This document shows, in pieces, positions 1 to 64,000 of a DNA stretch of 64,000 nucleotides (positions are counted from its first letter, which is position 1; each line of letters opens with the position of its first letter). A program made the translations under genes and the position numbers. The stretch is from Minisyncoccota bacterium (GTDB lineage: Bacteria; Patescibacteriota; Minisyncoccia; Phycocordibacterales; UBA9973). The stretch lies in the NCBI GenBank assembly GCA_041658325.1, contig JBBAAI010000001.1, forward strand, positions 154,869 through 218,868, in the 5' to 3' direction. The notes beneath the pieces were generated by a model. The model made no database searches and was not told the origin of the DNA. It saw only the letters and a list, made by a program, of their open reading frames with translations.

Positions 1-29
1 AAATTATATATAAAAAATATAAACAATAT

Positions 30-1127
30 ATGAAAATAGAATGTTCAATTGAAAAAATCAAAAATGCTATCTTCCAAACAGAAAGAATAACTGGTAAAAA
101 TCTTACCTTACCGATTTTAAATTCAATTTTATTAACTGCCTCTGGTAAATCATTAAAATTAAGATCCACAAATTTAAATCTTGGTGTTGAAATTGAAATT
201 TCCGCAAAAATAGAAAAAGAAGGAAGTTTAGCCATTTCAGGAACAGTATTGAACGCTGTTTTTTCTAATGTTTCTCAAAATGAAAATGTTTTTATAGAAA
301 AAAAAGATGAAAATTTATTAATTAAAACAAAAAAGAGTCAAATAAAGTTAAAAAGTCAGCCACACGATGATTTTCCAACGATTCCAATAGTTACCGGGGC
401 TAGTTTTGAGATAGAATCAAAAAAACTAATTGAAGGTATTAAATCAGTTTATTATAGTTCTTCAGTTTCAGATATTAAACCAGAAATTTCGAGCGTTTTT
501 ATCTACACGAAAGAAGATAGTTTAGTTTTTGTTTCTACGGACTCCTTTAGGTTGGCAGAAAAAAGAATAAAAGTAAAAGGAGTTGAGGAAATCTCGGGAA
601 TTTTAATACCCTTCAGAAATATTGGGGAAATAATGAAAATTTTTGGAGAAATTCAAGGAACAATAAATGTTTGTTTTAATAAAAATCAAATTTCTTTTTC
701 TTCCGATGGTGTTTATTTAACCTCACGGATAATTGATGGAATTTTTCCAGACTATCGTCAAATTATTCCAAAAGAATCATCCACCGACGTGGTGGTTTTA
801 AAACAAGACTTATTAAATGCCTTAAAACTTTCAAATGTTTTTTCCGATAAATTTAATCAGGTTAATCTTAAAATTTTACCAAAAGAAAAAGTTTTAGAAT
901 TTTCTTCTGTAAATAATGATATTGGAGAAAATAAAACATATTTAGATGCTGTTATAAACGGAGAAAATATTGAACTAGGTTTTAATTATAAGTATTTTTT
1001 AGATTGTTTCCAATCAATCACCACCGACAGTGTTTCTATAAAATTTTCCGGGAATTCTAAACCAATAGTTGTTTCTCCTGTTTCCGACCCGTCTTTTACT
1101 TACCTTATTATGCCAATGAATAAATAA
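30..1127 (+). CDS. dnaN: DNA polymerase III beta sliding clamp
   Basis: 365 aa; N-terminal MKIECSIEKIKNAI...LPILNSILL clamp signature; three-domain length; first gene of window as expected after dnaA. Confidence 0.85.
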   Translation: MKIECSIEKIKNAIFQTERITGKNLTLPILNSILLTASGKSLKLRSTNLNLGVEIEISAKIEKEGSLAISGTVLNAVFSNVSQNENVFIEKKDENLLIKTKKSQIKLKSQPHDDFPTIPIVTGASFEIESKKLIEGIKSVYYSSSVSDIKPEISSVFIYTKEDSLVFVSTDSFRLAEKRIKVKGVEEISGILIPFRNIGEIMKIFGEIQGTINVCFNKNQISFSSDGVYLTSRIIDGIFPDYRQIIPKESSTDVVVLKQDLLNALKLSNVFSDKFNQVNLKILPKEKVLEFSSVNNDIGENKTYLDAVINGENIELGFNYKYFLDCFQSITTDSVSIKFSGNSKPIVVSPVSDPSFTYLIMPMNK

Positions 1128-1128
1128 A

Positions 1129-1386
1129 ATGATTGAAATTAAAGATTTATTAATTGGGTTTAATAATCTTCTTTTTTCTGAAAAAATTAAAATAGAGGCT
1201 ATTAGAAATGTTATTTTTGAGGTTGTTGGTATTGAAATAAAAAATCAAGATATTAAAATAAAAAATAATATAATTTATTTAAACATTAAACCTATTTATA
1301 AAAATGAAGTTTTTATAAAACAAAACCAAATTCATTTAAAACTCAAAGAAGTTTTAAATAAAAAATCTCCCCCAGAAATAAGATAA
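1129..1386 (+). CDS. small hypothetical protein following dnaN
   Basis: 85-aa ORF tightly coupled to the dnaN stop; Lys/Ile-rich; no recognisable motif. Confidence 0.35.
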   Translation: MIEIKDLLIGFNNLLFSEKIKIEAIRNVIFEVVGIEIKNQDIKIKNNIIYLNIKPIYKNEVFIKQNQIHLKLKEVLNKKSPPEIR

Positions 1387-1389
1387 TTG

Positions 1390-3936
1390 TTATTGTACCC
1401 TAAAATTTAGGGTTGATTCACTGCGGTTGTATACTGTGTCGTAAGATATTATTTTTAGTGTATTTTCTGCTTGAATGTTTCCTATTTCCCTTGGGGTAAA
1501 GGAAAAAATAAAAGGTGATTTTATCGTTTCTATATAAATATCATTTATAAAAACATCTATTTTTAATAAAGGAAAAACACCAAAACTTGAAGTTTTTAAA
1601 TAAATTTTTTGGTCTTGTGGGTAGTTTATTGTGTTGTTTGGTTCAAGAATTAAAACTGTTGGTTTTGATAAATCTGTGTGTATGTCATCTGTCATGGTTG
1701 GTTTTTCTTCCCATGTTGTTGTTGAATATCCATTTTTATTTTGGGCCCACCAGTTTTGTACAGGTATTTCCCAATGATTAAACTGAGGGTCACTCTCTGG
1801 GTTTATTGGGGCTAAACCAAGAATATCGTTTTTGTTTATCCAAAACAAAATTGAATGTACATTTGTTATTACTTTTTCTTGCAGGGTTTCTTTGGGGGTG
1901 AGGGGGGTGGCCAGTTTTCCTGAAAGTTTGTCTATGAAGAAATTTTCATTTCCTTGCCAAAAACCACGTAGGGCTGGTTTTATTTTTTTGGGATCAATTT
2001 CTGTATCTGGTTTTTCAAAACTTTCATTTGGTAAGTTTTTTAATGCTTCAATTATAAATTTATTCCAAATTGGTCCTGCCATTGTTGAACCTCCTTTTTT
2101 CATCGGAGCGTTTTCATTATTACCAGCCCAAACTCCCACTACAATAGATGGTGTATATCCAACAGTCCAGGCATCTTTATTACTATTAGTTGTTCCTGTC
2201 TTTACCGCCACTTTTTTCCCAGCTATTTGAAGAACTGAATTTGTTCCAAAGGTTGGAATCCGAGCTTCATTGTCAGATAAAATATCAGAAATAGTTAAAG
2301 CAGTGTTTTTAGGTAAGACCTCTTGTGTTTTTGGACTAAATTCTTCTAAAATTTTTCCATTTAAATCTTCAACTTTTAAAATTCCAGTATATGGATTTTT
2401 AAGGCCGCTATTTGCAAAAACTCCATAAGCGGAAGTCATATCAAGAAGAGATACTTCACCACCTCCAATAACAAGAGTGAGTCCGTATTGTCCGACATCT
2501 TTTAAAGTACTAATTCCCATACTTTCTGCTGTTTTTAGTGAATCAGAAAGTCCTGCTAAATAAAAAAGTTTTACTGCTGGTATGTTGATTGATTGAGCTA
2601 AGGCATCTCGTAGTGCCATTGGCCCACGATATTTTCCATCATAATTGTCTGGCATATAACAGTCCTTTTGACTGTATCCAGGGAGGGCTTTACCATAAGC
2701 GTTACAGGTGGTTTGAAATTCTGTAGGTAGATCAAAGAGTACTGTTTCTGGAGTAAAACCCTTATTGAAGGCTGTGGCGTAAATAAAAGGCTTAAAAGAG
2801 GAGCCTGGTTGTCTGTTAGCTGTGGCTATATTAAAATTACCATCAATTGTTTTATCAAAATAGTCTCTTGACCCAACCATTGTTAAAATCTGTCCAGTTT
2901 TTGGGTCTATTGCTACTAATCCCGCATTTTTTCCACTCCAATCTTTTTCGTTTTTAAGGGCACCCTCTTTTACAATTTGTTCCGCTTTTGTTTGTAAATC
3001 AATATCAATAGTCGTAGTGATTTTAAGTCCTCCATTTTCCATCATACTAGATCCATATTTTTGTTCTAAATAATCTTTAATAAAAAAAACAAAATGTGGC
3101 GCCTTAATTCCTGTAGTTGCTTGTGGAACAAAAGCAACTACTTCATTTTTTGCTTTATTGTATTCTTCTTTTGTAATAAACCTAAGTTCCAACATCCTAG
3201 AAAGTACTAAATTTTTTCTCTCCTCTAATTTATTTTTATTTTTTCCATAAGGAGAAAAAAAAGTTGGAGACTGGGGGATAGATGCTAAATAAGATGCTTC
3301 CGCTAAGGTTAAATCCTGAGCATTTTTATTAAAATAGGTTTTACTGGCTGCTTCTATTCCATAAACATTTCCGCCATAAGGAATTTCATTTAAATAGGCT
3401 TCTAAAATTTTTTCTTTTGGCATAGATTTATCAATTTTTATTGCCAAAACCCATTCCTTTATTTTTCTAATATAACTCTTCTTTTGGGTAAGAAGAGTGT
3501 TTTTTACTAACTGTTGGGTGATGGTTGATCCACCTCCCCCGATTCCAAAACCAAATAAATTTGAAAGAAATGCTCGAACGATAGAGGTTATTCTTATTCC
3601 TCCATGAGTATAAAACTCAGAGTCTTCAATGGCGACGGTTGCATTTTTAATGTTCAAGCCCATTTGGTCAAAAGAGATATCTGTTCTTTTTGTATCTTGA
3701 TGTATGTCATAAAGGAGAATTTCGCCTGTACGATCATAAATTTGAGTCGAATTTACAACCTTTCTATTTTTAAAAGAATTAAAATCAGGAATACTCATAG
3801 AAAAGATCCAAATAATCACAACACTAGAGATTAAAACAAAAAGACCCGCCAAAAAGAATACTATATTTTTTAATAATCTTTTGTTTTTATATATATTTTT
3901 TAATATTTTAGATATTTCTTTCATCCCTTTAATCAT
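1390..3936 (-). CDS. class A penicillin-binding protein (transglycosylase + transpeptidase) with long C-terminal extension
   Basis: GT51 motif GGGGSTITQQLVKN; transpeptidase SSFKPF and KTGT motifs; N-terminal TM. ORF track extends to 4113 but likely start is MIKGMKEIS near 3936, which avoids overlap with tyrS. Confidence 0.8.
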   Translation of the reverse strand: MIKGMKEISKILKNIYKNKRLLKNIVFFLAGLFVLISSVVIIWIFSMSIPDFNSFKNRKVVNSTQIYDRTGEILLYDIHQDTKRTDISFDQMGLNIKNATVAIEDSEFYTHGGIRITSIVRAFLSNLFGFGIGGGGSTITQQLVKNTLLTQKKSYIRKIKEWVLAIKIDKSMPKEKILEAYLNEIPYGGNVYGIEAASKTYFNKNAQDLTLAEASYLASIPQSPTFFSPYGKNKNKLEERKNLVLSRMLELRFITKEEYNKAKNEVVAFVPQATTGIKAPHFVFFIKDYLEQKYGSSMMENGGLKITTTIDIDLQTKAEQIVKEGALKNEKDWSGKNAGLVAIDPKTGQILTMVGSRDYFDKTIDGNFNIATANRQPGSSFKPFIYATAFNKGFTPETVLFDLPTEFQTTCNAYGKALPGYSQKDCYMPDNYDGKYRGPMALRDALAQSINIPAVKLFYLAGLSDSLKTAESMGISTLKDVGQYGLTLVIGGGEVSLLDMTSAYGVFANSGLKNPYTGILKVEDLNGKILEEFSPKTQEVLPKNTALTISDILSDNEARIPTFGTNSVLQIAGKKVAVKTGTTNSNKDAWTVGYTPSIVVGVWAGNNENAPMKKGGSTMAGPIWNKFIIEALKNLPNESFEKPDTEIDPKKIKPALRGFWQGNENFFIDKLSGKLATPLTPKETLQEKVITNVHSILFWINKNDILGLAPINPESDPQFNHWEIPVQNWWAQNKNGYSTTTWEEKPTMTDDIHTDLSKPTVLILEPNNTINYPQDQKIYLKTSSFGVFPLLKIDVFINDIYIETIKSPFIFSFTPREIGNIQAENTLKIISYDTVYNRSESTLNFRVQ

Positions 3937-3964
3937 AGCAGAAAATATGTTATTATCCAGAAAT

Positions 3965-5146
3965 ATGAAGATTATTACAGATGAGAAAAAAATAGAGGAG
4001 GTTTTAACTCGGGGAGTGGAGGAAATTATCGTCCGTAAAGATTTAGAAGAAAAATTAAAATCAGGCAAAATATTACGAATAAAATTAGGAATTGACCCAA
4101 CGAGCCCAGACATTCATATAGGAAGAGCAATTCCTCTTTTGAAGTTGCGAGATTTTCAAGAACTAGGACACAAGATTATTTTTATTGTTGGTGATTTTAC
4201 TGGAGTTATTGGAGATACTTCAGACAAAGACAGTGAAAGGCCAATGCTTTCGGATGAAGTAATAAAGAAAAACATGAAAGATTATGTTGAACAAGCCGGC
4301 AAAATTATTGATTTATCAAAATGTGAGATTTTTTACAACAGTAAATGGTTGAGTAAGTTAACTTATGGTGAGATAGGAGTACAGGCCGACTGTTTTTCTT
4401 TGTCTGATTTTAGTTCCCGTGAAAACATAAAAAGAAGATTAGATGCGGGAAACAGGGTATCTTTGCGCGAAGTTTTATATCCATTAATGCAAGGATATGA
4501 TTCTGTTGCTGTAAAAGCTGATGTGGAGATTGGGGGAACTGACCAAAGGTTTAATTTATTAGCAGGAAGAAAACTGCAAGAAAAATATGGACAAACTTCT
4601 CAAAATATAATAATGAATCCATTACTTATTGGAATTGATGGCAGAAAAATGAGCTCAAGCTGGGGTAACACCATTAATCTTAAAGCAGAACCAAGTGATA
4701 TGTATGGCAAAGTTATGTCTTTGAGTGATAGTCTTATTGTGCAATATTTTGAGCTTACTACTCGCGTACCTATGTCTGAGGTGAAAAAAATAAAAGAAAT
4801 GAATCCACGAGACGCTAAGATGCGTCTTGCTTTTGAAATTGTAAAAATTTATCACGAAGAAAAGAAGGCAAAAAAGGCTGAAGAAAATTTTATTAAAACT
4901 TTTCAAAAAAAAGAAATTCCGGAAGAAATAGAAGAAACAAAATGCAAAAAAGGAGAATTATTAAGTGAAGTTTTAGTAAAAAATAAGATTTTATCTTCAA
5001 AAGGTGAGTGGCGCAGGCTTGTTTTAGAAAATGCTGTTCATAATTTGTTAAAAAATGAAAATATTAAAGATATAAATTTAAAAATTTTAGAAAATTTAAC
5101 TTTAAAAATAGGAAAGAAAAGATTTGTAAAAATTATACAAAAATAA
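3965..5146 (+). CDS. tyrS: tyrosyl-tRNA synthetase
   Basis: HIGH-region motif GIDPTSPDIHIGRAIPL; KMSSS motif; C-terminal S4-like domain. Start taken at MKIITDEKK (3965) rather than ORF-track 3881. Confidence 0.8.
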   Translation: MKIITDEKKIEEVLTRGVEEIIVRKDLEEKLKSGKILRIKLGIDPTSPDIHIGRAIPLLKLRDFQELGHKIIFIVGDFTGVIGDTSDKDSERPMLSDEVIKKNMKDYVEQAGKIIDLSKCEIFYNSKWLSKLTYGEIGVQADCFSLSDFSSRENIKRRLDAGNRVSLREVLYPLMQGYDSVAVKADVEIGGTDQRFNLLAGRKLQEKYGQTSQNIIMNPLLIGIDGRKMSSSWGNTINLKAEPSDMYGKVMSLSDSLIVQYFELTTRVPMSEVKKIKEMNPRDAKMRLAFEIVKIYHEEKKAKKAEENFIKTFQKKEIPEEIEETKCKKGELLSEVLVKNKILSSKGEWRRLVLENAVHNLLKNENIKDINLKILENLTLKIGKKRFVKIIQK

Positions 5147-5178
5147 AAACACCCTTCAGGGTGTTTTTATTTTTTTTG
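5146..5178 (+). terminator. intrinsic terminator after tyrS
   Basis: aaaaacaccc ttcagg gtgttttt hairpin followed by T-run. Confidence 0.7.
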
Positions 5179-5437
5179 TTATCTATCTTTATCTGGATCT
5201 TCTTCGTCTAAACCAAAATCAGTCATTCCCTCAGGAATATCTAAATCATCATCACCGTCCATTTTAAATTCTTCTTCCTCTACTTCGTCTTCGTCACGCA
5301 TATAAAATTTTATTTTAAATTTTATTTAAATCCGCTTTTGGCGGAAAACGACCTACTAATAATTTCCTACTTTGTAACAAAATCTAAAAGAGTTAGCAAC
5401 AGAATATGTGGATAACCTTTGACAAAAGAAAGACAAC

Positions 5438-5917
5438 CTAAAATCTCATATAAGCAAAGGCCGTTAACGCGATAGCAATAGCGTCTAACTCATCGTCAGA
5501 GGTTTTAGATTTATCTATTTTTACAAGAATTTTTACCATTTTCATAATCTGCGCTTTGTCAGAAGCACCATAACCAGTCGTTGCTATTTTTATTTGGGGA
5601 GGAGAAGCCTCAAAAATTTTAAGTCCTGCGCGAGAAGCTTCATAAATTACCACTCCGCGCGCTTCGGCGACGCACATAACTGTTTTATGATTAGTGGTTA
5701 AAAACAGAGTTTCAATTGAAAGAACCTCTGGTTTATATTTTTTTATTATTTTTTTAATTTCCCCTCCTATTAAATTTAATCGATCTCCAAATTCTAATTT
5801 AGTAGAGGTTTTAAAACATTCTGAAAAAAGAACGTGCTCATTTTTATCGTTTTTATTTTTTTCCAATACAGAGATACCTAATCTCTCATACCCTGGATCT
5901 ACTCCTAAAATTCTCAT
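5438..5917 (-). CDS. ruvC: Holliday junction resolvase RuvC
   Basis: MRILGVDPGYERLGISV N-terminus typical of RuvC; 159 aa. Confidence 0.85.
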   Translation of the reverse strand: MRILGVDPGYERLGISVLEKNKNDKNEHVLFSECFKTSTKLEFGDRLNLIGGEIKKIIKKYKPEVLSIETLFLTTNHKTVMCVAEARGVVIYEASRAGLKIFEASPPQIKIATTGYGASDKAQIMKMVKILVKIDKSKTSDDELDAIAIALTAFAYMRF

Positions 5918-5935
5918 AATATTAAAAGTTTAACA

Positions 5936-6472
5936 CTATTCTGCATTAGTATACACATCTTGGACATCATCATTTTCTTCTAAATCTTCCACTAATTTGT
6001 CTAATAATTCTAAATCAGTGTCAGAAAGGGAAACAGTGGTTGTTGGTACCCACAGAAGTCCTTCGGAACTTTTTTCTTTTTTAAATGCCCAAGCAACCGA
6101 ACCAATTCCACCTAAGGCAAAACCATTTTTAGAAAGGACGTGTTTTATGTCTTGGGCTGTTCTATTTTTACTATCTGTTAAAGTTTCAATAATTATTCCT
6201 ACTCCTCCTGGGCCATATGCCTCATAAACAATTGCATCCATATGAGCTCCCGGCTCACTTGCTTTTTTGATAGCTCTCTCAATGTTTTCTGCCGGCATGT
6301 TTACTTTTTTTGCTTTTTCAATTGCTGAGCGTAATCCAGGGGATTCTTTACCCCCCGACAATTTTGCTTCTACTGAAATAAAACGCACTAGTTTAGAAAA
6401 GATTTTACTTTTTTTTGAATCAGTAATTGCCTTCTTGTGTTTTATTTGTGCCCACTTATTGTGTCCTGACAT
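5936..6472 (-). CDS. YebC/PmpR family DNA-binding protein (short form)
   Basis: MSGHNKWAQIKHKK N-terminus characteristic of the YebC/TACO1 family; classic position between ruvC and ruvB. Confidence 0.7.
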   Translation of the reverse strand: MSGHNKWAQIKHKKAITDSKKSKIFSKLVRFISVEAKLSGGKESPGLRSAIEKAKKVNMPAENIERAIKKASEPGAHMDAIVYEAYGPGGVGIIIETLTDSKNRTAQDIKHVLSKNGFALGGIGSVAWAFKKEKSSEGLLWVPTTTVSLSDTDLELLDKLVEDLEENDDVQDVYTNAE

Positions 6473-6480
6473 AAAAATAT

Positions 6481-7524
6481 TTAAAGTAATTTTTTTTGTA
6501 AATCTTCTGGAAGATCAAAACCTAAATGTTCATATGCTTTTTTAGTAGCAATGCGTCCGCGAGGGGAGCGTTCTAAGAGGCCGAGTTGAAGTAAGTATGG
6601 TTCTATCACTTCTTCCACTGTGGCCTCTTCTTCTGACATTGCAGCACCAATTGTTTTTAGCCCCACTGGTCCGCCGTTAAATTTTTCAATCAATATTTCT
6701 AAAAATTTTCTATCAGAGGAGTTTAATCCAATATCATCAATTGCAAGCATATTAAGGGCTTCTTTAACTGTTTTTTTATTTAAATCTTTTTTATGTACTT
6801 GGGCAAAGTCTCGACAACGTTTCAAAAAATAATTTGCGGTACGTGGAGTAAATCGACTTCGCTCGGCAATTTCTTTTATGGCTTCATTTTCTAGTATCGT
6901 TTTTAAAAGCTTACTGGATCTTTCTATTATTTTTGCAATTTCTTCATTGGAATAAAATTCCAATCTGAAAACTCCACCCGAAAAACGAGAACGAAGGGGA
7001 GAGGAGACCATGGCGACTCTAGTGGTTGCCGCAATTAAAGTAAAAGGAGGAAGATCTAGTTGAATGGTGCGAGCGGACGGGCCTTTGCCGATAATAATAT
7101 CTAAAACACCAGACTCCATTGCTGGATAGAGTATTTCTTCTACCATTTTATTAAGTCGATGAATTTCATCTATAAATAAAATATCTCCAGAAGAAAGATT
7201 TGTAAGGATAGAGGCTAAATCACCTACTTTTTCAATTGCCGGACCAGAAGTGATCTTCATTTGTCTACCTGTTTCCTTGGCTATAAGGTGCGCAAGGGTG
7301 GTTTTTCCTAATCCAGGAGGTCCATAAAATAAAATGTGTTCAGGAATATGGCCACGCTCTTCTGCCGCTCGCAGTAAGATTTTTACGTTGTCTTTTATGT
7401 GTTTTTGGCCGATATATTCATCCCAACTAGTAGGGCGAAGAGTTTGGTCTAAAAAAGAGTCATCAATAGTTGTGTTTTTTTCTGGGGTTATTTTATTTGG
7501 TGTTTTCGTGTTTTTGCTTGACAT
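6481..7524 (-). CDS. ruvB: Holliday junction branch migration ATPase RuvB
   Basis: Walker A GPPGLGKTTLAHLIA; RuvB-type AAA+ domain plus winged-helix C-terminus; 347 aa. Confidence 0.9.
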   Translation of the reverse strand: MSSKNTKTPNKITPEKNTTIDDSFLDQTLRPTSWDEYIGQKHIKDNVKILLRAAEERGHIPEHILFYGPPGLGKTTLAHLIAKETGRQMKITSGPAIEKVGDLASILTNLSSGDILFIDEIHRLNKMVEEILYPAMESGVLDIIIGKGPSARTIQLDLPPFTLIAATTRVAMVSSPLRSRFSGGVFRLEFYSNEEIAKIIERSSKLLKTILENEAIKEIAERSRFTPRTANYFLKRCRDFAQVHKKDLNKKTVKEALNMLAIDDIGLNSSDRKFLEILIEKFNGGPVGLKTIGAAMSEEEATVEEVIEPYLLQLGLLERSPRGRIATKKAYEHLGFDLPEDLQKKLL

Positions 7525-7619
7525 TAGTTTAATATTATGCTATATTTGAAATGTTGTTGTTTTATTAACACAATATACACATAACTATGCACATTATAGC
7601 ATTTGTTGTTCTTTCTATA

Positions 7620-7825
7620 TAGTATAATTATTTTTGTGAGATTATTTAAATTACCGCCAGGGCGGAGCAAGAAGGCATTAATCTCTAAGCAATCAGCCAT
7701 CGGTTATACGATTTTGCATAGGACGTTCTGGTACTTTTATTAGTTCACTGGGCCTATCCTATAATAATTTGTTACTCTTGGGGCCCAGCCCCGAAAGGAT
7801 TGTTTAGAGATTAATGCTTTTTTTT
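7620..7825 (+). ncRNA. candidate structured RNA with a possible SRP-RNA domain IV-like motif; unassigned
   Basis: GC-rich islands in an AT-rich 300-bp intergenic region; CCGCCAGGGCGGAGCAAGAAGGCA resembles the 4.5S motif GGUCCGGAAGGAAGCAGCCAAGGCA; long-range inverted repeat gcattaatctctaa (7672) / ttagagattaatgc (7805) followed by T8. Confidence 0.3.
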
Positions 7826-7829
7826 ATTT

Positions 7830-9527
7830 CTATTCTTCGCGTAGGTCAACAACGCTTTGTACTTCTTCAAACGAAGTAATGCCATTTATTATTTTTACCA
7901 TTCCATCTTGGCGCATAGAAAGTATTCCTTGAGCTCTCGCAACTTTTTTTATTTCTCGTTCACTTGGATTTTCTGTCATAATTTTTTCTATGGCCTCGTC
8001 TGTTCTAATGGCTTCAAAAATACCCATTCTTCCTTTAAATCCTGTCATGTTGCATTTTTCACAGCCAACAGAAGAAAAAAGCTTAAAAGGAACATCTGGA
8101 TTTATTTTATAATTTGAAAGACTTTTCCCTTCTTCTTTTATGCTATTTAGAACAGATTTCATTATTTCTTCCTCTTCTTTGTTTGGGGTTTTTCCTTTTT
8201 TACAAAAAGCGCACAATTTGCGTACTAATCGTTGGGCGATAGAAAGAGACAAAGCTGAAACTAAAATTTTTGGGTTTACTCCAAGGTCGATAAGTCGGGG
8301 AATAACACCAGCGGCATTGTTTGTGTGAAGAGTAGAAAAAACTATATGACCAGTAAGGGCTGATTGAACTGCTATTTCGGCGGTTTCTTTGTCGCGAATT
8401 TCTCCGACCATTACCACATCTGGATCTTGACGGAGAGCTGAACGTAGTCCTTCTGCAAAAGTATAACCTCTTTGGTCATTTGTTTGAGTTTGAGTTATAC
8501 CGGTTAAGTGATATTCAATCGGATCTTCAATGGTTATTATTTTTATTTCTGGAGAATAAATTTTCCTTAAAAAGGCATAAAGAGTAGTGGTTTTTCCAGA
8601 GCCGGTCGGACCAGTAACTAAAATTAGGCCATTTGGTTTTACAATTTCTTGTTCTATCACAGAAAATAAAAATGGTTCTATTCCTATCTCTTCAAGTTCT
8701 ATTTGAATAGACTTTGGATCCAAAATACGCATGACGATTGATTCACCATATGCTCCGGGGATAAGAGAAGCACGAATGCTTATTTCTTCTTTTTCTTCCA
8801 TAATACTAAAACGTCCATCCTGAGCTATATTGGAAGTTAATTTCATTCCAGACAATAATTTAATACGCGAATTTAATAATTTATAAACATCCGTTCCAAA
8901 AAAACTTACATCTTGTAAAACACCATCAAGACGCAGGCGCAATCTACCCCTTTCTTGTTCTGGTTCTATGTGTATATCAGAAGCTTTAATGGCTATTGCT
9001 CCAGCTAAAATTACTTCTAAAAGACGAGAAATTTTATGAATTTTATTTCCCTCTAAGGCCTCCGTTATCATTTTTTGAATATCCTGTATTTTTTGTATTT
9101 TATTTGCTGTCTCTCTTAAAACTTCTCCAGAAATATCCAATCCTCCAATCTTTGAAGTTTCTGCCATTGAAATTTCTTTATATCTTTCCCAAACTTTATT
9201 TATACTGGCCGTGGATACCATGTAAAAAGTTGGAATCAGATTTTTTCTCTCCATATCCTCTTTTAACCTTTTTATAAGATCGTCTTTTGGAGAGTGCAAG
9301 GCTATAAAAATATTTTTTCCAAAAAGTTTAAAAGGCGCTACGTTCATTTCCCTAGAATCTTTTTCAGATATTGCTCGAAGTGCTTCATTGTCTATACCTA
9401 GTCGATAGAGGTCAATATAAGGAAGACCATATTTGGATTCCGCCAGGGTTGCCACCAACTGCTCCTCTTCTTGTTTGTGTAAATCTTCTAGTTGTTTATT
9501 TTGTTTTTCTTCATCAAATAAAGCCAT
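7830..9527 (-). CDS. pilB: type IV pilus assembly ATPase, PilB/GspE family
   Basis: N-terminal GSPII_E_N-like domain; Walker A LVTGPTGSGKTTTLYA; Asp/His boxes; tetracysteine CAFC...CEKC zinc motif. Confidence 0.8.
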   Translation of the reverse strand: MALFDEEKQNKQLEDLHKQEEEQLVATLAESKYGLPYIDLYRLGIDNEALRAISEKDSREMNVAPFKLFGKNIFIALHSPKDDLIKRLKEDMERKNLIPTFYMVSTASINKVWERYKEISMAETSKIGGLDISGEVLRETANKIQKIQDIQKMITEALEGNKIHKISRLLEVILAGAIAIKASDIHIEPEQERGRLRLRLDGVLQDVSFFGTDVYKLLNSRIKLLSGMKLTSNIAQDGRFSIMEEKEEISIRASLIPGAYGESIVMRILDPKSIQIELEEIGIEPFLFSVIEQEIVKPNGLILVTGPTGSGKTTTLYAFLRKIYSPEIKIITIEDPIEYHLTGITQTQTNDQRGYTFAEGLRSALRQDPDVVMVGEIRDKETAEIAVQSALTGHIVFSTLHTNNAAGVIPRLIDLGVNPKILVSALSLSIAQRLVRKLCAFCKKGKTPNKEEEEIMKSVLNSIKEEGKSLSNYKINPDVPFKLFSSVGCEKCNMTGFKGRMGIFEAIRTDEAIEKIMTENPSEREIKKVARAQGILSMRQDGMVKIINGITSFEEVQSVVDLREE

Positions 9528-9565
9528 TTACAATAAAGTATATCTTAAATGGTATAATTTACACA

Positions 9566-11986
9566 ATGCCTGAAAATAATAAAAAATTAGTACTACTAGA
9601 TGCTCACGCTATAATACATCGCGCATATCATGCGTTGCCAGAATTTTTGTCCTCAAAAGGGGAGCCCACTGGAGCTCTTTACGGTCTTTCTAGTATGTTA
9701 ATGAAAATAATTACTGAATTAAAACCAGACTACATTGTTGCTTGTTATGATTTACCACAGAAAACTTTTAGGCACGAAGCTTACGATGGGTATAAGGCGG
9801 GTAGAGCAAAAACAGACGAAGCTCTCATCTCTCAACTAAAGAACTCGCGTCAAATTTTTGAGGGATTTAATATACCAATTTATGATGCTCCTGGATTTGA
9901 AGCCGATGATATTTTAGGAACAATAGTAGAAAAATATAAAAAAGATAAAAAACTAGAAATAATTATTGCCTCGGGAGACATGGATACTATGCAATTAGTG
10001 GAGGATAAAAAGGTACAAGTTTATACTCTAAAAAAGGGAATCAATGACACCATTTTATATGACGAAGACGCAGTAATAAAAAGATTTAACTTTAAGCCGA
10101 AATTTTTACCAGACTATAAAGGTCTACGAGGTGACCCTTCAGATAATATTATTGGCATTAAAGGGATAGGTGAAAAAACTGCTGAAATTTTGATTACAAA
10201 TTTTGGAACGATAGAAGAAATATATAAGAAAATTAAAAAAGACGACGAAGTCTTCAAAAAAGCAGGGATTTCTCCGAGAATAATTGAATTACTAAAAAAC
10301 AATGAGGAGGAAGCTTTCTTTTCAAAAACATTAGCAACAATACGCACAGATGCACCAATAGATTTTGTTTTACCTACAAAAACTTTTTGGAAAAATGTGG
10401 ACCCTAAAAAAATAGAAGAAGTTTTTATTATTTTTGAATTTAGAAGTTTATTTGCACGATTAAAAAATTTTTTAAATTCTTCGGTAAATCCAGCAGAATT
10501 TTCTCAGGTCCTCGGTTCTCCGGGGCCCCGCACCCCGGCCAGACCGTTCGAAAATTCTCTGGATTCACCAATCAACATTAATACTCAAAAATTACAAGAA
10601 GCTAGTATCGCGCTCTGGCTTATTAATTCTGATATTTCAAACCCAGGATTGGAAGATATTTTGCTTTTTGCTAAGACAAAATCTTTTGAGGAGGCATATG
10701 AATTTATTTTTGATAAATTAAAAGAACAAAAATTAGATAAAGTATATGAAGAAATAGAAAAACCGATTATTCCCATAGTGAAAGAAATGGAAGATTTTGG
10801 AATTTTAATAGATAAAAAATATTTTGAAAAATTATCTAATGAATACCATAAAGAATTAGATATTCTAACTAAAAAAATATATAAAGAAGCTGGCGCAGAG
10901 TTTAATATTAATTCTCCAAAGCAAATGGGTGAAGTGCTTTTTGGAAAAATGGGGATGAAGTCTAGTAAAAAGAAAAATGCCAGCGGATCGTTTTCCACGA
11001 AGGTTTCAGTCTTAGAGGAGTTGGAAGAAAACAACCCTATCATAAAAGAAATTTTGGCTTATAGAGAGTTACAAAAATTACTTTCTACTTATATTGATGT
11101 AATTCCAAAAATGGTTTCTGAAGATGGTCGATTACACGCTAAGTTCTTGCAAAATGGAACTACAACTGGTCGATTTTCTTCTCAAGATCCAAATTTACAA
11201 AACTTACCAATAAAAACAGAACTGGGCAGAAAAATTAGAGGTGGTTTTATTGCTGAAAAAGGATGTAAACTCGCGGCCTTTGATTATAGCCAGATTGAAT
11301 TACGTGTAATAGCGATGCTCTCAGGGGATAAAAAGATGATCCAAATTTTTAAGGACAAAAAAGATATTCATGCTGGAGTGGCTTCTTTTGTTTTTGGGGT
11401 GCCTATTGAAAAAGTAGATGGAGAAATGCGTCGCAAGGCAAAGGTAATAAATTTTGGTATTATTTACGGAATGGGGGTTTCCGCCTTAAGAAAAAATCTT
11501 GGAGGTACCCGGGAAGAAGCTCAAAAATTTTATGATAATTATTTTAATCAATTTTCTGGTGTGCGAGATTATTTAGAAAAAGTAAAAATAGATGCTCTTA
11601 AAAAATTTTATACAGAAACTTTATTTGGTCGACGTAGATATTTTCCAAACATAAATTCTAGAATTCCATTTTTAAAAAATATGGCTGAGAGAACAGCAAT
11701 GAATGCTCCTGTTCAGGGCACGGCAACAGCAGACATTATTAAGCTTGCCATAAGATACGCAGAAGAAGATCTGGAAAAAGAGGGTTTATTAAAAAAGACT
11801 CATCTTGTGCTTCAAATACATGATGAATTAGTCTATGAAATAGACGAAAAAGCACTACCACAAGCCTTAAAAATAATAGAAAGTGCAATGAAGGATGTGC
11901 TCAACAGGTCATATTTACACTATAAAACTGATATTCCACTTGAAGTACATTCTGGTTCGGGAAATAATTTTATGGAAGTTAAATAA
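9566..11986 (+). CDS. polA: DNA polymerase I (5'-3' exonuclease + polymerase domains)
   Basis: 5'-3' exo N-terminus LVLLDAHAIIHRAYHA; polymerase motifs DYSQIELR, KVINFGIIYGM, QIHDELVYE. Start taken at MPENNKK (9566). Contains an in-frame GC-rich insert at 10510-10545. Confidence 0.85.
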   Translation: MPENNKKLVLLDAHAIIHRAYHALPEFLSSKGEPTGALYGLSSMLMKIITELKPDYIVACYDLPQKTFRHEAYDGYKAGRAKTDEALISQLKNSRQIFEGFNIPIYDAPGFEADDILGTIVEKYKKDKKLEIIIASGDMDTMQLVEDKKVQVYTLKKGINDTILYDEDAVIKRFNFKPKFLPDYKGLRGDPSDNIIGIKGIGEKTAEILITNFGTIEEIYKKIKKDDEVFKKAGISPRIIELLKNNEEEAFFSKTLATIRTDAPIDFVLPTKTFWKNVDPKKIEEVFIIFEFRSLFARLKNFLNSSVNPAEFSQVLGSPGPRTPARPFENSLDSPININTQKLQEASIALWLINSDISNPGLEDILLFAKTKSFEEAYEFIFDKLKEQKLDKVYEEIEKPIIPIVKEMEDFGILIDKKYFEKLSNEYHKELDILTKKIYKEAGAEFNINSPKQMGEVLFGKMGMKSSKKKNASGSFSTKVSVLEELEENNPIIKEILAYRELQKLLSTYIDVIPKMVSEDGRLHAKFLQNGTTTGRFSSQDPNLQNLPIKTELGRKIRGGFIAEKGCKLAAFDYSQIELRVIAMLSGDKKMIQIFKDKKDIHAGVASFVFGVPIEKVDGEMRRKAKVINFGIIYGMGVSALRKNLGGTREEAQKFYDNYFNQFSGVRDYLEKVKIDALKKFYTETLFGRRRYFPNINSRIPFLKNMAERTAMNAPVQGTATADIIKLAIRYAEEDLEKEGLLKKTHLVLQIHDELVYEIDEKALPQALKIIESAMKDVLNRSYLHYKTDIPLEVHSGSGNNFMEVK

Positions 11987-12010
11987 TATATTGTGTGATA
12001 CAATAAATAA

Positions 12011-12481
12011 ATGGAAAATCACAGCAAAACGGATATTCAAAAACAAAGTGTGCACAAGGTTTTAGCGCACTCATATTCCGTTTATTTAATTTTATTTTTA
12101 ACTGGCGTTTTTCTTGATTTAATTTTTAATTTTAAAATTTTTAATATTTTTTTTATTGTTCCCATGGGTATTTTTTTCTTAGCGTTTGGTACAGGTTTGA
12201 TTATTTGGGCACAGTATACCTCTCTTAATTTAAAAGTAGAAAGTGTGACCAAAGAAACTTTTTGCAAAGGGCCATATTGTTATACTAGAACTCCTACTAA
12301 TTTTGGACTGTTTTTTTTAATGTTGGGATTTGGAATGATAATAAATGCTTTTTTTATAATTTTATTTGCCTTTATTTCTCTTGTTATTACAAAATTCATT
12401 TTTTTAAATAAACAGGAAAAAATTCTTGAAGAAAAATACGGAACTCCCTATCAGGAATATAAAAAATCAGTTAAATTCTAA
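12011..12481 (+). CDS. membrane methyltransferase-like protein (ICMT/PEMT family)
   Basis: 4 predicted TM helices; KGPYCYTRTPTNFG resembles the GPYxxxRHPxYxG motif of the isoprenylcysteine carboxyl methyltransferase family. Confidence 0.45.
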   Translation: MENHSKTDIQKQSVHKVLAHSYSVYLILFLTGVFLDLIFNFKIFNIFFIVPMGIFFLAFGTGLIIWAQYTSLNLKVESVTKETFCKGPYCYTRTPTNFGLFFLMLGFGMIINAFFIILFAFISLVITKFIFLNKQEKILEEKYGTPYQEYKKSVKF

Positions 12482-12496
12482 TTTTCTTAAAATTTT

Positions 12497-13144
12497 ATGT
12501 TGTATCTTTTTTCTGGAGATGACGCTAAAAGTAAAATTTTAAATCATGAAAAATTTATAAAATCTATACCAAAGAGTACGGAAATTTTTTCTGTGAGCCG
12601 AAACAGTTTTGATCCAATTCAAATTGAAAGTTTTTATTCTGGGGCGAGCCTTTTTTCTCCTAAGTCTGCAGTAATTTTTCAAGGGATTTTAGAACACGAA
12701 GAGACCCGTGATTTTGTTTTAGAAAAATTAAATTTAATGGGAGAGTCAGTCAATTCCTTCGTTTTTTTAGAAGGTAAATTAAATAAACCAATATTGGATG
12801 CTTTTAAAAAAGCCCGAGCTGAATTAAATGTTTTTGAATTACCGAAAGAAAAAAAGGAAAAATATGATAATTTTTTAGTAGCAAACGCTTTTGCGAACAA
12901 GGATAAACTTAATACTTGGATTTATTTTAGACAAGCGGTGGATGTCGGGGTCTCCTTAGAGGAAATCGTCGGTGTCCTTTTTTGGAAAATTAAAGATATG
13001 ATTTCGAAAAGGAATTTTAGTAAATTTAAAGAAGAACAACTCAAAGATTTTGCTGTTCGTCTTTCTTATCTTTTACCCGAAGCACGCAAAGAAGGTAAGG
13101 ATGCCGAAGTGGTCCTTGAACAATTTTTACTTGAAGCGTTTTAA
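12497..13144 (+). CDS. holA: DNA polymerase III delta subunit-like
   Basis: N-terminal LYLFSGDD...SLFSPKSAVIF pattern typical of short HolA; position after polA. Weak. Confidence 0.4.
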   Translation: MLYLFSGDDAKSKILNHEKFIKSIPKSTEIFSVSRNSFDPIQIESFYSGASLFSPKSAVIFQGILEHEETRDFVLEKLNLMGESVNSFVFLEGKLNKPILDAFKKARAELNVFELPKEKKEKYDNFLVANAFANKDKLNTWIYFRQAVDVGVSLEEIVGVLFWKIKDMISKRNFSKFKEEQLKDFAVRLSYLLPEARKEGKDAEVVLEQFLLEAF

Positions 13145-13167
13145 AAGTGTGGTATTATCAAAACTAC

Positions 13168-13240
13168 GCGCCCGTAGCTCAGCTGGTAGAGCAGATCCCT
13201 TTTAAGGATAAGGTCCTCGGTTCGATCCCGAGCGGGCGCA
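13168..13240 (+). tRNA. tRNA-Lys (anticodon TTT)
   Basis: gcgcccg/cgggcgc acceptor; D-arm gctcagctggtagagc; anticodon loop cTTTTaa; T-arm ggttcgatcc; CCA not encoded. Confidence 0.8.
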
Positions 13241-13261
13241 CAAAAGGAATTTTAACTACTC

Positions 13262-15457
13262 ATGTCAAAAAGTATTTTTAAACTACATAGTCCTTTTAAT
13301 CCCGCGGGAGATCAGCCGGAGGCCATTTTGAAGCTTCTAGGGGGTCTTGAAAAGGGCATGAAAAAACAAACCTTGCTCGGTGCTACTGGCACAGGCAAGA
13401 CTTTTACGATGGCCAATGTGATAGCCAAGTATAATAAACCGACTCTTGTAATCGCGCATAACAAAACACTTGCAGCCCAACTCGCGCAAGAGTTTCGTGA
13501 ATTTTTCCCCGATGCCGCTGTTCATTATTTTGTTTCCTATTACGACTATTATCAGCCGGAAGCATATATGCCTGTTTCTGATACTTATATTGAAAAGGAT
13601 GCGCAAATAAATAAGGAGATTGATCGCTTGCGTCATGCGACGACTCAAGCATTGCTTACGAGGCGTGATGTGATAATCGTCGCTTCTGTTTCTTGTATTT
13701 ACGGACTCGGTTCTCCTGAAGAATATGAGAAAGTAAATTTAAAACTTGAGGTTGGGATGAAGATGGACAGAATGATTTTAATGAAGAAGTTGATTGAAAT
13801 TCATTTTGAGCGGACTAATGCAGACTTAAATCCCGGAACTTTCCGTTCTGTCAGCGCACGAATAGAATTTATGCCAGTTTCAGAAACTTTTATGTATCAA
13901 ATGGAATTTCAAGATGGAAAAATTTTAAAAATAACAAAAATTGATCCAGTTTCTTCCAGTATTTTAGCAGAAGAAAAAAATGTTTTTATTTTTCCAGCGA
14001 AACATTTCATTACCGAGGAAGGCAAATTAAAAAAAGCGCTAGCTAATATTAAAAAAGAGTTGACCGAACAGTTAAAGAAATTTGGAAAAGGAGGAAAGTT
14101 ACTAGAAGCTGAACGGATAAAAAGAAGAACGAATTATGACCTCGCGATGATAAAAGAAGTCGGTTACTGTAGCGGTATAGAAAATTATTCTAGACATTTG
14201 TCTGGGAAAAAAGAAGGTGAACCGCCGGAAACTCTGCTTTCGTACTTTCCGAAAGAAGGTTTTTTAACTATTATTGATGAATCGCATGTTACCTTGCCGC
14301 AACTGCAGGGTATGTATGCCGGAGATGCTTCTCGCAAGAATACATTGGTGGAATATGGTTTTCGCTTGCCTTCAGCGAAGGATAATCGACCGCTTAAGTA
14401 TGAAGAATTCCAAAAACGGATTGGTCCGGTAATTTATACTAGCGCGACACCCTCCGAACAAGAACGCAGTCAAAGCGAACAAATCGTGGAACAAATCATT
14501 CGCCCGACAGGGCTTGTAGATCCAGAGACAATTGTTAAACCAGTCTCAGCGAGGAGGAGTGCTCTCCAGAATTCGCGCTCTATCTTGGAAGGGCAAGTTC
14601 TTTCTGATAGTAGCGAAGATTCCTTCGAGCACAACTCCTCGCCTTACCCCGGCCAAATTCAAGATTTCATTATTGAAACAGAAAAGACAATTAAAAAAGG
14701 TTTCAGGGTTTTAGCTACCACGTTGACAAAAAAAATGGCAGAAGACCTTTCTGTTTATTTAAAAGATAAAAAAATCAAAGCAGACTATTTGCATAGCGAC
14801 ATAAAAACGATGGACAGAATAAAAATCCTCACCCAATTTAGAAAAGGAGTATTTGATGTTTTAGTGGGCGTGAATCTTTTGCGCGAAGGGCTTGATTTGC
14901 CGGAAGTGGCGCTGATCGGGATTTTAGATGCGGATAAAGAAGGGTTTTTGCGCTCAGAAACATCTTTAATTCAAACAATTGGCCGTGCTGCGCGCAATAG
15001 CGAAGGAAGAGTGATTCTTTATGCTGACTCAGTAACCGGCTCGATGGAATATGCCCTTAAAGAAACTGCTCGCCGTCGAAACATCCAGCTTGCTTATAAT
15101 AAAAAACATGGCATCACCCCGAAAACGATTTCTAAAAAAATAAAAGATATTACCGAAGAACTGGAAAGCGAGCACGGCAAAGCGGTGAATGCTGAACTTA
15201 ATCTTGATTTAGAAGTATTCAAAAAAGCGTATTCAAGAGAACTGAGCAAAGAAGAAAAAGCAGGAAGACAAAAAGTTAATTCAGAATTTTGGAATAAAAT
15301 TTTATCCAACGAAGAACGTGGTAATCTTATTTACGAGAAAATAATCAAAATAAAAGAGAAGGAAATGAATAAAGCAGTCAAAGAACTCGACTTCGAGTCC
15401 GCCGCAATTTTAAGAGATGAAATTATTGTACTTAAAGAAAAATTAACAAAAAGTTAA
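13262..15457 (+). CDS. uvrB: excinuclease ABC subunit B
   Basis: Walker A GATGTGKTF; helicase motifs; C-terminal UvrB/UvrC interaction helix. Carries a ~94-bp GC-rich in-frame insert at about 14549-14642. Confidence 0.9.
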   Translation: MSKSIFKLHSPFNPAGDQPEAILKLLGGLEKGMKKQTLLGATGTGKTFTMANVIAKYNKPTLVIAHNKTLAAQLAQEFREFFPDAAVHYFVSYYDYYQPEAYMPVSDTYIEKDAQINKEIDRLRHATTQALLTRRDVIIVASVSCIYGLGSPEEYEKVNLKLEVGMKMDRMILMKKLIEIHFERTNADLNPGTFRSVSARIEFMPVSETFMYQMEFQDGKILKITKIDPVSSSILAEEKNVFIFPAKHFITEEGKLKKALANIKKELTEQLKKFGKGGKLLEAERIKRRTNYDLAMIKEVGYCSGIENYSRHLSGKKEGEPPETLLSYFPKEGFLTIIDESHVTLPQLQGMYAGDASRKNTLVEYGFRLPSAKDNRPLKYEEFQKRIGPVIYTSATPSEQERSQSEQIVEQIIRPTGLVDPETIVKPVSARRSALQNSRSILEGQVLSDSSEDSFEHNSSPYPGQIQDFIIETEKTIKKGFRVLATTLTKKMAEDLSVYLKDKKIKADYLHSDIKTMDRIKILTQFRKGVFDVLVGVNLLREGLDLPEVALIGILDADKEGFLRSETSLIQTIGRAARNSEGRVILYADSVTGSMEYALKETARRRNIQLAYNKKHGITPKTISKKIKDITEELESEHGKAVNAELNLDLEVFKKAYSRELSKEEKAGRQKVNSEFWNKILSNEERGNLIYEKIIKIKEKEMNKAVKELDFESAAILRDEIIVLKEKLTKS

Positions 15458-15538
15458 TTCTGTGATATAAATTATTTAGTTTAATATTGCAAGAAAAATT
15501 GCTGTCACCCCCTAAGAACAAGGTCGGGTGTCATTGCG

Positions 15539-18139
15539 TTGTATATGAACAAATTAGATAAGAACATAGATAAAATAACAATAAAGGGGGCGAGGACTCA
15601 CAATTTGAAGAATATAAATGTGGAAATGCCTCGCAATAAAATGATAGCCATTACTGGTGTTTCTGGTAGTGGTAAATCATCCTTGGCTTTTGATACCATT
15701 TTTGCCGAAGGGCAGAGGAGATATGTGGAATCTCTCTCTTCTTATGCGCGTCAATTTTTGAATCAAATGCCGAAGCCAGATGTAGACGAGATCACGGGAC
15801 TTTCCCCGGCGATTTCTATTGACCAAAAGTCCCGTTCCAACAATCCACGTTCTACTGTAGCGACGATTACAGAAATTTATGATTACCTGCGCGTGATGTA
15901 TGCGCGTATCGGGCATCCGCATTGTCCGGTATGTGGGGAAGAAATAAAAAAACTTTCCAACGAAGAAATATTAAATTTTGTTTTGGAAAAAATAAATACT
16001 TTAAGCAAAGAAAAAAAGAACAGCAAAAAAGTAATGGGGGTTGAATGGGACGAAACAGAAATCAATATTTTTTCTCCAGTCGTTCGCGGACGTAAAGGGG
16101 AATATTATCAATTGCTTTACGATTTACTCGGAAAAGGTTTTGCTGAGATTCGCCTAGACGGCAAAATGAAAAAGCTTCGCGAGCAAATAGTTCTTTCTAA
16201 AAACAAAGCGCACAACATTGATATTTTAGTTGATCATTTTGCGGTACATGAATTTTCCGACAATAAAGACGCGAGTAGAATGCGTCTCGCGGAGGCGATA
16301 GAACGGGCGCTCATTGAATCCGATAGTTTAGTGACAATAAAAATAGGCGATGAAGAATTTATCATGTCCTCAAAGTTTGCTTGTAAAAATGATGGTTTTT
16401 CTTTTCCAGAAGTTGAGCCGAGATTATTTTCCTTTAATTCCCCGCACGGCGCTTGCTCAGAATGTCATGGTCTTGGCTCAAAATATTTTATGGGAGACGA
16501 ACCCTGTGATGTCTGTCATGGAGCACGCTTACGTCCGGAAGCGTTGAATGTGTTTTTAACTGCAGGGCATAAGAAAATAAATATTTTAGAATTGTCTTCT
16601 CTTCCTATAAAAGACGCGCATGATTTTTTCAAAAATCTAAAATTGTCGGAACAAGAAAAAGAAATTTCTGTTCCAGTGACGAAAGAAATAGAGGCACGAT
16701 TGCAGTTTATGCTCGATGTGGGTTTAGATTATTTGCAACTCTCCCGCAAAGCGAACACTCTCTCTGGCGGGGAAGCGCAACGTATTCGTCTGGCTTCACA
16801 ACTTGGCTCTAGACTCGTCGGAGCGCTTTATGTGCTTGATGAACCAACCATTGGACTACACCAAAGAGACAACGACAGATTGATAAAAACCTTGCAAAAT
16901 CTTCGCGATTTGGGAAATACGATTTTAATTGTTGAGCACGACGAAGATACTATTTATGCCTCAGATTATATTGTTGATATTGGACCAAAGGCAGGGATAC
17001 ATGGTGGAGAAGTGATCGTTTCTGATTATTTAGAAGATTTATTAACTGCTAAAAAAAATACAAATAATTCTAGAACCCTTGCCTATTTGCGAGAAGAAAT
17101 AAAAATAGAAATTCCTAAAAAACGTCGCCAGGCGAAAGGGATGCTACGGGTTGCCGGTGGAAAGATTTTTAATATTAACAATATGAATGTGGAAGTGCCT
17201 TTGGGAGTGATGACTTCTATTACCGGAGTGTCTGGTTCCGGTAAAAGTTCTTTTATGTATGAAATTCTTTATAAAAATCTGCAAGCTCGTTATGAGCGTA
17301 AATATCGCACAGCTAAAATTTTTAACTGTTCTTCTTTTTCCGGCACAGAGTATCTTTCCCGCGCTATTTTGATTGATCAGTCGCCGATTGGTCGCACTCC
17401 ACGTTCAAATATTGCGACATATACAGGCACCTTCACTCATGTTCGTGATCTTTTCGCCTTGACGGAGGATGCTCGACTTCGTGGATGGAAAGCGAACCGT
17501 TTTTCTTTCAATGTGAAAGGTGGACGCTGTGAGGCCTGCGAGGGGAATGGAGAAATTGCGGTAGAAATGCATTTCTTGCCGACCGTTTATGTGACGTGCG
17601 ATGTTTGTAATGGCAAACGTTTTGACAAAGAAACACTCACAGTGAAATACAAGAAAAAAAATATTTATGAGGTACTTAAAATGACCGTGGAAGAAGGACT
17701 AAAATTTTTTAAAGATATTCCGGCTGTTTCGGATAGATTGCAAACCCTTATGGATGTGGGCCTGGGTTATGTTGAACTCGGCCAATCCGCCACGACACTC
17801 TCTGGTGGGGAGGCACAACGTGTAAAAATATCTAGCGAGTTATATCGTCCGCATTTAGAAAAGACGATTTATCTTTTAGATGAGCCGACGGTGGGGCTAC
17901 ATTATGATGATGTGCAGAAGCTTCTAGAAGTGCTTAATAAATTAGTTTCAAAAGGGAATACCGTTGTACTTATCGAACACAATTTAGATATTATCAAAAG
18001 CTCTGATTATATTATTGATATCGGCCCGGAAGGGGGAATAAATGGTGGTAATATTGTGGCTAAGGGCACCCCCGAAGAAGTGGCAGGTAATAGCAAATCA
18101 TATACTGGTAAATATTTAAGGAAAGTATTGCGTAAATAA
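15539..18139 (+). CDS. uvrA: excinuclease ABC subunit A
   Basis: Two ABC ATPase modules (GVSGSGKSS twice, LSGGEAQR twice) with zinc-finger CxxC pairs. Confidence 0.9.
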   Translation: MYMNKLDKNIDKITIKGARTHNLKNINVEMPRNKMIAITGVSGSGKSSLAFDTIFAEGQRRYVESLSSYARQFLNQMPKPDVDEITGLSPAISIDQKSRSNNPRSTVATITEIYDYLRVMYARIGHPHCPVCGEEIKKLSNEEILNFVLEKINTLSKEKKNSKKVMGVEWDETEINIFSPVVRGRKGEYYQLLYDLLGKGFAEIRLDGKMKKLREQIVLSKNKAHNIDILVDHFAVHEFSDNKDASRMRLAEAIERALIESDSLVTIKIGDEEFIMSSKFACKNDGFSFPEVEPRLFSFNSPHGACSECHGLGSKYFMGDEPCDVCHGARLRPEALNVFLTAGHKKINILELSSLPIKDAHDFFKNLKLSEQEKEISVPVTKEIEARLQFMLDVGLDYLQLSRKANTLSGGEAQRIRLASQLGSRLVGALYVLDEPTIGLHQRDNDRLIKTLQNLRDLGNTILIVEHDEDTIYASDYIVDIGPKAGIHGGEVIVSDYLEDLLTAKKNTNNSRTLAYLREEIKIEIPKKRRQAKGMLRVAGGKIFNINNMNVEVPLGVMTSITGVSGSGKSSFMYEILYKNLQARYERKYRTAKIFNCSSFSGTEYLSRAILIDQSPIGRTPRSNIATYTGTFTHVRDLFALTEDARLRGWKANRFSFNVKGGRCEACEGNGEIAVEMHFLPTVYVTCDVCNGKRFDKETLTVKYKKKNIYEVLKMTVEEGLKFFKDIPAVSDRLQTLMDVGLGYVELGQSATTLSGGEAQRVKISSELYRPHLEKTIYLLDEPTVGLHYDDVQKLLEVLNKLVSKGNTVVLIEHNLDIIKSSDYIIDIGPEGGINGGNIVAKGTPEEVAGNSKSYTGKYLRKVLRK

Positions 18140-18143
18140 AACC

Positions 18144-19481
18144 ATGCAAAAAGAGTATCTAAAAAAAGTAAAATTGCCTGATAGGACCGGAGTTTATTTT
18201 TTTCGAAAAGGAAAGGAAATAATTTATATCGGCAAAGCAACTTCTCTTCGAGATAGGGTAAAAAGTTATTTCAGCAAAGATCTCATAGAAACACGCGGGC
18301 AATTCCTTGTGGATATGGTTTTCAAGGCAGATAAAATTGATTGGCAAACTACTGATAGTGTGCTCGAAGCACTAATCCTCGAAGCAAATTTAATTAAAAA
18401 ATATCAGCCGAAATATAATTCCAGAGAAAAAGATGATAAAAGTTTCAATTATGTTTGCATCACGCGTGAAGAAATTCCGAAAGTTGTGCTCGTGAGGGGA
18501 AAAGAATTGGAGGGCTCTGTCGAGCAAAGCTTTTCTCGGGCCCTCGGTTCTCCGGGGCCCCGTGCCCCGGCCAGACCAGCTCGAAAAGCCCCGCTCGGCT
18601 TCGCGAAGGTTTTTGGACCCTATCCGAATGGCGGGCAATTGAAAGAAGCTATAAAAATAATTCGCCGGATATTCCCATTTCTAGACGAGAAGAGTAAAAA
18701 TTATCTTGAATTTTATAAGCAAATAAATTTAGTGCCGGATTTGAAAGACAGGAAACTATATTTGCAGAATATTAGAAATATTATTTTATTTTTTGAAGGG
18801 AAAAAGAAAAAGATTTTGAAAAATTTGGAGAAGGAAATGAAAGAATATGCAAAAAGGAGAGAGTTTGAAAAAGCGGGAGAAATAAAAAGACAAATTTTTG
18901 CGTTGAAACATATAAATGACGTAGCCCTAATCAAAAATGGTAGCTCTGCTTCTTCCAATTTTCTGCCCCTGCGCCCTTCTTCGGGCGCTACGGACTCAAA
19001 GCGGGACCCTCGGGGACAGAAAACTGAAAGAAGCTACGCTAGAATAGAGGCGTATGATATTGCGCATATGGGAGGCAAAAATATGGTTGGGGTTATGGTC
19101 GTTGTAGAGAATGGTGAAGTAAACAAAAACGAATACAGAAAATTCAAAATTAAAACTCAAAAAAATACAAACGACACAGGAGCGTTAAAAGAAGTCATAG
19201 AGAGGCGTTTAGCGCACGCAGAATGGACATTTCCTTCGTTGGTAGTTGTGGATGGAGGAAAAGCGCAAATTAATACAGCAAAAAAAGTTATACTTAAGGC
19301 GGGGTTAAATATTCCGGTGGTCTCAGTTTTAAAAGACGAAAAACATAAACCGAAAGATATTTTAGGCGACAAAATTTTCGCTCGGAAATACGAAAGGGAA
19401 ATTTTGCTTGCCAACAGTGAAGCGCACAGATTTGCGATTAATTATCATAAAAAAATGCGCAATAAGAACTTTTTAAAATAA
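18144..19481 (+). CDS. uvrC: excinuclease ABC subunit C (short form lacking a C-terminal HhH region)
   Basis: GIY-YIG N-terminus GVYFFRKGKEIIYIGKA; UvrC RNase H-like endonuclease region EAYDIAHMGGKNMVG. Two GC-rich in-frame inserts (18542-18577 and about 18955-19025). Confidence 0.8.
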   Translation: MQKEYLKKVKLPDRTGVYFFRKGKEIIYIGKATSLRDRVKSYFSKDLIETRGQFLVDMVFKADKIDWQTTDSVLEALILEANLIKKYQPKYNSREKDDKSFNYVCITREEIPKVVLVRGKELEGSVEQSFSRALGSPGPRAPARPARKAPLGFAKVFGPYPNGGQLKEAIKIIRRIFPFLDEKSKNYLEFYKQINLVPDLKDRKLYLQNIRNIILFFEGKKKKILKNLEKEMKEYAKRREFEKAGEIKRQIFALKHINDVALIKNGSSASSNFLPLRPSSGATDSKRDPRGQKTERSYARIEAYDIAHMGGKNMVGVMVVVENGEVNKNEYRKFKIKTQKNTNDTGALKEVIERRLAHAEWTFPSLVVVDGGKAQINTAKKVILKAGLNIPVVSVLKDEKHKPKDILGDKIFARKYEREILLANSEAHRFAINYHKKMRNKNFLK

Positions 19482-19957
19482 TGAAAAAACAAACGAATAT
19501 TTTAATATTGCATGATATCCGAAGTGTGGAGAACGTCGGGGCGATATTTCGTACAGCCGACGCGGCGGGGATAGATAAGATTTATTTGACTGGTTACACT
19601 CCAGCGCCGCTTGATAGATTTGGTAGAAAAAGAAAAGATTTAGCAAAGTCTGCGCTCGGGGCAGAGGAGTTTGTCCCATGGGAACAAAAGAAAAATATAT
19701 TAACCCTGCTCTCAAAATTAAAACGAGAAAAATATAAAATTATTGCGATAGAGCAAGATAAAAATTCAGTTGATTACAAGAAAGTAAAAACAGGGGAGAG
19801 AAATGCTTTCATTGTTGGTACTGAAGTTTCTGGCATTCCTAAAAATATTCTCAAAAAGTGCGATATAATCGCCGAAATCCCAATGCGAGGTAAAAAAGAA
19901 TCCTTAAATGTCTCTGTCGCCACTGGAATAGTTTTATTTAGAGTGCTTGGTGTGTAG
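19481..19957 (+). CDS. SpoU/TrmH family RNA 2'-O-methyltransferase
   Basis: SPOUT fold motifs VENVGAIFRTADAAG and IVGTEVSGIP; start overlaps uvrC stop (taATG). Confidence 0.7.
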   Translation: MKKQTNILILHDIRSVENVGAIFRTADAAGIDKIYLTGYTPAPLDRFGRKRKDLAKSALGAEEFVPWEQKKNILTLLSKLKREKYKIIAIEQDKNSVDYKKVKTGERNAFIVGTEVSGIPKNILKKCDIIAEIPMRGKKESLNVSVATGIVLFRVLGV

Positions 19958-20792
19958 AACAAAAATGCGCGCTGCGAGAATTGAGAATGATTCTTTTTAT
20001 TATTCCTTTGCAGCCTTTCTTTCTACATTTTTCTCCTGTGCGGCGGTAAGCTTCGTGGTGTAGTTGGAATTTTCCGGGTAAACCATAAATATTTTTGTAA
20101 TCCGACATTGAGTCCCCACCGAAATCTATGCCTTTCTTTAGTGTTTCTTTTATTGCTTTATATATTAATTTTAATTCCTCATTTTTAATTCGAGAGACTT
20201 TCCTCTCCGGATGCACACCAGCGCGCCAAAGAACTTCATCGGAATAAATATTGCCTATGCCGGCAATAATACCTTGATCCATTAAAACGGTTTTAATTTT
20301 GCCGTTTGGTTTTTTATTTAAGCATTCTTTTAGTTTTTCTAAAGTGAATTTCTTATCTAGCGGTTCGGGGCCAACAGTATTTAAATGTTTGCTGTCATGA
20401 GCAATTTTGGTGTCTAGTAAGATAACTTTTCCAAATTTTCTTATATCTGAAAGCACTAAGTAATTTTTATTTGATAGAGAAAAGACAACATGAGCATATT
20501 TAATTTTTGGGTCTTTGCCGTAAAAGAGGTAGCCAGTCATTTTTAGGTGTACTAGGATTGTCTTATCCTCAGAAAGGTTTATTAAAATATTTTTTGCTCG
20601 CCTTTCTGCTGAAATTATTTTTCTATTTAAAACTTGTTTTTTAAATATAGGAAAATATTTTGGGTCAGCGATGGTGCCCTTTTTTCGCTTATCCTTGGTG
20701 GATAAATCGGTCCAAACGTCTTTTATAGTAAGGTTCACCACGGTTTTCCGCAGGCCACGTACAGTTGTCTCTACCTCAGGTAACTCTGGCAT
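19938..20792 (-). CDS. fpg: formamidopyrimidine-DNA glycosylase
   Basis: MPELPEVETT catalytic N-terminus; C-terminal zinc finger CRKKGCKG...C. Confidence 0.85.
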   Translation of the reverse strand: MPELPEVETTVRGLRKTVVNLTIKDVWTDLSTKDKRKKGTIADPKYFPIFKKQVLNRKIISAERRAKNILINLSEDKTILVHLKMTGYLFYGKDPKIKYAHVVFSLSNKNYLVLSDIRKFGKVILLDTKIAHDSKHLNTVGPEPLDKKFTLEKLKECLNKKPNGKIKTVLMDQGIIAGIGNIYSDEVLWRAGVHPERKVSRIKNEELKLIYKAIKETLKKGIDFGGDSMSDYKNIYGLPGKFQLHHEAYRRTGEKCRKKGCKGIIKRIILNSRSAHFCSTHQAL

Positions 20793-20806
20793 GCTATTAT
20801 CATACT

Positions 20807-21640
20807 ATGAGAAGAATATTATTAACATTTTTAATTTTTGGTCTTTTTTTAACGCCAGTGTTTTTTGTACGCGCGGCAGAGCCGATCAAAATTCTCTTAG
20901 TTCCAGGGCACGATAATGAGATTTGGGGCGCGCAATATGGAAATATTAAAGAGGCGAACATGAACCTTGCTTTAGCTACTAGAATTTATAATCTTTTGAA
21001 GAAAGATAAACGGTTTGTAATATATATTACTCGAGATGAAAATGGATACACGAAAGAGTTTGCAGATTATTTTGCTAATCATCGGGAAGCTATTTTAGCT
21101 TTTAAAGAAAATGCTAAAAAGGAAATGCAAAGTAAAATTACTAATAGTATTTTTGTTCAAAAAGAAAATGTTTTTCACAATACTGTTTCAGAAAATACTG
21201 CGATAATTTTATACGGAATCAATAAATGGGCAAATGAGAATAAAATGGATGCAGTTATTCATATTCATTTTAATGATTATCCTAGGGCGCAAAAATGGAC
21301 GGTGGGGAAATATAAAGGTTTTGCTATTTATATGCCAGACGGACAGCTGGCAAATTGGAAAGAGAGTGGACAGCTTGCCGCAGATATTTTTACTCAGTTA
21401 AGAAAAAAATATATTGCTAGTACTTATGAAAAAGAATTAGGTGGATTAGTTTCAGACCAAAAACTAATAGCCTTAGGTTCTAATGGGACACTTCTTTCTA
21501 GTGTTCGTTCTGTTTTAATAGAGTATAAATATGTTTATGAAAAAATATTACGAACCAAAGCTACTCGCTTAAAGGCGTATGACAATATGGCCAGTCTTAC
21601 TGTACAGGGAATAAAGAATTATTTTTCCCCTCGGCCGTAG
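20807..21640 (+). CDS. secreted N-acetylmuramoyl-L-alanine amidase-like protein (Amidase_3-like)
   Basis: Signal peptide MRRILLTFLIFGLFLTPVFFVRAAEP; LLVPGHDNE and IHIHFNDYP resemble Amidase_3 metal-binding motifs. Start taken at 20807 to avoid overlap with fpg. Confidence 0.45.
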   Translation: MRRILLTFLIFGLFLTPVFFVRAAEPIKILLVPGHDNEIWGAQYGNIKEANMNLALATRIYNLLKKDKRFVIYITRDENGYTKEFADYFANHREAILAFKENAKKEMQSKITNSIFVQKENVFHNTVSENTAIILYGINKWANENKMDAVIHIHFNDYPRAQKWTVGKYKGFAIYMPDGQLANWKESGQLAADIFTQLRKKYIASTYEKELGGLVSDQKLIALGSNGTLLSSVRSVLIEYKYVYEKILRTKATRLKAYDNMASLTVQGIKNYFSPRP

Positions 21641-21669
21641 AACGACCACGGGTGAGGCAAGAAATAATA

Positions 21670-22236
21670 TTATTTTCCTCCTAATTTTTTTAATGCTTCA
21701 CGGATTTTAGTATTGGTATTCGTTTCAGGAGAGATGTTTTTTAACGCTTCACGGGCTTCGCTTTGAGAATAACCAAGCGATTTTAAAGCTTCTAGAGCAT
21801 CTAACTCTCCCTGCAAAGAATCGTCTTCTTTTTCTTTACCTATTTTGTCGCGTAATTCAATTATAATTTTTTCTGCAGTTTTCTTTCCAATACCAGATAT
21901 TTTTGTAAGATAACTTATGTCACCTGTTCCGACAGCTTTCTTTAATGTTTTGATCGAAGCAACTCCTAAAATTGACAGAGCTCCTTTTGGTCCAATGCCA
22001 GATACATTAATAAGCATCTCAAAAAATTCTAGTTCCGAGTGGTCTAAAAATCCATATAAATCAAAAGCGTCTTCGCGAACGTGTGTATAAATCCAAAGCG
22101 ATATTTTATCATCTGCTTTTTGGGTTTTGGACAACACATCAGGGGAGACATTTATTTTATATCCCACTCCACCAGTTTCAACAATCAGAAACTTTTCTGT
22201 TTTTAACGTTATTATTCCTTTTATACTACCAATCAT
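21670..22236 (-). CDS. ruvA: Holliday junction DNA helicase RuvA
   Basis: MIGSIKGIITLK...VETGGVGYKINVS OB-fold N-terminus; HhH motifs GIGPKGALSIL / GIGKKTAEKI. Confidence 0.85.
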   Translation of the reverse strand: MIGSIKGIITLKTEKFLIVETGGVGYKINVSPDVLSKTQKADDKISLWIYTHVREDAFDLYGFLDHSELEFFEMLINVSGIGPKGALSILGVASIKTLKKAVGTGDISYLTKISGIGKKTAEKIIIELRDKIGKEKEDDSLQGELDALEALKSLGYSQSEAREALKNISPETNTNTKIREALKKLGGK

Positions 22237-22311
22237 AAATTAATCATAGCATATTTGTCTTATCACGACAGGGATTGCGTTTTTCTGTTTTTTCTGTTAA
22301 ATTGAACATAT

Positions 22312-22563
22312 ATGCCAATAACACAATCAGCTAAAAAAGCAATCCGAGGATCACTTCGCAAGAAGGCTTTTAATGATCAACGCAAGAAGATTATGAAAGA
22401 GATAATAAAAAAGATTGAAAAAATTGCCAAGACGGACAAGGCAGAAGCAATCAAAATGCTCTCAACTGCTTTTCAGGCGATAGATAAAAGCGCTCAAAAA
22501 GGGGTAATCAAGAAAAACAACGCTGCTCGTAAGAAAGCTAGACTTTCAAGGTTGGTTAAATAA
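22312..22563 (+). CDS. rpsT: 30S ribosomal protein S20
   Basis: 83 aa basic; MPITQSAKKAIRGSLRKKAFN typical S20 start. Confidence 0.8.
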   Translation: MPITQSAKKAIRGSLRKKAFNDQRKKIMKEIIKKIEKIAKTDKAEAIKMLSTAFQAIDKSAQKGVIKKNNAARKKARLSRLVK

Positions 22564-22579
22564 TTTTAATTAAATTTTC

Positions 22580-22843
22580 ATGAATAATCTTTTAGAATTT
22601 TATGGAACAGAATGTCCTCATTGTGTGAGTATGCACGAGCTGGTGGAGCGTTTAGAAAAAGAAGAAGGAATAAAAATTGAAAGTTTGGAAGTTTGGCACA
22701 ATAAAGAGAATGAAAAGCGTTTACTTGAATTAGACAAAGATTTTTGTGGAGGAGTGCCTTTTTTCTATAATTTGAAAACTAACAAATGGATTTGCGGAGA
22801 AGAAAGCTATGAGAATTTAAAAAACTGGGCGCAAAATAAATAA
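22580..22843 (+). CDS. small glutaredoxin/thioredoxin-like protein
   Basis: 87 aa with CPHC redox motif near the N-terminus. Confidence 0.55.
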   Translation: MNNLLEFYGTECPHCVSMHELVERLEKEEGIKIESLEVWHNKENEKRLLELDKDFCGGVPFFYNLKTNKWICGEESYENLKNWAQNK

Positions 22844-22847
22844 AACA

Positions 22848-22877
22848 AAAAAAGCCCCTCTCGGGGCTTTTTTTGTT
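22848..22877. terminator. bidirectional intrinsic terminator between convergent genes
   Basis: aaaaaaagcccc tctc ggggcttttttt. Confidence 0.75.
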
Positions 22878-22886
22878 TAGAGAATA

Positions 22887-23084
22887 TTACGCACGTTGTA
22901 CGTTTGTAGCATTCAATCCTTTTGGTGATTCCTCTGTTTCAAAAGAAACAGTATCACCTTCTTTGAGCTCATCAAAGGTTACTCCAACAAGAGAATTACT
23001 ATGAAAGAATAAATCTTTCTGTAGTCCTTCTGCTGTGATGAAGCCGAAACCTTTATCAGTGAGTCTTTTTATTGTACCAGTCAT
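22887..23084 (-). CDS. cold-shock protein (CspA family)
   Basis: 65 aa; GTIKRLTDKGFGFI RNP1-like motif. Confidence 0.85.
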   Translation of the reverse strand: MTGTIKRLTDKGFGFITAEGLQKDLFFHSNSLVGVTFDELKEGDTVSFETEESPKGLNATNVQRA

Positions 23085-23239
23085 TGATTTTTTTGTTTAA
23101 GTTATTAAATTACAAATAAGATTACTTTAGAAATCGACTCTTTTCGCACCTACTTTGTATATCAAGTATAGTATATTGTGGTCGATTTGTCAAGCAAGCA
23201 CACAACGACCTTTCTATTTTAACGCAAATAGGCTAATCT

Positions 23240-24751
23240 GTGTTGATGTCTAAGGAAGCAAAAGGAATAAGAAAAAACCCAAAAACAAAAGAAACAATAG
23301 TTAGATTTGATAAAGTCTCATTTGAATGGGGCGTAAATAAACCTATTTTAGACGAGGTAAGTTTTACTATTAGACGAGGAATGAAATTCACTTTAATGGG
23401 ACAAAACGGTGCTGGAAAAAGTACTATTTTTGGCTTGATTTCTAATACATGTTTTCCTGAATCTGGAATTATTAATATTGTTAATGGGGTTAGCATCGCT
23501 TCGGCATTACAAGTAATTCCACGTGACCAGCTAAACTTAACTGTGCGAGAATTTTTTGCAAAATGTTTTAAACATAAGGTTTATGATATTGATCCTAAAA
23601 TTGATGATGTTTTAGAAGTAGTGAATTTAAAGGGGCATACAAAAGTCCACGATAAAGTAATTAAAACTTTTTCTGGAGGACAACAAGCTCGACTGCTCCT
23701 CGCTTCAGCTTTAATTCAAGATCCAGATTTATTATTATTAGACGAGCCAACAAACAATCTGGATAGGGCAGGGATAGAGCACTTAACAAAATTTTTAATT
23801 AATTATAAAAAAACAGTTTTGGTTATTTCTCATGATGCAGAATTTTTGAACGCTTTTACTGAAGGAGTGCTTTATTTAGATGTTTATACAAAAAAGATTG
23901 AACAATATGTTGGAAATTATTTTGATGTAGTAAAAGATATTACTGCTCGGGTGGAAAAGGAAAATATGAAAAATGCTCAGTTACAAAAAGAAATTCAAGC
24001 CAAAAAAGATCAAGCCAATGTATTCGCCTATAAGGGTGGAAGGTTGCGACTAGTCGCAAAACGAATGCGAGAAAAAGCAGAAGAACTAGAAGAAGAAATT
24101 GTGGATGTGCGGAAAGAAGATAAATCTATTGGGCCTTTTATTATTCCCAGTCAGCCTGATTTAATTGGAGAAATTTTAAATATTTCTTCTTTTACAACGA
24201 TGAAGAATGGAAAAATTATAAAACATAAAGCTAAAATATCTTTAAATAAAAATAAACATTTACTTTTACGAGGGCCAAATGGCGTCGGTAAAACCACTTT
24301 ATTGGAGAGATTAGCTAGTGGCCATGCAGATGGAGAAAAAGTGTCCGAGGGAATACGTATTGGATATTATCGGCAAGATTTTTCTACTCTTAATTTTGAA
24401 GATACGGTTTACCAATCTTTAGCACAATCGATGAAAGATGGCGGAGAAAGATTAGATGAAGAAAAAATGCGTTCTATTGCTGCTGGATTTTTAATTACAG
24501 GAGAATTTATTCGTACAAAAATAGGAGATCTTTCAGAAGGGCAAAAAGGCCTAGTTGCCTTTGCGAGATTGGTTTTACAAAAACCAGGACTTTTAATATT
24601 AGACGAACCGACTAATCATATAAATTTTCGTCATTTGCCAATTGTCGCGCAAGCGCTAGATAAATATGTTGGGGCGATGATTCTTGTTTCTCACGTGCCA
24701 GAATTTGTAAAACAAATTAGGATTGATGAAGTATTGGATCTAGAAAAGTAA
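23240..24751 (+). CDS. ABC-F family ATPase (tandem ABC domains, no TMD)
   Basis: Two Walker A motifs (GQNGAGKST, GPNGVGKTT), two LSGGQ-like signatures, linker between. Confidence 0.8.
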   Translation: MLMSKEAKGIRKNPKTKETIVRFDKVSFEWGVNKPILDEVSFTIRRGMKFTLMGQNGAGKSTIFGLISNTCFPESGIINIVNGVSIASALQVIPRDQLNLTVREFFAKCFKHKVYDIDPKIDDVLEVVNLKGHTKVHDKVIKTFSGGQQARLLLASALIQDPDLLLLDEPTNNLDRAGIEHLTKFLINYKKTVLVISHDAEFLNAFTEGVLYLDVYTKKIEQYVGNYFDVVKDITARVEKENMKNAQLQKEIQAKKDQANVFAYKGGRLRLVAKRMREKAEELEEEIVDVRKEDKSIGPFIIPSQPDLIGEILNISSFTTMKNGKIIKHKAKISLNKNKHLLLRGPNGVGKTTLLERLASGHADGEKVSEGIRIGYYRQDFSTLNFEDTVYQSLAQSMKDGGERLDEEKMRSIAAGFLITGEFIRTKIGDLSEGQKGLVAFARLVLQKPGLLILDEPTNHINFRHLPIVAQALDKYVGAMILVSHVPEFVKQIRIDEVLDLEK

Positions 24752-25397
24752 CCAACTCTTCACCTTTTATTTCTCTTAAGCCACCTGGTTTCAAAGTACC
24801 GAGTTTTATATTCATTATTCTTTCTCGTTTTAGGTCGGCGATTTTTTGGAAGAGGGCAGAGCACATTCTACGGATTTGGTGTTTTTTCCCTTCAATTAAA
24901 GTTACCTTAAAAGAATTCTCGTTTAAAATTTTTACTTTGCATGGTTTAGTTTGATATCCTTCAATGTTTACTCCGGCTTCCATTTTCTTTTTAAAACTAG
25001 AACGTAGCTTGTTAGAGGTTCTGACAATATATTCCTTTTCGTGAAAATATTTTGGGTTTAATATCTGGTCTGTAATTCGTCCATCATTAGTTAATATTAA
25101 AAGCCCATGAGAATTTTTATCTAATCGTCCCAGTGGGAAAAGGTCTTCTCGTGGAGAATTTGTTTCAATTCCGATTGGTTTATTGTAAGCAAAATATTTA
25201 TAATCTTTTTCTTTTGCTCCTTTTATTTCTACAATATCTTTTTCACTTACCTTGCTACCAAGAATTGCTAATTTCCCATTAATAAATACCTTTTTGTTTG
25301 TAATTAATTCGTCAGCTCCTCTTCTGGTAGATATTTTCTTAAAGGCAAGATATTTATTAATTCGCATTGGGAATAATGTTGTTGGGTTTTCTTTCAT
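24717..25397 (-). CDS. pseudouridine synthase, RsuA/RluB family
   Basis: S4 domain N-terminus (MRINKYLA) and catalytic GRLDKNSHGLLILTNDG motif. Confidence 0.75.
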   Translation of the reverse strand: MKENPTTLFPMRINKYLAFKKISTRRGADELITNKKVFINGKLAILGSKVSEKDIVEIKGAKEKDYKYFAYNKPIGIETNSPREDLFPLGRLDKNSHGLLILTNDGRITDQILNPKYFHEKEYIVRTSNKLRSSFKKKMEAGVNIEGYQTKPCKVKILNENSFKVTLIEGKKHQIRRMCSALFQKIADLKRERIMNIKLGTLKPGGLREIKGEELVTFLDPILHQS

Positions 25398-25469
25398 AAC
25401 ATTAATATAACATAAAAAGGACTCCAGCCTGCGCCAAAGTCCTTTTTATTATTAATTTATAATTTTATT

Positions 25470-27320
25470 TTATTTTATTGTAGTGGTAGTGGTTTTTTTG
25501 CTAAAAGGTTGGCCAGGTTGACCGAAAAGATATTTAGCAATAAGCACTAATACTAGAATGAGAATAAGCAATAGAAGCCATCCGAAAAGATTTGTCGGAA
25601 GAAAACCAGCCCAGAAGACATTCGCCCCAAGGGAGATTTTGTCATTTGCTGGATCGCTCCAAACTTGTGCGGAGACGTTGGCGTTTACTGATTGAACTTG
25701 ACCAGAAGGATCGATGTAAGAGAGAGTAGCAGGGAAGTTTAAGTTTGTTCCAGCTGGAATATTTTCTCTTACTCGTACTCTCACAGTAACTGTACCTTGG
25801 CCATTTGCTCTAAGTGTTCCTAGATTAAAGACTAAAGTATTGCCAGAAATAATTGGATTGCTTGGAGTTGAGAACATATAATCTACTTCATAAGGAAGAT
25901 TCATTCTCAAAGTAAGTCCAGTTATAGAAGCAGTTCCTATGTTTTGGTAATTTACTGTGTAATTGATTTCATCTCCTGGGCGTGGTCTGGTGTTGTCGAT
26001 TGTAGGAACAATTGGTTGATTGCGATCAATAGAAGAATTGATAAGGACAAGCGAGGTTGGAATAACGGGGTTTGTGTTACTTGCTCCTCGTACATTTATG
26101 GTTACCGAATCAGTATCAGATCCAAAAGCATTGCTACAGGTAATATTATAAGTTCTACTTCCTGTTAATGATCCAGTGTAAAAAGATCCAGGGCCAATAC
26201 TTCTAGTTCCTACCCATCCATTTGATCCACCACTAGCATAACAAGATGTTGCGTTCGTAGTAATCCATCTTATCGTAGCTGCTCCGTTATAAGGAACGCT
26301 CGCTTGATCTGCGTAGAGTACAACTGTAGGTAAATTATTTACAGTATTATATCTACAAGGTAACGTACCTCCATAGTTAATAGCATTTACATCTTGGCAA
26401 ATATTATTTATTTGATTTACATACACTGTCGCTGAAGCATTAGCGGACTGCCCAGTACTGTTCGTACAAGTGACACTATAGTTGGTTGTATATGTTGGAT
26501 AAACTGTTTGAGATCCAGAAGTTGAGTTACTTCCACCCCATGAAGTCGAACAAGATGTTGCATTAGCTGAAGACCAGTTTAAAACTGAACTTTGACCAGA
26601 GGTAATACTTGTTGGATTAGAGTAAAGGAAGACGGTGGGTTGTGCGCTTTGATATCTACAAGGTAACGTACCTCCATAGTTAATAGCATTTACATCTTGG
26701 CAAATATTATTTATTTGATTTACATACACTGTCGCTGAAGCATTAGCGGACTGCCCAGTACTGTTCGTACAAGTGACACTATAGTTGGTTGTATATGTTG
26801 GATAAACTGTTTGAGATCCAGAAGTTGAGTTACTTCCACCCCATGAAGTCGAACAAGATGTTGCATTAGCTGAAGACCAGTTTAAAACTGAACTTTGACC
26901 AGAGGTAATACTTGTTGGATTGGCAGTAAGAGAAACAGTAGGAGTAGCTTGCTGACAAGCAGGCATAGTAAGACTTCTGATATTTAAAGCTTCTGTTCCA
27001 TAGTCGTTTGTAACTATAAGTCTGTAGTAGTATGTGGTGCTTTCAGAAAGACCAGAGATGTATTGTTCAATAGGAAAAGTTCCTTCTGTAGTAAAATACT
27101 GCATCGGAGTTGGAGTTCCTCCACCGTTTGCTACAGTATTATATGACGTATCATATTTAAATTGGGCTCTCGCTGGAGGAGTACCAGTAAAAACCGTACC
27201 AGTAATGGTAACACTATTACAGGTCAACGCAGATGCCGGAGTGGCAACAGCGAAAGAACCTAAGAGGGTAAAAATACCCAACATTAACCCGACCAAAAAT
27301 TTTATATTATTATTTTTCAT
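25470..27320 (-). CDS. large surface protein with signal peptide, Thr/Ser/Asn-rich tandem Ig-like repeats and C-terminal TM anchor
   Basis: Signal peptide MKNNNIKFLVGLMLGIFTLLGSFAVATPASA; C-terminal hydrophobic LLLLILILVLVLIA; internal perfect duplication of about 96 aa. Confidence 0.6.
   Translation of the reverse strand: MKNNNIKFLVGLMLGIFTLLGSFAVATPASALTCNSVTITGTVFTGTPPARAQFKYDTSYNTVANGGGTPTPMQYFTTEGTFPIEQYISGLSESTTYYYRLIVTNDYGTEALNIRSLTMPACQQATPTVSLTANPTSITSGQSSVLNWSSANATSCSTSWGGSNSTSGSQTVYPTYTTNYSVTCTNSTGQSANASATVYVNQINNICQDVNAINYGGTLPCRYQSAQPTVFLYSNPTSITSGQSSVLNWSSANATSCSTSWGGSNSTSGSQTVYPTYTTNYSVTCTNSTGQSANASATVYVNQINNICQDVNAINYGGTLPCRYNTVNNLPTVVLYADQASVPYNGAATIRWITTNATSCYASGGSNGWVGTRSIGPGSFYTGSLTGSRTYNITCSNAFGSDTDSVTINVRGASNTNPVIPTSLVLINSSIDRNQPIVPTIDNTRPRPGDEINYTVNYQNIGTASITGLTLRMNLPYEVDYMFSTPSNPIISGNTLVFNLGTLRANGQGTVTVRVRVRENIPAGTNLNFPATLSYIDPSGQVQSVNANVSAQVWSDPANDKISLGANVFWAGFLPTNLFGWLLLLILILVLVLIAKYLFGQPGQPFSKKTTTTTIK
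26351..26931. repeat. 303-bp direct tandem duplication (2 copies, 278 bp identical per unit) inside surface protein gene
   Basis: Read directly: atctacaaggtaacgtacctcc...gttggatt occurs at 26351-26628 and 26654-26931 without mismatch. Confidence 0.9.
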
Positions 27321-27384
27321 ATTATTTTATTAATTAACCCACGCTTTTGGCGGGGCAAGTTATTAAAAGTGAAACTAATTTTTC

Positions 27385-27470
27385 ACTCTCTAAAGATATG
27401 ACGTAGAAACAATGTTTTTATTTCATAGCTTTAGAGAGTGGAGGAGGGGAGCAATGCTCTCCCTCCTCAC
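27385..27470. promoter_or_regulatory. two adjacent inverted repeats in the intergenic region between surface-protein genes (terminator/regulatory)
   Basis: cactctctaaag...ctttagagagtg (12-bp arms) and gaggaggggag caatg ctccctcctc (11-bp arms). Confidence 0.4.
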
Positions 27471-27480
27471 AACAGATGTC

Positions 27481-28296
27481 TCAGTAGTAATAACCGGTAT
27501 TTCCGCCGTATCCTCCGTTAGGAGGAACGTAGCCATTGGTGTACCCACCAGGGTTGTATCCAGTGGTGTATCCACCGGGGTTGTAACTGCCAGTGTATCC
27601 GCCTACAGTGTAACCGCCAGTGTATCCGCCCGGAGGTACCCCAGGACGAACATAAGGAGGCTGGACGTAATTGTTGTAGCTGTACCCTCCGCCTCCGCAT
27701 CCTCCGCCCAAAGAAATGGAGAGCGAAAAGGATTTTGTGGCTACTGGCGGAGGTGCATAAGCAACCTCGTTTCCATTGTGTCCGTTGTACCCATTGTACC
27801 CATTGTACCCATTGTACCCCGGGGGTCCTGGGTCGCCCTTTTCTCCTTTGTCGCCCTTTGGTCCTTGAGTAAGCTGTGTTTGGTTTACTGTTGGAACAGG
27901 GGCTTGAACCGATGCATGAGGATAGTGAACCTCATATACCGGGTTGCCGCATGCGTCGAGTGCATAGGGCTTCAAGGTTTTATCTCCGAGCACATCCCAC
28001 CGCAGAACTGCTCCGGTGAGCAGGATGACCCACTGCTTTCCGGCGGTGGTCAACATGTGGACCACCGCGTTGCTCTCCAGCGGGGCCGTGATCTTGTTGG
28101 TCCCGTTCACTGGATTGTTCTCCTTAAACCCAAAGTACTTGGGCTCATAGGGGGTAAAGTTTCCCGAGAGTAGGGCAGCGTCTGCCGCCTCGCTGGTCGG
28201 AAACAGGTTGGGTTTGCTTTGAGCGCTGGCTGGCGCGCTCATCAGGGTGGCGACAACCGCCACGAAAACCAACGACGCTACCAGTGCTTTTCTCAT
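27481..28296 (-). CDS. secreted collagen-like, Gly/Tyr-rich protein; GC-rich (compositionally foreign)
   Basis: Signal peptide MRKALVASLVFVAVVATLMSAPASA; GPKGDKGEKGDPGPPG collagen triplets; (YNG)4; GGYTGGYT-type C-terminus; much higher GC than flanks. Confidence 0.6.
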   Translation of the reverse strand: MRKALVASLVFVAVVATLMSAPASAQSKPNLFPTSEAADAALLSGNFTPYEPKYFGFKENNPVNGTNKITAPLESNAVVHMLTTAGKQWVILLTGAVLRWDVLGDKTLKPYALDACGNPVYEVHYPHASVQAPVPTVNQTQLTQGPKGDKGEKGDPGPPGYNGYNGYNGYNGHNGNEVAYAPPPVATKSFSLSISLGGGCGGGGYSYNNYVQPPYVRPGVPPGGYTGGYTVGGYTGSYNPGGYTTGYNPGGYTNGYVPPNGGYGGNTGYYY

Positions 28297-28446
28297 CTTA
28301 AGCCCTCCTCAGGCTATTATTACTACTTTTTTGGTGTGCGATGCGGAGAGAGTCTCCACATCTCTTTCGTCTAAGATTGTATCATACACCCATAATAATG
28401 TCAAGTGCTATGTAGACAAATAGTTTATGTGTGTTTTTATGAATTG

Positions 28447-28518
28447 TGCCTCCGGCAGGAATCGAACCTGCATCATAACTTCCGCAAAGTTACGTCCTAT
28501 CCATTGAACGACGAAGGC
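28447..28518 (-). tRNA. tRNA-Arg (anticodon read as GCG)
   Basis: Reverse complement folds as gccttcg acceptor, D-stem gttc/ggac, anticodon stem taact/agtta with loop ttGCGga, T-arm gcaggttcgattcctgc; no CCA. Anticodon assignment by hand. Confidence 0.6.
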
Positions 28519-28585
28519 AAAACAACTTATAATTGAAGATTATCAGTTTTTTAAAAAAAGTCTAATAAATTTTAAGTTAAACAAT

Positions 28586-29080
28586 CTAGAATCCTAAAAC
28601 TTCCATGATTTTTTCTGAAGGATGTTCTTTCATTTCAATCTCTGCAATATTTTTTGAAATCATTATTGAATGAATTTCCGTTGCGATAGTTTCGTCTATT
28701 GGGATTGAAAGTATTGGCATAAAGACTCTCTCTAAATTTATAAAAAGAGTTGGTTTTAGCTTAGTTTCTCCTGATGTGTCTAATTGAACCCAAAAAGATT
28801 TTATATTTTCATAAGGACAAAGACGATTTCTGATTTTTAGTCCCTTGGTGTTTAACTCATAGTTAACAATGTCTGGTTTTTTAATTGCAAAAAAGCCTAG
28901 CAAGACTCCCGAGAGTAAAAGAAGCGCTGCAAAAAAATAATTGGCAAAAATAATGGAAGCGATTGAGCTCGTAGCAACAATAATTCCAAGAGCCCAAAAC
29001 CAATCTTGGCTTCTTTCCTTTTCTTCGTATTCTAAAGCGGACCAAGACAATCGATTATTTGAGTTTTCGTTTACATTCAT
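28586..29080 (-). CDS. hypothetical membrane protein (2 TM)
   Basis: 164 aa; two hydrophobic helices near the N-terminus; no motif recognised. Confidence 0.4.
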   Translation of the reverse strand: MNVNENSNNRLSWSALEYEEKERSQDWFWALGIIVATSSIASIIFANYFFAALLLLSGVLLGFFAIKKPDIVNYELNTKGLKIRNRLCPYENIKSFWVQLDTSGETKLKPTLFINLERVFMPILSIPIDETIATEIHSIMISKNIAEIEMKEHPSEKIMEVLGF

Positions 29081-29156
29081 AAATTAATTATACCAAACTA
29101 TGCACAAAGATGTCTATGTAAAACAATATAATAAAACTTATAGTTTCGAAAATTTG

Positions 29157-29243
29157 CGGAGGCGGTGAGATTCGAACTCACGGACCCCGTAAAGAGTCTC
29201 TTGTTTTCAAGACAAGTGCCTTCAACCACTCAGCCACGCCTCC
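29157..29243 (-). tRNA. tRNA-Ser (anticodon TGA)
   Basis: Reverse complement: ggaggcg acceptor, gctgagtggttgaaggc D-arm, anticodon loop ctTGAaa, long variable arm, T-arm gtgagttcgaatctcac. Confidence 0.8.
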
Positions 29244-29249
29244 GTAAGA

Positions 29250-29498
29250 TTATTTAATTGACGAGAATGCGTTACGGAAATCTCCCTTTACTTCAACCCA
29301 ACTTTTTTTGGCAATCTTGAAAATATAAAATATTTCTAAAATTCCCACTGTGTTTAATAAAAGCAATGCCACAAACCATTTCTTTTGGTCGTGTTTTACC
29401 GCTGTCCAAATAGCATAAACCTTCCAAGGGATAGTCCAAAAGAATAATATTAAAACGCCTATAATAAAAAAATTATTTGAATATAATGGGTCGTACAT
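29250..29498 (-). CDS. small hypothetical membrane protein
   Basis: 82 aa with two hydrophobic segments. Confidence 0.35.
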   Translation of the reverse strand: MYDPLYSNNFFIIGVLILFFWTIPWKVYAIWTAVKHDQKKWFVALLLLNTVGILEIFYIFKIAKKSWVEVKGDFRNAFSSIK

Positions 29499-29543
29499 AT
29501 AAACATAATATCAGAAAAACGTTTTTTATGCTAGTATTTTACT

Positions 29544-29996
29544 ATGGCATTTTCTGGAAGATTTTTGGGTATTGATTATGGGACGAAGAGAATTGGGGTG
29601 GCAGTTTCAGATGAAAACTGCATCCTAGCGTTTCCAAAAGAGATTGTCCAAAATGATAAAAATACTTTTGATAAACTAGGTGAGATAATAAAAAGAGAAA
29701 AAATAGTAGAAATTGTGATCGGAGAGTCAGTAGATTTTTCTGGCAAGCTCAATGCGTTGTCAGGAAGGATTGAAGTTTTTATTTTGGAATTAAAGGAAAA
29801 ATTTAATTTACCCGTACAAAAACAAAAAGAATTTTTAACTTCAGTAGAAGCGAGAAAATCTAAAGAAGGCAAAAAAGATTTGAACAAAACACAAGCACAT
29901 AGCAAAGTAAAACAAATAAAATCTGGCCGAGTAGATGCTGGGGCCGCGGCATTAATTTTACAAAGATATTTAGACAAAAAGAATAAAGGGAATTAA
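29544..29996 (+). CDS. ruvX: putative pre-16S rRNA nuclease / Holliday junction resolvase-like YqgF
   Basis: FLGIDYGTKRIGVAVSD N-terminus typical of YqgF/RuvX. Confidence 0.75.
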   Translation: MAFSGRFLGIDYGTKRIGVAVSDENCILAFPKEIVQNDKNTFDKLGEIIKREKIVEIVIGESVDFSGKLNALSGRIEVFILELKEKFNLPVQKQKEFLTSVEARKSKEGKKDLNKTQAHSKVKQIKSGRVDAGAAALILQRYLDKKNKGN

Positions 29997-30000
29997 AAAT

Positions 30001-30330
30001 ATGATAAACATAGAAGATTTTAAAAAAGTTGAGATTGTTGTTGGAAAAATTTTATCTGCAGAAAAAGTTCCTGAAACAGATAAATTATTAAAGCTATCTG
30101 TTGATTTGGGTGAAATTTCTCCACGGCAAATAGTTTCAGGGATTTCCTTATATTTCCCAGATTGTTCTGTTTTGGTTGGTAAAAAATGTATGTTTGTGGC
30201 TAATCTAGAAACTAGAGTAATTCGTGGCTTGGAAAGTCATGGAATGATCTTGGCAGTTTCTACTGAAGATGGTAAATTTTCTCTCTTAGAGCCAAATGGC
30301 GAAATCCCTATCGGTGCGCATGCAAAATAA
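30001..30330 (+). CDS. tRNA-binding protein (Trbp111/CsaA-like OB-fold)
   Basis: FKKVEIVVGKILSAEKVPETDKLLKLSVDLGE matches EMAP/Trbp tRNA-binding domain. Confidence 0.7.
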   Translation: MINIEDFKKVEIVVGKILSAEKVPETDKLLKLSVDLGEISPRQIVSGISLYFPDCSVLVGKKCMFVANLETRVIRGLESHGMILAVSTEDGKFSLLEPNGEIPIGAHAK

Positions 30331-30365
30331 TGGCGATAAAAAGATAGATATCGTATAATATTAGT

Positions 30366-31460
30366 ATGTTTAGGAATTCATTTAATAAATTTTTTCTCAG
30401 ATTTTTTCCTGCACCCAATTTTCTAATGGCTCCTTCTTTTGGTTTAGATATTTCAGATGAGTCATTAAAGTTTGTGGAGCTCGTGACGACAAAAAACGGC
30501 ATTAGAACGGGAAGATATGGAGAACGTAAAATTCCGGTTGGTATTATTGAATCAGGTAAAATAAAAAACCCAGCAAAACTAAAAGAAGTTTTACTTTCAT
30601 TGCGAAAAGAAGAAGGGATGAAGTTTGTGCGAGTTTCTTTGCCAGAAGAACAGGTGTATCTATTTGCTCTTCGGTTGGAAAAAGCAGGCTTAAAAAATCT
30701 TAGAGAGGGAATTGAGCTTGCCCTTGAAGAACATATTCCGATATCAGCTCAAGATGCCATTTTTGATTATGATTTGATTAATGAGGATGCACAAAGTTTA
30801 GAAGTTCAGGTTGCTGCTATCCCTAAAAATGTAATTGAAAACTACCTTTCTGTTTTTAGAGATTCTTTGATGTCAGTTCAATCTCTCGAACTTGAAGCTC
30901 AAGCCATTTCTCGGGCTGTTATCAAAAAAAATGACTTAGAAACTTATATGATTGTAGATTTTGGTCAAACTCGCACGGGTATTTTTATTATTTCTCGAGG
31001 TGTTGTAGTTTTTACGTCTACTCTTGATGTTGGTGGAGCTTTGCTGAATAATATGATTCAAAAAAATTTCAATATAAGTTTTGAAGAGGCGGAAAAAATG
31101 AAGCGACAATATGGTCTTCAGCGCAATGTGGAGAATAAAGAAATATTCGCAGTGCTTTTAAATAGTGTCTCTATTTTACGTGACGAAATAGATAAACATT
31201 ATTTATATTGGCATACACATAAGAACGAAGAAGGGAAAAATTATCCACCCATTAAAAAAATAATTCTTTGTGGGGGAGACTCCAATCTTATAGGTCTTTC
31301 TGAGTACTTGTCTGTTAGTATGAAAAGTAAAGTAGAAATGGCGAATGTTTGGATCAACATAACAGAAACAGAAAAATCTGTTCCAGAAATAAGTTTTGAC
31401 CAGTCACTTGCTTTTGCGTCTGCTTTAGGGCTTGCGTTAGGGGATTTTGATTATGATTAA
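30366..31460 (+). CDS. pilM: type IV pilus assembly protein PilM (actin-like ATPase fold)
   Basis: FGLDISDESLKFVEL N-terminus and length; followed by PilN/PilO-like genes. Confidence 0.7.
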   Translation: MFRNSFNKFFLRFFPAPNFLMAPSFGLDISDESLKFVELVTTKNGIRTGRYGERKIPVGIIESGKIKNPAKLKEVLLSLRKEEGMKFVRVSLPEEQVYLFALRLEKAGLKNLREGIELALEEHIPISAQDAIFDYDLINEDAQSLEVQVAAIPKNVIENYLSVFRDSLMSVQSLELEAQAISRAVIKKNDLETYMIVDFGQTRTGIFIISRGVVVFTSTLDVGGALLNNMIQKNFNISFEEAEKMKRQYGLQRNVENKEIFAVLLNSVSILRDEIDKHYLYWHTHKNEEGKNYPPIKKIILCGGDSNLIGLSEYLSVSMKSKVEMANVWINITETEKSVPEISFDQSLAFASALGLALGDFDYD

Positions 31461-31995
31461 TTTAATTCCAAATCAAGAAAAGAAAAAGAGAGTAAAAGAT
31501 TTTTATCTTAGGCTTGTTGTCGTGTGTTTTGTTTTGTTAAGTTTTTGTGTTCTCATTGGTTCTGTTTCTATTTTACCATCTTATTTTCTTTCTTCTGTTA
31601 ATAAAAACCTAGCTAATAAAAGACTAGAGGCACAAAAAAAAGAGCCCGTTCCTTTGATTGACCAGAGTTCTCTTCTTATGATAGAAGATTTAAATAAAAA
31701 ATTAAGTCTGATTGAAAATGCTGAAAAAAATAAATATCCTATATCCCAGAAAGTGATAAATGAAATAATTCTAAAAAAAATGGCTGATATTAAAATCAAT
31801 CAAATTACTTATAAAAACAGTACTTTAGATGGTAAAAAAATAACTATCCGTGGAATGGCTCCAAGTCGTGAACGATTATTGTTGTTTCGTCGTGCTCTCG
31901 AAGATAATTCCGTTTTTAAAAAAGTTGATTTACCAATTTCAAGTTTTGTAAAGGGTTTTAATATAGAATTTAGTTTGACCCTAATTCCTTCTTAA
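31447..31995 (+). CDS. pilN: type IV pilus assembly protein PilN-like
   Basis: INLIP motif at N-terminus followed by a single TM and periplasmic domain. Confidence 0.6.
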   Translation: MIMINLIPNQEKKKRVKDFYLRLVVVCFVLLSFCVLIGSVSILPSYFLSSVNKNLANKRLEAQKKEPVPLIDQSSLLMIEDLNKKLSLIENAEKNKYPISQKVINEIILKKMADIKINQITYKNSTLDGKKITIRGMAPSRERLLLFRRALEDNSVFKKVDLPISSFVKGFNIEFSLTLIPS

Positions 31996-32000
31996 ATAAT

Positions 32001-32558
32001 ATGAAAAGTAATCCTTACAATTCTCCAAATTTTAAAAAAAAGCCGTTGATTATTTCAATAGTTTTTCTTTTGTTTTCTTGTCTTGCTTTCTTTTTTTTAT
32101 ATAAAGAAATTAATAATAATAAAAAGATTGAAGAATTAGCCCAAACAGAGTGGCAGAACGAAGCAAACAGGCGCGAGGGAATAAAATTACTGGATCGTTC
32201 AATTAAAACCATAAGCGAAGAGAGAGCTTCACTGGAATCCCACTTTGCGCAAAGTTCCGATGTTGTCCCTTTTTTGGATACTCTGGAAAAATTAGCATTT
32301 TCTGTTGGAGCTAAGCATGAAGTTGTTTCAGTTGATATTTCGGAAGACAAAACTGGACTTTCTGTTGGGCTGAAAGCCTCAGGTAGTTTTGAAGTAATTT
32401 ATAAATTTTTAACACTTTTAGAAAATTCCCCATATGAATTAGAATTTACTTCAGTTGATATTCAAAAACTAGAAACACAAACTATTTCTGCAAAAAAAGT
32501 TGTTGTTCCACAATGGGGGGCTGTTTTTAAAATAAAACTTTTAAGCTTTGTTCTGTAA
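32001..32558 (+). CDS. pilO: type IV pilus assembly protein PilO-like
   Basis: N-terminal TM then coiled coil; position after pilMN. Confidence 0.5.
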   Translation: MKSNPYNSPNFKKKPLIISIVFLLFSCLAFFFLYKEINNNKKIEELAQTEWQNEANRREGIKLLDRSIKTISEERASLESHFAQSSDVVPFLDTLEKLAFSVGAKHEVVSVDISEDKTGLSVGLKASGSFEVIYKFLTLLENSPYELEFTSVDIQKLETQTISAKKVVVPQWGAVFKIKLLSFVL

Positions 32559-32589
32559 GTTGGTTGCGTAAATTTTTTAGTAAAAATAC

Positions 32590-32898
32590 ATGAAAATAAA
32601 AATATTTAAAAATAAAAAAAGTTTTAAAAAAGGAGGAGTTCATACTAGTCCGAACACTATTTGGGGATTTGTTCTTTGCGCGGCCTTTGGTTTAACGCTT
32701 ATGTTTTTTATTTTTGGAGCTTATCTTTTTATCCAAACAAAACAAGAATTCGTTTTGCCAGCCACGAATGAAAATGGGCAAGCTCCAAAAGTGAACAAGG
32801 AACGTATTTTAAAAGTATTAAATTATTTTTTTGAAAGAGAAAAAAAATCGGTTGAAATTTTAAACTCTCCATCACCCATCGTTGACCCGTCACTATAA
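32590..32898 (+). CDS. small membrane protein, possibly a pilus-assembly accessory
   Basis: 102 aa, one TM; last gene of the pilMNO cluster. Confidence 0.3.
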   Translation: MKIKIFKNKKSFKKGGVHTSPNTIWGFVLCAAFGLTLMFFIFGAYLFIQTKQEFVLPATNENGQAPKVNKERILKVLNYFFEREKKSVEILNSPSPIVDPSL

Positions 32899-32903
32899 AA
32901 TTT

Positions 32904-32978
32904 TGGTGCCCTTGGTAGGAATCGAACCTACATCAAGGCCTTAGAAGAGCCTCGTTCTATCCATTGAACTACAAGGGC
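32904..32978 (-). tRNA. tRNA-Arg (anticodon TCT) with encoded CCA
   Basis: Reverse complement: gcccttg acceptor, gttcaatggatagaac D-arm, anticodon loop ctTCTaa, T-arm gtaggttcgattcctac, caagggc-a-cca. Confidence 0.8.
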
Positions 32979-32982
32979 AGGG

Positions 32983-33055
32983 TGCGCGGTAAGGGACTCG
33001 AACCCCTGACCTTCCCGGTGTAAACGGGTTGCTCTACCAACTGAGCTAACCGCGC
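32983..33055 (-). tRNA. tRNA-Val (anticodon TAC)
   Basis: Reverse complement: gcgcggt acceptor, gctcagttggtagagc D-arm, anticodon loop ttTACac, T-arm aggggttcgagtccctt; 4 nt upstream of tRNA-Arg. Confidence 0.8.
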
Positions 33056-33103
33056 AGAAAACGAACGCTTGTAATTGTAGAACATTTTTACTAAGATTTC
33101 AAT

Positions 33104-33805
33104 ATGAAAATAAAAATCTTATACGAAGACCCTAATATTTTAGCGATAGACAAACCATCTGGTATTTCGGTGCATGGAGATGGACGAAGCAAGAAAAAAA
33201 CGATTGCTGATTGGATTTTAAAAAATTACCCAAAAATGAAAAACGTGGGGGAACCCATGGAAGGAATTCCACGTCCTGGTATTGTTCATAGATTAGACAA
33301 TGAAACTTCTGGAGTTTTACTTTTAGCAAAAAATGAAAAAGCATATCAGTTTTTGAAAAGTCAATTCAAAAACAGAGAAATTAAGAAAACTTATTTGGCT
33401 ATTATTTCTGGCCATGTAAAAAATGATAGAGGGATAATTAATAAGCTGATTGGCCGAAGTCCTAAAGATTTTCGTCGACATTTGGCTGGTCGTGGAGCGA
33501 GAGGTGAGATGCGTGAAGCCATTACAGAATATAAAGTTTTAAAAAGACTTGAGATTTTGCATAGTAAATTTACTTATTTAGAAATAAAACCTAAAACTGG
33601 TCGAACACATCAGATTCGTGTGCATATGAAGTATTTAAATCATCCTGTGGTTTGCGATTCTCTTTATAATCCTAGTGCGCCTTGTCCAAAAGAAATAAAA
33701 CGATTAGCACTTCACGCGAAATCCATAGAATTTAAAAATTTGAAAGGGGAGACAGTAAAAGTAGAATCACCAGTGCCAAAAGAATTCATAAAATTGCAAA
33801 AATAA
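33104..33805 (+). CDS. RluA family pseudouridine synthase
   Basis: HRLDNETSGVLLLAKNEKAY catalytic motif. Confidence 0.8.
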   Translation: MKIKILYEDPNILAIDKPSGISVHGDGRSKKKTIADWILKNYPKMKNVGEPMEGIPRPGIVHRLDNETSGVLLLAKNEKAYQFLKSQFKNREIKKTYLAIISGHVKNDRGIINKLIGRSPKDFRRHLAGRGARGEMREAITEYKVLKRLEILHSKFTYLEIKPKTGRTHQIRVHMKYLNHPVVCDSLYNPSAPCPKEIKRLALHAKSIEFKNLKGETVKVESPVPKEFIKLQK

Positions 33806-33831
33806 AGCGTTTGTGTTAAATTAAACCCACT

Positions 33832-34239
33832 ATGGCAGGAAATAAAATCACAAAAATAAAATTTAGCCCGGTAGATATTGAAGAGCGAAAGAAGCTTGAT
33901 TTCAAAGCGGGGGACACTGTTAATGTTTCTTCTAAAATTCTTGATGAAAAAGGTAAATATCGTTTGCAGTCTTTCGAAGGAATTGTGTTAGCAAGAAAAC
34001 ACGGCAAAGAGGCAGGAGCTACTTTTACTGTTCGCAAGGTTGCTTCTGGAGTAGGAATAGAAAGAATTTTTCCGCTTTATTCTCCGATGATAGAAAAGGT
34101 TGAAATAACCAAAAGATCTCGTGCTCGTAGGTCAAAATTGTATTATATTCGTACTAAAGCTGTAAAAGACGTTCGCCGAAAAATGCGTTCTGTTGTAAAT
34201 AAAGTAGAAACAATAGAACCAGAAGTGGTGGAAAAATAA
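33832..34239 (+). CDS. rplS: 50S ribosomal protein L19
   Basis: FKAGDTVNVSSKILDEKGKYRLQSFEGIVLA typical L19. Confidence 0.85.
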   Translation: MAGNKITKIKFSPVDIEERKKLDFKAGDTVNVSSKILDEKGKYRLQSFEGIVLARKHGKEAGATFTVRKVASGVGIERIFPLYSPMIEKVEITKRSRARRSKLYYIRTKAVKDVRRKMRSVVNKVETIEPEVVEK

Positions 34240-34251
34240 AGCAATTTTTTT

Positions 34252-34335
34252 GCCCAGGTGGCGAAACTGGTAGACGTACTACCTTGAGGTGGTAGCGCCC
34301 GCAAGGGCATGGGAGTTCAAATCTCCCCCTGGGCA
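34252..34335 (+). tRNA. tRNA-Leu (anticodon GAG)
   Basis: gcccagg acceptor, anticodon stem ctacc/ggtag with loop ttGAGgt, long variable arm, T-arm gggagttcaaatctccc. Confidence 0.8.
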
Positions 34336-34339
34336 CAAA

Positions 34340-34410
34340 AGCGAAGCTTTTGTGGGTCCGCAGCGCGACGGCGCGAGGAGCGGGCTGCGAAATTTTTCAG
34401 CAGAAAAATA
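34340..34410. other. GC-rich hairpin-rich spacer between tRNA-Leu and tRNA-His
   Basis: cacaaaagc gaa gcttttgtg hairpin then gcagcgcgacggcgcgaggagcgggctgc in otherwise AT-rich DNA. Confidence 0.3.
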
Positions 34411-34463
34411 TTTGTGGTCAAAAATAATTTGAGTAGCATTTCTCTATATTTTTTGTTATAAAT

Positions 34464-34538
34464 AACCACACATGGTGCCTATAGTGTAATGGTTAGCACT
34501 AGAGCTTGTGGAGCTCTCGGTCAGGGTTCGAATCCCTG
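34464..34538 (+). tRNA. tRNA-His (anticodon GTG) with encoded G-1
   Basis: Extra 5' G pairing with C73; anticodon stem agagc/gctct with loop ttGTGga; T-arm cagggttcgaatccctg. Confidence 0.75.
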
Positions 34539-34579
34539 TAGGCACCCATTTTTCTTTTTATTTTGTATAATATAAATAT

Positions 34580-35968
34580 ATGAAAGAAATAAAATTATTT
34601 CCGGAACCAATTTCTTTTAGAAAACTTATCGGTCCGAGTTTCATTATTCTTGCTCTCGGACTCGGATCTGGGGAAGTTATTTTGTGGCCATATCTTGCGG
34701 CCAATTATGGTTTAGGTATTGCTTGGGGAGCGATTTTGGGAATTACTTTTCAGTATTTTATGAATATGGAAATAGAACGCTATGCTCTCGTAAAAGGCGA
34801 GAGTGTTTTTGTCGGCATTTATAAATTATGGAAGCCCGCGGTCTATTGGTTTATTGTTTCTACTTTTATTGGCTTTGGTTTGCCGGGGATCGTCGCTGCT
34901 TCAGCGAAAGTTATGTCTAGTGTTCTCGGAATTGCTGATTTTAAATGGGTAGCAATTTTATTTTTGATAATTGCTGGACTTATTTTAAGTATGGGCAAGA
35001 CGGTTTATGGAATGATGGAGCGATTGACCAAAATTATTATTATGATCGGCGTCCCTTTTATATTTTTACTAGCTGTTTTTTTGGCCACAAAAACTGATTG
35101 GTCTGCGCTATTTGGCGGGTTAATCGGCAAAGGAGAAGGGTTTTGGTTTTTACCTGAAGGGATAAGTATTGCGACATTTCTTGCCGCCTTTGCGTACTCG
35201 GGTGCCGGTGGAAATTTAAATTTAACTCAATCGATTTACATAAAAGAAAAAGGTTACGGTATGGGAATTTACTCACAAAAAATTGCTAGCTTGTTTTCTA
35301 AAGAAAAAGATCAAGAAATTGTTTTAGACGGTACGGACTGCGCGGGGACAGAAGAAGACGTCAGTCGTTTCAAAAAATGGTGGAAACTGATTAGCATCGA
35401 ACATGCTTTTGTTTTTTGGTTTTTAGGTGCTATTTCTATGATTTTTTTAATGCTTTTGTCTTATGCCACTACTCACGGTTTGGCTGGAAATGTCGAGGGA
35501 ATAAATTTTGTTATAAACGAAGGAAGAGTTATCGGCGAAATTATTTTACCATCTGTCGGAGTGTTGTTTTTGGTGGTAGTTTCTATAATGTTATTTCAAA
35601 CACATTTGGGTGTCACAGATTCCACTTCTCGTATCATGGCGGAGAATTTAGCAATTAGAAAAGTGCACGGGAAAGAAGGAGTAAAAATTAATCTTTCTAG
35701 GATATATTATATTTTTGTTTGGGCACAGATTATTTTTGGAATAATTTTGTTTCTATTTAATTTTTATGAACCGAAAACACTAATAGTTTTAGGCGCAGTG
35801 ATTAACGCTTTTGCTATGTTTGTGCACTTGGCTTTAGTCTTTTGGCTCAATCACAAGAGCTTGCCGAAAGTTTTCCGCCCAACTGTGTTACGAAAGATAA
35901 TAATCGGAATTATCTTTATTTTCTTTGGAGTTTTTAGTTTTATTGTGCTGAAAGATAAGTTGTTTTAA
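34580..35968 (+). CDS. NRAMP-family divalent metal transporter-like membrane protein
   Basis: 462 aa, about 11-12 TM; N-terminal GPSFIILALGLGSGEVILWP resembles the Nramp consensus region. Confidence 0.45.
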   Translation: MKEIKLFPEPISFRKLIGPSFIILALGLGSGEVILWPYLAANYGLGIAWGAILGITFQYFMNMEIERYALVKGESVFVGIYKLWKPAVYWFIVSTFIGFGLPGIVAASAKVMSSVLGIADFKWVAILFLIIAGLILSMGKTVYGMMERLTKIIIMIGVPFIFLLAVFLATKTDWSALFGGLIGKGEGFWFLPEGISIATFLAAFAYSGAGGNLNLTQSIYIKEKGYGMGIYSQKIASLFSKEKDQEIVLDGTDCAGTEEDVSRFKKWWKLISIEHAFVFWFLGAISMIFLMLLSYATTHGLAGNVEGINFVINEGRVIGEIILPSVGVLFLVVVSIMLFQTHLGVTDSTSRIMAENLAIRKVHGKEGVKINLSRIYYIFVWAQIIFGIILFLFNFYEPKTLIVLGAVINAFAMFVHLALVFWLNHKSLPKVFRPTVLRKIIIGIIFIFFGVFSFIVLKDKLF

Positions 35969-35979
35969 AAACTTTTAAG

Positions 35980-36393
35980 TTATTTTTTCTCTTCCACCTC
36001 TTTATCTATATGTTCTAGTTTTTCTTCCACTCTTTTTAGAGTTTTTTGTAGATTTTTGAGTTGCATTTCTTCTGTTTCAAGTTCAGCTTCTTCTTTTTCT
36101 TCTATTTTTCTTTCCCCAACTAAGCCAGAAATAATGAGTTTACTTCCCACAAAAGCAGAAACGAATATTCCTGTCATAAGAAGCATGATACTCCCTATTA
36201 CCAATGAGGTAATTGAGCTGATGCTTATGTCGTCTGCAATATGCCAAACACCGCGCCAGAACAACACTACTCCGATGCCTCCAATAAACGCATAAAGAAT
36301 AGGATAATGGCTTAATTTTCCCCTTATTTTATTTTCCAACTTATCAAAAAATTTAATAATATTTTTTATTAGCATATAGTCTATATAATACAC
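35980..36393 (-). CDS. hypothetical membrane protein with C-terminal Glu/Lys-rich coiled coil
   Basis: 137 aa; two TM helices then EEKEEAELETEEMQLKNLQ. Confidence 0.35.
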   Translation of the reverse strand: MYYIDYMLIKNIIKFFDKLENKIRGKLSHYPILYAFIGGIGVVLFWRGVWHIADDISISSITSLVIGSIMLLMTGIFVSAFVGSKLIISGLVGERKIEEKEEAELETEEMQLKNLQKTLKRVEEKLEHIDKEVEEKK

Positions 36394-36488
36394 TAAATTA
36401 TGCTAGTATAAAAGGACGTGTCCCGTACTAAATTTTTGATTACGGGGCGTAAAAGTAAAAGATTATTAATTAAAATTTTAGTACCGGG

Positions 36489-36935
36489 ATGAAAAAAGTT
36501 TCAAAAAATGTGAAAGAAACAATGGAAATAGCTAAGATTTTTCTTGAAAAAATTCTGAAAGAAAAAAAAATCACAAAAGACGCAACGGTAGTTTGCCTTT
36601 CTGGTAATTTAGGCGCGGGTAAAACAGCCTTTACTCAAGGGATAGCAAAATGTTTAGGAGTAAAAAATAAAGTTGTTAGCCCTACTTTTGTTATATTCAA
36701 AAAATACCCAATAAAAACGAAAAAACATAAATTTTTGTACCACATGGATGCCTATCGTTTAAAAAACAAAAAAGAGCTGCTACCCCTAGGGTGGAAAGAA
36801 ATTATTGGCAACGATGAGCACTTAGTTTTTATTGAATGGCCAGAAAATATCAACAAGGCAATTCCCAAAAATGCTAAATATATTTATATTTCCAATAATA
36901 AAAATGAAGAAAGAATTTTAGAATTAAAAGCATGA
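36489..36935 (+). CDS. tsaE: tRNA t6A37 biosynthesis ATPase TsaE
   Basis: P-loop LSGNLGAGKTAFTQG; about 150 aa. Confidence 0.7.
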   Translation: MKKVSKNVKETMEIAKIFLEKILKEKKITKDATVVCLSGNLGAGKTAFTQGIAKCLGVKNKVVSPTFVIFKKYPIKTKKHKFLYHMDAYRLKNKKELLPLGWKEIIGNDEHLVFIEWPENINKAIPKNAKYIYISNNKNEERILELKA

Positions 36936-37435
36936 ATCTTTTTGAGGATGAAAAATTAATTGAAACGCTTTCTCGTGGTGGGGTAGTGGTTATGCCGACT
37001 GACACTATTTATGGAATTGTGGGACAAGCGCTCGATCAAGAAACCGTTAAGCGGATTTATGAGATTAAAAAAAGAGCGCCGGAAAAAAAATGCATCATTT
37101 TGATCGGTGATTGGAGCGAGACAAATAAATTCGGGATTGATGTCTCTCAGTTTAAAATTCCTGAATATGAGGAACCGACCAGTTTTATTATCGAAAACAT
37201 TGCCTTTCGTGTGCCTGTGCAGGCAGGTTTGCGGGATTTATTAAAAAAAACAGGCCCACTTATCGTTCCATCGGCCAACCCTGAAGGACTACCTCCGGCA
37301 GAGAATATTGCAGAAGCCAAAAATTATTTTGGCGACGAGGTGGACTTATATATAGATGGAGGCACGATAACAGGAAAAGCGTCTAAGCTTATTAAATTGC
37401 ATAAAGATGGGTCTGTTAGTATACTTAGGGAGTAA
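36932..37435 (+). CDS. tsaC: L-threonylcarbamoyladenylate synthase TsaC/YrdC
   Basis: VVVMPTDTIYGI motif; YrdC-length; translationally coupled to tsaE. Confidence 0.75.
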   Translation: MNLFEDEKLIETLSRGGVVVMPTDTIYGIVGQALDQETVKRIYEIKKRAPEKKCIILIGDWSETNKFGIDVSQFKIPEYEEPTSFIIENIAFRVPVQAGLRDLLKKTGPLIVPSANPEGLPPAENIAEAKNYFGDEVDLYIDGGTITGKASKLIKLHKDGSVSILRE

Positions 37436-37460
37436 CAGCATAATATCTAATATAAAAAAT

Positions 37461-37991
37461 ATGTCACAAAATAATGATTTTTTTTCTTCTTTAGTCCCAA
37501 ACGAAAAAAGAGAACAGAGGAAAGAAATTTTTAAGAGTATAAAAGCAAAGACCGATGCAGAAAGAACAATGCCAGAAAAAATTGCCGACTGGATGACTTC
37601 AAATTTTGGCAGTATGACCTTTTTACTTATAAATGTCTGCATATTTATTGCCTGGATAGTGATTAACATAATTGAAATAGAAACAGTTCCTTCTTTTGAT
37701 CCCTTTCCCTTTAATCTTCTAACTACTTTTGTCTCGCTGGAGGCCATCATCCTAGCTATTTTCGTGCTCATTTCGCAGAATCGCAGCGCTAAAATAGCAG
37801 ATCTAAGAGAAGAAACTCAATTACAATTAGATCTTGTTTCGGAAAGAGAAATTACCGAGCTTATTAAAATGCTAATTGTTCTATTAGAAAAACAAGGGAT
37901 AGATTTATCAAAGAACCTCGAAATTAAAAAAATGATTCTCCCGCTCAACGAGGAAGAAATAGAAAAAAAATTGGAAAAAGAAATTTTGTAA
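37461..37991 (+). CDS. DUF1003-like membrane protein
   Basis: Two TM helices; FDPFPFNLLTTFVSLEAIILAIFVLISQNR resembles the DUF1003 core. Start taken at MSQNND (37461). Confidence 0.45.
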   Translation: MSQNNDFFSSLVPNEKREQRKEIFKSIKAKTDAERTMPEKIADWMTSNFGSMTFLLINVCIFIAWIVINIIEIETVPSFDPFPFNLLTTFVSLEAIILAIFVLISQNRSAKIADLREETQLQLDLVSEREITELIKMLIVLLEKQGIDLSKNLEIKKMILPLNEEEIEKKLEKEIL

Positions 37992-39025
37992 TGGAAATTT
38001 TACGAGATTATAACTTATCTGAATTAAACACTTTCGGCATAAAAGTTAATGCAAAATTTTTTATAGAAATAGCTTCTGAAAAAGATTTAACAGAACTTTT
38101 TAACTCGCCAGAATTTAGGCAAAACGAAAAACTATTTTTAGGAGGAGGAAGCAATGTTCTATTTACCAAAGATTTTGAGGGAATAGTTGTTTTAAATAAA
38201 ATAAAAGGAATAGAAATTCTTAAAGAAGATTCTGAAAATGTTCTTGTCCGGGCGATGGGTGGAGAAATTTGGCACGACCTTGTAATGTTTGCGGTAAATC
38301 GTGGATATTGGGGTATTGAAAATTTATCGCTTATTCCTGGCACTGTCGGGGCTGCACCGGTACAAAATATCGGGGCCTATGGTGTTGAAATTAAAGATGT
38401 TTTAGAAAACGTTGAAGCTTTTGAAGTTGAGACAGGCATAAAAAAATTTTTTAGTAAAGAAGAATGTGGATTAGATTATCGAGACAGTATTTTTAAAAAT
38501 AAAGCTAAAGGAAAATATTTTATTTCAGCAATAACTGTAAAATTAGGAAAAATAAATAAAAAAAATGTCGAATATAAATCACTCAAAGAATATTTAGAAA
38601 AAAATAGAATTGAAATTCACAACCCAAAGGATGTAAGCGATGTGGTAGTGGCTATCCGTCAAGATAAATTGCCAGATCCAAAGATCTTAGGCAATGCCGG
38701 CAGTTTTTTCAAAAATGTTTATGTGGACGAAATTAAATTAAAAACGCTGCAAGAAAAATTCTCAGATATTCCATTTTTTAGAGAAGGAGCGGGAATAAAA
38801 ATTCCGGCTGGTTGGCTCGTAGAACAATGCGGCCCACACCACGGCGGGGCAAGCTGGAAGGAAAAGAGAATAGGTAATGTTGGCGTTTACGAAAAACAGG
38901 CTTTAGTGTTGGTAAATTACGGCGGAGCAAGTGGGGAAGAACTTGTAGAATTAGCTAAGAATATTATTGTGTCCGTTGAAGAAAAATTTAGCCTTGAATT
39001 GGTGCCAGAAGTCAATATTGTGTAA
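37991..39025 (+). CDS. murB: UDP-N-acetylenolpyruvoylglucosamine reductase
   Basis: FAD-binding LGGGSNVLF motif; 344 aa long-type MurB. Confidence 0.75.
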   Translation: MEILRDYNLSELNTFGIKVNAKFFIEIASEKDLTELFNSPEFRQNEKLFLGGGSNVLFTKDFEGIVVLNKIKGIEILKEDSENVLVRAMGGEIWHDLVMFAVNRGYWGIENLSLIPGTVGAAPVQNIGAYGVEIKDVLENVEAFEVETGIKKFFSKEECGLDYRDSIFKNKAKGKYFISAITVKLGKINKKNVEYKSLKEYLEKNRIEIHNPKDVSDVVVAIRQDKLPDPKILGNAGSFFKNVYVDEIKLKTLQEKFSDIPFFREGAGIKIPAGWLVEQCGPHHGGASWKEKRIGNVGVYEKQALVLVNYGGASGEELVELAKNIIVSVEEKFSLELVPEVNIV

Positions 39026-39079
39026 ATAAGAAATGAGGTATAATAGGGTTATTAATAATCTAATTAAATTTTTTAAGTT

Positions 39080-39532
39080 ATGGAAAAGAAAAATATGAAT
39101 ATAGTTTTAGCTGTTGCAATTTGTTTAGTTTTGGTCGGAGTTTTAATTTTTATCAGTATAAACAATAAAGAAAAGATGCCTTCAAATAATAATGACACAA
39201 CTAGTGCGATTGATAATACAAATTCAGCCGGAGAAGTAGCAAAAGCGGGGGATGTGGTTACTATGAATTATACTGGCCGATTAGAAAATGGTACAGTTTT
39301 TGACTCAAACATAGATCCAAAATTTAATCACGTACAACCTTTCACTTTTACTCTGGGAGCGGGGCAGGTGATTGCTGGTTGGGATAAAGGAATAGTTGGA
39401 ATGAAGGTTGGAGAAAAGAAAATTCTTACTATTGTGCCAGTGGATGCTTATGGAGCGAATGGCGTGGGTGGAGTTATCCCTCCAAATGCTACGTTAATTT
39501 TTGACGTTGAGCTTGTTAGTATTAAAAGATAA
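39080..39532 (+). CDS. FKBP-type peptidyl-prolyl isomerase with N-terminal signal/anchor
   Basis: [14 protein letters not shown]...[30 protein letters not shown]...[11 protein letters not shown]. Confidence 0.85.
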   Translation: [150 protein letters not shown]

Positions 39533-39560
39533 TTTGCCTCGCTAAAAGCGTGGAATTTTT

Positions 39561-40358
39561 ATGGAAATATCAAATAATGAAAAATCATATTTAGTAAAAG
39601 CAATTCTTGTTTTGGTAATTGTCGTATCTTTGTATTTTGCAGTGAAGACCATTGCAGAAATTAAAAGTTACAATTTTATTGGTGGAGGAGCTACTGCTTC
39701 AAATACCATTAGTTTTAGTGGGAAAGGAGAGATTTCAGCTAGCCCTGACTTAGCAACGATTAGTTTTACTATCCGAGAAAATGCTGTGACAATGAAAGAC
39801 GCTCAGTCTAAAGTAACTACCAAAGAAAAGGCCGCGCTTAATTTTTTAGATAAAAGTGGTATTGCAAAGAAAGACATAAAAACAGAGAGTTACAATTCTT
39901 ATCCAAAATATGATTATGGAACTCCATGTTATGGGTACGGAATGCCTTGCAGACAAGAATCACCAAAGATAATTGGTTATGAAGTTTCTGAATATGTTTC
40001 AGTAAAAGTTCGTGATATTGCTAAAGCAGGAGAGATTGTGCAAGAGATTGGAGCTGTTGGAATTTCTGAAATGAATGGTCCAGATTTTTCAATTGATAAA
40101 GAGGATCAATTAAAAGAACAAGCTCGCAAAATGGCTATAGATGAAGCTAAGGCTAAAGCAGAAATTCTCTCTCGTGATCTTGGTGTGCGTCTTGTCCGTA
40201 TTGTAAATTTTTCCGAAAATGGGAATTATCCTATGATGTATGCTGAAGCTGCAATGATGAAAGATAGTGTTGTAAGCGCTTCGAGTCCTGCGCCAGCGCT
40301 TCCAATTGGAGAAAATAAGATTATTTCAAACGTAACAATTACTTACGAAATTAGATAA
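39561..40358 (+). CDS. SIMPL/DUF541 periplasmic protein
   Basis: N-terminal TM; SIMPL-like repeat architecture (ISFSGKGEISASPDLATISFTI...). Confidence 0.6.
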   Translation: MEISNNEKSYLVKAILVLVIVVSLYFAVKTIAEIKSYNFIGGGATASNTISFSGKGEISASPDLATISFTIRENAVTMKDAQSKVTTKEKAALNFLDKSGIAKKDIKTESYNSYPKYDYGTPCYGYGMPCRQESPKIIGYEVSEYVSVKVRDIAKAGEIVQEIGAVGISEMNGPDFSIDKEDQLKEQARKMAIDEAKAKAEILSRDLGVRLVRIVNFSENGNYPMMYAEAAMMKDSVVSASSPAPALPIGENKIISNVTITYEIR

Positions 40359-40411
40359 AGTTCGTTTGCTCTTTTAGGTTGACTATTTTAGAAAAAAGAG
40401 TATTGTTAAAA

Positions 40412-40436
40412 AAGCCCTTGAAAGGGGGCTTTTTTA
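40412..40436 (+). terminator. intrinsic terminator
   Basis: aagcccttgaaagggggcttttttaaaag. Confidence 0.65.
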
Positions 40437-40458
40437 AAAGTTTAGGAGAATAACATAT

Positions 40459-40644
40459 ATGTCAAAAATTATTGAATATTTAAAAGAAACGAAGACAGAA
40501 TTAAAACATGTGGTTTGGCCACCAAGAAGTCAGACTTTATACTATACTTTGATAGTTGTTGTTTTGTCTGTTGTAATTTCATACTATTTAGGCATTTTTG
40601 ATTTTATTTTTTCACAAATCTTACAGAAAATAATCGTTATTTAA
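40459..40644 (+). CDS. secE: preprotein translocase subunit SecE
   Basis: 61 aa single TM; position immediately upstream of nusG. Confidence 0.8.
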   Translation: MSKIIEYLKETKTELKHVVWPPRSQTLYYTLIVVVLSVVISYYLGIFDFIFSQILQKIIVI

Positions 40645-40651
40645 ATTTACA

Positions 40652-41194
40652 ATGAAACAAGAAACATTAGGAGTTAGAAATTGGTATGCTATCCATACTT
40701 ATGCCGGATACGAGAACGTCGTTCTTCGTAATTTGCGTCAGCGCATTGATTCTCTCGGTATGAACGATAAAATTTTCAATGTTATTGTGCCAGTAGAAAA
40801 GAAAATAAAAATTAAAGCTGGTAAAAGAGTGGAAGTAGAAGAAAAAATTTATCCAGGATATGTGTTGGTGGATATGATTGTAACAGACGATTCTTGGTAT
40901 GTTGTTCGCAATACCCCACGCGTGACTGGTTTCGTCGGGGCGGGAGTGAACCCTGTTCCTCTTAAAAAAGAAGAAGTGGATTATTTGTTTAAAAAGATGG
41001 ATGCTGGTACGACTAAACACAATATTGATTTAGCGATTGGTGAAACTGTACGCATTGCGGATGGACCGTTTAAGGATCTCGAGGGTAAAGTTAACTCAAT
41101 AGATCAGGATCGAGGTAAGGTAAAAGTTCTTGTTTCAATGTTCGGTCGGGAAACTCCAGTAGAACTTGATTTCTTGCAAGTTAAGAAAATTTAA
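40652..41194 (+). CDS. nusG: transcription termination/antitermination factor NusG
   Basis: NGN domain WYAIHTYAGYENVV; C-terminal KOW. Confidence 0.9.
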   Translation: MKQETLGVRNWYAIHTYAGYENVVLRNLRQRIDSLGMNDKIFNVIVPVEKKIKIKAGKRVEVEEKIYPGYVLVDMIVTDDSWYVVRNTPRVTGFVGAGVNPVPLKKEEVDYLFKKMDAGTTKHNIDLAIGETVRIADGPFKDLEGKVNSIDQDRGKVKVLVSMFGRETPVELDFLQVKKI

Positions 41195-41211
41195 GCTAAT
41201 CTAAAAAATAT

Positions 41212-41637
41212 ATGGCAAAAAAGATAACTAAAAAAATAAAACTACAAATTCAGGCTGCGAAAGCAACTCCAGCGCCACCTTTAGGGCCCGCTCTCGGTCA
41301 GGCTGGTATTAATATTGGAGATTTCGTTACCAAGTTTAATGCTGTCACGGCTAAAATGGCCGGAGACAAAGTCGGTGTTTCTATCACTGTTTACGAAGAT
41401 CGCAGTTATGACTTCGTTGTTAAAACCCCTCCCGTAACTGGTTTAATTCTAAAAGCAGCTGGAGTAGAAAAAGGTTCAGGCAAAAACGCCTCAACTAAAG
41501 TTGGAAAAATAACTAAAGCTCAAGCGCTTGAAATCGCCAATAAGAAACGCGTAGATTTGAATGCTAAAGATGACGAAGGAGCTATCAACATTATTGCTGG
41601 TTCCGCTCGAAGTATGGGCATTGAAATTAAAGACTAA
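41212..41637 (+). CDS. rplK: 50S ribosomal protein L11
   Basis: [27 protein letters not shown] typical L11. Confidence 0.9.
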
Positions 41638-41645
41638 AAGAAAAG

Positions 41646-41675
41646 CCAACGGGAACGTTGGCTTTTTGCTTGATG
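41646..41675 (+). terminator. intrinsic terminator after rplK
   Basis: aaagccaacg ggaa cgttggcttttt. Confidence 0.7.
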
Positions 41676-41691
41676 GGGGTATAATTGTGTT

Positions 41692-42195
41692 ATGAAAAAA
41701 GAAACTAAAAAAGTAGCCAAGCACAAAAGGCCATCTTGGGATGAATATTTCTTACAATTAGCAGAAATAGTCGGGTCTCGTGGAACTTGTGATAGGGGTA
41801 GGGCTGGAGCAGTTATCGTTAAAGATAAAAGAATTTTAGCTACTGGTTATGTTGGGGCGCCCGTGGGGCTTCCAAGTTGTGACGACATAGGACATGAAAT
41901 GCATACAGTTAAAAATGAAGACGGTTCTGAGTCTAGACACTGCATCAGAACTTCACATGCAGAACAAAATGCGATAAACAACGCAGCTAGAGTAGGAGTC
42001 GCAGTAGAAGAAAGCACGATGTATTGCAAAATGGCTCCATGCTATAAATGCGCGCAAAGTATTATTAATTCAGGGATTGTTCGTATTGTGGCCATGAAAG
42101 ATTATCATGGGGCGAACAGAACAAAGGAAATTTTTAAACAAGCCAAAATCAAACTAAGTATTTTGGGAGAAATGCAAATTTATAAAGATATGTAA
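41692..42195 (+). CDS. dCMP deaminase (cytidine/deoxycytidylate deaminase family)
   Basis: Zinc-binding HAEQNAI and PCYKC motifs. Confidence 0.8.
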   Translation: MKKETKKVAKHKRPSWDEYFLQLAEIVGSRGTCDRGRAGAVIVKDKRILATGYVGAPVGLPSCDDIGHEMHTVKNEDGSESRHCIRTSHAEQNAINNAARVGVAVEESTMYCKMAPCYKCAQSIINSGIVRIVAMKDYHGANRTKEIFKQAKIKLSILGEMQIYKDM

Positions 42196-42199
42196 TTTT

Positions 42200-42748
42200 A
42201 TGAAAATTATTCTAGGTTTAGTCGGATCACTAGCCAGCGGGAAAGATACCACAAAAAAATATTTGGCAGAAAAATATGGAGCCAAAGATTGCAAATTTTC
42301 TAGTATTTTACGTGATGTTTTAAATAGAATTACTGTTCCAGTCAGTCGAGAAAATATGCAGAACCTCTCAACTGTTTTAAGGGCGAATTTTGGAGAAAAT
42401 TTATTGGCAAGAGTAATTGCGAATGATGCTTCCAAGCTTTATGCTGAGATTGTGGTTATTGATGGCGTCCGAAGACCTACTGATATTGAACATTTAATTA
42501 AACTACCAAACTTTTTTTTAATAAAAATTGATGCTGACCCGCATTTGAGATATGAGAGAATGATAAAAAGAAATGAAAACGAGGGAGATGATAAAAAATC
42601 TTACGAGCAATTTCTAAAAGATCATGAAGCTGAAGCAGACAGCCTGATTCCAGTCGTGATGGAATCCGCAAAATATTCTATTGAAAATAGTGGTAGTTTG
42701 GAAGATTTATATAAACAAATAGATGAAATAATTAAGAAACTTTCCTAA
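42200..42748 (+). CDS. deoxynucleoside monophosphate kinase-like P-loop kinase (phage T4 gp1-like)
   Basis: MKIILGLVGSLASGKDTT closely parallels the T4 dNMP kinase N-terminus MKLIFLSGVKRSGKDTT. Confidence 0.5.
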   Translation: MKIILGLVGSLASGKDTTKKYLAEKYGAKDCKFSSILRDVLNRITVPVSRENMQNLSTVLRANFGENLLARVIANDASKLYAEIVVIDGVRRPTDIEHLIKLPNFFLIKIDADPHLRYERMIKRNENEGDDKKSYEQFLKDHEAEADSLIPVVMESAKYSIENSGSLEDLYKQIDEIIKKLS

Positions 42749-42755
42749 TTATTTT

Positions 42756-44111
42756 CTATTTTAGAACAATATCGTGTTCTCCTCTTTTGATATCAAATCG
42801 GTCTATTTCTTTATCTAAATGTATTACTAACCCAAATTTTCCAAAAAGGTTGAGCAAAGAATCAGCCATCATTTTGGCTTTTTTCCTTAAGGTAGGATGT
42901 ACGAATCTTGTAGCTCGTAATTCCGTTAAATACACCAAAGCGGGGATTCCGCCAGTTAATCTATTTGAAATATTATATCCCATAGCCAGATAGTATTGTC
43001 TTTCCTCTTTAGAAACATTTATTTTTTTGATTTTATCTTCTTGTTTTTCTAAAAATAATTTTGCTTTAGTTCTTAATTCTTCGGGTAGTTCCTCCAGATA
43101 CCATTTTTCGAAACCGATTTCTGGGGTTAAAAGAGGCATTCTTTGAATAACGGCGCGATGTCTTTGGATGTCGCGAAACGATCCGAAATCAAGAAGAAAT
43201 TCAAATTGCAAAGTTCCAGCTTCGCTCAAGTATTTCGGTAATTCTGTTTTTGCAGGTCTATTTTCTAGAATTTTTTTCAGCAATAAACTGGTGTTTATAG
43301 AATTATTCACCATTTTAAAATCTGGACAATTTTTATCGTGATAATAGTAATCTTTTTCCATCCATTCTTTGTTATAATTTTCCGTATTCTCGTAGTGTTC
43401 ATGTCCAAACGAGTTTGGAAAAGCTAAACGCAAAGCCTCTTCTATCGCTTCAGCAACATTTTTAACTTCCTCAAGTGGATGATGACGGAGTAGCATTACT
43501 TTATCCGCTGCTTGTCTTAAATTTGTATGCCAAGCCAAATTTGTTGTTGACCCAGCCGGTAAAAATCCTCTTAATATATCAAAAGCTCTGGCGCTGATAG
43601 CTTTGTCATAAATGATTTCTTTTTCTCCTTCGCCTAGGGGAAATTGTGCCTTTAAATATTTCTTAGTTGGTTCTAATGCTTCAATATAAAACTTTCTGTA
43701 AGCTTCCAATATTTCTTCTCCTTCTTTTGTGCCTAGTGGATTTTTAAATGGTTGAGTTTGAAAATCAATATATCTTGTTGAGGATTCTTGTCCGGAATAT
43801 AAAGGCCAGTCTTGTATGGCTTTCGCTACTAACATTGAAACCCCTTCAATAAATATTGAAGTAGTACCGCAGTCGCCGATAGATTTGTGCCCATAGCCGA
43901 CATAAAAGTTTTTCATAAAATTCTCCGGTCCTTTTTCTGAAAGAATTTTCAAATGATTTTTGAGTCCTCCAGTAGAACGAGAGTGAAGAGCCTGGAGCAT
44001 CGCAGCTGATTCTGGTCCGATGACCGAGCCGGTATCTAAAACGATAACTACGCCGCCTCCTTTTATTTGTGTTTCTGAATGTTTAAGTTCTTCGAGATTT
44101 TTATTTGCCAT
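42756..44111 (-). CDS. ThyX-like flavin-dependent thymidylate synthase, unusually long (451 aa, possibly duplicated domain)
   Basis: RHR motif (FRDIQRHRAVIQR) and S-x-RY (ESSTRYIDF) reminiscent of ThyX; context with dCMP deaminase and dNMP kinase. Motif order is atypical, so the call is tentative. Confidence 0.4.
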   Translation of the reverse strand: MANKNLEELKHSETQIKGGGVVIVLDTGSVIGPESAAMLQALHSRSTGGLKNHLKILSEKGPENFMKNFYVGYGHKSIGDCGTTSIFIEGVSMLVAKAIQDWPLYSGQESSTRYIDFQTQPFKNPLGTKEGEEILEAYRKFYIEALEPTKKYLKAQFPLGEGEKEIIYDKAISARAFDILRGFLPAGSTTNLAWHTNLRQAADKVMLLRHHPLEEVKNVAEAIEEALRLAFPNSFGHEHYENTENYNKEWMEKDYYYHDKNCPDFKMVNNSINTSLLLKKILENRPAKTELPKYLSEAGTLQFEFLLDFGSFRDIQRHRAVIQRMPLLTPEIGFEKWYLEELPEELRTKAKLFLEKQEDKIKKINVSKEERQYYLAMGYNISNRLTGGIPALVYLTELRATRFVHPTLRKKAKMMADSLLNLFGKFGLVIHLDKEIDRFDIKRGEHDIVLK

Positions 44112-44223
44112 GTTTTCAGTATAACTTTTTTGCTTGATTTAATAAAACATTGACAAATAAAGGCAGAAATGCTACTCTTTTAATATCATTCTCATCTCTA
44201 ATACATTTTGGGAGTGACCCATT

Positions 44224-45495
44224 ATGTATACACACAAAACGGCTCATCCGAAGAAATTTGGAGGCCACACTACTTTTAAAGTGAAACCGCGTTTTGGCGC
44301 GAGTAAATCCGTCCGTCGCCCACACGGTGTTTTTAACGGTTCCCGTTTTAAAAAGGGTGGAAGTAAAAAATCTCGCGGTGAACATATAGATTTTTCACGT
44401 TTCATAAAAAAAGGAACGCACGTAGAAGAAAAGCCATATGTGGCGAAACATACTTTTGCTGATTTTCCTTTTGCTCCGCAACTGCATAAAAATATTGAAA
44501 GGGCAGGATTTAAAGATCCTCGTCCGATACAAGATCAAGCCATTCCGTCAGTCATGAAAGGGCATGATGTTTTCGGCATGGCGAATACTGGTACAGGCAA
44601 GACCGCAGCATTCTTACTTCCGCTTATAGAGAAAATTTATAAAACAAAAGGGCAGAGTAAAAGAGAAACCGTGCTTATCATGGCACCGACGCGCGAGCTC
44701 GCGCTACAAATAGAAAGTGATTTTAAAAATCTCGCTTTTGGTTTCGGTATGTTTTCTGTCGCCTGTGTGGGAGGACTTCCGATCATGAAACAAATTCGCG
44801 AAATAAAAATGGGAGTTTCGTTTATTATCGGTACGCCGGGGCGTTTGCGGGATTTAATAGATAAAAAAGTTTTAGATCTAACTACTTGTCATTCTGTGGT
44901 GCTCGATGAGGCAGATCGAATGCTCGATATGGGTTTTCGTGATGATATGGTTTATATAATTGGTAAGACAGCGAAAGAAAGACAAACCCTTTTCTTCTCT
45001 GCGACCCTTTCTCCAGAAATTAAAAAATTAACCGAACATTATTTAAAAGAACCAATTTTTATTTCGGTTATTTCTGGCGAGACGGCAAAAAATATTGATC
45101 AAGATGTTATTCGGGTGAAAAGTACTGCCGAAAAAATAGAAAAGCTACACGAAGTTTTGAAAAAAGACGGTTCGGACAAAGTTCTCATTTTTCGAGAGAT
45201 GAAACACAGTGTGGATACACTAGCGAAAGAGCTTGCGCATATGGGTTTCAAAGTCGGGGCGATTCATGGCGACAAAAGAAGTCGTGAGCGTATCCGTATT
45301 CTTGATTCATTCAAAAAAGATAAAATTAATATTTTGATTGCGACTGACGTCGCTGCACGCGGACTGGATATCCCAGACGTGACGCATGTTATCAATTACG
45401 ACGTGCCACAAACTTACGATACTTATGTGCACCGCATCGGCCGAACTGGCCGCTCTGGTAAAAAGGGAAATGCCTTAACCTTTGTTCCTGCGTAA
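44224..45495 (+). CDS. DEAD-box ATP-dependent RNA helicase with basic N-terminal extension
   Basis: Q-motif, GTGKTAAF, DEAD (VLDEADRM), SAT, HRIGRTGR motifs. Confidence 0.85.
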   Translation: MYTHKTAHPKKFGGHTTFKVKPRFGASKSVRRPHGVFNGSRFKKGGSKKSRGEHIDFSRFIKKGTHVEEKPYVAKHTFADFPFAPQLHKNIERAGFKDPRPIQDQAIPSVMKGHDVFGMANTGTGKTAAFLLPLIEKIYKTKGQSKRETVLIMAPTRELALQIESDFKNLAFGFGMFSVACVGGLPIMKQIREIKMGVSFIIGTPGRLRDLIDKKVLDLTTCHSVVLDEADRMLDMGFRDDMVYIIGKTAKERQTLFFSATLSPEIKKLTEHYLKEPIFISVISGETAKNIDQDVIRVKSTAEKIEKLHEVLKKDGSDKVLIFREMKHSVDTLAKELAHMGFKVGAIHGDKRSRERIRILDSFKKDKINILIATDVAARGLDIPDVTHVINYDVPQTYDTYVHRIGRTGRSGKKGNALTFVPA

Positions 45496-45544
45496 AAACA
45501 AATTTTTTAGTGGTATTGCAAAAAAAATAATATATGCTAAATTA

Positions 45545-45850
45545 ATTTCCAGATGCACAACAGGTTAGCCATCGTCTTATTCGTCGTCCTTCGACCTCTA
45601 GGGGCCAGGACAAAACCAGTCATCAGGCTGCAACCCAAGAGGTAGTAGCCAACACAAAGAAAGAGAGGTGTAACCTCGGCGGGCGCAAGTGGATTGGGAC
45701 TCCACAATCACGTGATCGGGTTCGACTCCCGCATCCATGGCAACATGGAAGGGCTGTGGTTAAGTCCGCTACGAACAAGAAAATCCGAAATCCCCGGAAC
45801 CAAGAACCAAGGGGGTGCTGGCAAGCCGGCACCCCCTAATTTTTTTTAAT
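45545..45850 (+). ncRNA. unassigned ~300-nt structured RNA with own promoter and terminator; contains tRNA-like T-arm (candidate tmRNA-like or other)
   Basis: Sigma70-like ttgcaa-N17-tatgct at about 45513-45536; GC-rich body; GGGUUCGACUCCCG T-arm-like hairpin (45717-45731); ccatg GCAA catgg GNRA hairpin; terminal gggggtgctggcaagccggcaccccc + T8 terminator; no long ORF. Confidence 0.4.
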
Positions 45851-45856
45851 TAACTA

Positions 45857-45884
45857 AAAAATCCACCACTGGTGGATTTTTGTT
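45857..45884 (-). terminator. intrinsic terminator after rpmB
   Basis: aaaaatccacca(g/c)tggtggattttt palindromic hairpin flanked by A/T runs. Confidence 0.7.
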
Positions 45885-45885
45885 T

Positions 45886-46137
45886 TTATTTTGCTTGTAT
45901 TAGTTCGGCCTTGAGGAGGGTGGCGTAGACGCCGTTTTTGTTCATGGTGCGTATGCCACGAGCGGAGATTTCAATATTTACAGTTTTATTTAATTCAGGC
46001 ACAAAAAAGCGCTTCTTTTGAAGATTTGGATATTTTCTCTTTTTGCCGGTCGGGTTAAATTTCGTGGCACGAGTCCTGTTTGAGTATCCGCCTCCGACGA
46101 TTGAACCCTTTTTTGTTATTGCACATACTTTCTTCAT
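45886..46137 (-). CDS. rpmB: 50S ribosomal protein L28
   Basis: 83 aa; MKKVCAITKKGSIVGGGYSNRTRATKF typical L28. Confidence 0.8.
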   Translation of the reverse strand: MKKVCAITKKGSIVGGGYSNRTRATKFNPTGKKRKYPNLQKKRFFVPELNKTVNIEISARGIRTMNKNGVYATLLKAELIQAK

Positions 46138-46169
46138 AGTTTTTTTATGTTATCATTAGAAACATCATT

Positions 46170-46790
46170 ATGCAAGGAACTGATGCAATTTTTTATATAG
46201 TCATACTTATCATGTCTGTGGTGATTCACGAAGTTTCGCACGGTTTTATGGCGGAATATTTTGGTGACGATACTGCCAGAAACGCAGGACGCCTTACCCT
46301 AAACCCCATCAAGCACCTAGATTTATTTGGTTCGATTCTTTTGCCAGCAGTTTTAATATTATCGAAAGCCGGTTTTGTTTTTGGTTGGGCAAAACCTGTA
46401 CCTTACAATCCAAATAATTTAAGTAACAGAAAATGGGGGACCTTGGCTGTCGCTTCGGCTGGTGTTCTGGCTAACTTTTTTATTGCTATTATTTTCGGAA
46501 TAATTATTCGTATTTCTTCTAACTTTGTTTTACCTTCTGGTTTTTATTTTATAACTTCTGCCATTGTAATCGTTAATTTAGCTTTAGGTATTTTTAATTT
46601 AGTACCGATTCCACCTCTTGATGGTTCTAAGATACTTTTTTCTTTTTTGCCAGAGAGAGCTTTTTCTTTTATTCTCGTTTATGAACAATATTCATTAATA
46701 TTATTGCTTGTTTTTATCGTTTTCTTTTCGGATTCCTTGTATCCTATATTAGCTTTTCTTTTTAATCTCATTACCGGTCTTGCTTTTTAG
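46170..46790 (+). CDS. site-2 protease family (M50) zinc metalloprotease, membrane
   Basis: HExxH (VIHEVSHGF) in TM1 and [10 protein letters not shown] motif; about 6 TM. Confidence 0.75.
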
Positions 46791-46843
46791 TTTATTTAAT
46801 AGTATATTCTTTTTATAGTCCTATGGGGCTATTTTGTTTACTT

Positions 46844-47269
46844 ATGCCAACAATCAACCAATTAATTAAGAAAAATAGAACAAAGATGCATGCCAAACAC
46901 AAGACGGTGGCTCTGGCTCGTGGCTTTAACGTTCTTAAAAACAGGCCAGTATTTTTTCCTTCACCTTTCAAGCGTGGTGTTTGCACGAAAGTTTCAACGA
47001 CTACTCCTAAAAAACCAAACTCCGCTCTACGAAAGATAGCGAGAGTGCGATTGACTAACGGTATGGAAGTAACTGCTTATATTCCGGGCGAAGGACACAA
47101 TTTACAAGAACACTCTGTGGTCATGCTTCGTGGAGGACGTGTGAAAGACTTGATCGGAGTACGATATCACATCGTGCGTGGAGTCCTTGATACTCAAGGG
47201 GTTGAAAAGCGTCGACAAGGTAGATCACTTTATGGAAATAAGAAGCCTAGAAAAGAAGCTAAAAAATAA
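46844..47269 (+). CDS. rpsL: 30S ribosomal protein S12
   Basis: [10 protein letters not shown] start; conserved [10 protein letters not shown]. Confidence 0.95.
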
Positions 47270-47279
47270 ATAATATTTT

Positions 47280-47750
47280 ATGCGAAGAAAAGTAAAAAAT
47301 AGAAATACAGTAGGACCAGATTTTGTATACAATTCTCAAAAACTAGAGAAGTTCATTAACTATGTCATGTGGTCTGGCAAAAAAGAAACTGCTCGCAAAG
47401 TAATGTATCAGGCCTTTGATGTCATCAAAGAAAAGACAGGTAATCCAAATCCATTAGAAATTTTTGATTTAGCCCTAAGAAATGCTGGCCCTTTGACAGA
47501 AGTACGATCAAAAAGAATCGGAGGAGCAAACTATCAGGTTCCTGTTGAAGTAAGAGCAGAGAGACGCGTGGCTTTAGCTATGCGCTGGATCCGGGATGCT
47601 GCGCGCGGAGGCAAAGGGCGCCCAATGCACTTGAAACTTGCTGATGAACTTATCGCTGTATCAAAGAACGAAGGCGCAGCCATTAAAAAGAAAGAAGATA
47701 CGCACAAAATGGCAGAAGCCAACAAAGCTTTTGCCCATTTCGCTTGGTAA
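47280..47750 (+). CDS. rpsG: 30S ribosomal protein S7
   Basis: 156 aa; S7 consensus RIGGANYQVPVEV. Confidence 0.95.
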   Translation: MRRKVKNRNTVGPDFVYNSQKLEKFINYVMWSGKKETARKVMYQAFDVIKEKTGNPNPLEIFDLALRNAGPLTEVRSKRIGGANYQVPVEVRAERRVALAMRWIRDAARGGKGRPMHLKLADELIAVSKNEGAAIKKKEDTHKMAEANKAFAHFAW

Positions 47751-47756
47751 AAATAT

Positions 47757-49907
47757 ATGGAACGAGATTATCCCCTAGAAAAAGTTAGGAATATTGGAAT
47801 TATTGCGCATATTGATGCAGGAAAGACGACCACGACGGAGCGTGTGCTTTTTTATACTGGAGTTTCACACAAAATAGGTGAAGTGCATGAGGGAGAAACA
47901 GTTACCGACTGGATGGAACAAGAACGAGAACGCGGGATTACCATTACTTCTGCGGCGGTTACTTGTTTTTGGACTCCGACTTATGCTGATCCGAAAGATA
48001 AAGCTAAAAAACACCGTTTTAATATTATCGATACACCTGGACACATTGATTTCACCGTAGAGGTGAAAAGATCTCTTCGTGTGCTAGACGGTGCCGTGGT
48101 TGTTTTCGACGGAGTCGCCGGAGTGGAACCACAATCCGAAACAAATTGGCGCTATGCTGACGAAGCGAAAGTGCCTCGTGTTTGTTTTATAAATAAATTA
48201 GATCGTACTGGTGCTTCTTTTGAGCATTCTTTTGCAACTATTTTAGACAGACTGACGAAAAAAGCGGTGCGTATGCAAATCCCTATTGGCCTTGAAGAAA
48301 AACATGAAGGAGTCGTGGATCTTCTTCGCATGAAAGCTTATTACTTTGAAGGAGAAATGGGCAATAAGGTTATTGAAAAAGAAATTCCAGAAAACATGAA
48401 AGCGGACGCAGAAAAATTTCATAGTGAACTTATTGAAAAAATTGTGGAGACGGATGATGCGATGATGGAGGAATATTTAGAAGGAGTTATTCCAAATATG
48501 GATGTATTAAAAAAGACTCTCCGCAAAGCTGTTATCAACAATGAAATCTTTCCAGTGTTTGCCGGTTCTGCTTTAAAAAATAAAGGTGTACAGCTCGTGC
48601 TTGACGCCGTCGTTGATTATTTACCAGCTCCGACAGACATTCCGCCTATCCCAGGCGTTAACCCAGATACTGAAGAACCGATGGTGAGACATGCGGATGA
48701 TAAAGAACCATTTGCCGCGTTGGCTTTCAAGGTGGCGACGGATCCGTTTGTCGGACAAATTATTTTCTTCCGCGTTTATTCCGGTAGTTTGCAGGCTGGT
48801 AGTTATGTTTATAATCCTCGTACTAGGAACAAAGAACGCATCGGCCGAATTCTCCGAATGCATGCGAATGATAGAGAAGAAGTGAAACAAGTTTTCGCTG
48901 GAGAAATAGCCGCCGCTGTCGGACTCAAAGATACTATTACTTCTGATACTATTTGTGATGAAAATAATCCTATTGAATTAAATCGCATTGTTTTCCCTGA
49001 ACCAGTTATTCAGCTTCGTATTGAACCGAAAACCAAAGCAGACCAAGAGAAAATGGGTATGGCCTTGAACCGTCTCGCGCAAGAAGATCCTACTTTTAAA
49101 GTTACTACTGATCAGGAAACAGGGGAGACGATCATCGCCGGCATGGGAGAACTTCATTTGGAAATTATTGTGGATCGTATGAAACGCGAATTTACTGTGG
49201 AGGCGAATGTCGGCAAGCCACAAGTAGCTTATCGAGAGACCATTACTGGTACTTCTGATGCAGAAGGAAAATACATCAAGCAGTCTGGCGGACGCGGTAA
49301 CTACGGACACGTGAAGATAAAAGTGAAACCAATGGAAATGCTTACTAAAGAAGAGTTGGAAGATTTGCCGAAAAACACTAAGCGTTCTGAAGGTTTTGAA
49401 TTTGTGAATAGTATTAAGGGGGGTGTCATTCCACAAGAATACATCGCGCCTTGTGAAAAAGGATTTAAAGAAGGACTCGATCGCGGAATCTTAGCCGGAT
49501 TTAAAATTGTAAATGTTTCTGTGGATCTTTGGGATGGAAGTTATCACGAAGTGGACTCCAACGAAATGGCTTTCAAAATTGCTGCTTCTATGGCTATTCA
49601 AGATGCTTGTCGTCGCGCAAACCCTGTCATTCTAGAACCGATGATGAAGGTGGAAGTTATTACCCCAGATAAATTTATGGGAGATGTTACCGGAAATCTT
49701 TCTTCTAAGCGAGGTCTTATCGAAGGAATGGAAGATCGCGGGATGAATAAAGTGATAAAAGCAATCGTGCCTCTTTCCGAAATGTTTGGTTACATGACCG
49801 GGCTCCGCTCCATGACCGAAGGCCGCGCTGGTTTCACAATGGAATTCTTCCGTTATGACATTGTGCCTCAAAACGTGGCTGAAACTATCATCGCTGCGAG
49901 AAAGTAA
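47757..49907 (+). CDS. fusA: elongation factor G
   Basis: G-domain [17 protein letters not shown]; 716 aa. Confidence 0.95.
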
Positions 49908-49927
49908 AAATATGTTATTATGTTTTT

Positions 49928-50341
49928 ATGGGTGAATTTTCTCCAAAAACAAGCAATCCTGAAAGAAATGAAAAACTTTCAAAAAGAATATTATTTGCTG
50001 ATGATGAAAAAAGTATTTTATTTGGGTTGGGTATGCTTTTAGAGGGCGAGGGCTATACTGTTGATACGGCAGAAAATGGACAATTACTTTTAGATAAATT
50101 GGAAAAAGAAAATTATGATCTTGTTGTTACTGATAATAACATGCCTATACTTGATGGCATTGAAGCACTTAAACGGATTCGTGGTGACGCACGTTTTAAA
50201 AACTTACCGGTAATTGTTAATTCAGGAGATGATGTTGGAGAAACTGTCAAAAGCCTAGGAGGAGTCTTTTCTTCGAAAGGTAATTCTTTTAACATTCTAC
50301 TTAAAAAGATTAAAGATCTTCTTTCAGATTCTGGGGAATAA
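49928..50341 (+). CDS. stand-alone response-regulator receiver (CheY-like) domain protein
   Basis: ILFADDEKSI...LVVTDNNMPILDGIEALKRIR with conserved Asp pocket and Lys; no output domain. Confidence 0.7.
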   Translation: MGEFSPKTSNPERNEKLSKRILFADDEKSILFGLGMLLEGEGYTVDTAENGQLLLDKLEKENYDLVVTDNNMPILDGIEALKRIRGDARFKNLPVIVNSGDDVGETVKSLGGVFSSKGNSFNILLKKIKDLLSDSGE

Positions 50342-50498
50342 GATTGTTTGACAACGTTTTATAATCTGCTATTATCTAAACAACTGCACTTTCTGCAGTT
50401 TTTATATTGTTTTTTTATTATTAATAGCTAATTTATTAGTAATTAAGCCTTAGCAACTGGTTCTCGTATGCTGAGTTTTGATTATTAAAAACAAAAAT

Positions 50499-51692
50499 AT
50501 GGCAGAAGAATTTAAGAGAGACAAGCCGCACATCAATGTCGGCACTATCGGTCACGTTGACCATGGAAAGACCACTTTAACCGCTGCAATCTTGCACGTG
50601 TTAAACATGGCAGGAAAGACTGTTCGTCTACGCGGAGTTGATCAAATCGATAACGCTCCAGAAGAAAAAGCTCGTGGAATCACCATTAACATTTCTCACA
50701 ACGAGTATGCTACCGATGCACGTCACTATGCGCACATCGATGCTCCAGGACACGCTGACTACATCAAAAACATGATTACCGGTGCCGCTCAAATGGACGG
50801 TGCTATTTTGGTGGTTGCGGCTACTGACGGTGCTATGCCTCAAACTCGTGAGCACGTTTTGCTTGCAAAACAAGTTGGTGTGCCAAAAATGATTGTTTTC
50901 TTAAACAAGTGCGACATGGTTGATGACAAAGACATGATCGATATGGTGGAAGAAGAAATCCGTGAACTTCTAACCAAGCAAGGTTTTGATGGCGCAAATG
51001 CTCCAGTTATTCGTGGTTCTGCTCTCAAGGCTCTTGAAGCAAAATCTCTTGATGATGAATGGGCAAAGAAAATCCTTGAATTGACCAATGCTCTTGATAC
51101 TTATATCCCTGTTCCTGAACGTGATGTTACCAAGCCTTTCCTTATGCCAGTAGAAGACATTTTCTCTATTGAAGGACGAGGTACAGTAGTTACCGGTAAA
51201 ATCGAAAGAGGAGTAGTAAAAGTTGGAGAAGAAGTGGAAATTATTGGAATCAAGCCTACTCAAAAAACAACTGTTACCGGTATTGAAATGTTCAACAAAA
51301 ATCTTCAAGAAGGTATGGCTGGCGACAACGCTGGTATTCTTCTCCGAGGTTTAAAGAAAGAAGACATTACTCGCGGACAAGTTCTTGCTAAACCAGGAAC
51401 AGTTACTCCGCACGATAACTTTACTTGTGAAATTTACGTTTTGAAAAAAGAAGAAGGTGGACGTCACACTCCATTCTTCAAGGGTTACAAACCTCAGTTC
51501 TACATTCGTACCACGGACGTAACTGGAGATGTGACACTTGCAGAAGGCACAGAAATGGTTATGCCTGGTGATACAGTTAAAATTACAGTTAAATTAGTTA
51601 CTCCAGTTGCACTGGAAGAATCACAAAGATTTGCAGTTCGAGAAGGAGGAAAGACAGTCGGCGCAGGGGTGGTTACTAAAATTCTTGGTTAA
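50499..51692 (+). CDS. tuf: elongation factor Tu
   Basis: [22 protein letters not shown] motifs. Start taken at [11 protein letters not shown]. Confidence 0.95.
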
Positions 51693-51723
51693 AAGTTTGT
51701 GGAAAAAAGTTCCTTAAAAAATC

Positions 51724-52134
51724 ATGACAACAACAGAAACAAAAATAAAAAAACCTAAAGCTCCAGTAAAACCTAAAGCTGGGGTATCAAAAGCCAAAAC
51801 TTCTTCTAAAACAGAAAAAGTTGACGGTAAGGTGATACTTCGTATTCGAGTTCGCGCTTACGAGAGCAAAATCTTAGATGCGTCTATTAAACAAATTATG
51901 GATACTGCTGTGCGTTATGATGCTGTGATTGTAGGACCTGTTCCACTGCCAATCGAAATAAAGAAATATACAGTTAATCGTTCTCCTTTTATTTACAAAA
52001 ACACACGAGAACAATTTGAAATAAGAGTGCATAAACGATTGATTGATATTATAAATCCAAACGCAAAGACCGTTGAGGCTCTGACGAATCTTTCGCTTCC
52101 CTCGGGAGTCGACATTGATGTCAAAATGATGTAA
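51724..52134 (+). CDS. rpsJ: 30S ribosomal protein S10 with Lys/Pro-rich N-terminal extension
   Basis: Core ILRIRVRAYESKILD...; about 35-aa basic extension. Confidence 0.9.
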   Translation: MTTTETKIKKPKAPVKPKAGVSKAKTSSKTEKVDGKVILRIRVRAYESKILDASIKQIMDTAVRYDAVIVGPVPLPIEIKKYTVNRSPFIYKNTREQFEIRVHKRLIDIINPNAKTVEALTNLSLPSGVDIDVKMM

Positions 52135-52158
52135 TTACGAGCTTAACGTCACAAAATT

Positions 52159-52773
52159 ATGAAATTTATTCTGGGAACAAAAGAAAATATGGCGGAGTAC
52201 TTTTCCGAAGACGGAACTGTTTTTCCAGTTACGATAGTTTCTGCGCCATCATCAATTGTGACAAGAATTTTTGAAAAATCCAAAGATGGCTATGATTCTG
52301 TTCAAGTTGGTTTCGGCACACAAAAAAAAGAAAGAGTCACAAAGGGAAGAGCCGGAGCGATGAAGGGTGCTTTTTACAAAACCCTCAAAGAATTCAGGCT
52401 AAAACCCACCGATAAAACTGAAGTGAAAGAAGGAGACGTTATTGATGTTGGCACTTTTTCTGCTGGCGATAAGATAATAGTATCTAGTATTTCTAAAGGT
52501 AAAGGCTTTCAAGGAGTTGTAAAACGTCATGGTTTTCATGGTGGTCCACGTACACACGGTCAAAAACACTCAGAACGAGAACCTGGGAGTATCGGAGGTG
52601 GACTTCGAACACATGTTCCAAAAGGGATGAGAATGGCAGGTCGCATGGGCTCTGAACGTATTACTCAGAAAAATTTACAAATTGTTTTCGTAGATAAAGA
52701 AAATAGTTTGTTGCTTGTGAAGGGTGCCATCGCTGGACGAAAAGGAAGTTTAGTCGAAATAGTACAGAGATAA
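52159..52773 (+). CDS. rplC: 50S ribosomal protein L3
   Basis: S10-operon order; FQGVVKRHGFHGGPRTHG motif. Confidence 0.9.
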   Translation: MKFILGTKENMAEYFSEDGTVFPVTIVSAPSSIVTRIFEKSKDGYDSVQVGFGTQKKERVTKGRAGAMKGAFYKTLKEFRLKPTDKTEVKEGDVIDVGTFSAGDKIIVSSISKGKGFQGVVKRHGFHGGPRTHGQKHSEREPGSIGGGLRTHVPKGMRMAGRMGSERITQKNLQIVFVDKENSLLLVKGAIAGRKGSLVEIVQR

Positions 52774-52778
52774 TTTAT

Positions 52779-53438
52779 ATGGAAGCAAAAATATACAACC
52801 AAAAAGGAGTCGAAGCAGGGAAAATAAATCTTCCAGCAAAAGTTTTCGCCGCTAAGTGGCGAGCAGATTTGGTGCACCAAGTAGTAGAAGGAATGCGTAG
52901 CAATAAACGCGCTGGCACGGCTGATACTAAAGACCGTGGAGAGGTGAGTGGTGGAGGCAGGAAGCCGTGGAAACAAAAAGGAACGGGGCGTGCGCGACAC
53001 GGTTCTACACGATCACCTATTTGGGTTGGCGGAGGAGTTACTCATGGTCCTTTAGCAGAGAAAAATTACAAAAGAAAGGTATCAAAGAAGATGCGTGCTC
53101 AAGCTCTCTTTTCTGTACTTTCTAGAAAAATGAAAGACGGCGAAATTATTTTTATTGATACTCTCGCTTTGTCTGAGATGAAAACAAAGAAAGCTCTCGA
53201 TGTTATGAAGAATATTGCTAAAGCTTCCGGATTGAAACCATTTGCTGGATCAAAGAAAGCTAGAGTTTTGACAGCTTTATTTGGACGCAATGAAAAAGCA
53301 GAAAAGAGTTTTAGAAATTTACCTCAATTAGAAATTATTTTTCTTAAAAATCTTAATCCGATGGACGCCCTTAATCATCAATATATTTTAATAGAAAATC
53401 CCGAGGAGGCAGTTAAATTTTTAGAGGCTAGGGGTTAA
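52779..53438 (+). CDS. rplD: 50S ribosomal protein L4
   Basis: Order and KPWKQKGTGRARHGS motif. Confidence 0.9.
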   Translation: MEAKIYNQKGVEAGKINLPAKVFAAKWRADLVHQVVEGMRSNKRAGTADTKDRGEVSGGGRKPWKQKGTGRARHGSTRSPIWVGGGVTHGPLAEKNYKRKVSKKMRAQALFSVLSRKMKDGEIIFIDTLALSEMKTKKALDVMKNIAKASGLKPFAGSKKARVLTALFGRNEKAEKSFRNLPQLEIIFLKNLNPMDALNHQYILIENPEEAVKFLEARG

Positions 53439-53452
53439 TTTGAGTTAAATTT

Positions 53453-53722
53453 ATGACAACAATTATTAAAAATCCAAGAATTACTGAAAAAGCATCTTTT
53501 GGCGCAGAACAGAATGTTTATACTTTTGACATTACTTCTTCTGCCAACAAAACAGAAATAAAGAAGGCCATTTTTTCCCTTTATAAAGTAAAACCCCTCA
53601 AGGTAAATGTTCTGAATATTCCAAGAAAAAAGATTATGTCTAAAGGCAAGGCTGGAGTAAGAGGAGGTGGAAGAAAAGCGTTTGTTTATTTGAAAAAGGG
53701 AGATAAGATAGAGTTTGTGTAA
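53453..53722 (+). CDS. rplW: 50S ribosomal protein L23
   Basis: 89 aa; order. Confidence 0.85.
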   Translation: MTTIIKNPRITEKASFGAEQNVYTFDITSSANKTEIKKAIFSLYKVKPLKVNVLNIPRKKIMSKGKAGVRGGGRKAFVYLKKGDKIEFV

Positions 53723-53730
53723 TTTTTAAT

Positions 53731-54570
53731 ATGAAAACATATAAACCAACAAGTAAATCAAGAAGACAAATGACTAACGTAAGTTATCGGGGAGTTCTAA
53801 CGACCTCTACTCCTTTGAAGTCTCTTACTTACGGATTTAGGCGTGCAGTCGGAAGAAATAGTGCTGGACGCATTACGATGAGACACAAGGGTAGCGGGCA
53901 CAAACGTCTCTATCGTCTAGTTGATTTTTTATATGACAAAAAAGAGATTCCAGCCAAAATAAAATCTGTTGAATACGACCCAAATCGTTCAGCATTTATT
54001 GGGCTTGCTGTTTATAAAGATGGAGAAAAAAGATATGTAGTGTTGCCAAAGTCTGTAAAACCCGGAGATTCTTTTATCGTATCTGCGAAAGCCCCACTTG
54101 CTCCCCTCAATAGATTGCCTCTCAAAAATATCCCAGTTGGAACTTTTGTTTATAATATTGAAATCAAGCCGGCTGGTGGAGCAAAGATTGGCCGTTCGGC
54201 TGGAATTTTCGCCCAAGTAGTCGCTAATGCTGATGGATATACTAATTTGAAAATGCCTTCAACGGAAGTCAGAAAAATAAATGAGAATTGTTGGGCTTGT
54301 GTTGGAACTGTTTCCAATGAAGAACATCACTTAGAAAATTATGGTAAAGCTGGACGCAGTCGCTGGAAAGGAATACGTCCAACTGTTCGTGGTACGGCGA
54401 TGAATCCTGTTGACCATCCGTACGGAGGAGGAGAAGGCAGACAAGGGCGCGGAACCAAACGTCCAAAAACTATGTGGGGTAAAGTTACTGGTGGACGCAA
54501 GACTCGTGGTCCAAAGAAATACTCCAACGTCTTTATTGTTTCTCGACGAAAGACAGGAAAGAATAAATAA
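53731..54570 (+). CDS. rplB: 50S ribosomal protein L2
   Basis: GTAMNPVDHPYGGGEG signature. Confidence 0.95.
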   Translation: MKTYKPTSKSRRQMTNVSYRGVLTTSTPLKSLTYGFRRAVGRNSAGRITMRHKGSGHKRLYRLVDFLYDKKEIPAKIKSVEYDPNRSAFIGLAVYKDGEKRYVVLPKSVKPGDSFIVSAKAPLAPLNRLPLKNIPVGTFVYNIEIKPAGGAKIGRSAGIFAQVVANADGYTNLKMPSTEVRKINENCWACVGTVSNEEHHLENYGKAGRSRWKGIRPTVRGTAMNPVDHPYGGGEGRQGRGTKRPKTMWGKVTGGRKTRGPKKYSNVFIVSRRKTGKNK

Positions 54571-54582
54571 AAATTAACTAAA

Positions 54583-54620
54583 AGAATCCCCGATAAGGGG
54601 ATTTTTAGTTGCTTTTTATT
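54583..54620 (+). terminator. intrinsic terminator after rplB (unusual mid-operon)
   Basis: aatcccc gata aggggatt hairpin + tttagttgctttttatt. Confidence 0.6.
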
Positions 54621-54663
54621 TTGAAAGTGTTATAATACTCTCTATCTATCTGAGGAGGTGTCA

Positions 54664-54837
54664 ATGTCGAAGAAGGTTCCGGCAAAGAGGAGAAGGTACA
54701 AGAGAAACCTGGAAAAGAAACAGCGCGAGGAGAAACTTGCGCGACAACAGGCTAAGGGGAGAGGGGTGCCGGCCGGTACTTTCCAAGATATTCAACCCGC
54801 TCTGAACAAGAGATTTAATGGGCGGGCACAAAGTTAG
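54664..54837 (+). CDS. small highly basic protein (57 aa), GC-rich, strong Shine-Dalgarno; inserted between rplB and rpsS
   Basis: gaggaggtg 5 nt upstream of ATG; MSKKVPAKRRRYKRNLEKKQREEKLARQQAKGRG...; below the 60-aa ORF-track cutoff so read directly from sequence. Confidence 0.5.
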   Translation: MSKKVPAKRRRYKRNLEKKQREEKLARQQAKGRGVPAGTFQDIQPALNKRFNGRAQS

Positions 54838-54852
54838 CTCTGTTTGGATCAC

Positions 54853-54899
54853 GGGCGTGTTGCGGGTTTGATTCCCCGGCACGCCCTTTGTTTTTATTT
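54853..54899 (+). terminator. intrinsic terminator after small basic ORF
   Basis: gggcgtg...cacgccc stem enclosing a nested cggg/cccg hairpin, then tttgtttttattt. Confidence 0.6.
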
Positions 54900-54971
54900 A
54901 AAAATTGACATTTTATTTGAATTTGCTATTATGAAACCAAGCTCGTTAGGAGCTTTTTGTTTGCTTAAATT

Positions 54972-55319
54972 ATGACTAGATCAATCAAAAAAGGATTAAA
55001 TGTTGACGAGAGGCTCTTAAAAAAGATTGCTGGCAAAAACCCGCTTCAGACTCCGATGATTAAGACCTGGAAAAGAGCCTGTGTTATTTCTCCAGAAATG
55101 CTGGGTTTTACTTTTGGTGTTTATAACGGCAAAACGCATTTAGAAGTTCTAGTTACGGAAGACATGGTGGGGCACAGATTAGGAGAATTTTCTCCAACCA
55201 AAAAATTCATGAAACACGGAGGAAAAATGCAGAAAGAACTTGAACAAAAGAAAAAAGAGGCCGAGATAACTCAAGCTAAATCAGCTACTGCTGCTGCAGT
55301 GGATGCTAAAAAGAAATAA
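54972..55319 (+). CDS. rpsS: 30S ribosomal protein S19 with C-terminal Lys/Ala-rich extension
   Basis: MTRSIKKG...GHRLGEFSPTKKF core. Confidence 0.9.
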   Translation: MTRSIKKGLNVDERLLKKIAGKNPLQTPMIKTWKRACVISPEMLGFTFGVYNGKTHLEVLVTEDMVGHRLGEFSPTKKFMKHGGKMQKELEQKKKEAEITQAKSATAAAVDAKKK

Positions 55320-55347
55320 TTATTCAGCAAACTTATAATAAATTAAC

Positions 55348-55728
55348 ATGAAAGCTTTTTTAAAAAATTACAGACAATCCCCGAGGAAAGTTCGTTTAGT
55401 TGCTGGATTGATTAAGGGTAAAAACGTATCAGAGGCAATCGCTGAGTTAAATTTTTTAGCAAAACGTGCTGGGCTTCCGATCAAAAAACTTTTACTTTCT
55501 GCTGTTGCAAATGCAAAACAAATGGGTATTGAAGTAGATAATTTATTTATAAAAGAATTGCGAGTTGATAAAGGTATCGTAATGAAAAGAATGATGCCCG
55601 CAGCGATGGGTACAGGACACAGGATAAACAAGCGTACAAGTCACTTAAATCTTCTTTTAGCAGAAAAAGTTATAAAAAAACCAGCAAAAACGAAAGAAAT
55701 AAAAGCTAAGAAAGCAGTAAAAAAATAA
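55348..55728 (+). CDS. rplV: 50S ribosomal protein L22
   Basis: order; 126 aa. Confidence 0.9.
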   Translation: MKAFLKNYRQSPRKVRLVAGLIKGKNVSEAIAELNFLAKRAGLPIKKLLLSAVANAKQMGIEVDNLFIKELRVDKGIVMKRMMPAAMGTGHRINKRTSHLNLLLAEKVIKKPAKTKEIKAKKAVKK

Positions 55729-55729
55729 T

Positions 55730-56452
55730 ATGTCAAAAATAGTTCACCCATATGCACATAGATTGATTATATTAAGAGACTGGAAGTCTCGTTGGTTTGC
55801 TGATCCAAAAAAATATTTAATTTATCTAAAAGGAGATGTCTTACTTCGCCAGTTCTTGGAAAAGAAATTGCGTGGAATGTATATTTCTAGTATTGAAATT
55901 GAAAGAAGCAGGAAAGCTACTCGTTTTATAATTAAAACTTCTCGTCCTGGTCTTATTATTGGTAGAAGTGGAGAAGGAGCGACAAAACTCAAAGAAGAAA
56001 TTTTAAAGAAAATGGATAAATTAAAACTTCCAAGACCGGAAGATTTCAAACTTGAAATTATGGAAGTTTCAAATCCAGAAGCGGATGCGGCTATCGTGGC
56101 TTATATGATTGCTGAAGGATTAGAAAAGAGAATGCCTTATCGTAGAGTAATCAAACAAATTATTGAAAAAGTTATGCAAGCTCACGGAGTAGAGGGAGCG
56201 AGAGTGGTATTGTCAGGTCGTTTAGGAGGAGCTGAAATTGCTCGTACGGAAGAGCTTAAGCGTGGAAGTATTCCGCTTCAGACTTTCCGCGCGGACATAG
56301 ATTTCAAGCGAGAGCGAGCGACATTGTCTTATGGTGTTGTTGGTATTAAAGTTTGGATTTATCGGGGTAAAATTTTCTCTGAAAAGAAAGCTCGCACCGC
56401 TTTTTCTACAGCGCCAGTTAATGAAAAAGATAATAAATTAAAAACTGATTAA
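55730..56452 (+). CDS. rpsC: 30S ribosomal protein S3
   Basis: KH domain and GRLGGAEIAR motif. Confidence 0.95.
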   Translation: MSKIVHPYAHRLIILRDWKSRWFADPKKYLIYLKGDVLLRQFLEKKLRGMYISSIEIERSRKATRFIIKTSRPGLIIGRSGEGATKLKEEILKKMDKLKLPRPEDFKLEIMEVSNPEADAAIVAYMIAEGLEKRMPYRRVIKQIIEKVMQAHGVEGARVVLSGRLGGAEIARTEELKRGSIPLQTFRADIDFKRERATLSYGVVGIKVWIYRGKIFSEKKARTAFSTAPVNEKDNKLKTD

Positions 56453-56457
56453 ATATT

Positions 56458-56883
56458 ATGTTAGTACCCAAAAAAGTAAAATTTAGAAAATGGCAGACAG
56501 GACGTTCTAATCCAAAATCACGATCAGCTGATACTCGTGGTGTTAAACTTGCTTTTGGTTCTTATGGTTTAAAGTCTGAAACTCAAGCGAGAGTGAAATC
56601 AAACCAAATCGAATCTGCTCGAAAAGTTATTTCTCGTACCCTAACTAAAACTGGTAAATATTGGGTTCGTATTTTCCCAGATCGTCCGTATACAGCTAAA
56701 GCTGCGGAAGTGGGCATGGGAAAAGGAAAAGGAGACCCACAGGGATATTGTTTTGATGTTCTTCCTGGACGTATTATTTTTGAAGTAGATGGCGCAGATA
56801 AAAAAACTTCTCATGAAGCGCTTCGAAAAGCTGGGTCTAAGTTACCGATTAAAACCAGAATTGTCGGCAGAGTAAATGAATAA
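56458..56883 (+). CDS. rplP: 50S ribosomal protein L16
   Basis: MLVPKKVKFRK start. Confidence 0.95.
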   Translation: MLVPKKVKFRKWQTGRSNPKSRSADTRGVKLAFGSYGLKSETQARVKSNQIESARKVISRTLTKTGKYWVRIFPDRPYTAKAAEVGMGKGKGDPQGYCFDVLPGRIIFEVDGADKKTSHEALRKAGSKLPIKTRIVGRVNE

Positions 56884-56892
56884 TATTATTTT

Positions 56893-57105
56893 ATGGCAAA
56901 GACAAAGAAAAACTCAAGAGGAAATTTTAAAGAAATGACAGAAGCAGAGCTAAAAAAAGAGCTTGTTACTTTGCGAGATGGTTTACGAGTTATTCATTTT
57001 AAGTCTGAGGGCTCAAGATCAAAAAACGTCAAAGAATCTGCGACTTTAAAGAGACAAATAGCTAGAATGTTGACAGAAATGAATAAAAATAATAAAAAGC
57101 AATAA
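56893..57105 (+). CDS. rpmC: 50S ribosomal protein L29
   Basis: 70 aa helical; order. Confidence 0.85.
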   Translation: MAKTKKNSRGNFKEMTEAELKKELVTLRDGLRVIHFKSEGSRSKNVKESATLKRQIARMLTEMNKNNKKQ

Positions 57106-57108
57106 TAT

Positions 57109-57369
57109 ATGACAAAAAAGATACAAGAAAAGAATACTGAAAACAAAGGAAAATTCTTAAAAGGAGTGGTTGTTTCCGACAAAATGGACAAGACCGTTGT
57201 TGTGTCAGTTTCTCGATTTGTGAAGCATCCTTTGTATGGAAAGTTTTACAAAATTAGCAAGAAATACAAAGCTCACGATGAAGCTAATAAATATAAGATA
57301 GGAGATAAGGTAGAAATAGTGGAAACCAGACCGATTTCCAAAGATAAAAAGTTTAAAGTCGTGCAGTAA
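57109..57369 (+). CDS. rpsQ: 30S ribosomal protein S17
   Basis: [14 protein letters not shown] motif. Confidence 0.9.
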
Positions 57370-57384
57370 TTTTAATTAAATTTT

Positions 57385-57756
57385 ATGATTCAAAACGAAA
57401 CCTTAGTAAATATAACAGACAATGCCGGAGGCACCGTAGGAAAGGTGTTCAAGATTTTAGGCTCTTCCAAAAAGAGATATGCTACTTTGGGAGAATTGGT
57501 TATTATTTCAGTTAAAATAGCTTCTCCCCGCAAGGCCGTAAAGAAGAAAGATGTGCATCAGGCTGTCGTTGTACGCACTCGTGGTGCTTATAGAAGAAAA
57601 GACGGTTCATATATTCGTTTTGATGATAACGCGGTAGTTATTTTAGAAAAAGGGAAAAAAGATCCAAAAGCAGGCCGTATTTTTGGACCTATTCCAAGAG
57701 AATTGGCAGAGAAAGGATTTCAGAAAATAATTTCCTTGGCGCAAGAAGTTATATAG
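57385..57756 (+). CDS. rplN: 50S ribosomal protein L14
   Basis: MIQNETLVNITDNAGG typical. Confidence 0.95.
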   Translation: MIQNETLVNITDNAGGTVGKVFKILGSSKKRYATLGELVIISVKIASPRKAVKKKDVHQAVVVRTRGAYRRKDGSYIRFDDNAVVILEKGKKDPKAGRIFGPIPRELAEKGFQKIISLAQEVI

Positions 57757-57773
57757 TATTTTAAATAAAACAT

Positions 57774-57992
57774 ATGAAATTAAAAAAAGGAGACAATGTA
57801 AAAATAATCACCGGTAAAGACAAAGGAAAGTCTGGTAAAATTGTGCGAGCTTTGCCTAAAGAAAACAAAGTGATTGTTGAAGGTTTGAATATGATGAAAA
57901 AACATCAACGTCCTAGAAAGTCTGGGGAAAAAGGCACAATGGTAAATATTGCTATGCCTATCCACATTTCTAATGTTAAAAAAGCAGATTAA
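57774..57992 (+). CDS. rplX: 50S ribosomal protein L24 (short KOW form)
   Basis: MKLKKGDNVKIITGKDKGKSGKI KOW motif. Confidence 0.85.
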   Translation: MKLKKGDNVKIITGKDKGKSGKIVRALPKENKVIVEGLNMMKKHQRPRKSGEKGTMVNIAMPIHISNVKKAD

Positions 57993-58002
57993 ATAAAAAA
58001 TT

Positions 58003-58551
58003 ATGAAACACTTAAACGTAAAAGAAAAAGAAATAGAGGCATTTGGAAAAATGAAAGACGCTTTTCATTTTAAAAATGTGATGGCTTCTCCAAAAATGAA
58101 GAAAGTCGTAATCAATGTCGGCACAGGAACGATGGTCAAGAAAGACAAAAATAAAAATGAAGCCGTAGCAGACAGGTTAGCAAAAATTACCGGGCAAAAA
58201 ACTGCCTTGCGAGGAGCGAAGCAATCCATTTCTTCTTTTAAAATTCGCCAAGGAGATCCTGTCGGAGTTGTCGTCACTCTTCGTGGTAAAAGAATGTTCG
58301 CCTTTTTGGAAAAATTAATTAATGTGGCGCTTCCTCGTACGAAGGACTTCCGTGGTATTAATCGTAAAGCAGTAGATAATATCGGGAACTTAACTATCGG
58401 CATCAAAGAACATACCATTTTCCCAGAAACAGCTGATGAAGATATCCGCGACGTTTTCGGTTTGTCTATCACCCTTGTTTCAACTGCAAAAAACAAAAAA
58501 GAAGGCACCGCCTTCTTCGAACTCCTAGGTGTTCCTTTTAAAAAGGAATAA
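58003..58551 (+). CDS. rplE: 50S ribosomal protein L5
   Basis: 182 aa; order; conserved L5 core. Confidence 0.95.
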   Translation: MKHLNVKEKEIEAFGKMKDAFHFKNVMASPKMKKVVINVGTGTMVKKDKNKNEAVADRLAKITGQKTALRGAKQSISSFKIRQGDPVGVVVTLRGKRMFAFLEKLINVALPRTKDFRGINRKAVDNIGNLTIGIKEHTIFPETADEDIRDVFGLSITLVSTAKNKKEGTAFFELLGVPFKKE

Positions 58552-58561
58552 AACTTTCTAT

Positions 58562-58590
58562 TGACTTTTTCTTAAAATATGCTATCCTAT
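58562..58590 (+). promoter_or_regulatory. sigma70-like promoter for DGR target gene
   Basis: ttgact-N17-tatcct; followed by a 46-nt leader hairpin gtcatagcca...tggctatgac (58626-58671). Confidence 0.45.
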
Positions 58591-58750
58591 AAAGATAGTT
58601 CTTTAAAATTACTTGCGAAGGTGGTCATAGCCAAAAGGTGCTTAATATTAGGCATTTCCTGGCTATGACTACCGTTGTGGTTGTCCTCTAGCAAAAACCT
58701 AACCGATGCGTCCTATGGGATGTGTCAAAGAAAAAGGAAGGATGTGCCAA

Positions 58751-59377
58751 ATGGCAAATGCGTCCGAAATCTCTGTCGGTTTAGTTCACGAGCTCGCCAT
58801 CACGGGCACCAAGGTCGGATTCGAGCCCAAAGACTTCGCTACTCTCGCCCACAGCGAGGAAAGGATGTCTTCCATCCTCGGCGTGCTTCATGGTACGCAC
58901 GAGATCCGTCCGATCGATTATGTGATCGATTTCAACTCTCCGGCTCGGTTGCCGTTCAACGGTGCCGTGCTCGAGGTGCACCGCGGAACGGGCATCGTCA
59001 AGCTCGAGAAGAAGGCCGACGGCCTGTATCTCGACGGAAAGAAGCTCACGCTCTTTCTCTCCAAGAAGCAGAAAAAGGGAGGCGTCATCGAGGGCAACAA
59101 GCTTCGCATCGAGCTCGAAAAGAGGGGTAAAAATGTAGGAGCGAAACTCCTTGACCACTTCGTCGAGCATCCAGAGATGTGGCCCGAGGAGTGGAAGAAG
59201 GACGACCAGGGTAATACGCTCTACGTGTTTTTCTGGGATGACATCTTCCGCAACCCGGCGTGTGGCGATCTGTATGTCCGGTGTGGGTGCTGGCGCGGAG
59301 GCGAGGTCATCTCGGGCTACGACTGGCTCGGCGATGACTGGCGCGGCCGCAGCCCGGCTGTCTCTTCCGTAAGTTAG
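58751..59377 (+). CDS. DGR target (variable) protein; C-terminal VR; GC-rich
   Basis: About 208 aa. The 3' 124 bp is homologous to the TR with mismatches only at TR adenines. Start chosen at MANASEISVG (aggaagg SD 9 nt upstream); ORF track alternative start is 58706. Confidence 0.75.
   Translation: MANASEISVGLVHELAITGTKVGFEPKDFATLAHSEERMSSILGVLHGTHEIRPIDYVIDFNSPARLPFNGAVLEVHRGTGIVKLEKKADGLYLDGKKLTLFLSKKQKKGGVIEGNKLRIELEKRGKNVGAKLLDHFVEHPEMWPEEWKKDDQGNTLYVFFWDDIFRNPACGDLYVRCGCWRGGEVISGYDWLGDDWRGRSPAVSSVS
59246..59369 (+). repeat. DGR variable repeat (VR)
   Basis: ttccgcaacccggcg...gctgtctcttccg; 104/124 identical to TR; all 20 mismatches lie opposite TR adenines. Confidence 0.85.
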
Positions 59378-59426
59378 TAATCAGAACTTTGCCTCTTGGA
59401 TCTTCTTGATCCTTGAGACTTAGTCC

Positions 59427-59473
59427 TTGGGCCCTGTGTGTTTGCTTCGGCATTCGCGCAGGGCCTTTTGTTT
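59427..59473 (+). terminator. hairpin + T-run after target gene
   Basis: gggccctg tgtgtttgcttcggcattcgcg cagggcc ttttgtttt. Confidence 0.55.
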
Positions 59474-59706
59474 TGGTAAAATAAATATGGTAGTAGGTGA
59501 ATACGCGAGCGACCACGGTTTCTCGCTACCGAATCCAGTATCCGTATGTCGAGAATATTTGCGACTAAGGTTTCAAATAGGGTGATATACGAAGACACTT
59601 CAAAAATGAAGTTACTTGGTGTAAGGTGCTATGGCATTACGATGCCGAATACGATACAACCTTGAGAGTATTCAAAAGGTGGTGGCACAGAAGGCAGCTT
59701 ACACAT

Positions 59707-59830
59707 TTCCGCAACCCGGCGAATGGCAATCTGTATGTCCGGTATGGGTACTGGAACGAAGGCAAGGTCATCTCGAACTACAACTGGCTCGACAATGACT
59801 GGAACGGCAACAACCCGGCTATCTCTTCCG
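59707..59830 (+). repeat. DGR template repeat (TR)
   Basis: Intergenic copy of VR, rich in AAC/AAT codons (nine Asn codons in VR frame). The open frame in the ORF track (59626..59859) is a consequence of VR homology. Confidence 0.85.
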
Positions 59831-59839
59831 CAACTTACT

Positions 59840-60205
59840 TCATTTCTCTCTCGTCTTAACGGCGGGAGAGTTTTGTTTTAGGAGTTGTCCGTTCCAACCC
59901 CCGAGCATTTTTCCAATTTCTTCTATTTTTTGAGAAAGAACAATATATTTTTTATCGTCAATTGATTTTGCTTCCCATAAAACCATCAAAAGTATTTTTA
60001 GAGTATCTGATTTTCGTATCGCTAACCGAACCCAAGGATGTTTTTCTTCTCGAGATAAAAAAGTAGCGATAGAAACAGCTTCAATAATTTCAATAAACAT
60101 CGTATCAATCTTTAATCCCAAAGAGTGCTTGTGTATTTTGGGCAGAATTTGATAAAAGGTAATCCAGAGAAGATAACAGCTCTTAACTTTTGCCAATAAT
60201 GGCAA
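59840..60205 (-). CDS. avd: Avd-like four-helix-bundle accessory protein (TIGR02436 / 23S rRNA-IVS protein family-like)
   Basis: About 120 aa; EAVSIATFLSRE and EEIGKMLGGW match the AVSIPSNIAEG and eeIgkML signatures of the family; lies between TR and RT on the opposite strand; apparent TTG start. Confidence 0.5.
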   Translation of the reverse strand: MPLLAKVKSCYLLWITFYQILPKIHKHSLGLKIDTMFIEIIEAVSIATFLSREEKHPWVRLAIRKSDTLKILLMVLWEAKSIDDKKYIVLSQKIEEIGKMLGGWNGQLLKQNSPAVKTREK

Positions 60206-60210
60206 AAGTT

Positions 60211-60220
60211 GGGGGGGGGG
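60211..60220. repeat. G10 homopolymeric tract in the divergent avd/RT intergenic region
   Basis: gtt gggggggggg tac, 17 nt upstream of the RT ATG. Confidence 0.9.
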
Positions 60221-60236
60221 TACTATTATAAATACT

Positions 60237-61253
60237 ATGTCCCGAATCCAATTTAGTCATACTTACGACTATATCATTTCTCTAGAAAATCTGCTTTTGG
60301 CGTGGAAAGAATTTGTTGTCGGCAAGAAAAATCGCAAAGACGTAGAAGAATTTCAAAGAAATTTGATGACTAATATAATTTCGTTACATACGGATTTAGT
60401 AAATAAAGCATACAAGCATTCCCAATATGAAGCATTTAATATTTCTGACCCAAAACCGCGCAATATTCACAAAGCGAAAGTACGGGACAGATTATTACAT
60501 CATGCGATTTATCGAGTTTTGTATCCTTTTTTTGACAGGACATTTATTACTGACTCCTATTCTTGCAGAAAAAACAAAGGAACACATAAAGCCATAAACA
60601 GATTCAGAAAATTTGCCTATCAAGCGTCAAAAAATCATACCAGAACAGTTTGGGTTTTGAAAGGGGATATTAAAAAATTCTTTGCTAATATTGATCACGA
60701 AATATTAAAAGGAATTTTGAGAAAACATATTCAAGATAAAAATGTTCTTTGGCTCTTGGGGCAGGTGATAGATAGCTTTTCTTCCCAAAAACATATTTAC
60801 GCTATCGCTGATATATGCAGTAAGGGTTTACCACTCGGCAATCTAACTTCCCAACTTTTAGTAAATATTTATATGAATGAATTTGATCAATTTGTGAAAC
60901 ATAAAATCAAAGCGAAACACTATGTTCGTTATGCGGATGATTTTGTAATTTTGTCGCAAAATAGAAAATGGTTAGAAAATACAATTGTTAGAATAAAAGA
61001 TTTTCTTGAAAATGAACTTATGCTTTCTTTACATCCTGCAAAATTATCCATAAGTACCGTTGCCTCTGGCGTGGATTTTTTGGGTTGGGTTTTATTTCCA
61101 GACCATAGGGTAGTCAGGACTATCACGAAACGGAGGATGTTTCATGGTGTAAAAAAGAAGCACGGGAGTTTTGAAACAGTGCAATCATATCTAGGCTTGT
61201 TAAGCCATGGAAATGCAAGAAAGTTAGAAAGTGAGATAAAAAATTATATTTGA
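60237..61253 (+). CDS. DGR-type reverse transcriptase
   Basis: RT motifs 1-2 (ISDPKPRNIHKAKVRDRLLHHAIY), motif 4 LGNLTSQLLVNIYM with DGR-specific SQ, motif 5 YVRYADDFVIL (YADD); 338 aa. Confidence 0.85.
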   Translation: MSRIQFSHTYDYIISLENLLLAWKEFVVGKKNRKDVEEFQRNLMTNIISLHTDLVNKAYKHSQYEAFNISDPKPRNIHKAKVRDRLLHHAIYRVLYPFFDRTFITDSYSCRKNKGTHKAINRFRKFAYQASKNHTRTVWVLKGDIKKFFANIDHEILKGILRKHIQDKNVLWLLGQVIDSFSSQKHIYAIADICSKGLPLGNLTSQLLVNIYMNEFDQFVKHKIKAKHYVRYADDFVILSQNRKWLENTIVRIKDFLENELMLSLHPAKLSISTVASGVDFLGWVLFPDHRVVRTITKRRMFHGVKKKHGSFETVQSYLGLLSHGNARKLESEIKNYI

Positions 61254-61391
61254 CTCTTTTGGGATTATTTGCTAATATCAAAACAAGGGAATAGGGCTTT
61301 GATTAATCCACTTTTCTCCTTTAATTCTTTAGTTTTAAAGGGTTAAAGAAAAAAAGTGAGATATTAACGGAGCAATCCTGATAAATTATTT

Positions 61392-61577
61392 ATGGCAAAA
61401 ACATCAGTAAAAGCTAGAGCAGCAAAAAAACCAAAATTTTCTACTCGACAGAAAAATCGATGTTTTCGCTGTGGCCGAGGAAATGGTTTTATGCGTGATT
61501 TCGGTATTTGCCGAATTTGTTTTAGAGAATTAGCAAACGAAGGAATGCTTCCGGGTGTTCGTAAATCAAGTTGGTAA
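61392..61577 (+). CDS. rpsZ: 30S ribosomal protein S14 type Z (zinc-binding)
   Basis: 61 aa; [23 protein letters not shown]. Confidence 0.95.
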
Positions 61578-61583
61578 AATTTT

Positions 61584-61970
61584 ATGGATCCAATTTCAAA
61601 CATGATAATAATAATGAAGAACGGAAGCCTTGCAAACAAGGAGTCTGTTTCAATTCCTTTTTCTAAGATGAAAAATGCGATCGGCGAATGTTTGAAAAAA
61701 GCTGGATATGTTTCTGAAGTTTCAAAAAAAGTTAAAAAAGGTCAGCCAGTTTTAGAAGTGGGGCTGATCTATGTAGATAAAAAACCAAAAATCGCAGAAG
61801 TAGAAAGAATTTCTAAACAATCTCGCCGAGTTTATTTTGGTATGAAAGATATTCATTCTGTCCGAAATGGCTCAGGCTTGCTTGTGCTTTCAACACCGAA
61901 AGGAATTTTGTCAGGCAAAGATGCTCGCAAAGAACAAGTTGGAGGCGAAGCATTATTTAGAATTTGGTAG
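61584..61970 (+). CDS. rpsH: 30S ribosomal protein S8
   Basis: order; 128 aa. Confidence 0.9.
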   Translation: MDPISNMIIIMKNGSLANKESVSIPFSKMKNAIGECLKKAGYVSEVSKKVKKGQPVLEVGLIYVDKKPKIAEVERISKQSRRVYFGMKDIHSVRNGSGLLVLSTPKGILSGKDARKEQVGGEALFRIW

Positions 61971-62512
61971 AAAATTTTATGAGTAGAATAGGCAAACAAG
62001 AAATATTAATACCAGCCGGAATAAAGATCACCCAAAGTGGTGGAGTTGTTGCTGTAGTAGGCCCAAAAGGAACACTTACTAAAAATTTCAGAGATGATAT
62101 TACTATTACCATTACTGATAAAATGGTAACTTTAAATATAAAAAGAAACGATAAATTTTCCAAATCTCTCTGGGGTACCTATGCTTCACATATAAAAAAT
62201 ATGATTACTGGTGTCCAAGTTCCATATCAAAAGAAATTAATTTTAGAAGGAGTTGGATTTAAGTCTGAGGTTAAGGGCAAAGAACTCCATTTCGCTCTTG
62301 GTTTTTCTCATCCTGTTATTGTAAAAATTCCAGAAGGCATTACTGCTACTGCAGAGAAAAACAATATTACCATTACTGGTATTGATAAAGAATTAGTTGG
62401 TAGTTTCACCGCGGCTGTTCGTGCCCTGAAGAAACCAGAACCATATAAAGGTAAAGGAATGCGTTATGAAGGTGAAGTTATCAGACGAAAACAAGGCAAG
62501 AAGACAGTGTAA
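61964..62512 (+). CDS. rplF: 50S ribosomal protein L6
   Basis: order; two-domain L6. Confidence 0.9.
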   Translation: MVENFMSRIGKQEILIPAGIKITQSGGVVAVVGPKGTLTKNFRDDITITITDKMVTLNIKRNDKFSKSLWGTYASHIKNMITGVQVPYQKKLILEGVGFKSEVKGKELHFALGFSHPVIVKIPEGITATAEKNNITITGIDKELVGSFTAAVRALKKPEPYKGKGMRYEGEVIRRKQGKKTV

Positions 62513-62530
62513 AAATAATTTTAAAATAAA

Positions 62531-62872
62531 ATGATTAAAAAAGACGACAAAAGAATACGCTTAAAGAAAAAGATCAGAGTAAAAATCCAGGGTACTGATA
62601 TGCGTCCTCGCTTGACCGTTTTTCGATCCAACAAGTTTATTTATGCTCAAGTTATAAATGATGTGACAGGCAAGACTTTGGCGCAAGCGAGCGACGTGAA
62701 GACGACCAAAGGCACAAAGACAGAGCGAGCGAAAGAAGTCGGGAAGTCTATCGGCGCAGCTTGTCTCGCAAAAAAAATTAAGAAAGTTGTTTTTGATCGT
62801 AATGGATTTAAATATACTGGAAGAATAAAATTAGTAGCTGACGAAGCCCGCGTCAGTGGTCTTGAGTTTTAG
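62531..62872 (+). CDS. rplR: 50S ribosomal protein L18
   Basis: order; RLTVFRSNKFIYAQVI motif. Confidence 0.9.
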   Translation: MIKKDDKRIRLKKKIRVKIQGTDMRPRLTVFRSNKFIYAQVINDVTGKTLAQASDVKTTKGTKTERAKEVGKSIGAACLAKKIKKVVFDRNGFKYTGRIKLVADEARVSGLEF

Positions 62873-62891
62873 GGATTAGAATTTTAACTTT

Positions 62892-63482
62892 ATGGAAAAC
62901 ACAAAAGCAAAAGAAAATACAGGAACAAGAGAAAAAAGAAACAGTGGCCGTCGAGGTTCCTCTTTCAACAGAGTCAAGCCAGAATTTGATCAAAAGATTT
63001 TAAATATTCGCCGAGTTACTCGTGTGGTCGCTGGTGGACGCAGATTTTCTTTTTCTGTAGCGCTTGTCGCGGGGGACAAAAAGGGAGCTGTTGGTTTAGG
63101 ATTGGGAAAAGCTGGAGATACCGCTTTGGCGATCAATAAAGCTTTAAGAAATGCCAAGAAAAATATGATTAGATTGAATCTTACCAAAACAATGTCTATT
63201 CCGCATGAGCTATCTGCTAAGTTTTCAAGTTCATCTGTGATGTTAAGGCCTAACAAAGGTCGTGGGCTTGTGGCTGGTTCGGTTATTCGAGACATTATAA
63301 AACTTTCCGGAGTTAAAGATATTACTGGAAAAATTTTATCCAACAGTAAAAATAAATTAAATAATGCAAAGGCAGTAATGTCGGCGTTATCCGTGATTTC
63401 TTCAAAATACGCAAAAATCGCCCCAGAAAGTGTAGTTGTCGCGGGGAAGGAAGTAACTGTACCAGTAGAAGAATCCCAGTAG
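62892..63482 (+). CDS. rpsE: 30S ribosomal protein S5
   Basis: dsRBD + S5 C-domain; RVTRVVAGGRRFSF. Confidence 0.95.
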   Translation: MENTKAKENTGTREKRNSGRRGSSFNRVKPEFDQKILNIRRVTRVVAGGRRFSFSVALVAGDKKGAVGLGLGKAGDTALAINKALRNAKKNMIRLNLTKTMSIPHELSAKFSSSSVMLRPNKGRGLVAGSVIRDIIKLSGVKDITGKILSNSKNKLNNAKAVMSALSVISSKYAKIAPESVVVAGKEVTVPVEESQ

Positions 63483-63515
63483 TAGAGTAAAGCTCACTAC
63501 GGGATAAATAATTTT

Positions 63516-63818
63516 ATGCAAATACATAATTTAAAAAGAGAACATAAGAATAAAAAAGACAGACTTGTTGGTCGTGGAGGAAAACATGCGAAGACTTCTG
63601 GCCGTGGAGGAAAAGGACAAACAGCCCGCGCGGGTAACAAGCGTCGCCCAGAGCTTCGTGATATCATTAAGAAATTGCCTAAGAATCGCGGATATCAATT
63701 TAAGTCCATTCAAAAGGTTTTTATCTTAGAGAAAGACAAACTTGCTAATAAGACAGAGAAATTTTCTGAAATACGAAAACGTTTAGGAATCAAAGGAAAA
63801 AAGATCAGAATTAAATAA
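63516..63818 (+). CDS. rplO: 50S ribosomal protein L15 (short)
   Basis: GRGGKHAKTSGRGGKGQTARAG Gly/Arg-rich N-terminus; follows rpsE directly (no L30). Confidence 0.8.
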   Translation: MQIHNLKREHKNKKDRLVGRGGKHAKTSGRGGKGQTARAGNKRRPELRDIIKKLPKNRGYQFKSIQKVFILEKDKLANKTEKFSEIRKRLGIKGKKIRIK

Positions 63819-63845
63819 CTGCTAGTTTAACGTCACACAATATTA

Positions 63846-64000
63846 TGCAAAATTTTTGGAATAAAATAAAATTAATTTGGACAGACCCAATCTTGCGTAA
63901 AAAAGTTTTGTTCGTATTTTTTGCGTTAATAGTATTCAGATTACTTTCTGCTATTCCGATACCAGGTATTGATACCGTAGAGCTCAATAGATTTCTATCC
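63846..64000 (+). CDS. secY: preprotein translocase SecY (5' partial, continues past window end)
   Basis: MQNFWNKIKLIWTDPILRKKVLFVFFALIVFRLLSAIPIPGI typical SecY start; spc-operon position. Confidence 0.85.

Follow-up and report, generated by a model that had tools for sequence, protein, structure and literature searches.

RPE-1 to RPE-10, the Rickettsia palindromic elements (RPEs), are non-coding palindromic repeats of several unrelated families found in the small AT-rich genomes of host-dependent bacteria (PMC10969869). They often insert in frame into unrelated ORFs, which produces translational fusions, and they also occupy intergenic sites, with copies known in varied frames and in both orientations (PMC10969869). 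The palindromic GC clusters of yeast mitochondria (e.g., GC42) are GC-rich repeats of an AT-rich genome in which the stems are constrained and the loops are free. These clusters are present or absent between close relatives, their units merge and shuffle to give new variants, and they encode no enzyme (PMC4478555). The mitochondrial byp elements are also GC-rich hairpins in an AT-rich coding context (Lang et al. 2014, cited in PMC4478555). Among the bacterial MITEs, occasional in-frame intragenic copies occur (PMC10969869), and the REPs are extragenic repeats of 20-40 nt, tagged at one end with GTAG or CGTC (PMC3733652). Finally, an excess of DUS in genome-maintenance genes is reported (PMC2397512 and PMC2346458).

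Here we describe a family of hairpin-forming repeats first seen in a 64-kb window, by which we mean the whole 64,000-nt stretch of DNA analyzed. The original prediction was that a 36-nt sequence of polA, CCTCGGTTCTCCGGGGCCCCGCACCCCGGCCAGACC, recurs in the same frame within uvrC at 34/36 identity, and this was confirmed. The uvrC copy is a two-mismatch variant on the same strand, there is no third match in the 64-kb window at three or fewer mismatches, and the number expected by chance was zero (100 dinucleotide shuffles). The similarity extends beyond the 36-mer to 47 nt at 91% identity (10499-10545 versus 18531-18577). The two copies are the strongest GC islands of the window, which is 36% GC, and are read in one shared frame within their long ORFs to give the peptides QVLGSPGPRTPARP and RALGSPGPRAPARP. 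Both had been placed in inter-domain linkers. This holds for polA, but the uvrC copy lies in a variable loop that separates the GIY-YIG region from the UVR region.

Table 1 Host genes, 36-mers, and hairpin inserts of the window.
Feature	Position	Strand	Description
polA host gene	9371..11986	+	Exact product P0122 deposited as DNA polymerase; Pfam 5_3_exonuc and DNA_pol_A; likely start 9566 (MPENNKK)
Family I hairpin, polA linker	10483..10569	+	87 nt, 29 codons; 5' arm 10483-10503, junction and core 10504-10549, 3' arm 10550-10569; fold -41.5 kcal/mol, z = -6.0
36-mer in polA	10510-10545	+	Within the family I hairpin
uvrB ORF	13262-15457	+	Identified by Pfam
Family III hairpin in uvrB	14549..14642	+	Inverted repeat I4; fold -43.5 kcal/mol
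uvrC host gene	18144..19481	+	445 aa; product P0001, deposited as UvrB/UvrC-motif protein; Pfam GIY-YIG, UVR, and UvrC_RNaseH_dom
Family I hairpin, uvrC	18519..18599	+	81 nt, 27 codons; 5' arm 18519-18535, junction and core 18536-18582, 3' arm 18583-18599
36-mer in uvrC	18542-18577	+	Within the family I hairpin
Family II hairpin, second insert in uvrC	18948..19033	+	Fold -44.2 kcal/mol

The 36 nt had been taken as the unit. The shared core is real, but the full unit is a hairpin of 80-100 nt, of which the 36-mer forms just the apex. These hairpins (family I) have the layout arm-TTTTC-TC-AGGTCCTCGGTTCTCC-(GC-rich apical stem-loop CCGGGG CCCCNNN CCCCGG)-CCAGACC-RTTC-GAAAA-complementary arm. It is the entire hairpin, about 80-105 bp, that is inserted, and a hairpin of 80-120 nt is predicted in 36/36 full copies. 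The arms vary between copies yet always pair. Those of the polA and uvrC hairpins are unlike in sequence, with the uvrC arms GTCGAGCAAAGCTTTTC and GAAAAGCCCCGCTCGGC base-pairing with one another, and the polA arms are kept in the orthologues L005, L020, and L053. Unrelated arms, as seen in most copies, would not be expected of a simple cut- or copy-and-paste MITE.

Exact-pattern scans of species genomes and metagenomes retrieved 45 additional loci, which represent 37 unique copies and come, essentially without exception, from CPR/Patescibacteria. Nine were found among 185,579 species genomes, all of CPR type, and the remaining 36 in metagenomes. The absence of further copies would have refuted the original prediction; instead, they lie in other genes and in spacers, and several related lineages share an identical core. 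Within the window itself family I is represented only by the polA and uvrC copies, a modest copy number of 2 per 64 kb. Among the 37 unique copies, 22 (60% of those sampled) are intragenic and about 15 lie in short intergenic spacers. All 22 of the intragenic copies are in frame and keep the host ORF open, being multiples of three without stops, and they are read in five frames, three of them sense and two antisense (A, 11 copies; B, 2; C, 6; antisense, 3), of which frame A (QVLGSPGPRTPARP) is the most frequent. The tabulation of insertion contexts called for by the prediction thus gives genes and spacers, five frames, and both orientations. PolA, UvrA, UvrB, UvrC, UvrD, LigA, and a RecJ-like protein host 15/22 of the intragenic copies, the other hosts being PheT, a LeuS-like synthetase, MnmA, TrmD, RsmA, the CCA enzyme, and an IscS-like protein. 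This bias in host genes exceeds what tolerance of insertions alone obviously explains. One intergenic copy occupies the spacer directly upstream of recA. Many intergenic copies fill the spacer between two genes of the same direction and have T runs after them. Intergenic copies show no single orientation with respect to their neighbors (about four the same, three opposite).

The core is about 75-85% GC within genomes of 29-44% GC. In the 37 unique copies it is invariant at 11 positions beyond the search pattern (AGGTCCTC, loop CCCC), and the three loop bases next to CCCC are saturated with changes. Note that exact core patterns were used to retrieve the loci, so that part of the core invariance is an ascertainment effect. 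The arms are copy-specific: the position-wise consensus is at background at distances of more than about 10 nt, and no terminal inverted repeats common to the family I copies are conserved. Inspection by eye of the hairpin ends of 36 copies gave no consistent direct repeat (TSD); these ends are structure-predicted and the nearest empty sites are highly diverged. Rfam contains no family matching the element, whether intron, ribozyme, or other. The only window hits that passed the gathering threshold of a family were tRNAs, and the best score of the element (11-12 bits) was at the level of chance.

Orthologous polA copies show where constraint acts. Identity is 66-74% in the flanking coding DNA, 80-90% in the arms, and 91-100% in the core plus junction, and conservation at the nucleotide level includes synonymous positions. 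A core better conserved than the neighboring coding DNA could equally well reflect a host function. Compensatory changes are found in the arms (T-A/C-G, and A-T/G-C with an A.C intermediate) and the apical stem covaries (CCGGGG/CCCCGG, CGGGG/CCCCG, and CTGGG/CCCAG), with RNAalifold reporting eight pairs changed on both sides. Pairs of the G.U type are 2.6 times commoner on the strand opposite to that written (80 versus 31), a strand asymmetry that remains unexplained.

If the peptide were an ancestral linker, the insert should be found in all orthologues, and it is not. Of the 120 UvrC orthologues closest to that of the window, about half lack any insert at the site, only about 9 carry family I, and the rest have families II, III, others, or decayed copies, the insert types being scattered among closest relatives. 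The insert-free orthologues are about 28 aa shorter precisely at the family I site. The DNA of one such empty site (L048) has neither hairpin nor arms (-8 kcal/mol), and at the empty polA site of L055 the whole hairpin is missing from the DNA. The linkers of 120 PolA proteins include 30 canonical sense copies, 15 apex variants, 24 antisense copies, about 22 family III copies, and 4 empty sites. The same protein sites are occupied interchangeably by unrelated hairpin families or by nothing, and at least two such families use the sites preferred by family I.

The four hairpin inserts of the window all lie in polA, uvrB, or uvrC. Family II, the second insert of uvrC, has the outer core CCCTGCGCCCTTC...GGGACCCTCG and the arms GCTTCTTCCAATTTTCTG and CAGAAAACTGAAAGAAGC, and its relatives detected by nhmmer are inserts in the UvrC proteins of L046, L050, and L048, the UvrD of L003, and the UvrA of L016. 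Family III (core ..TTCGCGCTCTATCTTGGAAGGGCAAGTTC..AAGATTCCT..) forms a 31-aa insertion (aa 430-460; nt 14549-14641) of the window UvrB relative to the solved UvrB 9gy7_E and is homologous by nhmmer to an insert in the UvrC of L051. An AF2 model places both inserts of the window UvrC in coil of pLDDT<50, but the whole region 93-160 is poorly modelled (mean pLDDT 64). Turnover at occupied sites is extensive. The core of L038 is inverted between the same polA arms, and orientation is flipped at an orthologous site between L004 and L008. L053 combines window-type polA arms and outer core with a different apex, and L047 has two copies with the apex TCGCGAGTACGCTC. The UvrB of L025 carries a family I copy together with the 3' half of family III, and composite inserts are found in the PolA proteins of P0126, P0190, P0228, P0132, and P0207. 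The L049 copy and the second L025 copy show decay toward AT, and the decayed copies of L047 and L049 remain in frame.

Family I is best read as a hairpin-forming non-coding repeat family of Paceibacteria/Nomurabacteria-type CPR bacteria, a counterpart of the RPEs. We regard it as probably a selfish palindromic element, non-autonomous and translated through, although translation and mobilization are both inferred and the machinery is unidentified. As all intragenic copies keep the host frame open, we infer that the element is translated rather than removed. Translation would give a short Pro/Gly/Arg-rich, probably disordered loop. The element would spread as a DNA (or RNA-derived) hairpin and survive only where 27-35 extra residues are tolerated or between genes, tolerant places presumably being the linkers and surface loops of information-processing enzymes that are large and weakly expressed. 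Existing hairpin inserts may themselves be preferred targets, and this would account for the hot spots, the composite inserts, and the swapped apices. Similarly, the near-invariant outer core and the maintenance of stem pairing could be due to recognition by a trans-acting machinery, candidates being a transposase, a nuclease, or a recombination/copy-correction system; the yeast mitochondrial GC clusters, with their constrained stems and free loops, provide a possible model for this constraint. No transposase, nuclease, or autonomous parent element has been identified. According to the original prediction, such elements are not known to have been described for CPR genomes, and we found no earlier description in the literature.

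A selfish element need not be invoked if the hairpin (as RNA, single-stranded DNA, or cruciform) is a domesticated structure that binds a dedicated factor; the variable arms would then form a P1-like helix, while the outer core, which is invariant, would serve as the recognition module. We consider this unlikely. Such an element might be a cis terminator, processing site, stability element, or regulatory tag of genes for DNA repair and tRNA enzymes. The conservation of polA core nucleotides above that of the flanking coding DNA, the compensatory changes in arms and apical stem, the strand asymmetry of the wobble pairs, and subfamilies that keep the outer core while the apex varies are all consistent with this explanation. 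So are the many intergenic copies that fill co-directional spacers and precede T runs, and the hosts, which are biased to nucleotide excision repair (NER: UvrA, UvrB, UvrC, UvrD, PolA, and LigA), the RecJ-like protein, and tRNA/rRNA enzymes, with the recA-proximal copy and the 4/4 window inserts in polA, uvrB, and uvrC adding to the pattern. However, a specific cis function is difficult to reconcile with sites that hold unrelated cores or nothing, and orientation is not only mixed in intergenic copies but also flips at orthologous sites (L004/L008, and L038 versus the other polA copies). Moreover, many copies are visibly decaying and Rfam has no matching family.

The same host bias recalls that of DUS to genome-maintenance genes, and CPR bacteria are thought to rely on competence machinery. 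The core could mark self DNA for competence, as do the neisserial DUS and Pasteurellaceae USS, and its presence at tolerant positions in several coding frames and in identical form in several related lineages would fit. This seems very improbable given a density (2 in 64 kb) far below the hundreds to thousands per genome of such signals, a conserved unit of about 45 nt plus arms rather than 9-12 nt, arrival as whole insertions of 80-100 bp rather than by point-mutational drive, and use of the same sites by unrelated families. We give still less credence to an intervening sequence, either a mini-intron cut at the hairpin base or a translational bypass like the mitochondrial byp elements, which would leave the peptide missing from the protein. 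The hairpin does juxtapose the host-gene flanks and is GC-rich amid AT-rich coding DNA, as are byp elements. However, neither excision nor bypass requires that 22/22 intragenic copies be stop-free multiples of three in five frames or that the decayed L047 and L049 copies still be in frame, and no ribozyme or intron family was matched in Rfam. Least credible is selection of a Pro/Gly/Arg-rich linker peptide that spreads or converges to benefit nucleic-acid enzymes. Although frame A accounts for 11/22 intragenic copies and the hosts are nucleic-acid-binding enzymes, one DNA sequence gives unrelated peptides in five frames and about 15 copies are intergenic, data that already contradict a protein-level module. 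In addition, conservation extends to synonymous positions and the arms are palindromic in DNA, which is meaningless for a peptide.

The preferred reading, a selfish palindromic element translated through, can be compared with each of the known systems. DUS and USS are 9-12 nt long, are present in thousands of copies, and arise by substitution and drive. Like family I they are found in several frames of coding DNA and often as hairpin-forming pairs, whereas the CPR elements are insertions of 80-100 bp at 1 per 30 kb. With two copies in 64 kb and a conserved unit of about 45 nt inserted with its arms, the definition of a DNA uptake sequence is not met. Nor is that of an intron or translational bypass element, given the frame and stop-free status kept in all intragenic copies. 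REPs and REPINs are mobilized by RAYT (Y1 HUH) transposases, which recognize the hairpin as a structure and generate neither TIR nor TSD. Like family I, REPs and REPINs are hairpins with compensatory and wobble changes that preserve the hairpin on one strand, and REPINs have a conserved stem and a variable loop. The CPR elements reverse this arrangement, having a conserved apex and a variable stem; the family I core lacks GTAG and CGTC and 22/37 copies are intragenic, so a REP/REPIN is also not met.

The MITEs (Correia, ERIC, BOX, RUP, QMITE, and others) are, like family I, small, non-autonomous, hairpin-forming, and multi-copy. They are defined by conserved terminal inverted repeats that match an IS, plus target-site duplications. 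In contrast, the termini of the CPR elements vary between copies, no TSD is evident, and the parent IS is not known. A consensus at background more than about 10 nt from the core does not fit a MITE with shared terminal inverted repeats, and a conserved apex with copy-specific arms departs from the classical MITE. Yeast GC clusters are about 30-50 nt long, mostly intergenic, and organellar, and AG is the target dinucleotide associated with them. As GC-rich palindromes of AT-rich genomes, the CPR elements are of the same kind; they resemble GC clusters in that the NNN loop is saturated, stem P3 covaries, copies may be chimeric or apex-swapped, and inserts may be nested, and they differ from them in having long AT-rich arms and 60% of sampled copies intragenic and in frame. 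As for the RPEs, the CPR elements fold as long hairpins, lie in frame in unrelated genes, and are absent from some orthologues. The predicted RPE-like behavior was thus borne out for in-frame insertion, presence/absence, and multiple copies, but as a functional analogy; homology was not shown, and we take the relation as analogy because the organisms are unrelated. The CPR elements differ from RPEs in length (80-105 bp versus about 100-150 bp), in their almost invariant GC-rich apex with copy-specific arms, in their strong site re-use, nesting, and apex swapping, and in their concentration in DNA-repair and tRNA-enzyme genes.

The 36-nt sequence described as shared by polA and uvrC was found in both genes, in one frame of long ORFs. 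Within the window no further match was found at three or fewer mismatches, and shuffled sequences gave none. The similarity between the two genes reaches 47 nt at 91% identity according to a repeat finder, and the 36-mer copies are the most conspicuous GC islands of the window (36% GC overall). Together, these data confirm the observation on which the original prediction rested. The 36-mer is the mere apex of a far longer hairpin (101 nt were folded around each copy). Comparison of the arm pairings indicates that the arm sequences differ between the copies and that each arm pair is self-complementary. The deposited protein identical to the polA product comes from a Candidatus Paceibacterota MAG (356,709-bp contig).

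Coordinates of window features (whole stretch, 5' to 3'; paired arms are separated by a slash)
Feature	Position (nt)	Strand	Sequence or description
36-mer in polA	10510-10545	+	CCTCGGTTCTCCGGGGCCCCGCACCCCGGCCAGACC
36-mer in uvrC	18542-18577	as in polA	two mismatches to the polA copy (TG for CA)
polA ORF	9371-11986		exact product P0122, deposited as DNA polymerase; Pfam 5'-3' exonuclease and DNA_pol_A
uvrC ORF	18144-19481		product P0001; GIY-YIG, UVR and UvrC_RNaseH domains
polA hairpin arms	10483-10503 / 10550-10569		GGTAAATCCAGCAGAATTTTC / GAAAATTCTCTGGATTCACC; -41.5 kcal/mol, z = -6.0
uvrC hairpin arms	18519-18535 / 18583-18599		GTCGAGCAAAGCTTTTC / GAAAAGCCCCGCTCGGC
UvrB insertion, aa 430-460	14549-14641		31 aa relative to solved UvrB structures
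Second UvrC hot spot, aa ~108-110	~18465-18475		empty in the window gene
polA-uvrC cluster	9371-19481	one strand	polA, tRNA-Lys gene, uvrB, uvrA, uvrC
tRNA-Lys(UUU) gene	13168-13240		anticodon loop CTTTTAA
Secreted protein	25470-27320		616 aa; two 291-nt tandem repeats, 97% identity
GC island	27481-28296	-	63-74% GC
Same GC island	28011-28264		63-74% GC
Probable retroelement	58706-61253		
ORF, 223 aa	58706-59377		
GC-rich segment	59246-59376		YVRCGCWRGGEVISGYDWLGDDWRGRS
Asn/AAY-rich version	59707-59837		YVRYGYWNEGKVISNYNWLDNDWNGNN
ORF after the repeat	60237-61253		reverse-transcriptase YADDF motif

The window has other GC-rich segments. The 223-aa ORF ends in a segment that is repeated 461 nt downstream at 83% identity, and the region is probably a diversity-generating retroelement. 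The GC island, an outlier in a genome of 36% GC, holds an ORF for a collagen-like secreted product rich in Gly, Tyr and Pro (GDKGEKGDPGPPG and GYNGYNGYNGYNG) and adjoins the gene of the 616-aa secreted protein.

An exact-pattern scan of one genome per species (185,579 species) gave nine loci of this repeat, here called family I, in MAGs labelled Nomurabacteria, Patescibacteria-group and 'Saccharibacteria', with one further locus on a contig of 32% GC that is recorded as part of a Burkholderiales MAG. When metagenome contigs were scanned with seven loop positions left free, 36 loci were obtained, many of them from groundwater; the Hainich groundwater series supplied many of the loci. The further copies sought on the strength of the original prediction exist: the two scans give 37 unique copies, in other genes and in spacers. 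Their common plan is an arm of 15-25 nt, TTTTC TC AGGTCCTCGGTTCTCC GGGG CCCC NNN CCCC GG CCAGACC (A/G)TTC GAAAA, and the complementary arm. Core positions that the search patterns did not fix (AGGTCCTC upstream and the loop CCCC) are invariant, and the three adjacent loop bases (NNN) are saturated, the majority base occurring in 18, 24 and 28 of the 37 copies. Beyond about 10 nt from the core, conservation is no higher than background. Every full copy folds as a hairpin (median 96 nt), and the helix is continuous in each of the junction variants (TCAGG../..RTTC, TCGGG../..AGCTC, ATAAGG../..ATTCTA and GAAAGG../..ATTTC). In eight base pairs, RNAalifold identified changes of both partners. A one-nucleotide bulge conserved in the 5' arm was considered as a defining trait and discarded (clean in 7 of 36 copies, with some irregularity in about 17 of 36). 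A CRISPR repeat, an assembly artefact and chance were excluded, the copies being dispersed and single in many independent assemblies without arrays.

Rfam contained no family for the element at gathering or E-value thresholds. An apex-tolerant pattern had no match in viral contigs, and hence there is no evidence for a phage vector. A 110-aa concatenate of five frame peptides gave no scorable candidates against a protein database, and a 30-aa window peptide gave a single marginal match among 1.84 billion representatives; the host census thus rests solely on DNA pattern scans. Note that locus L003 (JAMPXW010000001.1, a 276,871-bp, 32% GC contig of a Burkholderiales-labelled MAG) carries CPR-type inserts of family I and of a second family, II, in UvrD; the contig or the whole MAG looks taxonomically mis-assigned.

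The motif could have been an ancestral linker present at the same site in all orthologues, which would have refuted a mobile element. This is contradicted by its absence from many UvrC and some PolA orthologues. When the 120 closest UvrC orthologues were aligned, the site between VRGKxL and (V/I)FGPYP was empty in about half; about nine carry family I, intact or decayed, and inserts of other kinds, 25-35 aa long, fill it in the remainder. On a neighbour-joining tree the insert types are dispersed over the closest relatives. The DNA of six UvrC orthologues was compared: each insert is a complete hairpin with its own arms, the empty site of L048 has no hairpin, and insertion points vary by a few codons inside one loop. 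At least two other core families occupy UvrC sites. Family II has the core CCCTGCGCCCTTCC-apical hairpin-GGNGGGACCCTCG, read in two frames (..LPRVRGG.. or ..SSLRPSLEYKGG..), and family III the core ..TTCGC..CTGGAAGGGCAAG..AAGATTCCT.., read as ..RRHSHSVLEGQ..SEDSSEH... The PolA linker is a more extreme case. Among the 120 closest orthologues (78-100% identical), it holds canonical family I in sense orientation in 30, family I with a different apex in 15, antisense family I in 24, family III in about 22, other or unclassified inserts in 27 and nothing in 4; the DNA of one empty orthologue (L055) lacks the arms. In window UvrB the insertion coincides with a family III hairpin, and at that site L043 has an antisense family I copy.

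These empty sites bear on how a hairpin might arise at a new site. Empty orthologous sites, which have neither arm, led us to reject a native arm joined by its inverted copy (snap-back or inverted target duplication) and, for first insertions, a mobile core landing in the host gene's own palindromes. The landing of cores in earlier hairpin elements is retained, and composite inserts support it.

The window genes have further features. Window UvrC is short (445 aa), and its uvrA-uvrC-SpoU methylase-Fpg neighbourhood recurs in orthologous loci. UvrC has a second insertion hot spot in the loop between CITK and E(K/E)LPKV, where inserts include PHLRHGVNGDGL, PARNALHSDAGG, PASPRGGSSTRGG and SIRPDESSGAVG. 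A variable-loop/T-arm segment of the tRNA-Lys gene (AAGGTCCTCGGTTC) has a 14-nt identity to the 5' part of the family I core, and the match recurs in L025 and L034; the identity may be fortuitous or may point to an origin from tRNA. Derivation from tRNA was dropped to a mere lead (nhmmer E = 0.23), as the similarity does not extend beyond the 14 nt.

The hairpins are rearranged as well as inserted. The core is reversed between polA-type arms in L038, and the syntenic intergenic copies L004 and L008 have opposite orientations. In L053, window-type polA arms (GGCAAGTCCAGCAGAATTTTC...GAAAATTCTCTGGATTTGCC) and the outer core are kept and the apical hairpin is different; L054 has yet another apex, and the two copies of L047, each within uvrC, have the apex TCGCGAGTACGCTC. 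In the UvrB insert of L025, family I precedes the 3' half of family III, and several PolA linkers are two-family composites or carry orphan arms (proteins P0126, P0132, P0190, P0207 and P0228). L049 and the second L025 copy have decayed toward AT. The arm type GCAAATCCAGNAGAATTTTC is common to polA, L025 UvrB and L047 UvrC, which shows that arm and core can move together. L006 (DAIEQH010000127.1, 519 nt, coverage 0.74) has a LigA-type left half (..GAGCTCCTGTTCGAAAGGTCC) and an L008-type intergenic right half. The two halves were probably joined at the repeat core when this short contig was assembled, making it a chimera and a warning that such repeats break or mis-join CPR assemblies.

Family I copies are intragenic in 22 cases and intergenic in about 15. 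Host identities were checked with Pfam, save for a RecJ-like fragment (L014) recognized by motifs only. The remaining hosts are PolA (window, L005, L020 and L038), the zinc-finger loop of the NAD-dependent ligase LigA (L015, L018, L021, L030 and L044), UvrB (L025 and L043), UvrA (L016), UvrC (window), UvrD/PcrA (L003), PheT (L002), a LeuS-like class I synthetase (L040), MnmA (L024), TrmD (L035), RsmA/KsgA (L009), a CCA/poly(A) polymerase with an HD domain (L028) and an IscS-like class-V aminotransferase (L007). The element is read in three sense frames, giving QVLGSPGPRTPARP (11 copies), SSVLRGPSPRPD (2 copies) and GPRFSGAPxPGQT (6 copies), and in two antisense frames, giving WSGRGAGPRRTEDL and VWPGxGAPENRGPE (3 copies together). 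The host ORF stays open in every intragenic copy, which argues strongly that the element is translated through rather than spliced or bypassed. Intergenic copies have complete, unrelated genes on either side and take up nearly the whole spacer; that of L026 is directly upstream of recA.

DNA repair or replication enzymes host 15 of the 22 intragenic copies, the remainder being in tRNA/rRNA enzymes, and the repair hosts together make up the whole nucleotide-excision-repair pathway (UvrA, UvrB, UvrC, UvrD, PolA and LigA). All four window hairpin inserts of any family fall within polA, uvrB and uvrC; these genes plus uvrA make up about 15% of the window sequence. Families II and III are also found in UvrA, UvrC, UvrD, PolA and MnmA. 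Targeting cannot be separated from tolerance, which multi-domain enzymes that are large and weakly expressed could offer in permissive loops. Both inserts of window UvrC lie in low-confidence coil in an AF2 model that is weak overall.

Constraint at the nucleotide level was assessed in polA by comparing the orthologous copies in the window, L005 and L020. Identity is 66-74% in flanking coding DNA, 80-90% in the arms and 91-100% in core plus junction, and all core differences are in the NNN loop or the R position. Arm changes are compensated (T-A versus C-G; A-T versus G-C, with the window copy an A.C intermediate), and the apical stem covaries by subfamily (CCGGGG/CCCCGG; CGGGG/CCCCG in L051; CTGGG/CCCAG in L052). 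Core invariance is partly due to ascertainment, as the search for the loci used exact core patterns. The PolA proteins were collected by homology to PolA, and the canonical peptide is still encoded in 30 of the 120, varying only at two codons overlapping NNN. Arm wobble pairs are 2.6 times commoner when the opposite strand is folded (80 versus 31), in intragenic and intergenic copies alike. This asymmetry is unexplained; recognition of one particular single strand would fit, and the prediction for expression would be the strand opposite to that written here. As to orientation relative to replication, 23 of 30 loci have the element's plus strand as the G-rich one, a bias that cannot be disentangled from coding-strand orientation, and both orientations occur among intergenic copies.

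The best-supported reading is that family I is a selfish, non-autonomous hairpin repeat, inserted as a whole hairpin and translated through. Only loops, linkers and spacers that can accommodate extra sequence would tolerate the hairpin; its outer core and the pairing of its stem may be kept because a copy-correction or propagation machinery, still unknown, recognizes them. How the element spreads is inferred, since evidence from a transposase, a target duplication or transcripts is lacking. Chief among the alternatives is a cis-acting structure, in RNA or DNA, with a function of its own, for which core conservation and the host-gene bias both speak; such a structure is difficult to reconcile with mixed orientation, with unrelated families interchangeable at one site and with frequent decay. 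We consider unlikely a more ambitious proposal, in which these are CPR-specific exchangeable GC-rich hairpin cassettes rather than mere junk, under nucleotide-level selection, and in which a dedicated protein, as yet unknown, recognizes the hairpin in single-stranded form on one particular strand. The cassettes would have a preference for the complete excision-repair pathway plus recombination and tRNA-maturation genes, which they might also tune or tag; or else they would home to existing hairpins without an enzyme or driven by host enzymes.

Rickettsia is the textbook, almost unique case of palindromic repeats found routinely in frame in housekeeping genes. The CPR case would make in-frame hairpin colonization recurrent in small, AT-rich, host-dependent genomes. 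At least three hairpin families without relation to one another are involved, a hairpin is present in nearly every close PolA orthologue, and the apex is invariant at the nucleotide level. The inserts concretely explain many lineage-specific 'insertions' in CPR proteins and are natural markers of strain history. Annotators and phylogeneticists should note that the segments derive from repeats, lead to mis-alignments and can give rise to chimeric contigs. The DNA-repair bias and a 45-nt core kept against strong AT mutation pressure are unexplained and provide a testable case for an unknown hairpin-recognizing machinery. To our knowledge, the CPR host organisms cannot yet be genetically manipulated.

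Full-text literature searches yielded no description of such elements in CPR/Patescibacteria, in agreement with the original prediction that they had not been described for these genomes; what these searches show as documented is limited to insertion sequences in CPR rRNA genes (PMC11270868). The CPR element fails the defining tests of a classical MITE, being without shared terminal repeats or evident target duplication (no target-site duplications were recognizable at the copies). It also fails the tests for REP/REPIN sequences: neither a GTAG nor a CGTC tag is present, most copies lie within genes, and conservation is at the apex instead of the stem. As an uptake sequence it fails on density and length. 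On the best-supported reading, family I does what Rickettsia palindromic elements (RPEs) do in Rickettsia (PMC10969869). Its fine-scale behaviour matches that of yeast mitochondrial GC clusters, which have constrained stems, a free loop, merger and shuffling of units, and presence or absence among close relatives (PMC4478555). We therefore rate family I as akin to RPE-like or GC-cluster-like palindromic elements, but with an unusual architecture and host bias.

Follow-up and report, generated by a model that had tools for sequence, protein, structure and literature searches.

The gene uvrB (13262..15457, forward strand) is an ORF of 731 amino acids within the window, as we call the whole stretch of 64,000 nucleotides (64 kb) that was analysed. 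Its product shows 100% identity with a protein annotated as "excinuclease ABC subunit UvrB" in a MAG of Candidatus Paceibacterota, and matches solved UvrB structures with a phmmer E-value of 4e-230. Inside the gene, on the same strand, lies a 94-nt palindromic insertion element (14549..14642) of a family that we call family A, occupying codons 430-460 and encoding the peptide ARRSALQNSRSILEGQVLSDSSEDSFEHNSS. The first-pass annotation had placed a 94-bp in-frame insert with perfect 8-bp ends here, and this holds: GCGAGGAG (14549-14556) and CTCCTCGC (14635-14642) are perfect terminal repeats of 8 bp, and the insert adds 31 codons (14549-14641) in frame, with zero stop codons. A search for the repeat pair at similar spacing, suggested by the same annotation, returned a single occurrence of the two sequences 60-90 nt apart in the 64-kb window and none in 100 dinucleotide shuffles.

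The element as a whole is an imperfect palindrome whose arms, at 16 nt each, are longer than the 8-bp ends. The left arm of its closing stem (GCGAGGAGGAGTGCTC, 14549..14564, forward strand), which begins with the 8 nt of the perfect terminal repeat, pairs with the right arm (GAGCACAACTCCTCGC, 14627..14642, forward strand) over 16 bp, comprising 14 Watson-Crick pairs and two adjacent mismatches. Between the arms sits a 62-nt core (14565..14626, forward strand), conserved in alignments of family A, with the pattern TCC..TTCGC..TGGAAGGGCAAG..CTG.T.G..GCGAAGA..TC. A single long hairpin is predicted from all 94 nt (MFE -48.6 kcal/mol, z = -4.7), with 0 of 200 shuffles equally stable.

The proposed GC-richness of the segment was borne out when computed: GC content is 52.1% in the element versus 38.2% in the remaining uvrB and 36.2% in the window, third-codon-position GC is 58% versus 33%, and a GC this high is found in no more than 4.5% of all 94-nt windows. 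The local contrast is modest, since the conserved part of uvrB immediately upstream has 45-48% GC. A covariance model of 45 copies matched the window at 14540-14651 (92.5 bits, E = 2e-20), its sole significant match there. A weak blastn and covariance-model match at 24616-24712 falls in the Walker-B/D-loop region of an ABC-F ATPase and was discarded as chance similarity. Searched against Rfam at a permissive threshold, the element gave nothing better than E = 1 and no ribozyme or intron model, and promoter and terminator scans found no relevant signal at it.

Strong intragenic hairpins of the window occur only in polA, uvrB, and uvrC. The polA gene carries a hairpin insert of another family, family P (10483..10569, forward strand, fold z = -6.2), a second copy of which lies in uvrC (18520..18587, forward strand; 85% identity, E = 1e-13) and has no long closing stem (fold z = -1.4). 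A third, unrelated hairpin insert is also found in uvrC (18941..19041, forward strand, fold z = -4.5). The uvrB insert, the polA/uvrC element, and the second uvrC insert had initially been taken for one family; they share no sequence, and we assign them to three different families. Finally, uvrB contains a second insertion hot spot (14246..14266, forward strand; FP-KEG-FL, directly before the DESH box), which is empty here.

The insert in the UvrB protein

Residues 430-460 (31 aa) of UvrB are unmatched in every solved UvrB, confirming the earlier count of about 31 extra residues. They are located between '...VKPV(K)' and 'GQIDDL', that is, after the last strand preceding the linker and before the first helix of domain 3; an example peptide spanning the insert is SILEGQVLSDSSEDSFEHNSSPYPGQIQDFIIETEK. 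Conservation across unrelated UvrB proteins would speak against an insertion in the sense of the first-pass annotation, and we observed the opposite: ~40 of the 120 UvrBs nearest to this one have nothing at the site ('SEKGN-YKGQI'), and, among the matches listed, non-CPR UvrBs gave matches of 111 aa to a 145-aa query spanning the insert, as expected of proteins lacking it. Structure modelling agreed with the suggested surface loop, in that AF2 rendered residues 432-459 as coil with a pLDDT of 30-38, well under 50, in a model of moderate quality (mean pLDDT 63). The best reading of these data is that the insert sits in a permissive inter-domain linker and forms a predicted disordered surface loop of ~31 residues, with UvrB staying intact. 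Judging from the intact frames, it is probably translated as part of UvrB and would be near-neutral for the function of the protein.

One might suppose instead that these residues are absent from the protein, either through excision from the mRNA by an intron-like cut and ligation or through ribosomal bypass. The closing stem would bring both insert boundaries together, the high GC content of the insert contrasts with an AT-rich genome, and insertions in rRNA genes are a known trait of CPR bacteria. Yet all complete intragenic copies checked keep the host frame open, here over 31 codons, and partial remnants are in frame as well; excision or bypass would need neither a kept frame nor the absence of stops, and the element resembles none of the known ribozyme or intron models. 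We regard this explanation as highly improbable. An intein was dismissed on size, 31 aa being too short.

Family A in related genomes

Metagenomes were scanned with the core pattern on both strands and blind to context, which yielded 55 loci. Six of these (L099, L102, L113, L119, L121, and L132) are chance matches to the pattern in other frames and were rejected; most of the others are real copies. A covariance-model search gave 59 matches, including three copies missed by the exact pattern, with scores of 88-121 bits for complete copies. Family A thereby amounts to ~49 copies of 94-104 nt from independent metagenomes at seven host sites: polA, uvrB (two sites), uvrA, uvrC, ileS, and ksgA. These sites fall in six different proteins, five of the seven belong to the polA-uvrBAC cluster, and polA holds ~21-24 of the pattern-found copies. 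Two genomes (L081 and L115) carry three copies each inside one 13-kb locus; the former, the closest relative, has a copy at uvrB site 2. The real copies all lie inside ORFs (0 intergenic of ~49, a count that reflects few independent events), and a search of viral contigs returned zero copies. The proposed concentration in repair genes thus found support, with family A in polA, uvrA, uvrB, and uvrC of relatives and the window's own hairpins in polA, uvrB, and uvrC. As there are only ~7 independent host sites, both this enrichment and the orientation bias described below rest on few events.

The sites themselves are shared between families. The polA site of family P (10483..10569) is occupied by family A in other genomes, the empty uvrB hot spot (14246..14266) contains family A or other hairpin families in relatives, and the uvrC site at 18941..19041 variously holds family A (L114), an antisense family-P copy (L115), or yet another insert. 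Unrelated hairpin families with different cores thus occupy identical sites. Besides A and P, the families distinguished include B-E and the 'GGTCNGRCC' hairpins.

Orientation and reading frame are the same in every family-A copy but one. The 45 sense copies share one phase without exception, the host frame is open in each complete intragenic copy checked (45 sense and 1 antisense), and the peptide motif SHSVLEGQ..S..SEDSSEH recurs in many proteins. Stop codons alone do not fix this single frame: of 45 copies, 44 have an open +0 frame, and 19-35 have open antisense frames. The +0 frame encodes a hydrophobic peptide, whereas the frame actually used is hydrophilic and stop-free. Because an open alternative frame thus encodes a hydrophobic peptide, the frame was probably picked by tolerance and not by openness alone.

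On a UvrB tree, the presence of family A is patchy, including among relatives of 77-85% identity. Deletion remnants such as 'SEDSSEHVRYP' and 'HTGSSEHAPD' persist in some genomes, still in frame, and others keep short palindromic footprints (GAAGCTTC in L139; 'FPHIENQPDFL'). One genome (L123) has an antisense copy adjoining half a sense copy. Among the copies there is also a nested one. In a comparison of 41 copies for target-site duplication, the flanking direct repeat measured 0 nt in 26, 1 nt in 11, and 2-3 nt in 4, as expected by chance. No transposase or other mobilising enzyme was seen in ten scanned ORFs of the 64-kb window or around the fetched loci. The ten ORFs represent housekeeping genes and a DGR reverse transcriptase, and none contains a Y1-transposase domain, RAYT, or TnpA. 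The label "MITE-like" given by the first-pass annotation is therefore only partly apt: the element is small, multi-copy, palindromic, and in frame, but shows no target-site duplication and has no transposase in view.

Conservation is flat across codon positions. Identity at positions 1, 2, and 3 is 0.79-0.92, 0.75-0.83, and 0.67-0.83 in the core, compared with 0.83-0.91, 0.90-0.94, and 0.46-0.57 in the remaining uvrB. Constraint on DNA, that is, on core nucleotides and arm complementarity and not on the peptide, is the best explanation of this pattern. It also bears on the idea of a lineage-specific functional UvrB loop, with an interaction or regulatory role and an incidental palindromy. Such a loop would fit an insert that is always in frame and stop-free, a peptide motif that recurs in many proteins, and a site that is a surface linker. 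However, the same peptide occurs at seven unrelated positions in six different proteins; relative to the remaining uvrB, the core is far better conserved at third positions and less well at second ones; and the insert is patchy among relatives of 77-85% identity, some of which retain truncated remnants. Nor can a hairpin with z = -4.7 and a covarying stem of 21 bp be called incidental, and AF2 predicts disorder. We consider this idea largely refuted.

Upkeep of the closing stem

The general plan of family A is a conserved ~62-nt core closed by a stem of ~21 bp. Across the seven sites and dozens of genomes, the core has a mean column identity of 73%, and its internal helix TTCGC/GCGAA is 99% paired and invariable. 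The stem measures 20-22 bp in most copies and has another sequence at each site: only its inner 6-10 bp (GAATATGCTC/GAGCATATTC) are common to the family, and the outer 11-15 bp are site-specific. The terminal repeats do not serve as the hallmark of the family; the 8-bp ends are specific to the uvrB copy, and it is the ~62-nt core that defines family A.

Despite its variable sequence, the stem stays paired. Among 1125 stem cells, we counted 1014 Watson-Crick pairs, 16 G-U, 50 A-C, and 45 others; the paired fraction is 91.6%, as opposed to 64% after shuffling and 34-42% with slid partners. Cells altered on both sides number 318 versus 92 expected, and 19 of the 21 outer stem pairs covary. The effect is visible within a single site, since at polA alone (n = 21) 88.7% of cells are Watson-Crick pairs compared with 54.6% when arms are shuffled among species.

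In several copies, the stem extends into the host gene. The right arm at uvrB site 2 consists of the host's PDFL codons and that of L116 of its YPGQI codons; in each case the left arm is the exact inverted complement of the host-codon right arm, following even the synonymous differences between species. Such host-derived stems are paired at 20/20 or 21/21 positions (L095, L115, L131, L136, and L116). Stem length is uniform at ~21 bp with or without host sequence in the arms, as if function or mechanism demanded this length, something that simple template switching does not predict.

Two side observations concern the non-Watson-Crick cells. The excess of A-C over G-U (50 versus 16) might place the structure on the antisense strand, and the antisense fold is slightly more stable than the sense fold in 31 of 45 family-A copies. 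However, related copies have many of these A-C cells in common, in the form of identical E-to-K or H-codon variants.

Could the hairpin serve the host as a structure acting in cis, in RNA or DNA, for example as an RNase III-type or other structure-specific site of ~21 bp that co-regulates the polA, uvrA, uvrB, and uvrC mRNAs? Several features would suit such a role, namely the location of five of seven host sites in the polA-uvrBAC cluster and of all four intragenic hairpins of the window in polA, uvrB, and uvrC, the uniform stem of ~20-22 bp, or about two helical turns, irrespective of host codons, the very strong covariation even within single orthologous sites, and the conservation of the core at the nucleotide level. 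Against this stands the finding that G-U is the rarest class (16/1125 versus 50 A-C), a pattern typical of inverted repeats at the DNA level, not of a sense-strand RNA helix. Moreover, many close relatives lack the insert wholly or keep only half of it, unrelated hairpin families with different cores use the same sites, both orientations occur, copies exist in ileS and ksgA too, and neither an Rfam match nor a promoter or terminator signal was obtained. Taken together, we deem a regulatory structure of this kind unlikely, while noting that the force keeping the arms paired may be selection on RNA or DNA structure.

Hairpins might be made locally, at a fragile linker where replication switches templates, with no mobile element involved and with similarities between sites being convergent. 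That several unrelated hairpins appear at the same sites and that arms are exact inverted copies of adjacent host sequence would accord with this scenario, and hairpin creation by template switching has been published (PMC8794818). Still, homologous 62-nt cores are present at seven sites and in dozens of genomes, and family P likewise shows 85% identity between polA and uvrC. Since shared cores must have been copied between sites, local origin is refuted as a complete explanation, and on its own it is very improbable. We propose that template switching accounts for the arms, not the cores, and it survives here as the candidate mechanism of arm maintenance.

We thus favour, with a probability of roughly 0.7, the reading that a non-autonomous, selfish palindromic insertion element, similar to Rickettsia palindromic elements (RPEs), inhabits coding genes of Paceibacterota and that the uvrB segment is one of its copies. 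Its cores would be copied or converted between occupied sites of one genome, for the most part inside the linked polA-uvrB-uvrA-uvrC cluster. Within one genome, the cores at polA and uvrB site 2 are 97% (L115) or 92% (L122) identical, with unrelated outer stems, and shared derived residues were seen in P0076, P0080, P0014, and P0049. The arms would be rebuilt from whatever flanks the core, host codons included, and so stay perfectly complementary; this upkeep most likely proceeds at the DNA level, for instance by intrastrand template switching at the hairpin while DNA is being replicated or resynthesised in repair, with one arm templating the other. The same process could also invert the core, and deletions across the hairpin would remove elements, leaving short palindromic footprints or half-elements.

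A CPR counterpart of known palindromic elements

Among known systems, the RPEs come closest. Their families, RPE-1 to RPE-10, go back to work by Ogata et al. in 2000 and 2002, as summarised in PMC10969869 and PMC1779305. RPEs are palindromic repeats of ~100-150 bp that form several families and are found in frame in unrelated genes (PMC10969869, PMC1779305). Judged by these described features, family A resembles them as a set of interspersed palindromes, in frame in unrelated housekeeping genes, with a conserved frame and peptide; both appear to leave room for normal folding of the proteins that carry them, have no known transposase, comprise several families per lineage with lineage-specific proliferation, and reside in reduced, AT-rich host genomes. 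Family A differs in its Paceibacterota/CPR host, its shorter length (~94-104 nt), a closing stem that is site-specific and can use host codons, the reuse of few linker sites by many unrelated families, and the concentration of its hosts in polA-uvrBAC. In addition, RPE copies abound between genes and in RNA genes too, unlike those of family A, with 0 intergenic of ~49. By this likeness, we would regard family A as an analogue of RPEs, a CPR counterpart and not a member.

Bacterial MITEs (Correia, ERIC, BOX, RUP, Nezha) are also small (under 300 bp), non-coding by themselves, non-autonomous, and multi-copy, with inverted-repeat ends and hairpin potential, and they form in-frame fusions now and then (PMC10969869). 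In family A, by contrast, there is no target-site duplication, the core and not the terminal repeats is conserved, no parent IS with matching ends was found in the ten ORFs and the fetched loci, and every copy found is intragenic. Given the lack of a target-site duplication and of a transposase in view, family A is not a textbook MITE, and RPEs are the closer analogue.

REP and BIME sequences are extragenic palindromes of 20-40 nt that occur in clusters, together with a gene for a RAYT (REP-associated tyrosine transposase). As in REP/RAYT systems and in the IS200/IS605-type recognition of single-stranded hairpins, the stem structure of family A is kept above its sequence, and the hairpin is likely the recognised form, with a possible single-strand DNA chemistry. 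Family A is set apart by its length of ~94 nt, its intragenic position, and the lack of a RAYT or TnpA among the ten window ORFs scanned.

Long near-perfect inverted repeats in coding genes of AT-rich genomes, tolerated in frame and maintained at the DNA level, are a point in common with organelle palindromes and GC clusters, which are organellar and not bacterial. Yeast mitochondria contain GC clusters and GC-rich byp elements, the latter being bypassed and not translated. In the coding palindromes of Nematomorpha mitochondria (PMC6649704), unlike in family A, both arms encode conserved protein.

Template switching is known to homogenise inverted-repeat arms and invert spacers (PMC8604942) and to create and maintain hairpins (PMC8794818), and quasipalindrome mutagenesis has been described as well (PMC7202029). 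This type of mutagenesis fits family A in its Watson-Crick-only pairing, its multi-nucleotide 'compensatory' changes, and its arms extending into the host flank, and the antisense copy in L123 fits spacer inversion. It is nevertheless a mutational process and not an element, and does not account for a 62-nt core at seven sites or for the ~21-bp stem.

We found no description in the literature of such in-frame palindromic elements in CPR bacteria. In-frame protein-coding palindromes have so far been presented as a peculiarity of Rickettsia (in-frame RPEs: PMC10969869, PMC1779305); the CPR case is independent and richer, and suggests that small, AT-rich genomes give rise to them repeatedly. For UvrB (697-808 aa), PolA, UvrA, and UvrC, such inserts account for much of the puzzling difference in length between closely related Paceibacterota. 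They can also lead gene callers, alignments, and CPR marker-gene phylogenies astray, and make proteins look more novel than they are. At the same time, dozens of orthologous and paralogous copies constitute a natural experiment on hairpin upkeep, making template switching versus selection directly testable.

A bolder possibility, which we rate as rather doubtful, is that family A is an undescribed kind of mobile DNA of which only the ~62-nt core moves, the stem being rebuilt by inverted copying of the target flank, and which spreads in, and perhaps via, the repair machinery (PolA/NER patch synthesis), or alternatively that the two-turn stems are control points of polA-uvrABC. If either were true, palindrome-targeted, in-frame 'hairpin parasites' would have been varying the length of CPR proteins quite generally, and unnoticed until now.

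A palindromic insert in UvrB, and two variable sites of the protein

The uvrB ORF (13262-15457, plus strand) encodes a 731-aa UvrB product identical to a UvrB-annotated protein of a Candidatus Paceibacterota MAG, and carries a 94-nt palindromic insert at 14549-14642. Its terminal octamers, GCGAGGAG (14549-14556, plus strand) and CTCCTCGC (14635-14642, plus strand), lie exactly where the first-pass annotation had placed them and form a pair seen once in the window and in 0 of 100 shuffles. The palindrome extends beyond these 8-bp ends, with 16-nt plus-strand arms at 14549-14564 and 14627-14642, both within the insert, and the full 94 nt form a single long hairpin (-48.6 kcal/mol, z = -4.7). The segment is also GC-rich, as had been noted, at 52.1%, whereas the remainder of uvrB has 38.2% and the window as a whole 36.2%. 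Third-codon-position GC is 58% versus 33% in the rest of the gene, and the conserved uvrB stretch immediately 5′ of the element is already at 45-48% GC. The initial observation is confirmed, and its interpretation proved essentially right. Neither an Rfam match for the element nor a promoter or terminator signal at it was found.

In the protein, residues 430-460 remain unpaired in comparison with every solved UvrB, between the flanks '...VKPV(K)' and 'GQIDDL'. AlphaFold2 (mean pLDDT 63) models residues 432-459 as a low-confidence coil, preceded by a strand and leading into helix 1 of the next domain.

Comparison was extended to the 120 UvrBs most similar to this one (75-85% identity, 697-808 aa), every one of them Paceibacterota or Nomurabacteria-like. 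At the position of the window element, here called site 1, about 40 of the 120 have a short 'SEKGN-YKGQI' linker, while the remainder are filled, their inserts falling into five or more unrelated peptide types. The most common type, '..L(R/Q)xSHSVLEGQ..S..SEDSSEH..', is that of the window and is here called family A. Another position, site 2, immediately precedes the DESH box ('FP|..|FLTIIDESH'); it shows the same filled/empty behavior and is empty in the window. On the tree of the closest UvrBs, filled and empty states are patchy at both sites. Relatives additionally display truncated remnants ('SEDSSEHVRYP', 'HTGSSEHAPD', 'HEDSGAAG') and short palindromic footprints such as 'FPHIENQPDFL', and one metagenome locus, L139, retains GAAGCTTC at the position of the window element. 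These comparisons indicate that the window segment is an insertion and that site 1 is a hot spot.

The site-1 inserts of other types in the retrieved loci are strong hairpins, too (z -4.9 to -8.9). Those of L001, L019, and L115 are shorter, ∼60-70-nt hairpins with a common AGGTC(T/G)G(G/A)CC motif and 12-20 bp stems (z -4.9 to -8.1), and look like another family at the same linker. Among close relatives (L081-L083, L140, and the window), protein length variation is concentrated in PolA (815-875 aa), UvrA (841-895 aa), UvrB (697-808 aa), and UvrC (414-445 aa). The neighboring T2SS ATPase has a constant length of 565 aa across the genomes examined, and the pair of small genes separating polA from uvrB is nearly invariant in length.

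Family A and other hairpins

DNA from three relatives yielded the family-A core ATGCTC..TTCGC..TGGAAGGGCAAG..CTG.T.G..GCGAAGAT..GAGCAT. Scanning public metagenome contigs with a degenerate core pattern, we matched 55 loci, 6 of them by chance, and a covariance model added three further copies. The polA linker is the most frequent host site (about 21-24 copies), followed by uvrB site 1 (about ten unique copies) and site 2 (about nine); other copies reside in uvrA (L128, L115), uvrC (L114, L127), and the genes for isoleucyl-tRNA synthetase (L111) and KsgA (L117). In L081, the nearest relative, there are three copies, at the orthologous site, at uvrB site 2, and in polA. The window itself has one (92.5 bits, E = 2e-20), the next covariance-model matches being generic hairpins; a weak match at 24616-24712 was rejected as an ABC-ATPase motif. 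A search of viral contigs returned no family-A copy.

Copies in polA, uvrA, uvrB, and uvrC bear out the earlier proposal that palindromic insertions concentrate in repair genes, but the window's polA and uvrC hairpins, which it had assigned to the same family, are unrelated. The family-A sites in polA and uvrC are the very positions of these other hairpins in the window. One such family, P (peptide FSQVLGSPGPRTPARP), is represented at 10483-10569 (polA) and 18520-18587 (uvrC), with 85% identity between the two. It occurs in both orientations: reversed and translated as GLAGVGDPGNRGPEKK, it is found in uvrC of L115 (13337-13391), a genome with family A in polA, uvrB, and uvrA, and at uvrB site 1 of the UvrB relatives P0008 and P0041. 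At uvrB site 2 of P0010, family P and the 3′ half of a family-A copy are fused. In uvrC, 18941-19041 contains a 100-nt hairpin insert of a third kind, related to neither (z = -4.5); the window, L081, L114, and L115 each have a different insert at this site.

Several other structured regions were seen in the window. An AT-rich inverted repeat at 7669-7823 (26-nt arms, 88% complementary, 103 nt apart) is intergenic between ruvB-like and T2SS-ATPase genes. The window's most stable local fold, a near-perfect hairpin at 27384-27440 (28-nt arms, 86% complementary, 1-nt loop), separates the gene of a 616-aa repeat-containing surface-type protein from a glycine-rich collagen-like ORF. The GC-rich, strongly structured region 45540-45900, between genes for a DEAD-box helicase and a small basic protein, lacks a convincing ORF and has no Rfam match above threshold (best 28.7 bits; gathering score 55), and could be an RNA gene missed in annotation. 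Strong hairpins at 58571-58710 and 59371-59490 fall inside a diversity-generating retroelement (58700-61260). Here, the variable-repeat-like C-terminus (about 59241-59370) of ORF 58706..59377 matches a template-repeat-like copy (about 59703-59830), with differences at template-repeat A positions (e.g., GGCGAATGGCAAT vs GGCGTGTGGCGAT), and a reverse transcriptase is encoded at 60237..61253 (Pfam RVT_1, E = 1.5e-25). Surplus length characterizes MurB_C, Amidase_3, and ThyX-like ORFs (37991-39025, 20765-21640, and 42756-44111): the Pfam matches span 130 aa for 99 profile positions and 243 aa for 174, respectively, and the 451-aa ThyX-like ORF has a domain match of just 190 aa. Additional lineage-specific insertions may be present in these proteins.

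Stem, core, and reading frame

A family-A copy consists of a ∼62-nt core and a closing stem, usually of 20-22 bp. Only the inner 6-10 bp are common to the family; each site has its own outer 11-15 bp. Complementarity is nevertheless nearly perfect, the stems containing 1014 Watson-Crick, 16 G-U, 50 A-C, and 45 other pairs; 91.6% of cells are paired, versus 64% in shuffled and 34-42% in slid partners. Both sides have changed in 318 cells (92 ± 8 expected), and 19 of 21 pairs covary. At the orthologous polA site (n=21), 88.7% of cells are Watson-Crick, compared to 54.6% with arms swapped among species. Most telling is the makeup of the arms: the right arm at uvrB site 2 is formed by the host's conserved PDFL codons, and in L116 by host YPGQI codons, with the left arm an exact inverted complement that tracks synonymous species differences (20/20 or 21/21 pairs in L095, L115, L131, L136, and L116).

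The most serious rival is a regulatory RNA structure, as would fit the two-turn stem, the strong covariation, and the enrichment in repair genes. However, G-U pairs are scarce, many relatives lack the element, several unrelated cores use the same sites, both orientations occur, and copies are also present in ileS and ksgA.

Among four orthologues, identity at codon positions 1/2/3 is 0.79-0.92/0.75-0.83/0.67-0.83 in the core versus 0.83-0.91/0.90-0.94/0.46-0.57 in the rest of uvrB, which places the constraint, or the recency of copying, on nucleotides rather than on the peptide; a second comparison, biased by the way copies were recovered, concurs. This flat codon-position profile and the recurrence of one peptide in six different proteins contradict a functional protein loop. 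All 45 sense copies use one reading frame, whose peptide is hydrophilic and rich in S/E/R/H; the +0 frame, with a hydrophobic product, is also open in 44 of the 45. That the frame is invariably open contradicts an excised or bypassed intervening sequence. In L123 (4718-4829, uvrB site 1), an antisense copy is read in another frame (..YSQRNIRNDQIDLALPRQSANSGEN..), and directly after it comes the 3′ half of a sense copy (..HSEYSSKNI..), an arrangement that reflects either nested insertion or core inversion.

Within one genome, the polA and uvrB site-2 cores share 97% (L115) or 92% identity (L122), with unrelated outer stems, and shared derived residues are evident in several proteins. Cores common to different sites could not have originated through local template switching alone.

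A probable selfish element and its possible upkeep

A selfish, non-autonomous palindromic insertion is the best-supported explanation. Its insertion into permissive linkers, together with read-through that yields a disordered hydrophilic loop, would explain why it is tolerated. Upkeep of the hairpin would take place at the DNA level, given Watson-Crick-only complementarity, arms rebuilt from host codons, and multi-nucleotide 'compensatory' differences together with an inverted core. Intrastrand template switching between inverted-repeat arms could yield these features: arm homogenization and spacer inversion are among its products (PMC8604942), it creates and maintains hairpins (PMC8794818), and it is frequent at quasipalindromes in E. 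coli (PMC7202029). Gene conversion or re-insertion may exchange cores between occupied sites of one genome, and deletion across the hairpin may remove elements.

Family A lacks two defining features of MITEs, as family-wide terminal repeats are absent and no target-site duplication was found at its copies; no transposase was present among ten ORFs scanned (housekeeping genes and one reverse transcriptase). A non-exhaustive literature search returned no account of elements like these from CPR/Patescibacteria. Of known systems, the Rickettsia palindromic elements (RPE) (PMC10969869, PMC1779305) come closest; they likewise are in-frame, use a single frame, comprise several families, inhabit reduced AT-rich genomes, and have no known transposase. 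Family A differs from RPE in that it has no sequence relation to them, its stem is site-specific and sometimes host-derived, many families reuse the same hot spots, and copies cluster in repair genes, with none seen in intergenic regions. This clustering in the physically linked polA, uvrB, uvrA, and uvrC may reflect local copying, tolerance by large multidomain proteins, or function.

Follow-up and report, generated by a model that had tools for sequence, protein, structure and literature searches.

A GC-rich gene for a secreted collagen-like protein beside tRNA-Arg in a Patescibacteria genome: a probable hypervariable surface-protein cassette

Described systems and the present locus

A life attached to other cells is assumed for CPR/Patescibacteria, yet their surface molecules are almost uncharacterised. 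In variable surface-antigen loci such as Borrelia vls, a hypervariable surface-protein gene is surrounded by conserved flanks and expression signals. The vls gene is much more GC-rich than the AT-rich genome around it, with recombination as the suspected driver. Scl1, Scl2 and other prokaryotic collagen-like surface proteins have been reviewed (PMC8968730); rotary shadowing revealed a 'lollipop' shape of the Scl proteins, and the collagen regions of Bcl proteins comprise 27-1158 residues (PMC8968730). The CLIPPER/DUF11 domain has been described as a fibrillar-adhesin domain (PMC12617251).

Here we analysed a gene of a Minisyncoccota bacterium within a 64-kb stretch of DNA, the whole of which is termed the window. 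Similar to Scl, the protein encoded in this slot has a signal peptide, an N-terminal globular head, a charged Gly-X-Y stalk with KGD/KGE motifs and a C-terminal surface-attachment region, and its head differs strongly between strains as in Scl1/Scl2. With its head (aa 26-130) and tail (aa 178-271), it agrees with the definition of collagen-like proteins in the review (PMC8968730). However, the head has a fold unrelated to that of Scl, the stalk has no more than 11 triplets (33 residues), close to the minimum of the Bcl range (PMC8968730), and a Gly/Tyr tail replaces the LPXTG anchor of Scl1/Scl2; a sequence scan of aa 178-271 found neither an LPXTG motif nor a TM segment. Moreover, unlike in Scl, the collagen stretch is absent in 126 of 143 family representatives, while in the other 17, and also in loci L029 and L030, the head is followed by five or more Gly-X-Y triplets in a row. 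The locus resembles Borrelia vls in its conserved flanks and signals and its GC-rich gene in an AT-rich genome, with recombination suspected in both, but the 64-kb window contains no silent cassettes or gene repeats, and the variation is found between genomes, with none within the population across two assemblies. With regard to the CLIPPER/DUF11 fibrillar adhesins (PMC12617251), the domain and a TM anchor are found in the conserved downstream neighbour, and both co-located genes encode surface proteins, whereas the slot protein itself has neither a CLIPPER domain nor a predicted isopeptide fold.

Expression signals and protein architecture

The coding sequence, on the minus strand at 27481..28296 with an ATG start and the stop codon at 27481-27483, encodes a secreted head-stalk-tail protein of 271 aa. 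A near-consensus sigma-70 promoter is located at 28376..28404 (minus; TTGACA, 17 nt, TG-n-TACAAT), with 11 of 12 consensus matches and an extended -10 box. The 5'-UTR contains a stem-loop at 28335..28357 (minus; approximate, to about 3 nt on either side) with a 10-bp stem, GAUGUGGAGA / UCUCCGCAUC, and the loop CUC, and the RNA fold of the 5'-UTR including it has an energy of -15.4 kcal/mol. A small G-rich hairpin is found at the same position in eight loci with a different sequence in each, and it may act as an mRNA stabiliser. The Shine-Dalgarno sequence GAGGAGGG (28303..28310, minus) lies 6 nt upstream of the ATG, and AGGAG-type sites are kept in the orthologs. After the stop codon, a GC-rich terminator hairpin is formed at 27441..27470 (minus), with a fold energy of -27.9 kcal/mol and z = -3.5. 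The identical 271-aa protein recurs in the assemblies ENA ERZ27247322 and Logan SRR8449812, and the gene in the latter is 100% identical to that of the window at the DNA level. With the ORF, promoter, strong Shine-Dalgarno site, signal peptide and terminator all present, ORF 27481-28296(-) is a genuine gene whose expression signals are strong.

A preliminary description of this DNA had pointed to long antisense ORFs, and an ORF of 253 aa indeed exists at 27412-28173(+), in the codon-matched antisense frame of the slot gene. This frame is open because the sense gene contains no TTA, no TCA and only a single CTA (Leu42), and the antisense stop at 28171-28173 is exactly that lone CTA; the ORF is thus only a by-product of sense codon use. 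Its presence might suggest that the annotation is an artefact, with the antisense ORF as the true gene or the whole region non-coding. We regard this as extremely improbable, as the promoter, Shine-Dalgarno site, signal peptide and terminator all belong to the sense ORF, which in addition has 219 homolog clusters and a confidently predicted fold.

The slot protein begins with a predicted Sec signal peptide (aa 1-25; 28222..28296, minus), identified by its n-, h- and c-regions: MRK is followed by a hydrophobic core and a predicted cleavage site between ASA and QS, with no lipobox cysteine. Judged from these sequence features, the protein would be exported by the Sec pathway. The conserved head domain (aa 26-130; 27907..28221, minus) is composed of one helix and six antiparallel strands, predicted with a pLDDT of 97. 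The collagen-like stalk (aa 145-177; 27766..27864, minus) consists of GPKGDKGEKGDPGPPG, followed in register by GYN GYN GYN GYN GHN GNE, making 11 uninterrupted Gly-X-Y triplets; the Pfam Collagen model (PF01391) matches at an E-value of 8e-6 and 26.0 bits, below its gathering cut-off of 27.2. Within the stalk, (GYN)n is encoded by an in-frame 9-bp microsatellite (GTACAATGG, coding strand) at 27773..27819 (minus), for which TRF reports a period of 9, 5.2 copies and 89% matches. The preliminary description was right about this repeat, whereas its position of 27790-27825 is a few bases off, as the exact-period tract lies at about 27785-27819 with 3.9 copies. No difference in the 9-bp copy number was found between two independent assemblies.

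The C-terminal tail (aa 199-271; 27484..27702, minus) is rich in Gly, Tyr, Asn, Pro and Thr (GGGCGGGGYSYNNY ... GGYTGGYT ... GYYY), and its GGYT/GYNP units are encoded by two 27-bp repeats at 27529-27627. Related tails are found in P0027, P0028, P0038, P0052, L011, L026, L029 and L030. The secreted collagen-like protein with a Gly/Tyr tail described at the outset is therefore seen in all its parts, namely the signal peptide, the 11 triplets and the tail. In the proposed arrangement, a proline-rich or collagen-like stalk would present the conserved head; some members would be fixed to the cell surface by a TM anchor, and the window member by its sticky Gly/Tyr tail.

The head-domain family and its slot

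A search with the full-length protein was swamped by low-complexity words and returned 8 matches, and a head-only word-index search found fewer. The family was therefore defined by an exhaustive profile search with the head, which yielded 219 clusters at E<=1e-3 and 144 at E<=1e-10, with the best E-values reaching 1e-52. All 10 matches in GTDB genomes are MAGs, nine labelled Paceibacterota or Saccharibacteria and one merely 'bacterium'; a metagenome scan for slot-gene loci added few further loci. The head domain is an unnamed alpha/beta family of about 100 residues, so far found only in Patescibacteria. Family alignments (A1, A2 and a 146-sequence hmmalign) revealed the motifs F..(C).AL.SG.F..YEPKYFG ... 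CGN(P) with the invariant residues Y50, C116 and N118, and the window member fits them. Cys38 in the helix and Cys78 in the following strand co-occur in most members, suggesting a helix-to-sheet disulfide in most of the family; in the window member and 11 others, A38/V78 replaces the usual C38/C78. The search for a solved structural relative of the head fold found none. The packing of a single helix on an antiparallel sheet is reminiscent of PAN/apple domains (HGF N domain, MIC4, Wsc1); comparison of PAN/apple structures with the head yielded no significant structural or sequence similarity.

The neighbour-joining tree of heads groups the window member with P0021 and P0028 at a bootstrap of 43%, compared to 1% for a grouping with L003/L008/L011; support is moderate, and the former grouping is no more than suggestive. 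These two closest alleles are located on contigs of 1-1.7 kb, and their genomic relatedness was judged solely by the N-terminal residues that the downstream gene encodes. P0028, carried by locus L025, also lacks both cysteines, and the N-terminus of the CLIPPER protein downstream in L025 is the closest to that of the window, with 56% identity. At the sequence level, the allele and its neighbour gene in L025 and in the window look like a co-inherited pair.

The slot has the order of a 164-aa membrane protein gene, tRNA-Arg(GCG), promoter, slot gene and CLIPPER/DUF11 adhesin-like gene; RuvX, PilM, pseudouridine synthase, ABC ATPase and tRNAs are further neighbours in the window. The tRNA-Arg gene (anticodon GCG; 28446..28518, minus), found by ARAGORN and scored at 60.4 bits by Rfam, serves as the upstream landmark and adjoins the slot in L003, L008, L010-L012, L014-L017 and L026-L030. 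The upstream flank gene for the 164-aa membrane protein (28586..29080, minus) has 1038 homologs at E<=1e-20 and was used as an unbiased locus probe. Downstream, the partner gene (25470..27320, minus) encodes a 616-aa surface protein with a signal peptide, Ig-like repeats, a CLIPPER/DUF11 domain (Pfam PF01345, E 1e-9) and a C-terminal TM anchor.

Family members occupy the same locus in L003, L007, L008, L010-L012, L014-L017, L025, L026, L029, L030 and the P0012 locus. In L003, L007, L026, L027 and the P0012 locus, the next gene after the slot is a CLIPPER gene, and in L008, L017, L025 and L030 it is a homologous surface-protein gene, so that the linkage to a repeat-containing surface protein noticed earlier is kept across many genomes. 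A TTGACA/TTGACT box with an extended -10 is shared by seven aligned slot-gene loci (window, L003, L008, L011, L026, L029 and L030) and is also present in L007. In L027, where the slot is empty, and in L028, a similar promoter precedes the downstream gene. The co-location of the two genes is consistent with a physical or functional partnership of their products, and the architecture together with the neighbourhood suggests that the slot protein probably works with the CLIPPER protein in host or surface attachment.

Composition and allele turnover

The composition of the slot gene had been called foreign-looking, and the GC and codon statistics confirm that the anomaly is genuine at the codon level. 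The gene has a GC content of 0.55 and a GC3 of 0.58 in a window of GC 0.362, and the 64 other ORFs of the window have a GC3 of 0.271 ± 0.052 with a maximum of 0.395, resulting in z ~6. Recoding the slot protein with the codon usage of the window gives an expected GC of 0.45 and GC3 of 0.29. Therefore, about half of the GC excess comes from codon choice, and amino-acid composition was rejected as the cause of the high GC. Compared with the window, the gene uses TAC at 73% vs 20%, GAG at 86% vs 19% and CTG+CTC at 65% vs 12%, with TTA at 0% vs 38%. At third positions C is the most enriched base (C3 of 0.36 against a background of 0.13), and A and T are depleted equally. Translational selection alone was also discarded as the cause, since EF-Tu has a GC3 of only 0.32 and keeps GAA; together, the EF-Tu and ribosomal protein genes range from 0.19 to 0.35 in GC3, with a C3 of about 0.20 and GAA kept, and EF-Tu prefers NAC codons. 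The GC3 of the slot gene exceeds that of its neighbours in 11 of 11 AT-rich genomes, and in genomes of 0.43-0.60 GC the family roughly matches its own genome. The window contains one further GC-rich gene, a DGR target with a GC3 of 0.72.

This composition, in a gene directly downstream of a tRNA gene, could mean that the gene was acquired horizontally, once and recently, from a donor of foreign composition, perhaps as a phage tail-fibre gene, and makes up a small island beside the tRNA. PHROG tail-fibre families match the protein at E ~1e-5, but these matches span only aa ~105-192, essentially the Gly-X-Y stretch. A BFVD structural search with the head gave no match at E<=1e-3, IMG/VR contains no relative of the slot-gene family, and the window holds no integrase and no tRNA-derived direct (att) repeat around the slot gene; the proposed phage tail-fibre origin is thus not upheld, and integration at the tRNA site was ruled out. 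The promoter is native and conserved. In addition, homologs of the same composition, a finding that the preliminary description itself had set against its proposal, occupy this locus in numerous relatives; of the marks of a genomic island, atypical composition is seen, and absence from the same locus in relatives is not. Since a slot gene with raised GC3 was found at 17 or more loci and in 11 AT-rich genomes, it is not a one-off insertion, and we consider a recent foreign import very unlikely. The earlier claim of horizontal acquisition survives in another form, as lateral allele turnover within the lineage.

For an unbiased sample, five relatives (L026-L030) were chosen through the 164-aa flank gene alone. 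Divergent GC-rich family members fill three of the five slots, one is empty (L027) and one holds another gene (L028). The slot genes of L026, L029 and L030 have GC3 values of 0.59, 0.57 and 0.67, respectively, vs about 0.27-0.33 in their neighbours. Head identity between sampled pairs varies from 17% to 68% and is not correlated with flank identity (Spearman -0.13, 28 pairs): the window and L026 share 85% in the flank and 24% in the head, whereas the window and L017 share 61% and 51%. Alignment of the window against L026, the closest sampled relative, by blastn revealed about 74% identity up to 28376 (the -10 box), no DNA homology between 28376 and 27452, and resumed identity from 27452 (the terminator). 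At conserved residues, the excess of codon identity is about 0.04 in the slot gene, near chance, vs about 0.14 in the flanks, indicating that synonymous sites are saturated in the slot gene and not in the flanks. Simple vertical inheritance, which had been drawn from gene-probed loci, was overturned by this sampling.

A gene that always stayed in the slot might nevertheless have diverged vertically at very high speed under positive selection, its GC-rich codons being maintained by selection on, for instance, the translation or message stability of a highly abundant protein. The promoter, 5' hairpin, Shine-Dalgarno site and position kept around all alleles would fit such divergence, as would the enrichment in C with the shared preference of EF-Tu for NAC codons, and the L025 allele and neighbour that both resemble those of the window. 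However, the EF-Tu and ribosomal protein genes reach only the modest GC3 and C3 values given above and retain GAA, in contrast to the slot gene with GAG at 6 of 7 positions and CTG/CTC; head identity is independent of flank identity, the slot is empty in a close relative, and the higher saturation of slot synonymous sites is not predicted by protein-level selection alone. We therefore consider divergence in place unlikely.

Because the alleles ignore the flanks, the slot is empty in L027 and the slot synonymous sites are saturated, lateral allele turnover within the lineage is the best explanation, and we propose that the slot is probably a highly expressed, hypervariable secreted surface-protein cassette, with recombination within Paceibacteria driving the turnover of its alleles. 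In the proposed process, alleles would be replaced recurrently by recombination among Paceibacteria, some with GC-richer genomes, under diversifying selection, and GC-biased gene conversion may add to the GC richness. On this view, the 'foreign' composition would characterise the gene pool of the slot and would not betray one recent import. Among the sampled loci, near-identical alleles never occurred in two distant genomes, so that no recent transfer is directly visible. The two independent assemblies of the window population do not differ across the slot gene and thus show no sign of rapid switching. All alleles, even the most divergent, are preceded by the conserved promoter, which fits divergence in place too. 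A GC-richer donor pool poorly explains the GC enrichment of every allele in AT-rich genomes, and some GC-favouring force may be needed there.

The divergent GC-rich segment extends from just past the -10 box to the terminator, and such borders could also result from targeted hypermutation confined to the transcript, by a DGR-like or an RNA- or transcription-coupled diversifier that leaves the promoter-terminator region GC-rich. A complete DGR (RT, Avd-like gene, TR/VR) is present in the window at 58.7-61.3 kb, and its target is the other GC-rich gene. However, this DGR has its own VR/TR pair, and a search for a second, template-like copy of any part of the slot gene within the 64-kb window found only chance matches of 12-13 nt. 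Third positions show equal depletion of A and T and no adenine-specific signature, so the slot gene was rejected as a DGR target. Furthermore, the two assemblies are identical, and whole tails and domains differ between alleles, which point mutagenesis does not yield. Hypermutation of this kind is thus highly improbable.

A further idea is that the slot is a CPR analogue of antigenic variation, in which a strong constitutive promoter stays in place, only the transcribed body is continually replaced or converted, and recombination keeps it GC-rich. The process would be GC-biased gene conversion or an as yet undescribed transcript-bounded diversifier. We hold this idea to be improbable; if true, the process might also explain the GC-rich DGR target.

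Taken as a recombining surface-protein cassette, the locus provides a natural case in which GC-rich codon usage persists in many AT-rich genomes while the sequence turns over completely, and it could be used for testing recombination-driven GC bias against selection in unculturable organisms. It also illustrates that atypical GC beside a tRNA gene does not by itself imply a recent foreign insertion. The head domain is widespread and unannotated, with a prediction of very high confidence and no solved structural relative. Finally, the conserved pairing of slot and CLIPPER proteins behind a near-consensus promoter makes them likely major surface components of these bacteria, and candidate determinants of attachment or host range.

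Architecture of the slot protein and its head-domain family

The open reading frame at 27481-28296 (-) matches the preliminary description exactly and encodes a protein of 271 aa. We refer to it as the slot gene, the slot being the locus between tRNA-Arg(GCG) with an adjacent promoter and the gene of a CLIPPER/DUF11 protein. A Sec signal peptide of typical form (MRK, hydrophobic core, ASA/QS) is followed by a globular N-terminal region with a conserved head (aa 26-130), a Gly-X-Y run, and a tail rich in Gly, Tyr, Asn, Pro and Thr (aa 199-271). The collagen-like run is present but longer than first described, with 11 triplets in register at aa 145-177 (GPK GDK GEK GDP GPP, then GYN GYN GYN GYN GHN GNE); it narrowly misses the Pfam Collagen cut-off (E 8e-6, 26.0 bits against 27.2). 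A 9-bp tandem repeat at 27773-27819 (5.2 copies, 89% matches by TRF) codes for the (GYN)n part; its perfect tract, at about 27785-27819, lies a few bases from where it was originally placed. The tail units are encoded by two 27-bp repeats.

Conservation in the family is limited to the head. With clusters drawn at 50% identity, an exhaustive profile search retrieved 219 at E<=1e-3, 144 of them at E<=1e-10. Among GTDB species genomes there were 10 hits, all MAGs, nine carrying the title Paceibacterota or 'Saccharibacteria' and the tenth simply 'bacterium'; the NCBI name for the window's own organism is Candidatus Paceibacterota. The head has no matching model in Pfam or NCBIfam and no sequence match in the PDB. 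In addition, the suggestion of a phage tail fibre was not borne out, as the head found no match among viral predicted structures and no IMG/VR contig encodes a relative. Residues Y50, C116 and N118 are invariant. Cys38 in a helix and Cys78 in the next strand occur or go missing together, both being present in 126 members, neither in 12 and a single one in 8 (Fisher p ~1e-11, members counted regardless of phylogeny), which suggests at the sequence level a C38-C78 disulfide. The slot protein of the window is among the minority in which both cysteines have been lost. In two long repeat proteins, P0124 (858 aa) and P0140 (1946 aa), matches to the head profile are confined to its final hairpins (positions about 71-124) and recur 5 to 9 times, through a motif of the '...LDSAGNPHISY' type; a repeated beta-hairpin or propeller-blade unit may be a relative of the head's C-terminal half.

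Tails differ widely among members, with a TM-like segment in 38 of 143 representatives, Gly-rich ends in 23 and at least five Gly-X-Y triplets straight after the head in 17; other members carry Ig-like or other domains. With the head conserved and the tails variable, the family plan reads as a conserved head followed by a Pro-rich or collagen-like stalk and ending in a variable C-terminus for anchoring or adhesion. Similar to the Scl proteins (PMC8968730), the family has a head-stalk-anchor plan, whereas the slot protein differs from them in its unrelated head fold and the absence of LPXTG.

Composition of the slot gene

The atypical composition was confirmed: the slot gene has a GC of 0.55 and a GC3 of 0.58, against a GC of 0.362 for the window. 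In the window's 64 other ORFs, GC3 is 0.271 ± 0.052 with a maximum of 0.395, resulting in a z of about 6. Since the codon usage of the window predicts only GC 0.45 and GC3 0.29 for this protein, about half of the GC excess is codon choice. Compared with the background, TAC reaches 73% (20%), AAC 64% (27%), GAG 86% (19%) and CTG plus CTC 65% (12%), and TTA drops to 0% (38%). The most extreme portion is the head-coding part, with a GC3 of 0.67-0.70 depending on the boundaries chosen. Translational selection as seen in this genome fails to account for the bias, as EF-Tu favours NAC codons but keeps GAA and has a GC3 of only 0.32 (C3 0.20). A long antisense ORF, as reported earlier, exists at 27412-28173 (+) but is a by-product, being the codon-matched antisense frame. 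It stays open because the slot gene has no TTA, no TCA and one CTA, and it stops exactly at that CTA (Leu42; 28171-28173).

The window's only other GC-rich outlier (GC 0.57, GC3 0.72) is the target gene of a complete diversity-generating retroelement (DGR) at 58706-61253, immediately past the genes of ribosomal proteins L24 and L5. The DGR comprises the target gene (58706-59377 (+), 223 aa, VR at about 59241-59376), the TR (59703-59837, 83% identical to the VR, with TR adenines at the mismatched positions), an Avd-like four-helix gene (59840-60205 (-)) and a reverse transcriptase gene with a YADD motif (60237-61253 (+)) of native composition (GC3 0.29). Third-position A and T are equally depleted in the slot gene, so the adenine-specific signature of a DGR is absent from it. 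A transcript-bounded diversifier rewriting the slot gene is a long shot, and no template copy of the slot gene was found in the 64-kb window.

In every AT-rich relative listed here, the slot gene is richer in GC3 than its neighbours: 0.58 against 0.26 in the window, 0.50 against 0.32 at locus L003, 0.54 against 0.24 (L007), 0.53 against 0.32 (L008), 0.39 against 0.30 (L011), 0.77 against 0.29 (L018), 0.57 against 0.27 (L025), 0.59 against 0.27-0.33 (L021), 0.59 against about 0.28 (L026), 0.57 against about 0.33 (L029) and 0.67 against about 0.27 (L030). In genomes of 0.43-0.60 GC it is near or slightly above background, with a regression slope of 0.52.

The slot in related genomes

L003, a 347-kb contig from a relative, has the gene order of the window: RuvX, DUF5652, tRNA-Ser, the 164-aa membrane protein (28586-29080 (-) in the window), tRNA-Arg(GCG), the family gene, an extra GC-rich lipoprotein-like gene missing from the window, the CLIPPER/DUF11 protein, a pseudouridine synthase and an ABC ATPase. 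This core layout was also found at L007, L008, L010-L012, L014-L017, L025 and the P0012 locus, in genomes of 0.36 to 0.60 GC. CLIPPER, the new name of DUF11, denotes an isopeptide-bond domain that is characteristic of the stalks of fibrillar adhesins (PMC12617251). A one-off foreign insertion, as first proposed, is therefore refuted, since homologs with the same bias lie at the same locus in conserved synteny across relatives, the very finding that the preliminary description had named as decisive against it.

Several further features accompany the locus. The second GC-rich slot gene, on the opposite strand, occurs in L003 (8737-9363 (-)), L010 (1788-2540), L012 (2884-3375), L015 (7191-7682) and L016 (3757-4248); its product is small, lipoprotein-like and BACON-like, and its GC3 in L003 is 0.61 against about 0.31 for the neighbours. 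Elements of a mobile or selfish kind are found close to this locus in relatives. A large serine recombinase gene and small HTH genes lie upstream of the 164-aa gene at the P0012 locus (JGI 3300050046), a LAGLIDADG endonuclease gene (3724-4311) adjoins tRNA-Ser in L029, and a DGR-type reverse transcriptase with an Avd-like gene (9096-10497) lies a few kb downstream of the slot in L008. The tRNA-Arg(GCG) is on the strand of the slot gene in the AT-rich clade (window, L003, L008, L011, L026-L030) and on the opposite strand in L017 and the GC-richer loci (L010, L012, L014-L016), a clade-specific inversion. In the CLIPPER/DUF11 gene, a 303-bp tandem duplication (26349-26929; 1.9 copies, 99% identical) doubles a 101-aa Ig-like module, of which a third, diverged copy lies downstream; this pattern points to a recent expansion of repeats in the gene.

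The slot gene looks built for high, stable expression, judging from its signals on the (-) strand: a promoter about 80 nt upstream of the ATG (TTGACA-17-TG-n-TACAAT, 11 of 12 positions matching), a 10-bp stem-loop at the start of the 5' UTR, the Shine-Dalgarno sequence GAGGAGGG, and a hairpin of -27.9 kcal/mol 3' of the stop codon. Orthologs are preceded by the same promoter and a small G-rich 5'-UTR hairpin, which keeps its position and changes in sequence from locus to locus. The promoter, TTGAC(A/T)-17-TATGATA(C/T)AAT 3' of tRNA-Arg(GCG), is conserved across slot-gene-bearing loci (window 28335-28404, 5'-UTR hairpin included; L003, L007, L008, L011 and L026-L030 compared). Between the terminator and the CLIPPER gene lies a 28-nt inverted repeat (27384-27440; arms 86% complementary and 1 nt apart), which could act as a second terminator or as a regulatory hairpin.

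Probable allele replacement and inferred function

Because loci found through the slot gene itself are biased towards presence, the search was redone with the flanking 164-aa protein, which yielded 1038 homologs; five relatives with 76-86% flank identity were examined. L026, L029 and L030 each carry a GC-rich slot gene encoding a divergent family member detected only by the broad HMM (E 3e-11 to 4e-6), with similar tails retained and a collagen-like stalk in two of the three. The slot is empty in L027, where the conserved promoter 3' of tRNA-Arg sits directly before the CLIPPER gene, and in L028 it is occupied by an fn3-like gene of native composition; the promoter in L028, closely similar, likewise directly precedes the downstream surface-protein gene. 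Head and flank identities are unrelated (Spearman -0.13 over 28 pairs from eight genomes), as between the window and L026 (flank 85%, head 24%) or L017 (flank 61%, head 51%). Alignment of the window against L026 revealed about 74% DNA identity as far down as 28376, where the -10 box ends, resuming at 27452 in the terminator hairpin, with no detectable similarity over the 5' UTR and CDS of the slot gene. Codon identity at conserved residues between orthologs is near chance in the slot gene (excess about 0.04) but not in the flanks (excess about 0.14).

Since deeply divergent alleles are independent of the flanks, presence varies and sharp borders coincide with the ends of the transcription unit, the slot is best explained as a hypervariable cassette in which recombination within the lineage swaps one allele for another. 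Of the proposed horizontal acquisition, the single import is unsupported, and the data are best accounted for by lateral turnover of alleles inside the lineage. The replacement would presumably be driven by diversifying selection acting on a surface protein. The high GC content may stem from exchange with Paceibacteria of higher GC that have the same locus, or it may reflect a recombination hot spot subject to GC-biased gene conversion. As the leading alternative, the slot gene would have descended vertically, diverging in place while selection favoured GC-rich codons. Some observations speak against a simple lateral turnover: distant genomes yielded no near-identical alleles, conservation of the promoter extends to all loci, L025 resembles the window both in its allele and in the adjoining gene, and the slot gene is identical in two independent assemblies of this population.

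The slot gene encodes a variant of the collagen-like surface proteins known from bacteria, and its locus is a variant of the known variable surface-protein loci; the head fold is uncharacterised and the GC bias persistent. We infer that the slot protein is exported by Sec and that the conserved head is probably a binding module. Should the head or its neighbours trimerise, the 11-triplet stretch, rich in KGD/KGE, could adopt a triple helix about 9 nm long. The Gly/Tyr tail resembles low-complexity proteins of the Tyr-rich structural or adhesive type and may serve as an adhesive or keep the protein in the envelope. The conserved pairing with the CLIPPER gene suggests that the slot protein and the TM-anchored CLIPPER protein have a joint role in attachment.
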